From contig NW_003314307.1 of assembly GCF_000143415.4 (NCBI RefSeq), positions 1 to 64,000 of the forward strand: DNA of 64,000 bases, read 5' to 3'. Shown here in pieces: positions 1-64,000 of the stretch. A program made the translations under genes and the position numbers. The notes under the pieces were generated by a model. It did not search any database. It was not told where the DNA came from and saw nothing but the letters and a program-made list of their open reading frames with translations. Source of the DNA: Selaginella moellendorffii. Lineage: Eukaryota; Plantae; Lycopodiophyta. Every line of letters begins with the position of its first letter. Within the stretch, counting starts at the first letter, position 1.

Positions 1-219
1 TGCTATAGTATATTTCAGCACATTGAAAAATTTAGGTGCCCCCTCTGCCACTCACTTAAGAATCCAAGTTTTTCATTAGCACTTGAGTTCACAAAGTTGC
101 ACAAAGATCCTCATATGTTCCAACAACCAGGGGAGTCATTCTTGTCTTGTTGCATCCTATCTTGCAATTGAGAAGAGCATCTGCCCACAAGAATCACAGT
201 GTTGAGTTTCATACCACTG

Positions 220-1570
220 TCAGAAACTGTGTGCTATATTACTGTGATGTTGTAGCTGCAATTGATGCCTTTAAAATCTCTCATGGGTAGTCCTGCCAAA
301 AAAAAATTTTAAAAGTAAAAAAGAAAATGGACTTTCTATTCTAGCAATCTCCTCACAAACTGCCAATCAACTTCAATCCTTGAGCTCATAGAGCTTCATG
401 ATCAGTGGAATTTTAGTTTGTGTAGATATCAAATATTTCTTTCTCCATCTTTTATAAGATATAATGATTCATAATATAAAAGTTTCTACTCCGCCCAGCT
501 GAGCTGGGTCCCAGCTAGCGTTTGAGTTAAAAATGACATTGAAAGAAAAGAGGTACCCATACAAAGATACACTATTTCATGGTTTCTGGTATTTCCTGAG
601 CTTGCCACGTGGTAACCTTACAACTTAGCATCGTAGCATCCGCCAGAACTAAATTGCTCAAGTGTATGAAAAAAAGAGCAATTACAAAGGTAACAATGGA
701 AGATAAACAGTGCTGCTTCTGTTCGTGAGGTAAGCTTCACACCGGGAAGATAGCTAGCCAGTGGGAAGTATGCTGCTGCCCGGAGCAGGGTGCTGCAACA
801 TACCACATGCCAGGTAAAGGAACACCATGAGAGGGAAAACTTTACTATATGGTTTTCTGTGAGAGAGTCAGGAAGCATATGATTTTGGAACAAACTGTGG
901 CAGCGAGAAAAGGCCGAGCTAGACATTTGATCTCTCTTCTCAGTCACTCACTCGTTACTGTTATCTTCTATTTGCTCCATCAAGAATGAGTTCCATGGTC
1001 TAGCCTTGTAACTGTTCCTTTTGTCATGTATTTTATTTTTTAAAACTAACCTTACACATGATATCATCAGATTGGCCATATAGAGTTCCGGACAATGGCG
1101 TCTCGAGCTTATAACGACAGATCCAAGACAACAACCATGGGTTTTTTGTGCTTAAGTGTTAAAATTTACTCCTTTCGAATTCGTTTGTCGAGCAAAACTT
1201 CCAGGCTAACTATCTACGTCAAGGTTAGCAAGTAAAAGAGCTGAGAATCGAGGGAATGGGATTCAGCTCCATCCAAATACCGGTCTAGGTTATTCGGAAT
1301 TTTCCTTCCATTTTCTTCAAAGCATTCCAACGACACTTTCTGTTATGTGTTCTCTATTCTGGAGTGGTGAGCCCTGATGACAAAGCTGTGTAAACCCAGA
1401 ATCTCACGTGGACTTTGTCTTGCCTGGGTGGATCACTCCTTCCCTGGGCTCCACCTCAAAAGTTACATTGTCCAAAGCCGAAATTTGCACATGAGCGTGG
1501 GAGGGATTCCGCAGGTTTGCCCAAGGCCACAAAGGTACTTCTCGTAAGACCTGGTCATGCAAGTATCCAC
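220..1570. repeat. Left arm of a diverged inverted duplication (partner ~8500-9633)
   Basis: Blocks ~220-300, ~750-1070 and ~1397-1570 match 9553-9633, 8843-9201 and ~8505-8717 as reverse complements. Block ~405-745 matches 9204-9537 in direct orientation. Confidence 0.8.
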
Positions 1571-1779
1571 AAGCGACTTCAGAGATGGCTGGGCCATAAG
1601 CCACAAAAACCTGTCCCTGAAAATTTAAAGGCAAACAAAAGCTCGATAAACTTAGAGCTGATGGTTCAAGCTCTTGGGAACGACGATCAAAGAGAAAAGT
1701 CATAAAAAGAAATACGAGCCTCTTCCCACACTCTTTTTAACCGCTTAACAATAGAGGCATCGACTTTCAACTGAATAGG

Positions 1780-1793
1780 TTTAGGGTTTAGGG
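1780..1793 (+). promoter_or_regulatory. Telo-box-like (TTTAGGG)x2 just upstream of the KAP start codon
   Basis: tttagggtttaggg lies 20 nt before ATG 1813. Telo-boxes are known plant promoter/5'UTR elements. Confidence 0.4.
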
Positions 1794-1812
1794 GTACCTG
1801 ATTTCTATTACA

Positions 1813-4466
1813 ATGGCTTCCGAAAGACAAGGAGGCTGGGTGATGATACGGCAAAACGCAACAGAACAGGAGTTGGAACAGTTGGAGACTTGCCTTGGAA
1901 ATCTTTATGAGGACTTAGACTCCAAGGTGGTAGTTCCACTTTCTGTTTCCTGATTTAAGATCTTCTTTACAGATCTACGCTACAAGTGTCATTTTGAAGC
2001 TGGCACAAAAAATAGAATGCCTGGCTGCGCTTGCAACGCACAGAAGTGCATTGGTTGCTTTCGATTATTGTCCAGGGGTTATCTCCACTAAATTTTGCTC
2101 TCACAGTGCGCCCTCTCAAGAATACTTCGTGAAGATGGGCAAAAGAGCTTTATGCTTAGGATAAATATAATATCAGTATTCTTCATCTTCTCATTTTTTA
2201 AAAATTTCCACCAGGTAAGTTGTTTTAACAGGCGGGTCCACGTTTAACATGAATTAAACTAAACAGATTCTTGTGGCACAGAATGTTGGCAGAGCTACTC
2301 TGCAGGCATTATCTTCAGAAATCCAAATTATATTATCTCAGGTTTTCTTCATATTCATAAAATTATTTCAATGAGTTTTCTTTTTTCCTTTTCTTTTTTT
2401 TTTCCAGCTTATTCCAGACACGAAGGATAAAATTCGTAGACTCGACCAGGTTAATGAACATGGCATTCTTTTTTAAAAAAACCATTAGTATTGATCGATG
2501 CAGGAGAGGTTGTTGTACATGTCCCTCAGATTACTTTTAAATCTTGCACATAATATACATATTGAAGAGAAAATGAAGAAGTTTTTTCTTGTGGTAAAAT
2601 GCTTGCTTTGCCAGTAGTTTAACCATATCACTTCTTAGGAAATTCTTTGTAAAGTATTAGAATCTAGCAACACCTACCTACTCCTAACGTAAGTTCCAGA
2701 ATATTTTAAGCATCCCATCCATCAACATTTACAGAGCAATTATATTTCTGAGAAAGCTTAGCATTTTTAAGGAGAATAAGGATATTATGAGAAAAATTGG
2801 AGTAATTCCAATTGTTTCACACTTGTTACCTAGTGGAAATGAGGTCAGATTTTTCTTTACCTCTTGCGGCTTTAATTTGTTTTCACAGTTATTGGTACAT
2901 CCTGTACTTGGACTCCTGCGCAACCTATCCTTTGATCCACTTTTACGATCACAAATGGTGCTTTGTAAAGTGACAACTAAGATTGACAGTGCTTGTATTT
3001 TCCAGATAAAATGCAACCTAATACAAACAGTAGGAGCTCTTATCAATCAGCTTAAGTTTGAGCACGCAGTAAGTAATCGGCAATGGTATTTCCCATATGT
3101 TGATATGTTGCTTTCCCTTTTTGCTATTTAAGGGTTGCAGCTTTTTATATTGTATATCAATGGATGTAAGCCTCCGGTCCGCATTTGCAGAAACTGTAGT
3201 GGTGCCAAATCTTCTGAAGGTTATTTTCTAGAGCATAAAATCAGTATCAAATCAGATTGTGTATTAATAGATAATTCTGTCGGAGCCAATGCGTGATGTT
3301 CCTGAGGAAGTAATGGCTTTGTTTGTAAATTTGACTACTGTCGTCCCAAATGCAGAGGTATTTGAGTTCCAAAATGTGCACACCAATTGAGAGACAGTTT
3401 TAGGGCCTATGCAAGCCATTTGTTGTAGAAAAGCTTCTGAAACGTGCCACAACATTTTGCAGTTCATTGTTGTTTAAGGTCTATAAGCTGTTTTTCCAGT
3501 AATTTCTATATTATATTTGTACCTTTCAGGTCATTCGAAATGTCAGTCTTTTGGAAGAGTCAAAGTCATTCCTTTTATGGTAATGCATTTTTTAGCACTC
3601 CCATCTGAGGTTTGGTGCTTGCAGTTTTGTCCCAGACCTGGTAAAGTTCTTTGTTCAAGGGCAGCCCTCAATACAGGTTAGATTATATATGACGGGAGCG
3701 ATTATATCAACCGTTTCATAGGTGGAAGTATTAGGAGCATTAAATAATATGGTTTGGTTCGAAGAGACGACTGATGAATTAGTCCAAAGGGATTTGCTGC
3801 TAGCATTTGCACGAAACATACAATCTACAAATAACGAAATTCTACAAGAAGTATTTTTTTTTTTCTAAAAGTATTGTTTCCATCAATACAATTGCTGCTG
3901 TGACAGATATGTATGTTCTTAGGTGCAGTTTCCTCCAATCGAACCGCACATATGATTTCAGAAGCCGGACTAGTAGGCCAAGGAAAACTTTGATACCTTT
4001 ACCAAATACATAACATGTGCAGGCTGTTAAAATGTGTTCTGTGTTCTTGGAAAAGGCGAAGGGTGACTGCTTGATCAATCAGGTTACAAACACAATATTC
4101 TTTTGACTGCAACTCCAGTATATGGTTGTGCAGTTCTTATTCATGTTAAGCCGTTTTCTTTTGTTTGAACCCACGCGAAAGGATATCTTGACTGTAAGTG
4201 ACAGGGTAAGATTACATTTTAATTCTTGGAGAATTTGCAATACTCTTATACAGATTGCAGGCTATGTTTTTAGTCTCACAAGGGTATGTCAAAGTTACAA
4301 GAGCTAAATGTATCTTATGAAACTAAGTTCTCAGGATTCAAACATAGCAGTGGCCAAATTTGCAGATACGTTGTTTAACATTCTCATGGAGGTAGACCAT
4401 GACAACTATATGCATTTGAAGTACATGAGGTTCAAAGCTTTCAATAATATTGAGTACTTAGATTAA
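1813..4466 (+). CDS. KAP3: Kinesin-associated protein 3 (KAP/KIFAP3/FLA3), ARM-repeat subunit of heterotrimeric kinesin-II; multi-exon, introns about 45-55 nt
   Basis: Spliced exons read LYEDLDSK/IYATSVILKLAQ, CALSRILREDGQKSFMLRINIISVFFIFSFFKNFHQ, ERLLYMSLRLLLNLAHN, FLRKLSIFKENKDIMRK, LLRNLSFDPLLRSQMV and finally MRFKAFNNIEYLD*. These are collinear with recalled KAP3 motifs (LYED, ALARVLRED, LLLNLA, FLKKLSIFMENK, LLNLSFD). First intron 1927-1972; some internal boundaries are approximate. Confidence 0.88.
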
Positions 4467-4755
4467 AGTACTCGATTTTACCATGACATCAACATTGCCA
4501 TTTTCCACAATGCAAGGAAAAGTTTCTCTTAGTCAAGGAAACCACAGCACATGGTTTGCCACCCTTAACCCCTACCCTTGCAAAAGAAAACTCTGCAAAA
4601 ACCGGGAGGCTCGGGAATCTGTTCCTCTGCATTGCGGCTCTAAGGAAACTACTCCAGCTAAACAGTAGTGATTGGATCCAGTGCACGAGCTCAAAGTTTG
4701 GTGGCGGAGTCTTGTGCAGGTTGTTCTTAAAATATTTGTTGTATCATCTCCACCT

Positions 4756-5019
4756 NNNNNNNNNNNNNNNNNNNNNNNNNNNNNNNNNNNNNNNNNNNNN
4801 NNNNNNNNNNNNNNNNNNNNNNNNNNNNNNNNNNNNNNNNNNNNNNNNNNNNNNNNNNNNNNNNNNNNNNNNNNNNNNNNNNNNNNNNNNNNNNNNNNNN
4901 NNNNNNNNNNNNNNNNNNNNNNNNNNNNNNNNNNNNNNNNNNNNNNNNNNNNNNNNNNNNNNNNNNNNNNNNNNNNNNNNNNNNNNNNNNNNNNNNNNNN
5001 NNNNNNNNNNNNNNNNNNN
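4756..5019. other. Assembly gap (N)
   Basis: Run of N. Confidence 1.
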
Positions 5020-5225
5020 CTCTGCCGTACTTTGATTCACCACTCTGGTTTGCTGCCCTTCAGCCCAAATGGACAGCTAAAACACATGCATCCACAGAGC
5101 ACGAATTGGTTTTTATCTCACAGTCAAGCCTCGTAAAAAATTTCTTTGGGTATTTGTTGTTGCTAGTACATTTCAAATATTCACATCAAAAGTTTCATGC
5201 AACTTCTTTCCTAAAGTGTAAATTT

Positions 5226-8071
5226 TATAGCTTCAACTCCTGTGCAAGAACAGAAACTGAAGAGCATAATCTGCAAAGACTATGCATACCTTTCGCTTCA
5301 CAGTAGTTATTCGAGCAAATTAAAGCAAACTGGTGCTGCAGTAGTTAAAAGCAGAAAGGACTGGGTTGACTTCGTTTTTTATGGACGTGGTCTGAGAACT
5401 GTGAGCGAGTGGTGCCATCTAATTTTCCAGAAGTTTTCTCCTAAATATAAATTAAATAAAAAAACGCGACTTTCATGTCAATCTACCTGTTTGGATTCTG
5501 GACGATAGTTTTCCAATTCATTTAGCTGTGCAATCCTCCTGCAAAGTTCGGCTCTCATTTTTGCTTCTGTTTGTCTCCATTCTTTCTCTCGTTTACCGAT
5601 CTCTTCTGCATCAAGAATCAATTTAGAGCAAAATAAACCACACCAGAGACCTTCGATTGACAACAATTCGCTGTCAACTCCTGCTACGGTCCTGTTTTGC
5701 TCTGGAGATTTGAAACGATTCTCAGTATTACTTGTTGCATTGGTCAGCGTATTTATTATGTCCTGTAAGGAAGCAATGAACTCATCTTTTTATTCTACCC
5801 TTTTCAGGCAAACCTTTTCGTCTTGAACAGCAATTTCAATTATATCTTGATTCATGGAATACTGTGGTTTAATGTTTTGAGGGCTGCAAGAATTTTGTTA
5901 ATGAAACAGTAAAAAAAAAATCTTTACTTGCCTTTTTGCTGCAACAAGTGCATCCAGATTAGCTAAGCTTAGGTCTAGTTGGTTCTTTTCCTGTTTCAGA
6001 GCGGCATATTCTTGTTTGAGCATTTCATAGTCTTCAATAAGCCTAGAAAAGAAGAAATTATAACAGCGCAGAAGGAAAATTCATTTCACTTTTGATTCTC
6101 TTCGTGCTGTAGCTGGAATTTCCTTGACTGTGAGTTTAATGCGGCATCCTTTGCGTGTAAAGCTCTTTGGATTTCATGAATCTGTCTTCTTTGGTTTTGC
6201 AGAATTGCTTCCTGGACCTTCAAATCCTCCTGCAATATACACCTTATAAAACGATACTTGGTTCAACCGTTGCACCTTTAGCTGTTGATCTTCTGCAGGA
6301 GCCGATCCTAAAGTCTCAACCTCCTTCTTCAGTTCGTTCAAGTTCTGATAAGTTGATACTTAAAATGGCGCATATAGTTCACCTCTAAGCCTCACCTTTT
6401 GAGTTTGAAGTTTTTCTGCTTGAAGTTTCTCGTTAAAATTTTCAAGCGAATTATATGCTTCCGTTTGTCTGTTTCTTCATTAAGAGGAAGCACAAAAGAG
6501 ACTTATTTACTACCTCATAAGCGATGTCTGTAGCTGTTGTTCAGTAACCTGTAGCTGTCCAATCATACACTCTCTCTTCCACACCAATGTTTTCAGCTCA
6601 CTACATAGTTTCTTTTGCGACTCAAGTTCCACTTCCTTATTTTGAAGAGAAGACTCCAGACTTTGCACTTGTGCTATGAGTGCATCCATCTGAAGAATTC
6701 CTTAGATAGATTATGAGTTGTTAAAACCTGCGTACTTTATTCAGCATATGTGGTGGTGGTAATGCGTTGTTGTCTTTTGCTTGCAATTCCTGCTTCATGC
6801 TCCCGATAATTTCTTCTTGTCGATGTAACTCTTGTATTTGGCTGGCACTTCTAGCGCGAAGTAGTGTAATTTCAGTATCCTTTTCTTCTAGCTCTATATT
6901 CTGCATAGATGATCATTTCACGGACACTAAAAGATCACAGATTTTTCTCACATTTTTCTCTTGCGTCTTTTGCAGAAGAACCTGTTTCTCCTCATCAAAT
7001 AATTTATCATGCCTGTATTGTCATGAAAAAAAATACTTATGTTAGCACATGACATTTTCTGCTGTTTAAAATGCATGCTACATTTATTCAAGCAAGTAGC
7101 ATAAGGCTTAACTGGCAGACATACGAGTCTGAGTGACTGAGCTTAAACTTGAACACAGAGTAACACTGTTGATCCAGAGTTGATGGTTTCATGGCAAGAG
7201 AATATGACATGTTAGCAAGCTGGTACCATGGCCTCCTTTACAGGATTGCCTGCAATGAAGGTCCTTATGTTTAGGTTTTGTCTTCTAATAAAAGAAAACT
7301 GGCAGCAAGAGCAATAAGGTATAAAACGATATTATGCACAAAATCTAGCAAAATCAACAACAATGTATGTGCCTTTCTTAGAGTTTAGTAGTCTCACCGT
7401 TCGAGGTCATTTTTTTTGTTTTGTAACGCCTGATGGAGCTGCCAAATGACTTGGTCCTTGGTCTTAATTGCCACCTCCAACCTCTTAAACGCATCAGTTG
7501 ATCGGCAAATAAGCTTGTTATGCTGTTGCTGGATCTCTACAAGCTGTAACTCCTTCTCACTCAATTCCGCCCTCAAAGTCAACAGCTGATTTCCATATCC
7601 CTTTTGCTGTTCCCTAACTGAACGATCAATGCACGGATCGAAATAATTCCAACCTGTTCCTCTGGAATGACTGTTTCTTACGCCTTCCCTAGTAGCGTAC
7701 TTCAACCCTTTCTCTTCCAAGGAGTGCTCCTGTTGGTGTTGAGCAAGTTCTGCCCAATATTTGGTGTTGCTGCTGCTACTACACGTCAAAGGTCCCTTCT
7801 GCAAGGTACTGAGCCCATTCCTTTCAAACAAAGCAGAAGGCATCTCACTACCTTCCTTCGCTTTTGAGACTGGATTGAAGCGACTTTCAGAACCGCTGAA
7901 GAATCCATGGTTGAAGGATCCAGATCTTCTGCAAACCGGCCCAAACCTGTCTCGTCCTCCAGACTTACGCAATCCCGTCTTGGCTATGCACAGATCCTTT
8001 GAAGAGTAGCGCAATGAGGGTTCCTTGCAATATTTCTTGGAGATCGGAGTAAACATGAGAGACAGCAGCAC
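5226..8071 (-). CDS. Multi-exon coiled-coil protein of unknown family (both ends approximate)
   Basis: ORFs 7394-8071, 6721-6906 and 5478-5666 and the intervening exons are E/K/Q/L-rich heptad sequence separated by ~50-nt GT-AG introns. One probable GC-AG intron (AG|GCAAGT) near 5884-5931. Confidence 0.65.
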
Positions 8072-8499
8072 GATTGCTGCTATAAAATCTATTGAACTGC
8101 TGCACGCACATAGCTTACCAACACCCGCGAGAACCCTAAATCCATTAAACCGTTGCCGGCGGTGTTTATAAAACTAAGGCCTTCACGGGGGGCGCCGAAG
8201 TTCGATTAAAAAGGTAGCACGATGCTTGTAAAAATGAGAAGTGCTGCTGAAAAATTTCTTCAATCATGCCCCGCATTCATATATATTTCTATATGAGCTC
8301 GATTCAAATTTGATCAGGTGCCTCACACATTATTCTTGGATAGTAGGAGTTGGACTCGTGGAACAGTATCTATTCTCTACATAATGTTACAGTGAATAAG
8401 AAAAAGACTCTGGAAGTGGCTAAGGTAGATTTTCATATGGGTTCCCCTCAGAGAAACATTTGTTGTGGTATTCGAGGCCTGCTGCAGCTCTTGATTGCC

Positions 8500-9633
8500 G
8501 ACGAGCTTGCATGGCCAGCTCTTATTAGAAGTATCCTTTTGGCCTTGGACAACCCACTGACGAGTTTGAGCCAATCATGCTTTGCTTTATGGCTTAAAAA
8601 GAGGGTGAATCCGTTGCTGATGCACATTGTTTTTACCTGCAAGTCCCTCCGACGGTCACGTGGAAGTTTCGGGTTGAGGGGAGTGATCCACCTAGGGAAC
8701 AAAGTCCCGTGAGATTCACCTACTACCTCAAGATTGATTCCTNNNNNNNNNNNNNNNNNNNNNNNNNNNNNNNNNNNNNNNNNNNNNNNNNNNNNNNNNN
8801 NNNNNNNNNNNNNNNNNNNNNNNNNNNNNNNNNNNNNNNNNNTGATGATATGCTAAAACATCTATGTGTAAGGTTAGTTTTAAAAATAAAATACATGACG
8901 AAAGAAACAGATAGACCCTGGAACTGCACTCTCAATGAAGAGCGAATAGAAGATACAGTAAAGAGTGAGTGAGTGAGAAGAGAGATCAAATGTCTAACTC
9001 ACATGTTGGCCTTTCTCTCGCTGCGAGATGTAGGAAATTCTCTTGTTAAACCACAAAAAACATATGCTTCCTGATTCTCGCACAGAAAACCATCGAGTAA
9101 AGTTTTCCCTTGTCAAATTTTGTATGCTGTTCCTTTACTTGGCATGTGGCATGTTGCAGCACCCTGCTCTTGGCAGCAGCATACTTCGCTCGCTCGCTAG
9201 CTTCCAGTGGTGTGTAGATGCCAAATATTTCTTTCTCCATCTTTCTAAGATATTAAGCTTCATAATAAAGAAGTTTCTACTCCGCCCAGCAGAGATTTGG
9301 TCCCAGCTGGTGTTTGAGTTAAAAAGAACATTGAAAGAAACGAGATACCCATAGAGACGTATCAATGATAAAGTATTTCATGGTTTATCGCTGGAGCTTG
9401 CCACGTTGTCACCTTACAACTTAGCATCGTATCATCCGCTTGAACTTAAACGAAAAAGAGCCACGACAACGGTATACACATGGAACATAAAAAATGCCGC
9501 TTCCAATAAATCTGTTAACGAGATAAGTTCAAACCGGCTTGGTGACAATATTTGTTGGCAGGACTATCCACGAGAGATTTAAAGGCATCAGTTGAAGCTT
9601 GGTTACTGCAAGCTACAACGCCACAGTTTCTGA
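8500..9633. repeat. Right arm of the inverted duplication (contains gap 8743-8842)
   Basis: See the left arm, 220-1570. Confidence 0.8.
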
Positions 9634-11323
9634 CCATGTTAATGGCCATACGAGCTTACGTAGATTTCTCGGTTACCTCGGCAGAAGACAAGGCACATAC
9701 TAAATCAAAATATAAAAGATAAATATAGAATTTGAATAAAGAAATAACCCTATTATATACACTCGTTTCATTGTGCAACAAAGAACAGAGAATAGTTTTA
9801 TAAAACATGCATTCACTAACCTTGTGTTCCCAAATTCCTTTTAAGCAACTCCCAAGACATCACCAAGTACAACTTTGTGCACTGACATACGAGTCTGGGA
9901 GCCACAGGATGTCTGCGAGTCTGGCAGCAACAGCAGAGTCACTCTTTTAATAAATGCTTGATTCTTGTAATGACGTTCCTCAGAAAGACATGAGTGACTG
10001 ACTACCTTTACAACTAGCTTACAAGTGAACCAAGGCCAGCAAAAGAAGATGAGATGGTGTTTATCTCAACCTGCAGCATCTCTTATATAGGCCTCACGTG
10101 ATCAATGAGCATGATAAACTGCACTCCAAGGTTAACAGTTTTCACGGGAAGAAAGAACAGAAACTGGTGCACGAACAAAACCTACACCTGGATTTACAGG
10201 ATTTACAGAGACTTGTACAACATAGTTAATGTTTGTCAGTGGCTAAAAAAGCCCTTGAAAGATCATCCTATTGGAAACAGAAAAGGAGCATGATAAATGT
10301 TACATCAAGCACTCTCTCTATATACTCTAGCTTTCCATGGTGTCTCATGGTGCTCCAGTTGTCCCATCCTATGGCGTTCTCCCCAAACTCCCCCTCAGCC
10401 AAAACAGCCATAATGTAGGACACTCGCCCACACTAGAAAATCTAAGAAAAACTTGGTCATAAAACTAATGCGAACTAGTTTTTGCTTGTGGTGGTCACTG
10501 CTAGGGATACTGGACTTGAGGTCCCAAAGGCTCATCATCTTCATCGTAAGCCTTCTCAAAGTGGCATATTCATACATAATAATTTTTTATATTGATTTTT
10601 TATGTAATATTTTTTTAAAGAGCTTTAGTCACTATCAAAGTGATTTTAGATCAAAATTTTGGAATATATTGCTCAAATAATCAATAAATCAGAAAATATA
10701 TTTTCTACTTTAATTTTTGAACTTATGAACTTATTCAGATATATAATAACCTGATTAAAATGTATTCAGCTTATTTTTAAATTTATTTCTAATTTAAAAT
10801 ATAATATATCAATAGTGCCACCTAATAAATATTTTTAATTAAATATAATTCAATTTATGAATTATTTACGTTCTATTTTATTTATACTATAAATCATGAA
10901 CAGGTTAAAGAATTTTCCTTACCCTAGGTAAAATCCCTTCAGCCAAAGCATGGATTCATGTTAGGTGCTAGCTTTGACCATGTAGTCAATGTGCAAGGGT
11001 ATATTAAGGCATGGACTTAGGGTAAAGAATTTAACCTTAAGGGCTCACAATGGAGTAGCAATGTAGTGGATCTTTTGAGATAGATTAGGGGTGGTTGGAT
11101 GGTGAGGAACTTTAAGAGGAGGCATAGTATAATTTAGGCCTCTTTGTCTTGTTATTTAGCCCCAGGTCATAACATTAGTATCAAATGGAGGTTAATTGTG
11201 ATGGCTGACCAAGATGAATGTTGGAATCCTAATGTAAATGGTAGTGCCAATAAAGTTGCAAAAGTTTAAACTATCCATGATATTGTTCATGAGTTTCAAG
11301 TCCTCAATAAAAACCAACAATAG

Positions 11324-11537
11324 ATGCATAACATGATAGCTATCATGCATGGGGTTGTTGAGGCATTTGAGGTTGGCAGTGGTGACTTTTTGGGTGGATT
11401 GACTCAAGATTCTACTTTTTGGGGTGATGTTGGCATGGATGACTATCTGGCTTGGCTAGCCAATATGAAGAAGATCTTGAATGCTAAAGGAACTCTAGAT
11501 GCAAAGGCTTTAGTTGTTATTCTAATAGTTTTGCGTG
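11324..11537 (+). pseudogene. Possible decayed retrotransposon gag N-terminal fragment
   Basis: STFWGDVGMDDYLAWLANMKK resembles the gag F-x-G...D...W-L motif; cut off by the LTR at 11538. Confidence 0.3.
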
Positions 11538-14300
11538 TGTAAGCAACTAAATTTTTTTTCTACTTTAATCATTTAACCCACTTTTGACCATTTGGAGGAG
11601 TTTCACTCACAACCTTCATAAGTCTTATTCCTAACTTGGGGATATGCTCACTTCGTGAATGGCATTTATGCCACTCAGCCTTTGCACTTGGTCTAAGTGC
11701 TTTATATGTTCGATCCCACGACAGACATTTAATGGTACCATTGATATATCAACTCGTTACACTAAGGCTATAGCCATTTATTTTTGTCTCGTGGGTAATC
11801 CAAGACCATCCATACTATACTCTCATCTCCCAAAAATTAGGCCATCTATCCATGAGCATCCCATTACCACACATTAGCATCCTTACAATGCCCAGAGACA
11901 TAGAGAATAGCATTCCCTAATATCCCTTCTTTAGTCCCCACTAATCCCTTTCTATCCATTGTCGTGATCGGCAACACTGCCACTAGGTCAGGGTCCGAAA
12001 ACTGATCACTTAGTCCTATTGACCTCAGGGACTTTCAAACTTTATATCGGGTCCATCTTGGATCCATCTCAGAATCCATCTTGGACTCCATCTCAGGTCC
12101 ATCTTGGGTCCATATCAGCTCTATCTTAGACTCCATCTCAGACTCTGTCTTAGGTCCATCTTGGACTCCTCTCTTTATCGGATTTAGATATACCAAGCTC
12201 TCACTCTAAGTAATCTAACCGTGCATCATGACTCCGGGGCATCCTTCATTTGGTGGTGTGCCCAACCCAATCTCCTTACTGAAAGTCTATGACCATCAAA
12301 AATGAGTATCCTCATATTTAGTAAGTTGGGATTCGAACCCAACCTCCATATATGCATTTATGAATGGCATCATCTAGGATACTACACTAATTTTGCACAA
12401 TCCCATGAACCATTTACACGTGTCTTTCTAGGTATCAACCTACCTAAAGTTGTCTTTGGGAACATTGAAGGGACTTTATCCCTTAGCTTGTTAAGGCCTC
12501 TCCTTTTATAAGCTTTTTAATTGCTATATAATTTCATATGGATAATTCCATACTTTAGACTTTTTAAGGTATGAATTATCTAGCTTTTGGATTTTGCTAA
12601 TCTGACGATCTATAAAGTCCTACTTTTAAGGTGTCAGCTTGCTAAAATACAACTTTTTATATTCATGTCCTACTCATAAAGACCATCTTTTGCAAATGTT
12701 ACACCGATACTTGATTAATTTTTGTTCCCTGTAGACTACTTTTGCCCTTTAGGACTATCCATCTAAATGATGAGAATGCTGACTCATCCTCTAAGTATAT
12801 TCCCAATTCCTTGGGTTGTTTTAGCATTTATTAAAAGTAGCTCCGGCTACCTTTTTAAGGATGTGTCCTCATTCATATTCAATCTCCCATGGTCATTAAT
12901 ACTAGTCTCAAATTCATGAGCACCAGCCTCAATTATATGAGGATAATGTTGTGACTCTTTTATTGTCTTAAAGTCTCTCTTTCCTATGATCCTAACTATA
13001 GTTGTTTATCACAACCACATTAGCCGTCAAATGCTCATCTGGATCACATCTTCAACTCTCTAAGGATAACCTTATACTATTCCAAAGATTCTAAAGTTGT
13101 TAACAAATTGGCCCCTTTTTATCCACTATATTACCAACATATTCACTTATAAACTAAGATGGAGAGTCATGCCCTTTTGACATGCTACTCCTCCAGGATA
13201 GGCCCACTCTTAGGACCTTTCAATGCCAAGACAAGTGGTGATATACTTAACCACCAATAAGAGTCGGATTAAGGAATAGCTCCGGTACCAAATTGTAAGT
13301 GACAAAGTTTTCCATTCTACTTTAGTCCCTTAACCACACCTTTGACCATTTGGAAGAGTCTCACTCACAACCTCTATAAGTTCTATTCCAAAGTTGGGGA
13401 CTTGATAGCCCCGAGAATGGCATCTATACCACTCAACTTTTGCACTAAGTCCAAATGCGACACATGTCTGATCTCATGACCCAAAGATACCATTGACATA
13501 TCAGCCTATTACACTAAGGCCATACCCATTCACCTTTGTCACACTGATGATCCAACACTACATATATCATAGTCCCGCCTCTCAAAGACTAGGCCATTCG
13601 TCCATGAGTGATGATCCCAAATCCACTCCTTAGCATCTTTAAGATGCCCATAGATAGGGGAATAGCCTTCTCAAATATCACTTTTTCAATCCCTAGCAAG
13701 TCCTTTTCCATCCACGGCCGTGTTTGCCAACACTATCACTAAGTCAAAGGCTCAACCACTACAACCCATTGACCTCTGGGACTTCCTTGCCACATGATCG
13801 CATCCTTAGTCACCACACAAGAGGACTATTGCTCTTCCTTTCTTTAGTCTAGGACTCTACGACAACATTTGAAAACACTATAGCCTTATGTGAGCTTCAT
13901 GGTTACTTTCCCTATATTTTGCCTTTGGGTGCCCTACCCATGTGTCTAGAGCGAGGTTCTTATAAGCCACACTAAGTATCCAAATAGGTAGTGCCACCCA
14001 CACTTAGATTGGGAGCATTGACCATCCAATCCCCCAAGGGAGCTAGAGCCGGCTCTTGAACACTTTACCAAGCTACCCTTTTTGTCTATCCATATTCATT
14101 CTAGCCTTGGACTCTTCAGTGATTATATCACCACCCAACACGTGGGTATAGCCTTCCTTGGTGACACTGGCCTTTCCTAGCCAAATTGGCTCCACTAGAA
14201 TCCTCCCCCTACTATACTTTAGAAGCTCATCAAACCCCCCAAGATTTGGGAGACGAATACTTTGGGTTTTCACCCTTGGACTTGGACTCAAACTTGAATA
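11538..14300 (-). mobile_element. Family B non-coding LTR element, internally deleted: LTR remnant 11538-~12170, internal ~12170-13293, PBS 13279-13290, 5' LTR 13294-~14300 (truncated)
   Basis: Both LTR pieces begin TGTAAG and are reverse complements of the B LTR 3' end. The PBS reads tggtaccggagc on the minus strand. The internal part matches 45950-46600 and 48600-48800. Confidence 0.75.
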
Positions 14301-14402
14301 CAGACAAAGGCTAACAAAGGATTAGTGGCCACTTAGGAAGTCATAAAGGCAAGGATCCGTGCAACTTATGTTCCTCCAAATGCCACTCTACACCTAAGAG
14401 AT

Positions 14403-15930
14403 TGTAAGACACAAACCCCTAAGCCCCAAAGTGGAGCCAAAAGGGTGCCACATGGTAGTGGCCGAAGTAAAAGCCAAATAAGCGTAACACGTTTGGACTA
14501 AAAGCTTTGACTTCAAAGGTCGAGAGTAGAAGTGGAACTCCTAATGAAATGCTCGAGGAACAAACACAAAGCGAGCAATAAGTGAGTCTCTTAAAAAGGG
14601 GCACAAAAAGACCAACACATGACACGTGGAGGAGTCCAAGATGGACCTGAGATGGAGTCTGAGATGGAGTCCAAGGTGGACCTGAGATGGAGTCCGAGAT
14701 GGAGTTCGTGATGGACCCGAGATAGAGTCCGAGATGGAGTCAAACAAGCGTAACACGTTTGGACTAAAAGTGAAAGCTAAACAAGCATAACACGTTTGGA
14801 CTAAAAGCTTCGACTTCAAAGGTCGAGAGCGGGAGTAGAACTCCCAACGAAAGGCTTGAGGAACAAGCACGAAGTGAGCAATAAGAGAGTCTCTAGAAAA
14901 GGGACACAAGAGGACTAACACATGAGACATGGAAGTGTCCGAGATGGAGTCCGAGAAGGAGTCCGAGATGGACCCAAGATGGAGTCCAAGGTGGACCCGA
15001 GATGGAGTCCGAGATGGAGTTTAAGATGGACCCGAGATGGAGTTTGAGATGGAGTTCGAGATGGACCCGAAATGGAGTCCGAGATGGACCCAAGATGGAG
15101 TCCAAGGGAGACCCGAGATGGAGTTTGAGATGGACCCGAGATGGACCCGAGATGGAGTTGGAGTGGACCTGAGATGGACCCTAGATGGACCCGAGATGGA
15201 GTCCAAGATGGAACCGAGACCGAGACTGAGACCGAGTCCAAGTTTGAGTCTGAATACTAATACAGGCTGTTGGATGAAAGCCCAAAGCAATCGTCCCCCA
15301 GTGGGGGTGGGGGGGTGCTGCAGGGGGTTCCAAAAGTATAGTAGGGAGAGTGTGGGGGTTGGAGCCTAACAGAGCCAATTTGGCTAGGAAAGGCCAGTTT
15401 GGCCTAGGAAGGTAGGGGTTGGGTGATGAGCTAACCACTGGGAAGTCTAAGACTAAAGTGAATACGGACCGACAAGCGGGGTAGCTTGGTGAAGTGTTCA
15501 AGAACTAGCTCTAGTTCCCCCGGGAGATCGAATGGTCGATGCTCCCAGTCCAAGCGTGGGTGGCACTACCTACTTAAATACCTGGTGTGGCTCAATGGAA
15601 CCTTGCTCTAATCCCATGGCTAGAGCACCCAAAGGTGGGAGGCGGGGAGAGCACCTATGAGGCTCGCATAGGGCCATGGTGTTCTAAAATGTTGTCCCAA
15701 AGTCCCAGACTGTGGAAAGGAAGAGGAGTAGTTCTCTAGTGTGGCGACCAAGGATACAGTCAACGACCAAGGATACCAAATGCAAAGGTTGAGTGGCATG
15801 GATGCCATTCTCAAGGCTAGCAAGCCTCAAGTCCTGAATTGGACTTATGAAAGTTGTGAATGAGACTCTTCTAAGTGGCCAGAGGGGTAGTTAAGTGACT
15901 AAAGTAAAATGGAAAAATTAACCACTTTCA
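14403..15930 (+). mobile_element. Family B solo LTR (1528 bp) inserted in the gag of the old A copy
   Basis: TG...CA ends; TSD GAGAT at 14398-14402 and 15931-15935; gag resumes after the TSD. Confidence 0.9.
14935..15245 (+). repeat. 11/12-bp minisatellite (GAGATGGAGTCC / GAGATGGACCC) in the B LTR
   Basis: Visible tandem array; related arrays at ~12050-12170, 14630-14742, 51260-51490 and 54115-54400. Confidence 0.9.
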
Positions 15931-16020
15931 GAGATGAGTTGAGTAGGTTGAAGCAGATAAGAACCATTCAAGAGTATGTGAATAAGTTTATGGCAAAGAG
16001 GATCCTTGTTATAGACATGA

Positions 16021-16615
16021 TGTAAGCTCTTGAGTTTGGACTTCTCGGGAGGTCATCCAGCCCAGTACTATTCAACCCCAAGGACGCTTAACTTCAAGTA
16101 TCCCAAGACCCTAAACCGATTGGAAAAAGGGGTGCACTCTTGTTCATGGGCCCTTTCCCTCTATATTTGAACTTTTATGGATCGTCTCTCGAGTCGTTCC
16201 CTTTGGTTGCTTACAATCCACCACGCTTCCGTGCAAGTTCACACCCTCGTGAATGGAAGCTAAGAGCTACAGCTCTCCCGAGAGCCCCACTCTCTTGACA
16301 CCCTACCCCTCGGGTCGAGCCCAGTGGGAGCAAACTGGACCAGCCAGATGTCAATCAACATGTGGTGTGATTCCCCTAGCCAACCAATAGAGTTAGACTC
16401 GAGACCTCTCTGATACCAAATGTAAGCTCCTGAATTTGGACTTCCCAAGAGGTCACCCAGCCCAGTATTATTCAAACCCAAGGACACTTAACCCAAAATA
16501 TCCTAAGACCCTTAACCGATTGGAAAAGGGGGTGCATTCTTGTTCATGGGCCCTTTCCCTCTATATTTGAACCCCTATGGATCGTCTCTCGAGTTGTTCC
16601 CTTTGGTTGCTTACA
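16021..16615 (-). mobile_element. Cassandra-type TRIM, full length (LTRs 16021-16215 and 16421-16615; ~205-bp internal region)
   Basis: Two ~195-bp LTRs with a 5S-rRNA-like domain; PBS tggtatcagag on the minus strand at ~16408-16418; TSD CATGA/CATGG (one mismatch). Confidence 0.9.
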
Positions 16616-19600
16616 CATGGGTGACATGGATGTGTTCCATAACTTTATATTAGGCTTATAGAGTTAGGCTCAAGGCAAGGTGATACATTGAAACCCAACG
16701 AAGTATTGGATGTAGCTATTAAGGTGCATTTCAATAATAACCTATGAAAAAAAGAACATAAGGGGGTTGGGATCCACATTCAGCAAATGAGACAAAGTAA
16801 GAGGGATATATGGCAAAGGGAAATTCAAGAAAAGTTTCTCTAAGAGTGAATCCCCAAACAAGGCTAGAGTCAATATAGCCATTAAGTTTGGTGAAGTCCA
16901 AACTGAGGTATGTGATCTAGTTCCTAGCTGAAAGTAACTCATTAACTATGACATTTATTACCCTTCCGAGGGAAGATTAGAGATAGCTTTATTAAAATCT
17001 TTATTGACACAAATGCTTCAGATAATTTTGTGGTTACAGATATAGTCTGACAAGCCTGACTAATAGTGCAACTGTTGGGTGAACCAAGGACTATAAAGTT
17101 TATTCAAGGTAACTAAAGCACCAATGAGGTACTTTGACAAACAAGAGTCAAAGTAGAGATATAGAAAGTGGATATGGATTTCACCATATTAGACATGGCA
17201 GGATATTACATGATCTTTGAGATGGATTAATTTAATTAATTTGTGGTAGCCTTACATAGAAAAAGTAGGAACTTTGTGGTATTGACAAATGCTTGAAGAG
17301 AACAATTCAAGATGGATGCCCAAGATTTAAAGGTAGGGAAATGTAAGGCCAAAAACTCCTGCTTGAACCCGGTGTTTATGAGAAGATAACTCACAAAAGG
17401 AACCAAGGCAACATTTTCATGCTTACTCTCAATGGGGAGTGAGAAAAATGTGAAAATAAAGGAAATACCTTTAGTGATATAGCGGGAGTTAAACCAATTT
17501 CGAGATACTATGTTGGAGGAGTTACCCCTTACACCACCAATAGAATATAAGATTGAGCTAGTCAAAAGTGCTAATATAATGGTTTGTCACCCCTATTTGT
17601 TGAACAAAATAGAACTCAAGGAGCTTAACCATTAATTTGAGGAGTTGGTAGATAAAAGGTATATTAGGTTGAGCAAGTCATTGTATGGGGCACTGGTGTT
17701 ATTTGTGGAAAAGAAAGATAGCTTTATGCATATGTGTATAGACTACCAGTTGCTCAACAAGTATACAAAGAAGAACAAGTACTTATTCCCAAAGATTGAA
17801 AATTTGTTTGATAGGTTGGGAAATGCAAAATACTTCTCAAGGATTAACCTAAGCTCAGGATATTACTAAATCAATATAGTAAAGGAAGATGTTTAGAAAA
17901 TAACCTATGGGATAAGGTATGGAAGTTTTGAGTTTTTAGTGATGCCCTTTGGGTTGTGTAATGTGTTAGCAATGTTCTCGGCACTAATGAACCACATCTT
18001 TGTACCCCATTTGGATCATTTTATGGTCATTTATATTAATAACATCCCGATTTATAGTGAGATGCTAAAGGACCATGCCAAACACTTGATGAAAGTGTTT
18101 GAAAAACTAAGGGAACACAAACTATATGGTAAAGAGAGCAAATATGACTTTGCTCAACAAAAGGTAAAGTTTCTCGGGCATATGGTGGGTAAGGATGGGC
18201 TTAAGGTGGAGCCTGAGAAGGTCCAAGGGATCCAGGAATGTGAACGACTATTGAATATACATGAGTTAAGAGTGTTCTTGGGGCTACGCAACCACTATTA
18301 AAAGTTTATCAAACACTATTCCAGAGTAACTCTACCTTTAACAAACCAAATGGGGAAGATGGTATGGACAGCAGAATGCAAGATGGCATTTATCCACCTC
18401 AAAGGGAAATTGAGGAAGACTCCTATGTTGGCATTATTAGACTTTAGTAAAAATTTTGAGGTAAAAAGAGATGCTTCAAACTTTATGTTGGTGCAATTTT
18501 GAAACAAGATAACTAGCTAGTGGTATTCTTCTCAAAGAAGTTGGACAAGGCTCAGCGAAAGTAGCTTAATTATGAATAGGAACTATTTGTAGTGGTCAAG
18601 GCACTCAAAAAGTGGCGACACTACCTTGGGAGGCACTTCAAAGTTTACACGGATAATGTGGCAACAAAAAACTTCTTGTCACAGCTTGGCTTGTGATGAA
18701 AATAGAGTTAATGGGCAAATGCTTTGGCTGAGTTTAATTGTGAGATTTTGTATAAACTTATAGGAAGAGCAACATCATAACAAATGCTCTAAGTTGAAAA
18801 GTAAGCTTGAAGTTGGTGATGTCCAGTGTAACAACAATCTTTTTGGATGATGTGCGGACAATGTATGAAAATGATAGTCTAACATAAGAAGTGTTACTAA
18901 GGAACCAAAAGGTGCGGGATGCTCACCAAAGAGGTGAGCCATCTACAAAAGAGAAAATAGGTTATATGGAACGCAATAGACTCATCTATTATAAACAAAT
19001 GAGGGTGTATGTTCCACAAAAGGAACTAAGGAAGCTAGCCTTAGAAGAGTGTTATGACAAACCTCTTGCAGAACATGCGAAATGCCCAAGACGATAGGCT
19101 TACTCAAAATAAAGTATCACTGGCTAGATATAATTAAAGACGTCTAAGACAATGTAAAGACATGTCTAACATGTCAATAGGTCAAAGCCATAAGTAAGGC
19201 TAGTGGGGGTTTATTATAAAGCCTTTCAATTCCAAATCATTTGTAAAAATATTTTACAATGGACTTCATCACAAGACTCCTCCAAGTGAAACAATACTTA
19301 GGTGGTGGACTGATTTGGCACATTTCATACCCACCACAACAGAAGTGGATGCAGAAGGTGTGGCAAAGCTTTTCTTTGAAAAAATGGTTTAAGTGTGGGA
19401 AAGGCCAGAAAGAATTATCTTAGATTGAGATAAGTTTGATAGCTATAACACTTCTTGACAAATGGACAGACAAAAATGATGAATAGGCAGTTAGAGGATT
19501 ATTTATGATGTTATGTCTCTAGAGACCAGATGTAAGCAACCAAAGGGAACGACTTGAGAGACGATCCATGGGGTTCAAATATAGAGGGAAAGGGCCCATG

Positions 19601-19652
19601 AATAAGAGTGCACCCCCTTTTCCAATCGGTTAAGGGTCTTGGGATATTTGGG

Positions 19653-19707
19653 GTTAAGCGTCCTTGGGTTTGAATAGTACTGGGCTGGGTGACCTCCCGG
19701 GAAGTCC
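19653..19707 (+). ncRNA. 5S-rRNA-derived domain (Pol III internal control region) in the Cassandra LTR; not a full 5S gene
   Basis: gttaagcgtccttgggtttgaatagtactgggctgggtgacctcccgggaagtcc versus recalled plant 5S gttaagcgtgcttgggcgagagtagtactaggatgggtgacctcc(c/t)gggaagtcc, about 47/55 identical by eye. Confidence 0.9.
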
Positions 19708-19727
19708 AAACTCAGGAGCTTACAATT

Positions 19728-19739
19728 TGGTATCGGAGC
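19728..19739 (+). promoter_or_regulatory. Primer-binding site for initiator tRNA-Met
   Basis: TGGTATCGGAGC, 3 nt after the LTR end; the same motif occurs at 25377-25388 and 44780-44791 (-). Confidence 0.9.
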
Positions 19740-19783
19740 CTTTTCCTCAGTTCTAGCGAAGGATAGAGGCGGATTGCTGGGAG

Positions 19784-22700
19784 ATGGCAAGGGCAGGGCG
19801 TAAGCGAACCCAGGCGGAGACGGAACCTCCGCCAGAGCTGGAGCCTCCGGTCGAACAAGAGGCTATGGATGAGGAATCCTTGCATGAGGAGGACTCCAGT
19901 GAGGAAACCTCCAAACAGGAGTCCGGTGGCGAGGTTCGGTCGTCCAAGGCTCGATTGGACGTGCTAGAAGGACAGTTGGCACAGACCAATGCCCTGCTGG
20001 AAACTCTCGTACGCAAGCAAAAGCGTGACGAGAGGCGGAAGAAAAAGAAAAAGACTGCGGATGCTGGCAGCGCAGAAGGTGCGGATCTTTCGGCCGGGAC
20101 TGAGGCAAAACCAGACAAGGTCGAACAGACCGAAGTGGAATCAGTCCCTCAGGCAGTTCCCAAGTACAAACCAAAGCCCCCACCGGTCTTCAAGGGAGTG
20201 AATGACTATAAGGTGGTGGAGGATTGGTTTTACGATATGGAGGACTACTTCCGAGCGTTGCGGTTACCAAGCTCGGAGAAGGTCCCATGTGCAAAACCAT
20301 ACTTGGCAGATAATGCCAAGTCTTGGTGGAGAACAACGGAGGCCAACGAAGGACCGGTGGTCACTTGGGACATGATGAAGGCGAGGATCCGCGCAACATA
20401 TGTTCCTCCGAATGCCACTCTACATCTGAGGGATGAACTGAGTAGGCTGAAACAGACAGGAACCATCCAGGAATATGTGAATGGGTTCATGGCAAAGAGG
20501 ATACTTGTCACGGACATGGGGGATATGGATGCGTTCCATGCCTTCATATCAGGTTTGCAAACCTGGGCTCGCGGCGAGGTGATGAGGTGGAACCCGACCA
20601 ACTACAAGGAAGCGTTGGATGCGGCCATCAAGGTGCATTTCAACGATAACCTGCGAAAGGGGAACACGACGGGGTCGGGATCCACATTTAGCAAAGGGGC
20701 CAAACCAAGGGGAACGTATAGCAAGGGGAAATTCAAAAGGAGTTTCTCTAAGAATGAGTCCTCGGGGTTCCGGAAAGGCAAATCCGGTGGCCAGCGAGCG
20801 AGTACGTGGGGGAGTCAAGCGAAAAAGGACAAACCCACGGATAAGAAGGTCAAGTCGTATAGCAGCGTGGGAAACAACGTATGCTACAACTGCGGCGAAG
20901 CGGGACACTTCTCGAGGGAATGTCCCTACCCGAAGAAGGCCAGAGCCAATATGGCCATCAAGTCGGGTGAAGTCCAAATTGAGGTATGTGATCCAGTCCC
21001 TAACTCAAAGTTACTCATTACACGAGCAACTTTGGTAGAGAGTCGTTCGCGACATCTACTAGCCCTCCGAGGGAAGCTCGGAGGTAGCTTTGTTAAGATC
21101 CTTATTGACACGGGTGCTTCGGATAATTTTGTGGCTGCAGACATAGTCCGGCAAGCCGGACTAACGGTGCAGCGGCTAGGCGAACCAAGGACTATAGAGT
21201 TTGTTCAGGGTAGCCAAAGCACCGATGAGGTACTTCGACAAGCGAGAGTCGAAGTGGGGACATGGAAAGTGGACATGGATTTCACCGTCTTGGATATGGC
21301 GGGATTTGACGTGATCTTCGGAATGGATTGGTTTAATCGGTTCGTGGTAGCCCTGCATGGACAAGGTAGGAACCTTGTGGTATTGGCGAATGCCCAAGGA
21401 AGAAGATCTAGGGTGGAGGCCCAGGATCTAAAGGTAGGGCAAAGCAAGGCCAAAGAGTCATGCTTGAACCTGGTGTCCACGAGAGGACAACTCACTAAAG
21501 GAACTAAGGCAGCCTTTTTGTGCTTACTCTCGGTGAAGAGTGACAAAAAGACAAGAACGGAAGAAGTGCCTTTAGTGATCCAGCGAGTGTTGGACCAATT
21601 CCAGGATACCATGCCGGAGGAGCTACCGGCGGGGTTGCCCCCCGCACGACCGATAGAACATAAGATTGAGCTTGTCGAGGGCGCTGAGGCGGTGGTTCGT
21701 CCCCCCTATCGTTTGAACGAAAAAGAACTCAAGGAGCTCAAGTGCCAACTAGAGGAGTTGGTGCGCAAAGGGTATGTTAGGTTGAGCAAGTCGCCGTATG
21801 GGGCGCCGGTATTATTTGTGAAAAAGAAAGATGGATCTATGCGCATGTGCATAGATTACCGGTTGCTCAACAAGTATACCAAGAAGAACAAGTACCCGTT
21901 GCCAAGGATTGAGGACCTGTTCGATAGGTTGGGAAAGGCAAAATACTTCTCGAGGATTGACCTAAGGTCAGGATACTACCAGATCAGGGTAGCCGAGGAA
22001 GATGTCGAGAAGACAACCTGTCGAACGAGGTATGGGAGCTTTGAGTTTTTGGTGATGCCCTTTGGGCTGTGCAATGCGCCGGCAACGTTTTCGGCGTTGA
22101 TGAACCACGTCTTTGTACCCTATCTGGATCACTTTGTGGTCGTCTATATTGACGACATCCTGATCTATAGCGAGACGCTAGAGGAGCATGCCGAACACTT
22201 GGCGAAGGTGTTTGAGAAACTAAGGGAACATAAACTGTATGCTAAAGAGAGCAAATGTGACTTTGCTCAGCAAGAGGTAAAGTTTCTCGGGCATGTGGTG
22301 GGCCAGGACGGGCTCAAGGTGGACCCGGAGAAGGTCCAAGCGATCCAGGAATGGGAGCGACCATCGAATGTACATGAGTTGAGGGCGTTCTTGGGGCTAT
22401 GCAACTACTATCGAAAGTTTATCAGACACTATTCGAGAGTAGCCCTGCCCTTAACGGATCAAACGGGAAAAGGGAAGATGGTATGGACAGCGCAATGCGA
22501 GGCGGCATTCGTCCACCTCAAAGGGAAGTTGAGGAAGGCTCCGGTGTTGGCATTACCGGACTTTGGTAAGGACTTTGAGGTAGACACGGATGCTTCGGAC
22601 TTTGCGTTAGGCGCAGTTTTGAAGCAAGACAACCATCCAGTAGCGTTCTTCTCGAAGAAGCTGGACAAGGCTCAACGGAAGTGGCCTGCCCACGAGAAGG

Positions 22701-23110
22701 AATTGTTTGCGGTGGTCAAGGCGCTCAAGGAGTGGCGACACTACCTTGGGAGACACTTCAAGGTTTACACGGACAATGTGGCAACGAAACACTTCTTGTC
22801 ACAACCCGACCTGAGAGGGAAACAAGGTCGGTGGGCCAATGCCTTGGCCGAGTTTGATTGCGAGATTCTGTACAAGCCTGGGAAGAGCAACATCGTGGCA
22901 GATGCGCTAAGTCGAAAAGCGAGCTTGAGGTTGGCGATCTCCAGCGCAACAGCAACCTTCTGGGACGATGTGTGGACAGCATATGAGAACGATGGTCTAG
23001 CACAAGAAGTGTTGTTGAGGAATCTGGAGGCACGGGAAGCTCACCAGAGAGGTGAGCCGCCAACGGAAGAGAAAACGGGCTATACATGTATCGTTCGAGT
23101 ATCGGGGTGA
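19784..23110 (+). CDS. Gag-PR-RT-RNase H polyprotein of the chimera, truncated by an integrase deletion
   Basis: [14 protein letters not shown] zinc knuckle, LIDTGAS protease, YIDD RT, DTDASD RNase H. Diverges from the intact copy at ~23083. Confidence 0.95.
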
Positions 23111-23821
23111 GTCCATGGGAAGTCATCAATGTGCGAGCTATTGAAGGTCCTGTGGAACTCGGCGTGGCCGAGTATCATGGAGAGTTACCCGCAGTGGAGG
23201 CATTCACGGCGGAAAGACTCAACATTTGGAATCTAGTGAGGGATTCCTTGGAACGGGCTCAACAAAGGCAAACCAAGTACGCGAACCTAAAGCGCCGTGA
23301 CGTAGAGTTCCAAGCTGGGGAGAAGGTGTGGCTGAACACCAAGAACCTTAGGCTACCAAGTGGGATCAGCCGAAAGTTGACCGAAAGGTAAAAATGCATG
23401 TATTCCTGTAAATGAATTGATCTTGAGTTCCTTAAGCAGGTTTGCGGGGCCTTACGAGATTGAGGCACGAATCGGTAAAGTGGCTTACCGACTCCGACTT
23501 CCTCGAGAGATGGGGAAGATGCACCCAGTGTTCCATGTGAACTTACTCAAGCCGTACTTTGAGGATCCGCTTCGCAAAGACCAAGTAAGACCTTTACCTG
23601 AGGTTATCCAAGGGGAAGAGGAATACGAAGTCGAGGCCATCCTCAATGCGCGCAAGAGCAAGCGACAAGGACGCGAGGTGAGAGAGTTCCATGTGAAGTG
23701 GAAAGGATTTCCACACTGCGAAGCAACATGGGAACCGGAGGAGAACCTAGCGAACGCGCGAGATCTAGTGGAGGAATTTCTGCAAGGCAGAACTCTATGT
23801 ACTTATGCAAAGTTCAATTAA
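23095..23821 (+). pseudogene. Residual integrase C-terminus (GPY motif) and chromodomain, with intron 23388-23439
   Basis: SRKLTER|FAGPYEI joins across GT...AG; YEVEAILN...VKWKGF...ATWEPEENL chromodomain. Confidence 0.85.
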
Positions 23822-23958
23822 AAATATCAATTTGCAAAGTTGAGCAAGTGGCATATGTTGGGACCCGAAGGCGCGCCAAAGGTGAGCTAATTAGCATGGG
23901 TTAGCTAGGTCGACCAGGCGTAGGGAGCTACGCCCGACTTCCTGCGGGGATGTCGAAA

Positions 23959-24034
23959 CCGTAGACGTATTCTACGGAGGTTGGGTTCGAGTCCCAACCC
24001 CCTAGTAAAGCAAGGCTGGGTTCAAGTCCCGACC
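23959..24034 (+). other. Hairpin cluster with two tRNA T-arm/B-box-like stem-loops in the family A 3'UTR
   Basis: ccgtaga-cgtat-tctacgg; ggttggg-TTCGAGT-cccaacc; ggctggg-TTCAAGT-cccgacc. Confidence 0.6.
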
Positions 24035-24225
24035 CCATACTAGGGCGTGGTGAGGGGTGGAGTATAGGGACACCTATATTCCGTTGTCATGAGCTCTTGG
24101 CCGGGGAGGCTAACTTAGGCACACCGCTAAGTGGGGGGATGCCCCCGGAGACATGGTCAACAAGTCGTAGGATAAAAAAGAGACGTTCGATGTGGGCATC
24201 GAACTTCTTCTATGGGTGGTGGAGT

Positions 24226-25373
24226 TGTAAGGAACCAACTCGCCGAGGTGTCGTAGGCTAAGGGAACCCTGAAAGCATGACCAAAATGACAAAGAGTTCA
24301 TCGGATGGGACCAAGTCAAAGATCGAGTCCAAGACCGACTCTAGGACCGAGTTCGAGATCGAGTCCGGAATCGAGTCCGAGACCGACTCGGGGACCGAGT
24401 TCGAGTCCGAGTTCGAGACCGAGTTCGAGACGGAGTCCGAGATCCGAAATCGGGTCCGAGACCGAGTCCGAAGTCGAGTCCGAGGTCGGGCCCGAGATCG
24501 GGTCCGAGATCGAGTCCGCGATCGAGTCCGAGACCGAATCCGAAGTCGGATCCGAAATCGGATCCGAGATCGAGCCAGAGACTAAGTCCAAATACTAATA
24601 CGGGTCAAGGGGTGAAAGCCCAAAGCGTGCGTCCCCCAGGGGGGGGGGGCTGCAGGGGGTTCCAAAAGTATAGTAGGGATAGTGAGGTCCAGGAACCAGT
24701 TTTGAAGGGACTCTCCAGTTGGGCTTCCAAACCGACTTGAGGTTGGGACTGGGACTAAGGGGCCTTGGGTGGGAGTGAGCATGGACTTGGCTGGTGCCGG
24801 AGGGGCCATCCAAGGAAGTGCTCAAGAGCAGCTCCCACTCCCGAAAGGGAAACCGATTGCGGTGCTCCCGGCTCATGTGGAGTGGTGCCCCACTTGAGTA
24901 CCATGCGGCTCATTGGTCCTCGCCCTTCCAAGGGGCTTGGGCCTTCCTTCGGGATGGAAGTGGGGGGCGAGAGGTACCCATACCGGGCCGTTAGGCCACG
25001 GTGTTTCGCCCCGGCGTCCCGAAGCAAGTGTTGCACTCAAGACTTGGGATTTAGAGGGTCCCATGATCAAGTCTTGTGGTACCAAGGGATGTTAGGAACC
25101 TGGAAGCTTGGTGTGCTTGGCTGCTTGTGCTTGCGGGGAGTGTAGCCGAACCTTAAGTCCAGTCTAACCCGGGGAGGGGGATTGGGAGTGATTTGGGAAT
25201 CCGTGGAAGGATGGCTAACACTCCGTTGCTCGTGCAGTGAGTAGCTGAAACCAAGTAGGAGCTGGTACCATAGGCGAGAACCTTGGCAAGGGAACTTGGC
25301 AAAAGCCAAGGCAGTGTTGGACGGATAGACGAGGTAAGCTGGCAAATTGGAAAGGAAAAATTTGTGGCTTACA
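24226..25373 (+). repeat. Family A LTR (1148 bp) inside the chimera, with a 12-bp GAGATCGAGTCC-type array at ~24320-24590
   Basis: TGTAAG...GCTTACA; preceded by PPT-like gggtggtggagt; near-identical to LTRs 38408-39556 and 44795-45943. Confidence 0.95.
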
Positions 25374-26799
25374 ATTTGGTATCGGAGCGGTCTCGGGTCC
25401 GACTCTGTTGGTTGGCTAAGGGAATCACACCACATGTTGATTGACATCTGGCTGGTCCAGTTTGCTCCCGTTGGGCTCGACCCGAGGGGTAGGGTGTCAA
25501 GAGAGCGGGGCTCTCAGGAGAGCTGCGGCTCTCAGCTTCCGTTCACGAGGGCGTGAACTTGCAGGGAAGCGTGGTGGATTGTAAGCAACCAAAGGGAACG
25601 ACTTGAGAGACGATCCATGGGGTTCAAATATAGAGGGAAAGGGCCCATGAATAAGAGTGCACCCCCTTTTCCAATCGGTTAAGGGTCTTGGGATATTTGG
25701 GGTTAAGCGTCCTTGGGTTTGAATAGTACTGGGCTGGGTGACCTCCCGGGAAGTCCAAACTCAGGAGCTTACACCAGACTAATCAGGTAAATCATTTGGG
25801 ACTTGCGGAAATGTGTTATAACAACTCACCACATTCAAGTATCGAGGTGAGTCCATAGGAAGTTATCAATAGGCGAGATATTGAAGGTTTTGTGGAACTT
25901 GGTATGGTCAAGTATCATGAAGAGTTACTTGCAATAGAAGCTTTCACGGTAGAAAGACTCAACATTTGGAATTTAGTGAGGTATTCATTAGAACAAGCTT
26001 AACAAAGGCAAATTAAATATGCAAACCAAAAACACCAGGACGTGGAGTTCCAACTTGAGGAGAAGGTGTGGCTAATCCCAGATAAAATACACCAGCCACA
26101 CCCTTAGAATGGTAACACTAAAGTTACTAAGTAGGATTAGTCAGATGTTGAGCCACATGTATTCTTGGAAATGAACTAATCTTGAGTTCTTTAAGAAGAT
26201 TTGCAAGGCCTTATAGGATTAAGGCTCAAATGGTAAAGTGGTTTACCACCTTTGACTTCTTTGGGAGATTGGGAAGATGCACCTTGTGTTCCATGTGAAC
26301 TTACTAAAACCATACTTTGAGGATTTGCTTCACAAGGACTAAGTAAAACTTTTAGGTTATCCAAGGGGAAGAGGAATATGAGGTCAAGGCCATCCTCAAT
26401 ATACGCAAGAGCAAGTGACAAATATGGGTGTTCTATGTTAAGTGAAAAGGATTTCCACTCTGCAAAGTAACATGGGAATTGGAGAAGAACCTAGGAAACA
26501 CACGAGATCTAGTGGAGGAATTTTTGCAAGGTAGAACTTTATGTACTTATCAAAACTCAATGAAAGTATGTATTTGTGAAATTGAGCAATATCATATATT
26601 AGGACTTGAAGGTGTACCAAAGATAATCTAATTAGCATGAGTTAGCTAGGTCAACCAGGAGTATAGAGATACACTTGACATCCCACGGGAATGTCAAATT
26701 CGTATATATATTCTACGAAGGTTGGGTTCGAGTCCCAACCCCCTAGTAAAGCAAAGTTGGGTTCCAGTCTCAACCCTATACTAGGGCGTGGTGAGATGA

Positions 26800-29700
26800 T
26801 GTCACGAATGTGACTTTGGGTATCAAAAGTTACTTGTCAGCTAGTCCTTACGGACATTTTTTCCTTACTACCACAACGGTAGAAGGTCAATATTGCTGGA
26901 CTTTTATCAGTCTCCGCCTAAGCTAATTGAGAAATTGGTCTTCGCGTGTGCACTTGACCAGATAAGCATAAGGACGGAATTCCTAAGTGCTATTAGTTAA
27001 ACATACTTGACCTAGTTAGAGAAACTCATTTGTTGACTTGCACTTGCTAGTGTTGAGAACCCCCGCAATATTGAGCTTGGTCCCTCAATATTAGCTAGAT
27101 GATAGCTTACCGTGTTTGCCAAACACCCTTGCTATCATTCCCTTTGTGTTAGTCTCATTTCAGTTCCAAATACTATTTATGGAAAGTGTCTAGATTTGCT
27201 CATTTAGCATATCTACAGAATGTAGAGATTGTCTTAAACACAATGGTGTTTGTCTTGTGTCCAAATTCACAATCTAGAAACATACCATATTTAGTAAGTT
27301 TTGAGCTTGTCCCAAAGACTAACTCCTAGTACTAAGGGAGGCTTGGGGTGAAAGCCCAAAGTGTGTGTTCCTCAATGGGGGGGGCTGTGGGGGGTTCCAA
27401 ATGTATAGTAGGGATAGAGGTAGGTTGGGCATGGGCGACCAACCTGAGGCATAGTCTACCTTCTGCTTGTGTGCTTGTCCTTGTTTTGCATTCGGCTTGG
27501 GTTTAAGCTCGAGCTCCACACCATGCTAGCTGGTGGAGTACCCATATCCTTGCATTAGGCCATCGGTATGCTGAAATAGCACTAGACTCTATTTGGCTCC
27601 GTTTTACGTGTTAGTCTTGGCATTAGGATGTTGGATGCTTTAGGACTGTTCCAAGTCACTCCATGCTCCTGTCTCTTTGCTCCTTGGGCTATATATTCGG
27701 GAGTCATTCCGTGTTCAAGTGCCATTGCTCCTTGGCTCCATGCTTGGGAGTTTGGTACCGTTCCTTCTTTTAGTGGCCTAAGGCCCTAAAACTTGAGTTC
27801 CAGACCATTGTCCTTTGGACATGTGGCATGTGACACGTGGCATCTGTCATGTGGCACAAAGAGGGTTTAGGTTCTACTTCGTGGTTATCCTTTGGTAAAT
27901 CACCATAGGATAAAGGGGTCAAAACCACATGCGCTACATTTGGTATCAGAGGGTGAGTCTCGGCAAGTACTATCCAATGAGATTGGGCAACTAGTCTCAT
28001 TGCATACACAGAAATGAAAACGATGATCCAAATGGGTACATGTTTAGGTGCTGAGACTTCGCATTGGTTCCTTGGGTATTAATTTGGTTACCTTTTTTAT
28101 ACTATAATAATGTGAGCTTGCTCTTGGGCTCATAAGATGAATGTAAGATGTTCTGTTCACACGAGTTTGTGCTTGGGCTCGTGAGTGAGGCACATTAGCA
28201 ACTCGAGGTTACACTTTGAGTTGGTAGGATTAATGTTAGCCTATCGGTGGTTCCATAAGTTGTTCCTTGTACCATGGGTGAAAGTTAACTTCCTCTGGGT
28301 TTGCTAAGAGTCACAATTAGGCTAATCTGTAGTTGTTTAGCACGACACTAATGGATCCTTCCTAAGCATGATTACAAGTGGATCAACCAAGACTGTAGGG
28401 CTTAGTCTATTGGTTCAAGTAGTCATTGCCGTGCTCTCTCATAAATGTTTCTTGGATTGGACTGAAAACAATGCGAAAGCAAGCTTGAGGTTTAGCTAAA
28501 GATGAGACTGAAAAGAGAGTCATCAGAGATGAAGGATCAAAGACATAAATCATTTTACTCTTCTTGGAGAGATGATTAGCAATGGTGTGTTAACTCATTA
28601 CTCGTTTCACGGTATGCAACCAAGAGTCCCTATCTTGGTGCATATTGGAAATGATGGTTTTACAAGTGGTGAGTTATAACAGTGAAGCATTAAACCATTT
28701 TGTCTAAGCTTGCTATTGAAGACTTGGATTGCAATGCTCAATTTTTTTTTTAGAGAATCTTGCTATTGTTCCTTGAGTAGCTTGGTGTTGGATTAGTGTT
28801 GAGCTTAGTTGTATGAGCTTGTCTGTATTGTGAACAAAATTTAGTAGTGTTAAGTGTTGTAAATCTCTATTGGTGGGGTGTGGCATTTATGTTGCATTTT
28901 GTCGAATTGAGTTAACATTTGATACTTAGATAAATCTTTGAAGTAGTGATATGGGTATTACTTATTGTGTTGCTCAATTGAAGATCAAGTCATTGTGATT
29001 TTATATCATATCCATATGATAATGAGCAATGTGTTTGCGAAGTTGTTTGGTTAAACAATGATCAACCCCAAAGTGGTTGATGGTGAAGGTAGTATACTTG
29101 CACGAAGTAGCATTGTAGTAGTTTTGACTGGATTCTTGATGGTGGTCTATTATGCTAAATTTAAGTTGATTCCTTGTTCCTTGATGTAACGCACCTTATC
29201 TCTCTCCCCTTAAGCCAACTAAGAAAAGGCCAATTGCTTGATGAGAGAGCCCTTAGTGGTTATTTTATCCCCATTTATCCCTCAAGGTTCCAAGAATCCA
29301 CAGTGACAGTATATCCAAATTTCATCCCATAATCACATGCGCTACANNNNNNNNNNNNNNNNNNNNNNNNNNNNNNNNNNNNNNNNNNNNNNNNNNNNNN
29401 NNNNNNNNNNNNNNNNNNNNNNNNNNNNNNNNNNNNNNNNNNNNNNAGAGATGTCAATGTCCTCATTGACAATTGACTAATAACCCCTACTGAGCCAAGG
29501 GGTATTAGCACCTTCATTTTCGCACTGAATCTACCAATCCTTCCATTGTGTAGACTAGCTATTCCATATGAGGCAGTCTCATGGTGGATACCTTTAAGTG
29601 ATGAAGAGTTTTTCCTTAGGCTTGATTTTTCATGTCATTTTTCTTGTTAGTGTTTGGGCTTCATATTGGATCTTGAAGGTGATTGAAGAAGAGTGTTAGT

Positions 29701-32700
29701 GCAATGTGAATATCCGAAGATATGGTTTTCATGATTAGGCCTTGGATGTTCATTTTGCATTTTGCGGATGTCAGTGTTGGATATCAGAAATATGGGCATG
29801 ATGTTCGATGCTTAAGCATACTATGAGTCTCAAGAATTTATGTTGAAGTGAACCTATGTGAAGTTGTAAGTAGGAAGAAGTTGGTTGAAGTCTTGAAAGT
29901 TTGCATTGAAAGTCATTCTTTCTCTAGGATGGAAAATTTTCCATAAATTTTCTTAGACTTTTCCAATGGTTTATCTATTGATTACTTTGCCCAAAAACCA
30001 TTCTGTTTTCGTAAGCTAGTATAAACTAGTGAAGGGGTTAGAATTAACTTCAATTAGCTTAGACCTTAGTAGGTAGTTTGTATGATGCGGCTCAAAAAAG
30101 ATGCTAACTTTTGGGGCTAAGGCAATTGAGTTGGATAGAGTTTGGAGTTAGTGTCAAAAAGTGGTCATTGTGCTTTTCTAATAAAGGTGACCCTTGTGCT
30201 TTTCTTTTAGCATTGTGCTAGGTGGCAGGTTACACCTTGCATTTTGTTAAGACTCTATAAGAGTAGTGAGCTCTTATTGATCTTGACTTGATCTTGGTGG
30301 CCCTGTGCCTTGGCTGAGGATAATGATGTCCAACTTAGTTGTTTAAGGTTAAGATGTTGATACATATATTATTGCTTTGTCTAAGTGGAGGTTGTGTACC
30401 GATATGAGTCTATCTCATGGTCTTTACTTTGGTTTCAACTAAGTGTTGATCATGCATAGCTAGCCTCTTCAAAAGATGCTTAGAGCTATTGGCTAAATGT
30501 GTTAGTGAGCTTATTGCAATTGAGTTGGATTCGAGTAGTTCTTTAGTTCATGCTTGTCCATGAACCTTTATCTTATACTTGAGATATTATATTCATATTA
30601 GATAAGCATATGACCTGATGATATGAGTTTAGAGTTTGGGTTTTGTGAAGGCAAGTTGAAGAGTGATTATTAGTTGTTTTGCGAACTAATGATTACTTGT
30701 AGACTTTGTCAAGGACTGTTGACACTTCACTCAATGAAGATTTATTAGTGATGGGTTTGCTTTCCCAAATGGTGCTGTAGAGGATCGTGTCGTTAAACTT
30801 ACATGGGTTTTCCATGTTAACATGTCGACTCTACCTTTGTCAATATCATTTGGTTGCATTTAGTCTATGGTGTTAGATTTCATTGAGTCTTGGATGTGGT
30901 GAATCACTCCTTGATAATGTGTTATCTATTGCTGAGTATTGTTGAAAGTTTAGTCTTAGATACTGAGTAAGGTATCTTTGACTTTGGTTAACTTGGTTGT
31001 TAAAGAGCTTTGAGTGGTGATTTACTTTTGCTTTCTTTTAGCTTTGTTTTGGTGTTGATGGCCTTGAAGTGATGCTCTGTCATTGACATTGTTGATGTTG
31101 AAACTCGAGTGAAATGAGATGTTTCTTTGTAGGATTGATATTGAGTTTCATTAATCTTAATGAAGACAGTGTTGATAATTTGTTATGGCTTTGTGTTGTT
31201 GGCATTTATGCATTTGCTAGTTAGCAACTATGTTGGCGTTGAAATGAGCTGAGTGGTAGGTTTGAGTTAGTTGCGTTCTAGACAAGATTATTTAGTAATG
31301 GTTGAGCTTTGGCTTTTCCTTGAAAAGTGATTCAGTCATGGACTATGCTAGCTTTACGAAATGAAGAGTTAGTGATTCATATTGAAATGTTTGAATCCTT
31401 ATTAGATTTGAGTTGAAATATATTGATCATTGATAATTCTTCTTGTGCTTGTTATAAAGTGAGTTATGTTTTACTATAGATGAATTCATGGCGGATCATT
31501 TAGTGATCACTTGTTAAGCATAGTTCCATTGAGCTTAGCTTTTGGATTGATGCAGATATGCTCTTCATTAGCTTTGGCATTATGAAGTTTGGTTTATGGA
31601 TGTGCTAAGGAGGATATTGTGGGTTATACTATAATTTCTTCTTTAGTATTAAAGTTAGTTCATGCAAGACTTGTGATCATTATTAAGCAAGACTTGGCTA
31701 TAGACTTTTTCAAGTTTTTGGTTCTTTGAGTTTTATGCTCATTGTTCCATTTGTTAGGAGTTATTGGGAAAGGCATTTTTGATTATTAACTTCGATGTTA
31801 AAGTTAGCTTTTGCATTTAGCAATCATTGATGATGATTTAGAGGGTTTTGCTTGATTATTATTGTTATAGAATGATTTATTGTTCTTCGGGATGGTGGAT
31901 TCGTTCTTCGACAATAACTATGCATTTTTTTATTGATAGGATGATTGATAGTCTTTCATGATAATTAATTATTTTCTTTGATGACTTATGGCTTTTCACA
32001 ATACCACATGTTCTTTGTGATTTGCTCTAGATTGGTCTCTTGGGTTTGAGACATTAATAAGATATTGCTAAGACTTGCTTGAGTAACTCTGGTTCCTTGG
32101 TATTGTTAACCGGGATTTATTCAGATTGGCTAATGTGATAGTTAGCATGAATCAGTGTTTGTTGGTTTTACCACATTCATTTTGTTTTGTTGATTATTGC
32201 TTGAGTTAGTTCTGATAGATTAGGATGGTATTTCCTTTAGGTGATACAGTCGTGAACATTGTGCTTGTCAGTTAATGATACTTTGTGTTTTTTGAGTTAT
32301 CTTAGATAGGTAGTTTGGCATACTGTCTATAATCTTCAGTAGTTAAGTTTTCTTATTGAGTTTACTTGATGATATACTTGCTATTGAATTTTGTTGGATG
32401 GTGAATTTGATATTTTCCAAATATAATGATCTTGGTGGTTATAATATTGGTTTATCGGATGATAACTTACTTGGAATACTTTGTGTTCTAATTTAAGATT
32501 TATCCACTGATAATTAAGTCTCTAAGATATCATTGTCTATGACTTTGATATTGTCCATCTATTGATCTTTGAGTTTGGGCTAGTATAGGTAGACTGGCTT
32601 TGACATTATGTGTGCATGATGAAATCTTTAGTCATGGGGTAGCTACTATCGACTAATCGCATAACCCGCTTCTCTATCGATGATCCTTATTTTCGTTTAA

Positions 32701-33200
32701 AAGGGCGTGACCGTGTAAACAACTCTAACTGCCTATTTACAATAGTTTATCTAGACCTTACCAACGGGTTTGGTTTCTTTGCTCAAAAGGGTTGGGGCCT
32801 TTGGCTTCTCTCTTTATGTCCTTACAAGCAGGGGCGTATCACATTTTTGTAAGTTGGGTGACACTTAGAGTAGCAAGGGTGGCTAACTCCATTGGTTATT
32901 TCCTTGTCAGCGATGGCCAGAAGGTGTCTGAGTGGGTAGCGCATCCACATTAGACAAAGAGGTTACCCTAACTCATTTAAGTTGGTGCATTTCTCACATA
33001 GTCTGAATACCATGAACTTTTTCTAGCATTGTTTCCATGGCGGTATTCTAGACTCAAGTATGCATCGACGAGGACATCGATCTTCCCTAAGGGGGGGAGA
33101 GTGTCGTAAATGTGACTTTGGGTATCGAAAGTCACCTGTCAGCCAGTCCTTACGGACACTCTTTCCTTACTGCCACGACGGCAAGAGGTCAGTATTGCTA
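26800..33200 (+). mobile_element. Family C non-coding (LARD-like or fully decayed) LTR element: 5' LTR 26800-27938, PBS 27941-27951, ~5.2-kb internal region, truncated 3' LTR from 33102
   Basis: The first ~100 bp of the LTR repeat at 33102 after PPT aagggggggagag. PBS tggtatcagag. No credible ORF. Gap at 29347-29446. Confidence 0.8.
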
Positions 33201-33209
33201 AATCCTTTA

Positions 33210-36200
33210 TTAGAGAGTTGAGAAGGTATAACTCTCCACTTTAGTTCATATGCGAACATGTAGGTAATGTGGTGGATAGAAAGGGGCTAATAAGGGAACG
33301 ACTTTGGGATCTTGGGAACTGTATAAAGTTTTCTTTAGAGAGTTGAGGATGTGATCCATAAAAGTGTTTGATTTAGCAAACTGAGTAATGTAGTTGCAAT
33401 AAACAACTATAGTTGGGATCACAAAAATGAGGGAAACTCCTAGATGATAAAAAAGTCATAAAATTATCCTTATATAGTTGAGGATGGTGTTGAGATTGGA
33501 GTTAGTGGCTGTAGGAGGTTAAATATAGATGAGGACTTATGTCCTTAAAATGGTAGTTAAAACTACCTCTAATAGATGCTAGAACAACCCAAGGAACTAG
33601 GGGTGTACTTAAAGGATGAGTTGGTATTCTCATCATATGGATGGATAGTCTTAAGGGGCAAAAATAGCCTATAGGGGAATAAAGAATAATCAAGTGTTGG
33701 AGTAATACTTGCAAAGATGGTCCTTAAAAGTAGAACATGAATACAAGAAGTTATATTTTAGCGAGCTAGCACCTCAAAAATAGAACCTTACAAATTGTGG
33801 ATTAATAAAGTCCAAAAGCTGGATGACTTAAATGGAGTCAAGGAATGGTTCTAAAGGATTGATGGAAGCATTTGGATTGAGGTGTGTTATAGCCTACAAA
33901 GGACAGAAAAGATCATAAGATCTAACTATAAGAACATTGTGTATTTCATTGATGGCAAAATGTGCTATACCAAAGTCATAGGAAGGGTGTTACTGGAAGA
34001 AAGTAGCTTTGGTGCAGAGTTGTATGTGAACACTATAGTGCGATGCTAACTAATATTTAGCATGAGAAATGATTACTTTAGTCTTGGCAAAGACCTATAC
34101 ACAAGTGGAAAGTGTCATGATAATAGGCTCATGGAGTTGATGGGGTGGAGACCACCAAGTGCCTCAAGGGATGAAGCCTTGAAGTCAAGTTGGTTGGTTC
34201 ATGAAAATCCTTTATAGAAAGAATATTAATGGAAATGGGATTGGTATAGCATAAGCTGGAAGGCATACAATTCAAGTTTGTAGACTCAAATAATAATGGA
34301 GGTGTGGAAGTATTAATAATGAGCTATAGAACTTGACAACTATGAGGCAATTAAGCAAAATATGTAACATAATTGATTGGATTGGTAGGATTTAATTTCC
34401 TAAAACTTTTTATTGAGATAAGAAGGTTAAATATATTCTGCAAGAGGATAAATTGCTTATTTTGTGATATAATAAGTCAATATCATAAAGGGAAATACTC
34501 ATTATCAAAGAAGGTCATCATTGGGACATATTAAACACTCTAAAACACTAGTAAGTGGTGTTTGATATCATGAGGGCATTAAATAAAGCCCAAGGGACTA
34601 CGTCCCTAAAGAATAATGGATATAAAGTGCTATCCAATATTCAAGGTTGCGGAGACAGGAGGAGTCTGTTTATTTGGATTAGGTAAAGCCAAAAGAGATT
34701 TTGGCAAGGCTAGTAATAGGCATATAAAGGCCCATAACTAACAACATTAATCCTGGTGTGTGTATGATTACAAGGTGAGCATATCCAAATTGAGGAACCA
34801 CTCCTTAGGTTATCAAATAAGTTCATCCATAAGAATACTTGTTAAGGCATAGTAGAAAGTGTAAATCTATCCTCCTAGCGTGGAGGAGAAGAACCAAAAG
34901 AAATATGTTAGGCCAAAAGTAAATAGTAAAGGGATAAAACCAAACTATATAATTAAGAATAGTTATGTAAGTTAGGAGTGGAGAATCAAGTGGGTGCTCA
35001 AAGATGTTGCTACTGGCAATTATGATACCTTAAAGAGTCTAAAGTATGAAATTATCTATATTAAACCATGTGACAATTAAAAAGCTTGTAAAAGGAGACG
35101 CCTTAGCAAACTAAGGGATAAAGTCCCTTCAATGTTCCCAAAAACAATTTTGGGTAAGTTGATACCTAGAAAAACAAGTGTAAGTGGTTCATGGGATTGC
35201 GCAAAATTAGAGTTGTATAATAGAAGCGTGGTCTTGAAGTTTACTATGAGGTGAGGATATCAGGGTTAAGGAATTAATTCCCAAGTATTCAAAGAAATAG
35301 CTTTAAATGAAAGTCAATGGTTAAGGATTTTCATACTTATGCATGAAACCATGTTATGTTGGTCAAATGACTTGCTAATCAAGATTGGTAAGTTGGAGGG
35401 ACAAATGCTCTAGTTGAAGGTGTTGATTTCAAAACATGTGGCCCATGGGCCAAGCATAGAAAAGTCTATACATGATTACAGACTTGTCAAGTGAGAGGAT
35501 TGCTATTTGGAGGAACTAAGTTCCTAAGCTGTGATCTATAACGTGCTTTAGAATTCAATTGACACACTAGAGTCACGTTAAGCATCTTGGGTGATGCCTT
35601 CCATAGATGCATATATAGAGGTTAGTTTCGAGTCCCAACCCTATAGTGCTTGAGTTCGAGAGCATGGTGATGGTTTGGAATATAAGGACACTCATTTTTC
35701 AGTGGTTATAAACTCTCAATAAGGAAACTAACTTAGGCGCTTTAAGTATAAGTTGGTGCACCAGTGTGGGGAGTCACGCTAAGCATCCTATGTGATGCCA
35801 TCCATAAATGTATATATGAAAGTTGGGTTTGAGTCCCGACCCTCTAGTGCTTGGGTTCGAATCCTAACACACTACCAAGTGGGGGATGCCTCGGAGTCGT
35901 AATGTATAGTTAAATTGCTTATTATGAAAACTTGACATATTTAACTTGAACACTTTAGTGCAAGTGGCACCAAAGACGTGATACATGATATGGGGACACC
36001 TAATCTCAATTACTATGGACCCTTGGTTAGAAGGACTGGCTTGGGTGCACCGCCAAATGTGGGGGAAGCCCCAAGGTTATGGTCAACAACTTAAAGGTCT
36101 ATAAGCCTAATACCTATTGACAAATCTATTAAGGTGTCAAAGTGAGATCACTAAATGACCTTATGGTTAAAGAAGTACAAGGTTCTTATGAGGTTAAGGA

Positions 36201-37134
36201 ATAAGGTTCCTGGTTCAAAGTGTTGATTTGAACTATTAAATGTGGCATGAATTGGTTGAAGTGACCAAATGGGAAGCACAGATAAGGGAAATGAGTTATG
36301 TCAGTATGGTGACACTCCTTGCACTTGCCAAAGCAAAGCTTTTACTATGGAACTGAAAGGATACTTCAAAGATAGAAATACTGATTATATGTTGTTTGGT
36401 GCAATAATCAAAGGATAGAATTAAAAGACTAATAGCCATGAATGGGTTGTGGAAATCATTGGAAGGAATCCAAATGGTAAAGTTAGGTGAGGAACACTCA
36501 TGTGTTTAATGCTAGCAAACTATGTAAAAAAATATATATTTCTAAGGATGGATTTCTAAATGTTTCAATTTGGCAAAAGTGAAAACTCTAATGGAGGGAG
36601 TGAAAAGGTGGCCAAATGATAGAGCTATGGACAGCCCTAACACAAATTATAAATACGTGAAACTTAGTGCCAAGTGTGGCATAAAATAGAAGAGGGGATG
36701 ATGGTGCCCTCAAGTAAAAAACTTCCTAGGATGGGGAAATGGAGTTTACACCATATGTGCAAATGCAAGGTGTCAAAGACACCAAAAAAATTGACTTTAA
36801 ATGTCAAAATAAAAGTTCTAAAGTGTAGAAGTTATGTTGATAAAAGCTAAAACTACTTGTGAATGAGTAGTGAGATTGAAATAAAGAAGGTGTCTCTAAC
36901 AGGTTTAGCAAAGAGTAAATCAATAAAGGGAAAGAACAACCCAAGTGGTCAAATGAGTTTCTAAATTAGAGAGACTATACTCTTTAAGGGATAGGAAAGG
37001 TAGAGTGAGCCTTCGGTGTCAAACTATGAACGAATATTAGCTTGGTGCTAAGGATGGAAAGGGTAACACAATTACTTTATAAAATTGTTTATCATTTGAT
37101 GAGGATATCGAATATTGTCTATAAGTGGTGGAGT
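33210..37134 (+). mobile_element. Family B internal region (first unit of a tandem pair), 5'-truncated
   Basis: Collinear with 45960-51025; ends in PPT gtggtggagt before the LTR at 37135. Confidence 0.8.
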
Positions 37135-38407
37135 TGTGAGACACAAATCCCTAACCCCCAAAGTGGACTTAAAGCAAAAGCCAAACAAACATATCACATT
37201 TGGACTAAAAGCTCCAATTTGAAAAGTCAAGAGTGGGAGTTCCTCCACCGTTTAACAAAGGTGGAAGGTTGGGAGAGTACAACTCAAGTAAGGCCACGAT
37301 ATTCCAAAATGTTGTCCCAAAGTCCCGAATTGTGGAAAGGAAGAAGAGCAATTCTCTAGTGTAAAGACCAAAAGTAAAGGGTTCCAAAAGGATAGTAGGG
37401 AGAGTGGGGGTTGGACCCCAGTGGAACCAATTTGGGCAGGAAAGGCTAGTTTGGCCCAGGAAGGCCATACCTAGCTATAGGGTGATGGGGTAACCACTGG
37501 GAAGTCCAAGGCTAGAGTGAATACAAACCGATAAACAGGGTAGCTTGGTGAAGTGCTCAAAAGCCGGCTCTAGTTCTCCGGGAGATCGAATGGTCGATGC
37601 TCCCAATCCAAGCATGGGTGGCATTGCCTACTTGGATACTTGGCATTGCTCAAAGGAACCTCACTCTAAGCCCATGGCTAGAGCACCCAAAAGCGGAAGC
37701 CCATGAGGCTTGCGTAGGGCCACGGTGTTCGGAAATGCTGTCCCAAAGTCCTAGACTATGGAAAGGAAGAGGAGTGGTCCTCTAGTGTAGTGACCAAGGA
37801 TACGGTCAAGTGATGAGGAAGTCCCAGAGGACAGTGGGACTTAATGGTCGGGCCTGTGGGCCTTGTCCTAGTGGCAGTGTTGGCAAACATGGATAGAAAA
37901 GGGACTTAATGAGGATTGTAAAAGGGATATTGGGGAAGGTTGTTCATCATGTCTGCAGGCATTTTAAGGATGCTAAGGAGTGGATCTAGGATGATCACTC
38001 ATGGACAGATGGCCCAGTCTTTGAGAGATAAGAGTGCAATGCAGGTGGTGTTGGATCACCAGTGTGACCAAGGTGAATGGGCATGGTCTTAGTGTAATGG
38101 GCTGATATATCCATGGTACCTTGCGGTGTTAGTCATAGGATCAGACATTAGAGCACTTGGACCAAGTGCAAAGGTTGAGTGGCATAGATGCCATTCTCGG
38201 GGGTAGCAAGCCCCAAGTCCTTAATTGGACTTATGGAGGTTGTAAAGAGACTCCTTCAAATGGTCGGAGGTATGGTTAAGTGACTAAAGTAGAATGGAAA
38301 AATTAATCACTTACAATTTAGTATCAGAGCTATTCCTTAGTCCAACTTTTATTGGTGCTCAAATATATCACCATTAGTGTTGGCATTGGAAGGTCCTAGG
38401 AGTGGGC

Positions 38408-41400
38408 TGTAAGCCACAAATTTTTCCTTTCCAATTTGCCAGCTTACCTCGCCTATCCGTCCAACACCGCCTTGGCTTTTACTAAGTTCCCTTGCCAAGG
38501 TTCTCGCCTATGGTACCAGCTCCTACTTGGTCTCAGCTACTCACTGCACGAGCAACGGAGTGTTAGCCATCCATCCACGGATTCCCAAATCACTCCCAAT
38601 CCCCCTCCCCGGGTTAGACTGGACTTAAGGTTCGGCTACACTCCCCGCAAGCACAAGCAGCCAAGCACACCAAGCTTCCAGGTTCCTAACATCCTTTGGT
38701 ACCACAAGACTTGATCATGGGACCCTCTAAATCCCAAGTCTTGAGTGCAACACTTGCTTCGGGACGCCGGGGCGAAACACCGTGGCCTAGCGGCCCGGTA
38801 TGGGTACCCCTCGCCCCCCCACTTCCATCCCGAAGGAAGGCCCAAGCCCCTAGGCAGGGCGAGGACCAATGAGCCGCATGGTACTCAAGTGGGGCACCAC
38901 TCCACATGAGCCGGGAGCACCGCAATCGGTTTCCCTTTCGGGAGTGGGAGCTGCTCTTGAGCACTTCCTTGGATGGCCCCTCCGGCACCAGCCAAGTCCA
39001 TGCTCACTCCCACCCAAGGCCCCTTAGTCCCAGTCCCAACCTCAAGTCGGTTTGGAAGCCCAACTGGAGAGTCCCTTCAAAACTGGTTCCTGGACCTCAC
39101 TATCCCTACTATACTTTTGGAACCCCCTGCAGCCCCCCCCCCCTGGGGGACGCACGCTTTGGGCTTTCACCCCTTGACCCGTATTAGTATTTGGACTTAG
39201 TCTCTGGCTCGATCTCGGATCCGATTTCGGATCCGACTTCGGATTCGGGTTCGGACTCGATCGCGGACTCGATCTCGGACCCGATCTCGGGCCCGACCTC
39301 GGACTCGATTTCGGACTCGGTCTCGGACCCGATTTCGGATCTCGGACTCCGTCTCGAACTCGGTCTCGAACTCGGACTCGAACTCGGTCCCCGAGTCGGT
39401 CTTGGACTCGATTCCGGACCCTATCTCGAACTCGGTCCTAGAGTCGGTCTTGGACTCGATCTTTGACTTGGTCCCATCCGATGAACTCTTTGTCATTTTG
39501 GTCATGCTTTCGGGGTTCCCTTAGCCTACGACACCTCGGCGAGTTGGTTCCTTACAACTCCACCACCCATAGAAGAAGTTCGATGCCCACATCGAACGTC
39601 TCTTTTTTATCCTACGACTTGTTGACCATGTCTCCGGGGGCATCCCCCCACTTAGCGGTGTGCCTAAGTTAGCCTCCCCGGCCAAGAGCTCATGACAACG
39701 GAATATAGGTGTCCCCATACTCCACCCCTCACCACGCCCTAGTATAGGGTCGGGACTTGAACCCAGCCTTGCTTTACTAGGGGGTTGGGACTCAAACCCA
39801 ACCTCCGTAGAATACGTCTACGGGTTCGACATCCCCGCAGGGAGTCGGGCGTAGCTCCCTACGCCTGGTCGACCTAGCTAACCCATGCTAATTAGCTTAC
39901 CTTCGGCGCGCCTTCGGGTCCCAACATATGCCACTTGCTCAACTTTGCAAATATATATATTTTTAATTGAACTTTGCATAAGTACATAGAGTTCTGCCTT
40001 GCAGAAATTCCTCCACTAGATCTCGCGCATTCGCTAGGTTCTCCTCCGGTTCCCATGTTGCTTCGCAGTGTGGAAATCCTTTCCACTTCACATGGAACTC
40101 TCTCACCTCGCATCCTTGTCGCTTGCTCTTGCGCGCATTGAGGATGGCCTCGACTTCGTATTCCTCCTCCCCTTGGATAACCTCAGGTAAAGGTCTTACT
40201 TGGTCCTTGCGAAGCGGATCCTCAAAATACGGCTTGAGTAAGTTCACGTGGAACACGGGATGCATCTTCCCCATCTCTCGAGGAAGTCGGAGACGGTAAG
40301 CCACTTTACCGATTCGAGCCTCAATCTCGTAAGGCCCCGCGAACCTGCTTAAGGAACTCAAGATCAATTCATTTACAGGAATACATGCATTTTTACCTTT
40401 GGGTCAACTTTCGGCTGATCCCACTTGGTAGCCTGAGGTTCTTGGTGTTCAGCCACACCTTCTCCCCAGCTTGGAACTCTACATCCCGGCGCTTTAGGTT
40501 CGCGTACTTGGTTTGCCTTTGTTGAGCCCGTTCCAAGGAATCCCTCACTAGATTCCAAATGTTGAGTCTTTCCGCCGTGAATGCCTCCACTGCGGGTAAC
40601 TCTCCATGATACTCGGCCACGCCGAGTTCCACAAGACCTTCAATAGCTCGCCCATTGATGACTTCCCATGGACTCACCCCGATACTCGAATGTGGTGAGT
40701 TGTTATAACACATTTCCGCAAGTCCCAAATGACTTACCCAATCGGTCTGGTCTCCCGAGACATAGCATCGCAAATAATCCTCCAGCTGCCTATTCACCCT
40801 TTCCGTTTGTCCGTCTGTCAAGAAGTGTTAGGACCACCAAACTTGACTTAATACCCCATACCTGTCTGTGGGTGATAGGCTGTGCTGAATTTCAACTTGG
40901 TGCGATACTGTTCCAGGAGGGTCCTCCAGAACCTACTAGTGAAGATCTTATCTCGATCTGAGATAATCTCTTCTGGCCTTCCCCGCACTCGAACCACTTG
41001 TTCGAAGAACAGCTTCGCCACACCTTCCGCATCCACTTCCGTTGTGGTGGGTATGAAATGTGCCATCTTCGAAAATCGATCCACCACCACGAATATCGCA
41101 TCGAACCCCTCGCTTGGGGGTAGTCCCGTGATGAAGTCCATCGTAAGACATTTCCACGGACGATCTGGAATTGGGATGCTTTGCAACAAGCCCCCACTAG
41201 CCTTAGTCACGGCTTTGACTTGCTGACATGTTGGACATGTCTTTACATAGTCCTGGACGTCCTTAGCCATATCTGGCCAATGGTACTTCCTCTTGAGTAA
41301 GCCCATCGTCTTGGGCACTCCGCCGTGTCCCGCAAGAGGTCCGTCATGACACTCTTCTAAGGCTACCTTCCTTAGTCCCCCTTCTGGAACATATACCCTC

Positions 41401-44400
41401 GTTTGCTTGTAATAAATGAGTCCGTTGCGTTCCGCATAGCCCGTTTTCTCTTCCGTTGGCAGCTCACCTCTCTGGTGAGCTTCCCGCGCCTCCAGATTCC
41501 TCAGCAACACTTCTTGTGCTAGACCATCACTCTCGTATGCGGTCCGCACATCGTCCCAAAAGGTTGCTGTCGCGCTAGATATCGCCAACTTCAAGCTCGC
41601 TTTTCGACTGAGCGCATCTGCCACGATGTTGCTCTTCCCAGGCTTGTACAGGATCTCGCAATCAAACTCGGCCAAAGCATTGGCCCACCGACCTTGTTTT
41701 CCCCTTAGGTCGGGCTGTGACAAGAAGTGTTTCGTTGCCACATTGTCCGTGTAAACCTTGAAGTGTCTCCCAAGGTAGTGTCGCCACTCCTTGAGCGCCT
41801 TGACCACCGCAAACAATTCCTTCTCGTGGGCAGGCCACTTCCGTTGAGCCTTGTCCAGTTTCTTCGAGAAGAACGCTACTGGATGGTTGTCTTGCTTCAA
41901 AACTGCGCCCAACGCAAAGTCCGAAGCGTCCGTGTCTACCTCAAAGTCCTTACCAAAGTCTGGTAATGCCAACACCGGAGCCTTCCTCAACTTCCCTTTG
42001 AGGTGGACGAATGCCGCCTCGCATTCCGCTGTCCATACCATCTTCCCTTTTCCTGTTTGGTCCGTTAAGGGCAGGGCTACTCTCGAATAGTGTCTGATAA
42101 ACTTTCGATAGTAGTTGCATAGCCCCAGGAACGCCCTCAACTCATGTACATTCGATGGTCGTTCCCATTCCTGGATCGCTTGGACCTTCTCCGGGTCCAC
42201 CTTGAGCCCGTCCTGGCCCACCACATGCCCGAGAAACTTTACCTCTTGTTGAGCAAAGTCACATTTGCTCTCTTTAGCATACAGTTTGTGTTCCCTTAGT
42301 TTCTCAAACACCTTCGCCAAGTGTTCGGCATGCTCCTCTAGCGTCTCGCTATAGATCAGGATGTCGTCAATATAGACGACCACGAAGCGATCCAGATAGG
42401 GTACAAAGATGTGGTTCATCAACGCCGAAAACGTTGCCGGCGCATTGCACAGCCCAAAGGGCATCACCAAAAACTCAAAGCTCCCATACCTCGTTCGACA
42501 GGTTGTCTTCTCGACATCTTCCTCAGCTACCCTGATCTGGTAGTATCCTGACCTTAGGTCAATCCTCGAGAAGTATTTTGCCTTTCCCAACCTATCGAAC
42601 AGGTCCTCGATCCTTGGCAAAGGGTACTTGTTCTTCTTGGTATATTTGTTGAGCAACCGGTAGTCTATGCACATGCGCATAGATCCATCTTTCTTTTTCA
42701 CAAATAGCACCGGCGCCCCATACGGCGACTTGCTCAACCTAACATACCCTTTGTCCACCAACTCCTCTAGTTGGCTCTTGAGCTCCTTGAGTTCTTTTTC
42801 GTTCAATCGATAGGGTGGACGAACCACCGCCTCAGCACCCTCGACCAGCTCAATCTTATGTTCTATCGGTCGTGCGGGGGGCAATCCCGCCGGTAGCTCC
42901 TCCGGCATCGCATCCTGGAATTGGTCCAGCACCTGCTGGATCACTAAAGGTACTTCTTCCGTTCTTGTCTTTTTGTCACTCTTTACCGAGAGTAAGCACA
43001 AAAAGGCTGCCTTAGTTCCTTTAGTGAGTTGTCCTCTCGTGGACACCAGGTTTAAGCATGACTCTTTGGCCTTGCTTTGCCCTACCTTTAGATCCTGGGC
43101 CTCCACCCTAGATCTTCTTCCTTGGGCATTCGCCAATACCACAAGGTTCCTACCTTGTCCATGCAGGGCTACCACGAACCGATTAAACCAATCCATTCCG
43201 AAGATCACGTCAAATCCCGCCATGTCCAAGACGGTGAAATCCATGTCCACTTTCCATGTCCCCACTTCGACTCTCGCTTGTCGAAGTACCTCATCGGTGC
43301 TTTGGCTACCTTGAACAAACTCTATAGTCCTTGGTTCGCCTAGCCGCTGCACCGTTAGTCCGGCTTGCCGGACTATGTCTGCAGCCACAAAATTATCCGA
43401 AGCACCCGTGTCAATAAGGATCTTAACAAAGCTACCTCCGAGCTTCCCTCGGAGGGCTAGTAGATGTCGCGAACGACTCTCTACCAAAGTTGCTCGTGTA
43501 ATGAGTAACTTTGAGTTAGGGACTGGATCACATACCTCAGTTTGGACTTCACCCGACTTGATGGCCATATTGGCTCTGGCCTTCTTCGGGTAGGGACATT
43601 CCCTCGAGAAGTGTCCCGCTTCGCCGCAGTTGTAGCATACGTTGTTGCCCACGCTGCTATACGACTTGACCTTCTTATCCGTGGGTTTGTCCTTTTTCGC
43701 TTGACTTCCCCACGTACTCGCTCGCTGGCCACCGGATTTGCCTTTCCGGAACCCCGAGGACTCATTCTTAGAGAAACTCTTCTTGAATTTCCCCTTGCTA
43801 TATGTTCCCCTCGGTTTGGCCCCTTTGTGAAACGTGGATCCCGACCCCGTCGTGTTCCCCTTTCGCAGGTTATCGTTGAAATGCACCTTGATGGCCGCAT
43901 CCAACGCTTCCTTGTAGTTGGTCGGGTTCCAGCGCATTACCTCACCGCGAGCCCAGGTTTGCAAACCTGATATAAATGCATGGAACGCATCCATATCCCC
44001 CATGTCCGTGACAAGTATCCTCTTTGCCATGAACCCATTCACATATTCCTGGATGGTTCCAGTCTGCTTCAGCCTACTCAACTCATCTCTCAGATGCAGA
44101 GTGGCATTCGGAGGAACGTATGTCGCGCGGATCCTCGCCTTCATCATGTCCCAGGTGGCCACCGGTCCTTCGTTGGCCTCCGTTGTTCTCCACCAAGACT
44201 TGGCATTATCTGCCAAGTATGGTTTTGCACATGGGACCTTCTCCGAGCTCGGTAACCGCAACGCTCGGAAGTAGTCCTCCATATCGTAAAACCAATCCTC
44301 CACCACCTTATAGTCGTTCACTCCCTTGAACACCGGTGGGGGCTTTGGTTTGTACTTGGGAACTGCCTGAGGGACTGATTCCACTTCGGTCTGTTCGACC

Positions 44401-45943
44401 TTGTCTGGTTTTGCCTCAGTCCCTGCCGAAGGGTCCGCACCTTCTGCGCTGCCAGCATCCGCAGTCTTTCGCTTTTTCTTCCGCTTCTCGTCACGCTTTA
44501 ACTTGCGTACGAGAGTCTCCAGCAGGGCATTGGTCTGTGCCAACTGTCCTTCTAGCACGTCCAATCGAGCCTTGGACGACCGAACCTCGCCACCGGACTC
44601 TTGTTTGGAAGTTTCCTCACTGGAGTCCTCCTCATGCAAGGATTCCTCATCCATAGCCTCTTGTTCAACTGGAGGCTCCAGCTCCGGCGGAGGTTCCGTC
44701 TCCGCCTGGGTTCGCTTACGCCCTGCCCTTGCCATCTCCCAGCAATCCGCCTCTATCCTTCGCTAGAACTGAGATAAAGGCTCCGATACCAAATTGTAAG
44801 CCACAAATTTTTCCTTTCCAATTTGCCAGCTTACCTCGCCTATCCGTCCAACACCGCCTTGGCTTTTACTAAGTTCCCTTGCCAAGGTTCTCGCCTATGG
44901 TACCAGCTCCTACTTGGTCTCAGCTACTCACTGCACGAGCAACGGAGTGTTAGCCATCCATCCACGGATTCCCAAATCACTCCCAATCCCCCTCCCCGGG
45001 TTAGACTGGACTTAAGGTTCGGCTACACTCCCCGCAAGCACAAGCAGCCAAGCACACCAAGCTTCCAGGTTCCTAACATCCTTTGGTACCACAAGACTTG
45101 ATCATGGGACCCTCTAAATCCCAAGTCTTGAGTGCAACACTTGCTTCGGGACGCCGGGGCGAAACACCGTGGCCTAGCGGCCCGGTATGGGTACCCCTCG
45201 CCCCCCCACTTCCATCCCGAAGGAAGGCCCAAGCCCCTAGGCAGGGCGAGGACCAATGAGCCGCATGGTACTCAAGTGGGGCACCACTCCACATGAGCCG
45301 GGAGCACCGCAATCGGTTTCCCTTTCGGGAGTGGGAGCTGCTCTTGAGCACTTCCTTGGATGGCCCCTCCGGCACCAGCCAAGTCCATGCTCACTCCCAC
45401 CCAAGGCCCCTTAGTCCCAGTCCCAACCTCAAGTCGGTTTGGAAGCCCAACTGGAGAGTCCCTTCAAAACTGGTTCCTGGACCTCACTATCCCTACTATA
45501 CTTTTGGAACCCCCTGCAGCCCCCCCCCCCTGGGGGACGCACGCTTTGGGCTTTCACCCCTTGACCCGTATTAGTATTTGGACTTAGTCTCTGGCTCGAT
45601 CTCGGATCCGATTTCGGATCCGACTTCGGATTCGGGTTCGGACTCGATCGCGGACTCGATCTCGGACCCGATCTCGGGCCCGACCTCGGACTCGATTTCG
45701 GACTCGGTCTCGGACCCGATTTCGGATCTCGGACTCCGTCTCGAACTCGGTCTCGAACTCGGACTCGAACTCGGTCCCCGAGTCGGTCTTGGACTCGATT
45801 CCGGACCCTATCTCGAACTCGGTCCTAGAGTCGGTCTTGGACTCGATCTTTGACTTGGTCCCATCCGATGAACTCTTTGTCATTTTGGTCATGCTTTCGG
45901 GGTTCCCTTAGCCTACGACACCTCGGCGAGTTGGTTCCTTACA
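38408..45943 (-). mobile_element. Intact young Ty3/gypsy chromovirus (family A), 7536 bp
   Basis: LTRs 38408-39556 and 44795-45943 (1149 bp, apparently identical); TSD TGGGC at 38403-38407 and 45944-45948; iMet PBS; PPT; domain order PR-RT-RH-INT-chromodomain. Confidence 0.97.
39963..44735 (-). CDS. Gag-Pol polyprotein; predicted spliced exons 44735-40862, 40814-40397 and 40344-39963 (1557 aa)
   Basis: Removing introns 40815-40861 and 40345-40396 restores [14 protein letters not shown] and KLTQR-FAGPY. HHCC, D-D-E, GPY and chromodomain then lie in one frame (4674 nt, divisible by 3). Confidence 0.9.
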
Positions 45944-48370
45944 TGGGCCTATCCTTGAGGAGTAGCAAGTTGGGAAGACATGGCTCTCCACTATAGTTCA
46001 TGTGTGAACTTGTAAGTGAGGTGGCAGATAGAAAAGGGCCAATAATGGAATGACTTCGGGATCTTGGGAATAGTATAAAGTTTTCCTCAAAGTGTTGATG
46101 ATGTAATCCAAATAAGCATTTGACTTAGCAAACTGACTAATGTAGTTGCGGTAAACAACTATAGTTGGGATCACGGAAAAGATAGAGACTCCAAAACAAT
46201 AAAGGAGTCACAAGATTATCCTCATATAATTGAGGCTGGTGCTCATGAATTTGAAACCAGAATTAATGACCATGAGAGGTGATATACGGATGAGGACACA
46301 AGTCCTTGAAATGGTAGCCAAGGCTACCTTTAATAAATGCTAGAACAACCTAAAGAATTAGGGGTGTACTTAGAGGATGAGTTGGTATTTTCATCACATG
46401 TACAAATAGTCCTAAAGGGCAAAGGTGGCCCATATGAAACAAAGAATAATCAAGTGTCAGTAACACTTGCAAGAATGGTCCTTATATGTGGTATATGAAT
46501 ACAAGAAGTTGTATTCTAACGAGCTGGCACCTCAAAAATGGGACCTTATAGGTCATCAAATTAGTGAATCCAAAAAGCTAGATAACTCAAGTGAAGTTAA
46601 GGAATGGTCTCAAAAGACTGGTGGAAGCATTTGGACTAAGGTGTGTTATACCCTATGAAGATTGGGGATGATCATAAGATCCAAGTGTGAGAACAATAAG
46701 TATCTCATTAATGGTAGAATGTGCCATATTAAAGTTATAGGAAAGAGGTTCCCAGAAGAAAGCAACTTTGTTACAAAGTTGTGTGTAAACTATAAGGTGT
46801 AATGTTAACGGATAGTTGGTATGAGAAACAACTATATTGGTCTTGGCAAAGACCTAGACACAAGTAACTTCATGTCATAAAGGTAGGCTCGTAGAGCTGA
46901 TAGTGTGGAGACACCGAATGTGCTAACGCATGATGCTTTGAGGTCAAGTTGGCAGGTTCATGAGAACCCTTTCCCAAAGGAATAGTAATGGAAATAGGAA
47001 TGGCATAACCTAAGCTAGAAAGCATGCAATTAGAGTGTGGTAACCCAAAATAATGATGGAGGTGTGAAAGCACCAACAATGAGTTGTAGGATTTGACAAC
47101 TGTGAGGCAACTAAACAAAAATGTGCAAAATAATTGATTAAAGTGGTAGAAGGTAACTACATAAGACTTCTTATTGGGATAAGGAAGTTAGACATACCCT
47201 TATAGAGGATAAATTGCTCATGTTCCAATAATAAATCAATATCATAAAGGGAATGTTTATTGCCAAAGAAGGCCATTATTAGGACACCCAAACACTCTAA
47301 AACATTAGGAAGTGGTGTTTAGTGTCGTGAGGGCATTAGATAAGGTCCAAAGGATTAAGTCCTTAGTGAATGATAGATAGGAGGTGCTATCCAAACATAC
47401 AAGGTTGCAAAGATGGGAGAAGTTCGTCTACCCAAATTAGACAAAGCCAAAAAGGGATTTTTGCAAGGCTAGTCAAGGGCATATAAAGGCTCATAAGTAG
47501 CAACATTAATCCCAGTGTGTAAGATTACAAAGTGAGTATACCTAAATTGAGAAACCACTCCCTAAGCTATCAGGTAGGTTCATCCCTATGAATACTTGCT
47601 AAGGCATGATAGAAAGTGTAAAGCTATCCTCCTAGTTTTGAGGAGAATGACCGAAGGAAACATATGAGGCCTAAAAGCAAGTAATAAAGAGATAAAACTA
47701 AATCACAAGAATCGAAGGGCATAACCAAGAGTGGTTATGCAAAATTGAGAGTGGAGAATCAAGTGGGGGCTCAAGGAGTTTATTATTAGCAACTGTGATG
47801 CTATAGAGAGTTTAAATATAGAATTATCCATGTTAGACCATGTGGTAATTAGAAAGCTTGCAAAAAGAGAAGCCTCAGCAAGCTAAGGAACAAAGTTCCT
47901 TCAAAGTTCCCAAAGACAATTCTAGGTAGATAAGTACTTAAAAAACCAAGTGTAAATGGTTCATAAAGTGCACAAAATTAGAGTGGTGCAATAGAAGCGT
48001 GGTCTTGAAGCTTGCCATGAGGTGAGGCTATCAAGGTTAGGGAAGTAGTTCCCAAGTGTTCAAAGAGAGAATTTTGAATGAAAGTCGATGGTTAAGAACT
48101 TTCAAACTTATGTATGAACCATATTACGATGGTCGGATGATTTGCTAGGTAAGATTGGTAAGTCGGGGGAACAAATACCCTAGTTGAAGGTGCTAACTTC
48201 AAAAGGGGTAACTCATGGGGCCAAACATGGAGGAGTCCATGCATGATCATAGATATGTCAAGTGAGAGGACTTGAGAGTGCGGAGGAAGTAAGTTTCTAA
48301 GCTGTGATCTATAGTGCACTTTAAGTATAAATTGGTGCACCGATGTGGGGAGTCACATCAGGCATCTTAT

Positions 48371-48565
48371 TGTAAACTCCTAAATTTGGACTTCCCGGGA
48401 GGTCACTTAGCCTAGTACTATTCAAACCCAAGGACGCTTAACCCCAAGTATCCCAAGACCCTTAATCGATTGGAAAAAGGGGTGCACTTTTGTTCATGGG
48501 CCCTTTCCCTTTATATTTGAACCCCAACGGATCATCTCTCAAGTCATTCCCTTTGGTTGCTTACA
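48371..48565 (-). mobile_element. Cassandra solo LTR
   Basis: 195-bp match to the Cassandra LTR; flanks CTTAT/TCTAT fit a decayed CCTAT TSD (uninterrupted homolog at ~35785 reads catcctatg). Confidence 0.85.
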
Positions 48566-51500
48566 TCTATATGATGCCGTTTGTAAATGCATATACGGAG
48601 GTTGGGTTTGAGTCCCGACCCTTTAGTGCTTGGGTTCAAGTCCCAACTCACTAAGGCGAAATGATGGCTTGGAATATGAGGACATTCATTTTTCGATGGT
48701 CATGGACTCTTAGTAAGGAGACTAGTTTGGGCACACCACCAAACAGAGGATGCCCTAGAGTCGTGATGCACAGTTAGATTGCTTAGTATGAAAGCTCTGC
48801 ATATCTAACTTGAACACTTTGGTGCAAGTGGCACCAAGGACGTGGTGAATGAGATGGGGCACCTAGTCTCAGTTGCTATAAACCCTTACTTGGAAGGGCT
48901 GGCTTGGGCACACTATCAAGTGTGAGGGATGCCCCCAAGGTCATGGTTAACAACTTAAAGATCTGAAAGGTCTAGTACCTATTAACAAACCTGTTAAAAT
49001 GCCAAAATGAGATCACTAGGTGATCTTGTGGCTAAATAAGGACAAGGTTTTTGTTTGGGTAAGGAATAAGGTTCCTAGTTCAAAGTATTGATTTGAACTA
49101 ATGATAATGGTGTGGTTTGGTCAAGGTGACCAAGTGGGAAGAACACTTAAGGGAAATGAATTATGTCAATATAATGGCATAGTGAGTCCAAAGAAAGTAG
49201 TCTCTAGGAGAGACCCATAGGAGGTCATCCACTTGAGTCATCTAGCTTTTGGATTTTGCTAATTTAACTATCTATAAGGTCCTATTTTTAAGGTGTCAGC
49301 TTGCTAAAATACAACTTTTTATATTCATGTCCTACTCATAAAGACCATCTTTTGCAAATGTTACTCCGACATTTGATTATTCTTTGTTCCCTGTAAGCTA
49401 CTTTTGCCCTTTAAGACTATCCATCCAAATGATGAGAATGCTGACTCATCCTCTAAGTATATTCCTAATTCCTTGGGTTGTTCTAGCATTTATTAAAAGT
49501 AGCTTTGGCTACCTTTTCAAGGACTTCTGTCCTCATCTATATTCAATCTCCCACGATCTATATCACACACTCACTAGGGCGAGATAATGGTTTGGAAAAT
49601 AAGGACACTCATTTTTTGGTGGTCATGGACTCTTAGTAAGGAGACTAGCTTGGGCACACCGCCAAACAAGGGATGCCTCGAAGTTGTAATGCACAGTTAA
49701 ATTGCTTAGTGTGAAAGCTCCGCATATCTAACTTGAACACTTTAGTGCAAGTAGCACCAAGGACATGGTGAATGAGATGGGGACACTTAGTCTCAGTTGC
49801 TATGGACCCTTAGCCGGAAGGGCTGGCTTAGGCACACTGCCAAGTATGGGGGATGCCCCCAGGGTCATGGTTAACAACTTAAAGGTCTAGAAGGTCTAGT
49901 ACATATTAACAAACTTGTTAAAGTGCCAAGATGAAATCACTAGGTGATCTTGTGGCTAAATAAGGACAAAGTCTTTGTTTAGGTAAGGAATAAGGTTCCT
50001 AGTTCAAAGTATTGATTTGAACTAATAATAATGGTGTGGCTTGATTAAGGTGACCAAGTGAGAAGAACACTTAAGGGAAATGAATTATGTCAATGTGATG
50101 GCATAGTGAGTCCAAAGAAAGTAGTCTCTAGAAGAGACCCATGGGAGGGTCACAAAGTTGGGCCGTGGATGGGGCCCATAGTACAAAATGCTAAAAAGAT
50201 CTACTAGGGGCACCCTTTGGACTTGGCAAATAGAGTTTTTGCCATGGAACCGAAAGAATACCTCAAAGAGGGAGGTAGTCATCCTATGTTACTTGGTGCA
50301 ACAATTAATGGATACGAGCAAAAGACTAGTGGCTAATAAAAGAGCTATGGGAATCATGGGACAAAACCCAAATGGCAAAATTAGGCCAAGAACACTAATG
50401 TGTTGGATGCTAACAGATTGTGGGAAGGTAATGTGTTTCCAAGGATAGATTCCCAATTGCTCTGATTTGGCAAAGGTGGAAGCTCTAAGGGAGGGAACAG
50501 TAGCCAAATGATATGGCTGTGGACAACCCTAGCACAAATTATGATATTTAGTGCCAAGTGTGGCACAAAATATGAAAGAGGATGATGGTGCCCTCGAGTA
50601 GAGAATTTCCTAGGATGGGGAAGTGGAGTTGCACAAAATGTGCAATGCAAAATGTCAGGGATACCTAGGGAATTGACTCTGAGAAGTCAAAAATAAAAGT
50701 TCCAAAGTGCAAAGGTTATATCAATGGGAATTGAGACTACTCGAAAATGAGTAGTGGGATTGAGATAGAGAAGGTGTCTCTAATACGTTTAGCAAAAACT
50801 AAACAAATAAAAGGAGAGAACCACCACAAATGATCGAATGAGTCTTTAAGTTGGAAAGACTATGCTCCTTAGAGGATGGACAAGGCATGGTAAACCTTCA
50901 GTGTCAAACCATTGATGAATATTGGCTAGGTGCCAAGGATGGAAAGGGTAATACATGCTAATATTACTTATAAAATAGTTTATCATTCGATGAAGACATC
51001 AAACTTCGTCTATAGGTGGTAGAGTTGTGAGACACAAATCCCTAAGCCCCAAAGTGGAGCCGAAAGGGCATTATGTGGTAGTGCCTGAAGCGAAAGCCAA
51101 ACAAGCATAACACGTTTGGACTAAAAGCTTCAATTTGAAAGGTTGAGAGCAGAAGTGGAACTCCCAACGAAGTGCTCAAGGAACAAGCATGAAACCAACA
51201 ATAACAGAGTCTCTAGAAAAGGGACACAAGAGGACCAATATATGACACGTGGAAGTGTCTGAGATAGAACCAAGATGGAGTTCAAGATGGACCCGAGATG
51301 GAGTCCGAGATGGACTCGAGATGGAGTTTGAGATGGTGTCCGAGATGGACCTGAGATGGAGTCCAAGAAGGAGTCCAAGATAGACCCAAGATGGAGTCCG
51401 TGATGGAGTCTGAGATAGACCCGTAATGGAGTCCAAGATGGAACCGAGACCAAGATCGAGACCGAGTCCAAGTCCGAGTCTAAGTCCGAGTCCAAATACT

Positions 51501-52476
51501 AATATAGTTTGTTGGGTGAAAGCCCAAAGCGATCGTCCCCCAGCGGGGGGGGAGGGGGGGGTGGGGGCTACAGGGGTTCCAAAAGGATAGTAGGGAGAGT
51601 GTGGGGGTTGGACCCCAGTGGAGCCAGTTTGGCCAGAAAAGGCTAGTTTGGCCCAAGAAGGCCATACCCAACTGTGGGGTGATGGGGTAACCACTGGGAA
51701 GTCCAAGGCTAGAGTGAATACAGACTAGCAAGCAAAGTAGCTTGGTGAAGTGTTCAAAAGCCAGCTCTAATTCCCTCAGGAAATCGAATGGTCAATGCTC
51801 CTAGTCCAAGCATGGGTGGCACTACCTACTTGGATACCTAGCATAGCTCAATGGAACCTCACTCTAAACCCATGGCTAGAGCACCCAAAGGTGAAAGGTG
51901 GGGAGAGGCTCGTGTAGGGCTACGGTGTTCCGAAATGCTGTCCCAACTTCCCAGACTATGGAAAAGAAAAGGAGTGATCCTCTGGTGTAGTGACTAAGGA
52001 TACGGTCAAGTGATGAGGAAGTCTCAAAGGACAATGGGACTTAGTGGTCGGGCCTGTGGGCCTTGTCCCAGTGGCAGTGTTGGCAAACACAGCCATGAAC
52101 AAGAAAAGGGACTTGGTGGGGACTGCGGGCATTTAAAGAGTGGATCTAAGATGATCACTCATGGACAGATGGAAAATTTTTTGAGAGATAGGATTGCAAT
52201 GCAGGTGGTGTTGGATCACCAGTGTGACCAAGGTGAATGGGCATGGCCTTAGCGTAATGGGCTGATATGTTAGTGGTACCTTGGGGTGTTGGTCATGGGA
52301 TCGGACACATGGAGCACTTAGACCAAGTGCAAAGGTTGAGTGGCATGGATGCCATTCTCAGGGCTAGCAAGCCCCAAGTCCTGAATTGGCTTATGGAGGT
52401 TGTGAAAGAGACTTTTCCAAGTGGTCGGAGGTGTGGTTAAGTGACTAAAGTAGAATGGAAAAATTAGTCACTTACA

Positions 52477-55395
52477 AGAAAGGGATTTAGTGGGGACTAA
52501 AAAAGGGATATTGGGAAAGGTTGTTCCCTATGTCTACAGACATCCTAAGGATGCTAAGGAGTGGATTTGGGATTAGCAAGAGTTAAATTATGCCTCAGGT
52601 TGATCGGCCATGCTTGACCTACCCAATATCCCTACTATACATTTGGAACCCCCGACATTGAATACATGGAGCATTAGTGCAAACGTTGAGTGGCATGGAT
52701 GCCATTCTCGGGGTTAGCAAGCCCCAAGTTCTAAATTGGACTTATGGAGGTTGTGAATGAGACTCCTCCAAGTGATCGGAGGTATAGTTAAGTGACTAAA
52801 GTAGAATAGAAAAATTAATTACTTACATTAAGATCATGGGAAGGATGAAGACTCTAAGACAATAAAGGAGTCATAAAATTATCCTTATATAGTTGAAAAT
52901 GGTGCTCATGAATTTGAGATGAGAATTAATGACCGTAGAAGGTCAAATACAAAAGAGGATACAAATCCTTGAAATTGTAGCTAGGTATAAAAGGCTACAT
53001 TTTTCAACTTAACCACACCTTTGATCATTTAGAAGAGTCTTACTCACAACTTCCATAGTTCTATTCCGGACTTGGGGCTTGCTAGCCTCCATGCCACTTA
53101 ACTTTTGCATTTGGTCCAAGTGCTCCATGTGTCCAATCCTATAACCAACACCCAAAGGAATCACTAACATATCAGTCTGTTACACTAAGGCCATACCCAT
53201 TCACCTTTGTCATATTAGTGGTCCAACACCACCTGCATTATAGTCCCGTCTTTTAAAGATTGGGTCATCTGTCTATGAGTGATCATTCTAGATCCACTCT
53301 TTAGCATCCTTGAGATGCCTGTAGACATGGGGAACAACCTTCCCTAATATCCCTTTTATAGTCCCCACAAAGACCCTTTCTATCCACGGTTATATTTGCC
53401 AACATTGCCACTAGGTCAAGGCACACATGCCTGACAACTAAGTTTCACTGTCCTCTGGGACTTCTTCACCATATGACCATATCCTTGGTCACTACGTTAG
53501 AGGATTAATTCTCTTCCTTTCCACAGTCCGAGACTTTGGGACAATATTTTGGAACACTGTGGCCATATACAAGCCTCTTGGGTACTCTCCCCACCTTGCG
53601 CCTTTGGGTGCTTTAGCCATGAGGCTAAAGTGAGGTTTCATTGAGCCACGCTAGGTATCTAAGTAGGTAATGCCACCCACACTTGTATTGGGAGCATTGA
53701 CCATTCGATCTCCCAATGGATTTAGAACCAGCTCTTGAACACTTCATCAAGTTACTCTCTTGTCTGTCCGCATTCACTCTAGCTTTGGATATATCATCAC
53801 CCAACACATAGGCATAGCCTTCCTTGGTCACACTGGCCTTTCCTAGTCAAACTGGGTCCACTAGAGTCCAACCCCCACTCTCCTTACTATACTTTTGAAA
53901 CCCAAAACCCCAAAGTGGAGGCAACAGGGTGCCACATAGTAGTGGCTAAAGTGGAAGCCAAATGAGCATAACACATTGGGACTAAAAACTTTGACTTGAA
54001 AGGTCAAGAGCGAGAGTGAAACTCTCAACGAAGTGCTCAAGGAATGAGCATGAAGTGAGCAATAAGTGAGTCTTTACATAAGGAACACAAGAGAACCAAC
54101 ACATGACACATGGAGGAATCTGAGATGGACTTGAGACGGAGTTTAAGATGGAGTCCAATATGGACCTGAGATGGACCCAATATGGACCCAAGATGGAGTC
54201 CGAGATGGAGTCTGACATGGATCCGAGATGGAGTTTGAGATGGAGTTCGAGATAGAGTTTGAGATGGACTTGAGATGGAGTCCAAGGTTGAGGCTGAGAA
54301 AGAGATTGAGACCGAAACTAAGGCCAAGACTGAGATCGAGACCTAGACCAAGATCGAGTCCTATACCGAGTTCAAGACCAAGACCGAGTTTGAGTCCAAC
54401 TTTGAATCTAACTCCAAGGGTGAAAGCCCAAAGCAATTGTCTCCTAGGCCTTGAGGGGTTTGGTGAGCTCCAAAAGTATAGTAGGGGGAGGATTCAAGTG
54501 GAGCTAGTTTGGTTATGAAATGCCAATGTGACCAAGGAAGGCTATACCTATGTGGTGGGTGATGCTATAACCATTAACAAGTCTAAGGCTAAAGTAAACA
54601 TAAATAGACAAATGGGGTGATTTGGTAAATTGTTCTAGAGTTAGCTTTAGCTCCCCCAGGAGATTAAATGGTCAATGCTCCCAATCCAAGTGTGGGTGGC
54701 ACTACCTATTTGGATACTTAGTGTGGCTCATCGGAGCCTTGCTCTAGCCACATAAGTAGGGCACCCAAAGGCAAAAGGTGGGAAGAGTACCTATAAGGCT
54801 TATGTAGGGCCACGATATTTCAAAATGTTGTCCCAAAGTCCCAGACTGTGGAAAAGAAAAGGAATAGTTCTCTTCTGTAGTGACCAAGGATGCGGTCATG
54901 TGGCAAAGAAGTCCTAGAGGTCAATGGGACATAATGGTTGGACCTTCAAGCCCAGTGTTGGCAAATACAATGGGGATGGAGAGGGACTTAATGGGGACTG
55001 AGAAAGGGATATTGGGGAAGGTTGTTCTTCATGTCTTTGAGCATCCTAAAGATTCTAGGGAGTGGCTTTGGGATGACCACTCATGGATGGATGGCTTAGT
55101 ATTTGAAAGATGGGACTATACTAGCATAAATGGTCTAGGATTACAAATGAGACAAGGGTAAATGGACATAACTTTAGCATAACATGCTGATATATCAGTA
55201 GTACCTTTGAGGTGTCAATCATGACAGAGAACACTTAGACCAAGTGTAAAGGCTGAGTGGCATAGATGCCATTCACAAGGTTAACAAGTCCTCAAATCTG
55301 AAATATGACTTATAGAGGTTGTGAGTGAGGCTTCTCTAAGTGGTTGGAAGTGTGGTTAAGTGACTAAAGTAAAATAGAAAATTTAATTACTTACA
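52477..55395. mobile_element. Cluster of family B LTR fragments: 3'-end pieces to 52827, minus-strand LTR ~53007-53900, plus-strand LTR ~53900-55395
   Basis: Homology to 51026-52476; ends ...aattacttaca at 52827 and 55395. Confidence 0.8.
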
Positions 55396-55499
55396 TCTTT
55401 CTTCTGAGTATTAACAAGTACTAAGAAGTCATTGGTTCACCAAGCAAGATGTTCCCAAGACTACTTTTTATACATATTTTGTTTGCATTAGTTCTTAGT

Positions 55500-56960
55500 G
55501 ATACTATTTGGTTTGAACAACATTTCAACAACTTTTTAGTAGATGATGGATGACATTTTTTGCAATATGCCAGAGGTGACTACTAACTTTATCGATAATG
55601 TCTTGATTCACTCAGAAGGAATGTGGAAGGAGCATATCTAGATGTTCACAAGGTGTTCGATCAATTTCAGCAAGTTGGTTTAAATCTCAACCTGTTGAAA
55701 TGTGTGTTTAGGTCCAAGGACAAAACTTATCTTGGGTACTATATTTCTTGTGAAGGTTTGCAAATTAATCTTTAAAAACTTGTGGTTGTTCTAAAGCTCT
55801 CTACCTCAAAGTGTGTGGATAATGTGTAACACTCCCTAAACAAAGTGCAATATCATAGTCATTTCATTGATCATCTTTTTTATTGTACTATACCATTGAG
55901 AACATTGATAAAGTCATTAACATCATCTTTCATTTGGTTTGAGAACTATGAGTGGGCATTTATGCATCTCAAAGACTTGTTGATAACTCCTCTAATTTTA
56001 ACATATCCTGACTATACTTGATTTTTCATTTTGAGTATGGATGCTTCTATTATCAGTCTAGAGGGTGTATTGATACAAGAGAGCATGAGTGTGCCTATTA
56101 ATGTTATCCCATTACATACATCAGACATATATTACAACTAGTAAAGGTGAATTACTCCATAATAAAGAATGAGTGTTTAGCAGCAGTTTGGGGTTTTAAG
56201 AAGCTTCATGCATATTTGCATACTTCTTGGCCATTACTAAAAAGTGAATATATTGTGGTTACTTCATTATGGAAGTGGAAGAACTTAATTGTTGTATTGC
56301 TCAGTGGGCTCCAAAGCTTCATATATATGCTTTCGAAGTTGTTCATCAACCAGGGAGTTCTATGATTGATATTGACGCCCTTTCTTGAACTCTTCTCCCT
56401 TCTTCATTCTTTTCTCATGTTTTTTATGTCTTTGTTATTCTAGTATCAATGGAATTTTTTAATGAGAATTTTGTACCATCAATGGTTGTTATACTAAATG
56501 TTCGATGTTCATAAGATGCAGAGCAAAATTTACTTTCTCTTAACAAAGTTCATGAGGCTAAAAAATTTAAGCTTTATTTCCGAAGACTTTATAACAAGTT
56601 TGAGAATCTTGTATCACGTGCTAATGACTTGCCATTTTAACATTTACATTCTTAATATCACTTTAATAACAACCTTTATTTTGTGGGGATTGATCCTAAT
56701 GATTATTTATGGTTAGTTATGCTTTTGATATCTATTCCATGCTTTATCCATGCCTACTATGACTCTCGGCATATGAGGCATCAACGTGTGATTGAAAAGC
56801 TATGTAAATCTTTTTATTAGCCGGGGATATAATGTGATGTTATTCGATATGTACATAGTTGTGTTTGATGCCAAACTCATAATACTTCCTTTCATGCTAC
56901 AAAAGGACAATTGAAATCAATTACAATTTCCCCTCTATTTGCATTTGATTTGATGGGCAT
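55500..56960 (+). pseudogene. Highly decayed Ty3/gypsy RT-RNase H-INT of a different family
   Basis: Fragments FIDNVLIHS, GLNLNLLKCVF...YLGY, MDAS and NYSIIKNECLAAVWG, plus integrase zinc-finger remnants, with stops and frameshifts. Confidence 0.7.
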
Positions 56961-59299
56961 TTTGCATGGCTAACTGCTGGCAATGATTAAATCACTATTG
57001 CCTCGATGCAATATTTTTATTCTCATCTAGACTATGCAATATTGAAAGATTGCCATCAGTTTTATTTTAATGGGCTGGTATCCTTAAAACAGCTCTATAT
57101 AAAAAAGCAGCTTAAATCCTTCATCTTTATCACTATTAGCAATCATTTAATTTCTATTCTAATACTTTAGTTCTATGAGGGCAATCTTTATCACCTTTCT
57201 CCAGGATCTCTTCAATGAGGTTATGATTTCTTATAAGAATACCTTTCATGCTTAACTTGTGTTGCCATATGAGATGTTTGATGTGAGTAAGAACTACATC
57301 AATATTTCTGGAACTATACTTCACTCTCATAATTATGAATTAACAACCTTATAAGTTCTTTTAATGAAGAGAGCACAATTGATAGATGTTATAGATGAAT
57401 CTTTTAGTAAGCTACCAGCAATATGAAAGAGTGTAATAAGGAACACATCCCAGTGGCTACACAAGGGACATGTGTTCTCCACTGAGTCAATAGAGGAGCT
57501 AGGGTTAGTGTGGGCATTGTGAGCAAAGCAATGATTTGCAATAGGATAATGGGTGCTGGCCATGATTTTTTTATTATGTCAATCATTTATATTTCATATG
57601 CTCCCAGAATGTCAATCATTTGGTTATAATTTTATAGCTTGAGGCATTGAGATTTTGACCCTGCTTTGTCTATAGGAACTTTCCCTTTTTATTTTATTAC
57701 AGAGCACAATCTAACAAAAGTTAATGCCGAGTTTTCTGGTAGCTCCTAGCTGTGACACAAGTGGGACATGGGGAAGTAGCAGAATTTGAAGGAGCCATCC
57801 ATCAACTGGATAAACAATTATCGCCACACGCCAATGATTGGATGATTCAAATGAACCACTTAATTCGATCTTCTGCCAAGCATCCACCACTACCACTTTT
57901 TTTTTTGTTTAAGTTTACATCGTTCTTGCAGCAGAGAAGTGAGGATTTTGATCTTAGGTCGGGTACAATTAACTGTAACTAGAAAAGTGCAGCTTTTTTT
58001 TAAGTCGTGAGTTAGGTGCAAGTTGCCAAAATGTTTGAGAATTGATGCCTTTCTGAAGGTATCTCTTTTATCAGAGCAGTGTGGCTCTCTCTTCCAACTG
58101 TAGCTCAGATCACCATCATGGAACAACTTAACTCATTATTTTTCCAAACCACAGCATGACATTCTCTTTGGCTTGAGAGAGAATACTGAGGCAATGGCTT
58201 CCTGTGAGTAGCCAATCTTCTAATTTGGGTTTTCAAATGCTTTTATCTTTAGTTCCAATTTAGTGAGTTTAACTTCCTCCCTCTAGAAAATATACTTGAG
58301 GAGTGGTGGCCTTCTCCTAGTGTTAATCTCACATAAGGTGGTGTTAATCTTGTCAAAGGTGGTGTGGGAATGTTTTAGGTAATATATTAGATGGGAATTG
58401 ACTCCCAAAAACCTGTTTTGCCCTTGAAATCCTATCACTAGCATCTTAAATAGAGTGTTAAACATGGTTGAACGGGGGGCAATAGGGAAAGTTCAGAACC
58501 TAGCTAAGGTTTTATGGACTAGCATAGTGAGTTGTGAGTGGAAGATAAGTAACAAAGTTTATTCTGATCTATAGTGGATGTTTCACATAATTATCATGTA
58601 ATAATGTGCCATCCAAGTGGAAAGAGAGTTTTGTGGCATTGAAATGGTTTTTGAGCAATGATATGCATTACAGGTCCACAAAGCTTTCAGGGGCACTTTC
58701 ATGCAAGAGGGCAGCCTATGAGAGCTAGGCTTTAAATTGCAGATCCATGTATGAGTAAAAGTTACCTTATGCTTTGAGTGGAGGCACTATGACTTTATTT
58801 ATGCTTCTTATGTAAGCTTCGACATATAAAGAATAGGACACTAGACAAGTTCACAAGATTGTTCATAGAGTTTGGGGAGTTTCCTACTAAGCATCAAATG
58901 GGAAAATTTTGGATCATTCTAAACGAAACCTTTGGAGGAAAACTCTTTAAGACCTTTTTTTTATTCTCTTTTCTAAGCTAGACCACCTTTTATGTGATTT
59001 TGCTATTTTAGATTTTTTCAGTTTACAGTTTCGCTGATAAATTTAGGGGCCTATCAGGAGAAGACATTGGACTCTACAAGACGTAAAGAGACTGGGAGAG
59101 GCTAGAATGCTGGCAATTGGTGGCTTTAGTGTTCAAGTGTTTGATGGGATGTTTAGTTCTATTTAGTTATCTTTTGGGAGTCAAACGATAAAACTCACAG
59201 GTATCTAAACAGAGAAGTTGGCATATAAAATTTTGTTATACTCGGGCAATTGTAATCTTAGCCACAAACCGTCAGACTCATTAGGGCATACAAAATTCA

Positions 59300-62200
59300 A
59301 TGGAGGGAGATGAAACCGAAAGCCAAGGGGATGCTTCGGTCTCAAATGCAGATGGGAAAAACGCACAAAGCGAAGTGGCGAGAAAGAAAAAGCTCTTTAA
59401 GAAAATGATGCTGGTAAGGGGCTCTATTTTAAGGCTCACTTGTTTCAGTTTGTTGTAATTAAGGACTTCGATCGCCCTCAATGGAAAATAAGCCTGAAGG
59501 TCACACACGATCATGCCCCGCATCCACGGAAACGTCTAGGCGGCACAATATTAAACGGCGACTGGAAGGGATTGAGCGAAGCCGAAAAACGTGCTTGGAT
59601 ATCGAAATCCGATGACACTGATATAAAACTAGTAAACATACGGAGAAGAAAATCCTTGTTAACGTTTTTTATGCCATAGGCACAACTTCTTGCCTACCAT
59701 TTAAAAGAAAAGGTCGAATATCTTAACAATCCTAGATATTGCCAACTTCCCAGAGCAGTTAAAGTAAGAATTTCATGGGGTTAGCAGGAATTCTCAATCC
59801 ATTTTTCTTTTAGGCATTAACAATTACAGAAGTTAAAGAAACGGATGGTCAAATCACAGAATTAATTCCTTTGGATCCACCAACGCTTGTTTTTGAACGT
59901 TTTGGTAAGCTCTCTATACACTAAAATTACGTATAGGAAGCAAAATTCTAGTGAAACAGGACATGTGAAGGCTCATGCCTGAGACGTTACACGAACTGCA
60001 GAGGTGGGACGATCATACACGAGCACGATCCAAATTTTGAACGTTAGCACTTGGAGCCAGCGCCTGAGGTATCAGAAAGAACACCAATCCGGAACTAATT
60101 ACGCCTTGTCAGGGTTCTGTTACCATCAGGCAAAACGTTTCAGGTCCAGGGGGAAGACCTTCAAGGGAAAGTAATAGCACCAGGGAGGCACGTTTTCTTA
60201 AAGGTGACGTTTAGGCCCACGTCACTGAACGACAATTCAGATGCACTCTTCCTTTCTTCGGAGATGGACAGCTGCCAAGTCATGTTTATAGGAACCAAAA
60301 CCACTGCCAACAATATTTGTTCCAACCATCCTTGATCTAGGCCACTGTCTTCTCAATCATGCTACAGCTGTTTCTTTTCCAGTTTCCAGCTTAGATGTTG
60401 CTACAAAGTTTCATCTTTCTTTTGAGGCAGAGAGCGATTCAGAAAGATTAAACTTTTTCCAATCTCTTTATTCATGCCAGAATGTTCTTTATGCTGTTCC
60501 GTTTCTTGTTCACCCGAAGAGTTTTAATCTCTCGATCAATGATTCAGCTGACGTAATCGTCATATTCAGACCTGTTTCTCAAGGAAAATTTTCGCATATA
60601 ATACATATTTCGTCAGAGTTTGGTCATCAATGGCGGGTGCTACTTGAGGGCTGCGGGACAAAGTTGAAAGTCGACTTATTGGAATTAGATGGGCACGCTC
60701 TTAGAGAGAAAGAAGCCGAATCTGGATTGTGGTTCGGAAATGCAACCATTTCCAGTCACAATGCAAAGAAAAAACTGACAGTAAGAAACCACACCATGAC
60801 TGCTCTTCGGTTCTACTGGAAGATTGAGTCCGCACAACACCCGGCATTCGTCGTGCAGCCTAGCTGTGGGGTGCTGGAAGCAGAGTCAAATGCAACATTT
60901 GATTTTACTTTTTGTCCGGCAGAAATCGAGGTCTATAGACAGCGTGCAGTTTTCTACGTGGACACGCGCCACGCCTTTTCTTTTCGTGCCGACTCCTGGG
61001 AGCAGTTTCAAAGCAATCTGGCCAATGCAGATAAATTAGCCCAAGAAGTTATAGCATCAAAACATGGGGACGAAGTCTCAGGTGCTGTGTCTCCGGAGGT
61101 AGCTTTGGTTTGCGATCAAGGTTTTTCAACCAAGGACGTAGACAACAACGGGTATATCATGAAGGCCCTTGATATTGAGTTGATTGGAGTGGGAGATCCT
61201 TTCGATATTGAAATTTATCCTCCCTTGCTGCTATTCTCAGAAATGCTTGTTCAAGGTAAAACATACACACGAGAGATACATCTAAGAAACAACACTCTTG
61301 CCGATGTCACCTTCTCGTGGCAAGTCTCAGAAACTCCGTGGGGCATCGCCAAGGAACTTAATTTTGTTTCATTTCTTCCCATTACTGGCAAAATAGTAGC
61401 TCTGGGAAGCACCACTGTGAGCGTTACTCTAAGAGCTACAAAAATTGGACCTATACAAGAGGCTGTGACATGTAGTTTTATGGATACTGGCCATTTGCAG
61501 CTACCTTTGCTAATAGAAGGCTGTGTGCAAGGACCACGTGTTTCTATCCTTCAGCCTATGCTGGACTTTGGACTGGTTCAGGTACAGCTAAATATTAAAG
61601 TTTCTTTTTATGTGGTATTGAAGTTCACTGTCTAGGTAGGAACGACTGATTCTACACAGCTAACGCTCACCAACAGGAGCATTGTAGAAGCATCATTCAA
61701 ACTTCTTGCAGTGTGCGAAGCTGATATTAATGTGCAATTGTCACAGGCAATGAGCAATTGTAAAGATGAACTCTTTTTTAGGCCAGACAGTGGTACTGTA
61801 CTTGCGAGGGGAACAACAAATGTAAAGGTCGACCTGCACGCAAAGGCCTGTGGGCAAAAGGGTTATGCAATTGTTTGTCAAGTTGTTGACGGTCTCTCTC
61901 CCACGCAATATGCTCTAGTGAGAGCATTTGTGGATTCCCCAAAGGCGTACTTTGACCCATGCAGATTTGATCTTGGTATAACATTTCTCTACAAAAAACT
62001 CTCAAGAACGGCTACATTACACAATCTGACCGGTTTGACAACCTACTATAGGTGGCCCATTTGTGACATAAATATTGGAGACTCTTCTTCAATAAAGATC
62101 GACATCACGCCCAGAGATGGAGAACTTGCCCCATACGGTTCTCAGCAAATTGTTTTTCGCATGACTCCACTAGAGATCGGTGAGAAGGAGCTAATTTTGA

Positions 62201-64000
62201 CGTGTGACATCCTGGGAGCGGACGTGCCTATTGGTGTAATATTTCGGACTTACATTTCTGATTTTCGATGCAGCTACCACGTTGTATGGCCAAGTGAACT
62301 AGACAACAAAGCAGACCCACGTTCAAATATCAAGGCCTTATCAAAATTGTTAATAGACACTACCAATCCTTGTTCACTGGATTTTGGTAATACATGTCAA
62401 CTTGGATGCGTTTACTGGCTAAGGCTAGTTGTTCAAAACCACACTGATATTTTTAGCAAGATACACGTTGGTGTAAACAAATACGGAAGTGGCTACCCTC
62501 CCCCCCTTGCAAAAGAAGACTATGTCGTACTTTCTGGTCTTACTGGAAGGCAGCTTACATTACCACAAGCAACAGACTCCAAATCCGTTTTGAAACTTAA
62601 AAATCGGAAAGTTCCCCCAATAATAGACTTTCCCAATGAAGTTCACCAGAAGTACTGGTCCGTTTTTGGGCATTTGATGGTTTCTCGCAGGCTGGAAGTT
62701 GAGATGCACAATATTCTTATCAGGAACGGTGAAGCATTATCTCTACTTGTCTACCCAGGTTGCGAAGGCCTTTTGGAAAGCCAAGGGCAGTGGTTCTGTG
62801 ACATTTTTGCGTTTAGCTGCTTGCCAGGCTTCTACTCAGACATTTTAACATGCTCAGTAAGTTTCTGGAGCTATATAAGTCTAATTCTTTACGGTATTTG
62901 CGTAGGTGGGAGGACTTCCACCAGCTGAAATTCCAATTTCAATTGGAGTGACGGGCACGCCGTTGTTTGCAAGGCCTCAACACCTCGAACCAAGAGGCTA
63001 TCAACATCCTAAAATCAATTCAAGTCTTGTTTTAAGATGGCCACCGGTGTCCGTGGGAAATCCTAGACGAACCAAAAGGTTTTGGGTGGCTAACGTATCT
63101 CCATACCCTTTGGAAGTCATGTGGATGATGATGGTGCCTGAACCCGGTCGATTAGCGACAATCCACTTGGTTCATGCCGATGAGTCCTGGGTGCGTGTGA
63201 GTTTACTGGGAAATCCCGAATTTGGCCCAGTGCAACTACGTCTAGACATAATAGATAGAGAACGGGTAAAATTTCATACAAAAGAGAGTTTTTACATCCC
63301 AAGGAAGATCATCCATTTACTGTTTCTCCAATGAAACAGGTATAGAAAACTTTATAGTCAAATTTTCATGTCTAATAGTTCTTTCCAGGTCATTCTTGCT
63401 CACGGTAACGTTAGCTTTGAGGTAACGTTCGATACCATGCAAGCTGCACACTTTACCTGTATCCTAGTAGGGAAGACACAATTTGCGTCCTATCCAGACG
63501 AACATACAGGTGCTTATGGTAAACGGCCGTCTAGACGAGTCACTTTTCTTGAGAAAACTCAGATTATAGAGACGGATACTGTACGACGAAAATCTTCAAC
63601 GGTAACATTTTCCGATTCACAAACCAAGAAACCGATGTTAAAAAATGAACTAGTTAGGATTACGTCATCGATGGGAAGTTTGAACGAACCAGTTAGAACG
63701 TCTCTTCATGCTCTATCCGAGTCAAGTGAACAGACAAGAAAGCCTCCAAAGACAGCGCAACAAGGTTTACTTCAGGATTTACGAGCAGAAAAGCGGTCTT
63801 CTTTGAAAAGATCTTCATTGCAACTGACTGGACAAAGCTTACTGGGACCAGAGAAAAGGTCTTCTCTGAAAAGATCGTCAATTATGCTCAATGAAAGTGC
63901 AAGAATACAACAACAAGTGACTGCTATTTTAGATGATGGCCCAATTGTATTTGATCCCTCGCAAGAGTTTTTTGCTCCATTACGTGTCTGCCTAGAGGCC
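59300..64000 (+). CDS. DLEC1: DLEC1/CFAP81 (FAP81)-like ciliary protein with ASH/MSP-type repeats; multi-exon, 3' end outside the window
   Basis: Exons give YLNNPRY, PPTLVFERFEVGRSYTSTIQILNVS...RLRVL, IAPG...VTFRPTSLND, PTILDLGHCL, then ORFs 60637-61635, 61711-62928 and 62906-63334. Collinear with recalled DLEC1 motifs (FLxNPRF; VAPG...F.P; LDCGYCL). One apparent frameshift at ~60300. Confidence 0.8.

What the first reader, a model, noticed from the sequence alone, without database searches (positions are those of the whole stretch)
40345..40861. Intron-gated integrase: two spliceosomal introns inside a recently active LTR retrotransposon
Seen (minus strand): a 47-nt intron, 40815-40861 (GTATGG...CTAAC...TTGACAG), splits HPQT|DGQTER just before the catalytic E. 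A 52-nt intron, 40345-40396 (GTAAAA...AAGCAG), splits KLTQR|FAGPY. Each carries an in-frame stop and a non-3n length, and removal restores canonical motifs exactly. The LTRs look identical, so the intron-containing RNA was recently reverse-transcribed. The 52-nt intron recurs at 23388-23439, and remnants of both survive in the old copy (~19446-19461, ~26155-26198). Retrotransposition should purge introns, so the inference is that unspliced RNA is selectively packaged while spliced mRNA supplies integrase in trans. That would suit parasites such as Cassandra. Known precedents (Ogre PR-RT intron, copia gag splicing) differ; I know of none inside the integrase core.
Basis: partly seen in the sequence, partly recalled or inferred. 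Interest (0 to 1): 0.95.

Follow-up and report, generated by a model that had tools for sequence, protein, structure and literature searches.

The report
Intron-bearing integrase in a young chromovirus
A freshly inserted, very abundant jumping gene (an LTR retrotransposon, apparently of the spikemoss Selaginella) carries two tiny host-type introns inside its integrase gene. It can therefore make a complete integrase only if the cell splices its RNA, yet copying through RNA has not removed the introns; actual splicing could not be seen in the RNA data at hand.

Summary
An intact Ty3/gypsy chromovirus lies on the minus strand at 38408-45943, with 1149-bp LTRs that are 100% identical, a 5-bp target-site duplication, a PBS and a PPT. 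Its single gag-pol frame is interrupted by a 47-nt (40815-40861) and a 52-nt (40345-40396) GT..AG segment.

Evidence that these are introns:
- Removal restores exact collinearity with more than 50 homologous polyproteins.
- Their sizes match two host introns inferred in the same window (54 and 49 nt), and they are AT-richer than the exons.
- The exons downstream of them are under strong purifying selection: 13 synonymous versus 4 non-synonymous differences between two young copies, p=4e-6.
- A decayed copy, about 19% diverged, still holds remnants of both.
- A fern relative is intronless at both sites.
- DNA contigs of the species show a very abundant family and no abundant intron-less junction.

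So these are very probably real spliceosomal introns that persist through retrotransposition.

Splicing itself was not seen. The RNA runs are almost silent for this family, and the only RNA-like contig and one read retain intron 1. Selective packaging of unspliced RNA is therefore inference, and it follows the Ogre precedent. The Cassandra link is unsupported.

The scan has flagged other copies of this family many times on other DNA, and one follow-up agent reached the same reading. I rate it a new variant of a known kind, interest 0.6.

The parts
45944..45948 (.). target-site duplication (TGGGC), upstream side of the element
   Evidence: the same pentamer lies at 38403-38407
44795..45943 (-). 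5' LTR, 1149 bp, TG..CA
   Evidence: 100% identical to 38408-39556
44779..44791 (-). primer-binding site TGGTATCGGAGCC, 3 nt after the LTR
   Evidence: It resembles the plant initiator-tRNA-Met PBS (from memory); the host tRNA was not available
44763..44834 (-). candidate leader intron: GAG|GTAAGC at 44834, acceptor CAG at 44769 (66 nt) or TAG at 44763 (72 nt). It would remove the end of U5 and the PBS
   Evidence: The donor is conserved in the copy B LTR. A prediction only
40862..44735 (-). exon 1: gag (capsid, zinc knuckle), protease, RT, RNase H, integrase zinc finger and core up to HPQT
   Evidence: 79 synonymous / 23 non-synonymous differences against copy B
43481..43535 (-). candidate 55-nt alternative intron inside ORF1 at the gag/protease border (GAG|GTATGT..CTAAC..GGTAG). 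Removal would shift the frame and give Gag plus 7 residues
   Evidence: A prediction only
40815..40861 (-). intron 1, 47 nt, phase 1, GTATGG..CTAAC..GACAG, 57% AT
40397..40814 (-). exon 2: rest of the integrase core, including the catalytic Glu (DGQTER)
40345..40396 (-). intron 2, 52 nt, phase 2, GTAAAA..AAGCAG, 67% AT
39963..40344 (-). exon 3: integrase C-terminal SH3-like (GPY/F) module, chromodomain and stop codon
   Evidence: PF24626, PF00385. 10 synonymous / 1 non-synonymous against copy B
39557..39570 (-). polypurine tract next to the 3' LTR
38408..39556 (-). 3' LTR
38403..38407 (.). target-site duplication (TGGGC), downstream side
23388..23439 (+). intron 2 in a second young copy (copy B, 19718-25373). 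A 745-bp deletion in that copy removes the intron 1 region
19431..19460 (+). remnant of the 3' part of intron 1 in a decayed copy
26156..26195 (+). remnant of intron 2 in the same decayed copy; its 5' splice site is deleted

Best explanation
The element is an autonomous, recently active Ty3/gypsy chromovirus. An ancestor of the family acquired two short U2-type spliceosomal introns inside the integrase gene.

The unspliced full-length transcript encodes Gag-PR-RT-RNase H plus an integrase cut off four residues before its catalytic Glu. Only the doubly spliced mRNA encodes the complete integrase, with its C-terminal SH3-like module and chromodomain.

New copies keep both introns. The RNA that is packaged and reverse-transcribed must therefore be the unspliced one, and proteins made from spliced mRNA complete the particle.

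Shown: the anatomy, the precision of the two insertions, their persistence through retrotransposition, and selection on the downstream exons.
Inferred: that splicing occurs in vivo, that it is partial, and that spliced RNA is kept out of replication.
For: - Intact element with 100% identical LTRs, a TSD, a PBS and a PPT.
- Complete domain set across the three exons.
- Canonical GT..AG ends, with G|GTATGG and G|GTAAAA donors and a CTAAC box.
- Exact collinearity after removal with 50+ homologues and with an intronless fern locus.
- Introns are 57% and 67% AT against 48% in the exons.
- Two host introns inferred in the same window are 54 and 49 nt. The host's intron length distribution is reported to be of the short, fungus-like type (PMC6157073; host identity from other agents' notes).
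- Differences between two young copies are mostly synonymous in exon 1 (79:23). Downstream of the introns they are 13:4 (p=3.7e-6); exon 3 alone is 10:1.
- 26 of 30 of the best-supported family-wide coding variants are synonymous.
- Intron remnants survive in a copy about 19% diverged.
- Among the 15 best-supported joints in DNA contigs of a very abundant family, none is an intron-less junction.
Against: - No spliced read or contig was seen. The raw RNA-seq runs are nearly silent for the family (7 and 1 reads).
- One 614-nt RNA-like contig and about one read run through intron 1 unspliced.
- The census of intron-less copies rests on truncated tables of short contigs, in which some joints were not counted.
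- Intron 2 lacks a clear branch-site match.
- Only three copies could be compared directly.
- No significant RNA structure was found that could serve as an intron-resident packaging signal.
Confidence: 0.65

Rival explanations
1. The segments are real introns, but 'gating' of integrase is not the point. They persist because they are spliced inefficiently, or because intron-bearing transcripts are better exported or expressed, or escape RNA silencing or surveillance. No dedicated mechanism excludes spliced RNA from packaging.
For: - The only RNA-like evidence shows intron 1 retained.
- Intron 2 has weak branch and pyrimidine signals.
- No structured element lies in or around the introns.
- Links between splicing and silencing are known elsewhere, for example stalled spliceosomes triggering siRNA in Cryptococcus (cited in PMC6643885).
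Against: If spliced RNA were packaged even occasionally, a family this abundant should hold a visible fraction of intron-less copies. None ranks among the best-supported joints. Both introns also survived in young and old copies alike.
Confidence: 0.2
2. The segments are inert insertions in a non-autonomous sublineage. Its integrase is dead, and it is mobilised in trans by intron-less autonomous relatives.
For: - Unspliced, the integrase is truncated before its catalytic Glu.
- No splicing was detected.
- This copy carries two private non-synonymous changes in exons 2-3 relative to the family majority.
Against: - Exons 2-3 are open and show 13 synonymous versus 4 non-synonymous differences between copies that both carry intron 2.
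- Insertions with exact GT..AG ends, host-intron size and precise frame restoration, twice over, are not expected from random damage.
- No abundant intron-less form appears in the DNA contigs.
Confidence: 0.1
3. An assembly or alignment artefact, or chance GT..AG pairs.
For: None found.
Against: - The same segments occur in three copies in the window.
- They occur in independent DNA contigs and in an RNA-like contig.
- The junctions are exact against 50+ homologues.
Confidence: 0.02

Closest known systems
Ogre LTR retrotransposons of legumes (Ty3/gypsy, Tat lineage)
   Same: An LTR retrotransposon whose complete polyprotein can be translated only after an intron is removed. [quoted passage not shown]
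   Different: [quoted passage not shown] Here there are two roughly 50-nt introns inside the integrase catalytic core and before its C-terminal module. This element is a chromodomain-bearing chromovirus with one continuous gag-to-integrase frame. Splicing has been shown experimentally for Ogre but not here.
Ty1/copia elements with a spliced gag-only subgenomic RNA (copia, BARE, EVADE)
   Same: They use host splicing to make different products from one transcript. The unspliced RNA is the replication template (PMC5580714, PMC3735527, PMC12786077).
   Different: There, the unspliced RNA encodes the whole polyprotein and splicing removes pol. Here, splicing is needed to complete pol.
Retroviruses, errantiviruses and Cer1
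   Same: Unspliced genomic RNA must be exported and packaged although it contains splice sites (PMC10309623).
   Different: Their splicing serves env or accessory genes. Gag-Pol, including integrase, is read from the unspliced RNA.
Penelope-like elements
   Same: Retroelements that keep introns after retrotransposition (PMC8557442).
   Different: They are a different class, with target-primed reverse transcription, no LTRs and no integrase. Their retention is attributed to their unusual mechanism.

Membership tests
Ty3/gypsy chromovirus (LTR retrotransposon) | Two LTRs ending TG..CA, flanked by a short target-site duplication | tested here: met
   1149-bp LTRs, 100% identical, 5-bp TSD TGGGC
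Ty3/gypsy chromovirus (LTR retrotransposon) | Domain order gag-PR-RT-RNase H-IN | tested here: met
   Pfam matches in that order along ORF1
Ty3/gypsy chromovirus (LTR retrotransposon) | Chromodomain at the integrase C-terminus | tested here: met
   PF00385, E=1.3e-16, in exon 3, after PF24626 SH3_Tf2-1
Ty3/gypsy chromovirus (LTR retrotransposon) | PBS complementary to a host tRNA 3' end, and a PPT | tested here: inconclusive
   TGGTATCGGAGCC lies 3 nt after the LTR and a purine tract lies before the 3' LTR.
U2-type spliceosomal intron | GT..AG ends with consensus-like donor and acceptor | tested here: met
   G|GTATGG..GACAG| and G|GTAAAA..AGCAG|
U2-type spliceosomal intron | Branch-site motif upstream of the acceptor | tested here: inconclusive
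   intron 1 has CTAAC 12 nt before the acceptor, and the family's majority variant keeps it. Intron 2 has no clear match
U2-type spliceosomal intron | Length and composition like the host's own introns | tested here: met
   host introns inferred at 61582-61635 (54 nt) and 62857-62905 (49 nt); the introns are AT-richer than the exons. PMC6157073
U2-type spliceosomal intron | Removal restores frame and collinearity with intronless homologues | tested here: met
U2-type spliceosomal intron | Removal observed in RNA | tested here: inconclusive
   too few RNA reads. One RNA-like contig and about one read retain intron 1, and no joint was seen
Ogre-type intron-bearing LTR retrotransposon | [quoted passage not shown] | tested here: not met
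   one continuous frame from gag to the integrase core, and a chromodomain is present
Non-autonomous LTR element (LARD/TRIM-like) | Lacks its own intact coding capacity | tested here: not met
   all domains are present, the exons are open and under purifying selection

The most novel reading that the evidence does not exclude
The family uses host splicing as a switch between messenger and genome. Full integrase comes only from spliced RNA, and spliced RNA is actively barred from replication. One possible bar is a third, leader intron (44834->44769 or 44763) that deletes the primer-binding site.

The introns themselves may have entered by reverse splicing into the element's RNA followed by its own reverse transcription. 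That would make this a natural system for testing that model of intron gain.
Probability: 0.3. Interest if true: 0.8.

Novelty: new variant of a known kind. Interest (0 to 1): 0.6.

Why it matters
Textbook logic, and the classic Ty1 intron experiment, say that copying through RNA strips introns. A recent review lists only Ogre and EVADE as intron-bearing plant LTR retrotransposons (PMC12786077).

Here a high-copy, apparently still active chromovirus has kept two introns in the catalytic heart of its integrase over a long history. That extends the phenomenon to another lineage and another gene. It ties integration competence to the host spliceosome, and it implies a way to keep spliced RNA out of virus-like particles.

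It also offers a tractable case for studying how introns are gained: the insertions are precise, sit at AG|R sites, and are flanked by 4-5-nt repeats.

Tried and rejected
- **RNA evidence.** Raw RNA runs X22 and X23 gave 7 and 1 reads. The X17 contigs (RNA is only a guess) cover the element at depth about 5, retain intron 1 and show no joint. Splicing is therefore neither shown nor excluded.
- **Close relatives in protein collections.** The word-indexed search with the integrase part of ORF1 gave nothing above 54% identity. The search with exon 2 gave nothing close. The exhaustive representative search with exon 2 reached at most 49% identity. No junction-spanning product of this family could be recovered. 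The repeated protein offset of 11 probably reflects a Met in the usual [11 protein letters not shown] stretch of such integrases (motif from memory, not checked on the hits), not an intron.
- **Exact look-up of the exon 2 ORF.** Not on record.
- **Homologues ending at the intron 1 site**, which would hint at the same intron in other species: none found.
- **RNA structure in or around the introns.** z-scores were -1.5 to +1.1, so none.
- **Intron sequences elsewhere in the window** (introner or MITE origin): found only in copies of this family.
- **Rfam on the whole window.** No hit, so no 5S-like 'Cassandra' signature.
- **Host identification with the flagellar gene.** The atlas search was uninformative and the homology search was blank because of the length window. 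The species name rests on other agents' notes plus my indirect clues.
- **A third host intron near 63340.** It could not be placed consistently with the reading frames and was dropped.
- **Script detail.** In one search the two halves of the decayed copy were joined, leaving out the nested insertion, solely to align them. Nothing was printed or saved as a sequence.

Full report
**What is there**

The finding lies in a complete LTR retrotransposon on the minus strand, 38408-45943 (7536 bp).
- Its two 1149-bp LTRs (38408-39556 and 44795-45943) are identical at every position. They end TG..CA and are flanked by a 5-bp target-site duplication, TGGGC.
- Three nucleotides after the 5' LTR comes TGGTATCGGAGCC. 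From memory, this differs at one position from the usual plant initiator-tRNA primer-binding site.
- A purine tract precedes the 3' LTR.
- One reading frame of 1295 codons (44735-40848) holds capsid, zinc knuckle, protease, reverse transcriptase, RNase H, the integrase zinc finger and the integrase core.
- The element is 51-56% GC and sits in a 34-42% GC landscape of older, nested repeats.

**The two segments**

- Intron 1 (40861->40815, 47 nt, GTATGG..CCTAAC..TTGACAG) splits an Asp codon between HPQT and GQTER. The second catalytic Asp (in ISDRD) and the Glu of GQTER are 35 residues apart, so the segment lies four residues before the third catalytic residue. Read through, the frame ends after four codons.
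- Intron 2 (40396->40345, 52 nt, GTAAAA..TTAAGCAG) splits an Arg codon between KLTQ and FAGPY. Read through, the next codon is a stop.
- Exon 2 (40814-40397) is the rest of the integrase core.
- Exon 3 (40344-39963) matches the Tf2-type SH3-like C-terminal domain and a chromodomain.

**Are they more than chance?**

I translated the three exons separately and compared them with the polyproteins returned by the homology search.
- In every homologue where the pieces align contiguously (more than 50), exon 1 ends and exon 2 begins with exactly one residue between them, which is the split codon. The same holds for exons 2 and 3 wherever both alignments reach the ends.
- At the DNA level, a chromovirus locus of the fern Adiantum nelumboides has the three pieces in one frame, each separated by a single codon. 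It is therefore intronless at both sites.
- The segments are thus precise insertions into an otherwise collinear gene. They sit at AG|R sites and are flanked by short repeats (GACAG, and AG|GT).
- They are AT-richer (57% and 67%) than the exons (48%). They occur nowhere else in the window outside copies of this family.

**Do they fit the host?**

The window ends in a host gene for a CFAP65/hydin-like flagellar protein. Reading-frame continuity places two of its introns at 61582-61635 (54 nt) and 62857-62905 (49 nt). Both are inferred, not checked against RNA.

Other agents' notes on this genome name it Selaginella moellendorffii (unchecked notes). My indirect clues are compatible with that: a flagellar gene, introns of about 50 nt, and about 210 Mb of contigs in the DNA run. 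That species' intron length distribution is reported to cluster with fungi and to differ sharply from other land plants (PMC6157073). Introns of 47 and 52 nt are therefore ordinary for this host.

**Selection**

A second young copy lies at 19718-25373 on the plus strand. It is 97-98% identical, and a 745-bp deletion removes its intron 1 region.

| Region | Synonymous : non-synonymous | omega |
|---|---|---|
| Exon 1 | 79 : 23 | 0.08 |
| Exon 2 | 3 : 3 | 0.30 |
| Exon 3 | 10 : 1 | 0.03 |

- This copy has no stop codon in the aligned parts.
- For the two exons downstream of the introns, 13 of 17 changes are synonymous where about 23% are expected. This gives p=3.7e-6.
- Both copies carry intron 2, identical at 52 of 52 positions, so these exons have been translated in lineages that carry the intron. 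Splicing is the only plausible route to that. Read-through would have to pass two stops and a frame shift in intron 1, and an immediate stop in intron 2.
- Across the family, 26 of the 30 best-supported coding variants in DNA contigs are synonymous.

**Persistence**

A decayed copy lies at 14308-19530 and 25773-26795 and is split by a nested insertion.
- It is about 19% diverged. 74% of its changes are G>A or C>T, and it has 40 stops.
- It still holds the 3' part of intron 1 and most of intron 2.
- The summed depth of the DNA contigs of the species laid on the element is enormous (60,594 contigs). Most contigs carry a variant of intron 1 that keeps the CTAAC box.
- None of the 15 best-supported joints is a 47- or 52-nt skip.
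- The caveats are that the tables are truncated, some joints were not counted and the contigs are short. An abundant intron-less subfamily would nonetheless have been the strongest joint.
- Many first-reader notes on other pieces of this genome report the same pair of introns, mostly with the same 517-nt span. One follow-up agent reached the same reading. These are leads, not independent evidence.

**RNA**

This is the weak point.
- In two raw RNA-seq runs, 9.2 million records each gave 7 reads and 1 read on 5.4 kb of the element, with no joint.
- By the depth table, about one read runs through intron 1.
- In a run guessed to be RNA, contigs cover most of the element at depth about 5. One 614-nt contig spans 40392-41000 without a gap, so intron 1 is retained.
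- This fits unspliced genomic RNA or DNA carry-over. It neither shows nor excludes splicing.
- No significant RNA structure lies in or around the introns.

**How it most likely works**

Shown:
- The element is intact, young and autonomous-looking.
- Its integrase gene holds two precise, host-type intervening sequences.
- The sequences downstream are kept by selection.
- The introns survive retrotransposition.

Inferred:
- The spliceosome removes them from part of the transcripts.
- Spliced mRNA yields Gag-Pol with complete integrase and chromodomain.
- Unspliced RNA yields Gag-PR-RT-RNase H with a truncated integrase and is the RNA that is packaged and copied.
- Why spliced RNA leaves no intron-less progeny is unknown.

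In the same element I noted a strong donor in U5 (GAG|GTAAGC at 44834). Its acceptors, 66 or 72 nt downstream, would delete the primer-binding site. The donor is conserved in the other copy's LTR. If used together with the integrase introns, it would make spliced RNA unable to prime reverse transcription. This is a prediction only.

**Comparison with what is known**

- Ogre is the closest. [quoted passage not shown]
- A 2025 review states that plant LTR retrotransposons generally lack introns, with Ogre and EVADE as exceptions (PMC12786077).
- Penelope-like elements are called highly unusual among retroelements for retaining introns (PMC8557442).
- My searches found no report of introns inside an LTR-retrotransposon integrase. 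The library lacks most subscription journals.
- I therefore rate this a new variant of a known kind, not a new principle.

**Verdict**

The intron reading is well supported by sequence and evolutionary evidence but not by RNA. The packaging and gating mechanism is a reasonable inference with a precedent. The Cassandra remark is unsupported: Rfam finds nothing 5S-like in the window. Interest 0.6.

Noticed in passing
window 44763-44834 (-): Candidate leader intron. A strong donor GAG|GTAAGC lies in the last 40 nt of the 5' LTR, with acceptors CAG (66 nt) or TAG (72 nt) just past the primer-binding site. Splicing would remove the PBS. In most copies of the family, two variants (44774, 44775) make the tract before the acceptor more pyrimidine-rich.
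   Followed up: partly
window 43481-43535 (-); copy B 20984-21038 (+): A 55-nt GT..AG segment inside ORF1 at the gag/protease border (GAG|GTATGT, CTAAC, GGTAG). Removal would shift the frame and end translation 7 codons later, giving a Gag-only product like the subgenomic RNAs of copia-type elements. The donor is kept in the decayed copy.
   Followed up: partly
window 19531-25773 (+): The second young copy has no 5' LTR of its own. It starts at the last 7 nt of the LTR plus the PBS, directly after a 194-bp sequence (19531-19724) that is repeated 100% at 25580-25773. Its 3' LTR (24226-25373) is again followed by the same PBS. This looks like a chimera of the chromovirus with a small LTR element that shares its PBS. 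Rfam finds no 5S rRNA-like sequence, so the name 'Cassandra' given by other readers is not supported here.
   Followed up: partly
window 38408-45943 vs 19718-25373: Synonymous sites differ by about 12% between the two young copies. The LTR, 3' UTR and intron 2 differ by only 1.6%, 2.2% and 0%. The non-coding parts are far more conserved than silent coding sites. Either they are strongly constrained or the copies are recombinants.
   Followed up: no
window 60637-64000 (+): Host gene for a CFAP65/hydin-like flagellar Ig-repeat protein, with very long exons and introns of about 50 nt.
   Followed up: partly
window 40112 and 40634: This copy carries Cys and Leu where nearly all copies of the family have Arg and Pro. 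Both are C>T changes on the coding strand, in exons 3 and 2. This particular copy may therefore encode a slightly impaired integrase despite its identical LTRs.
   Followed up: no
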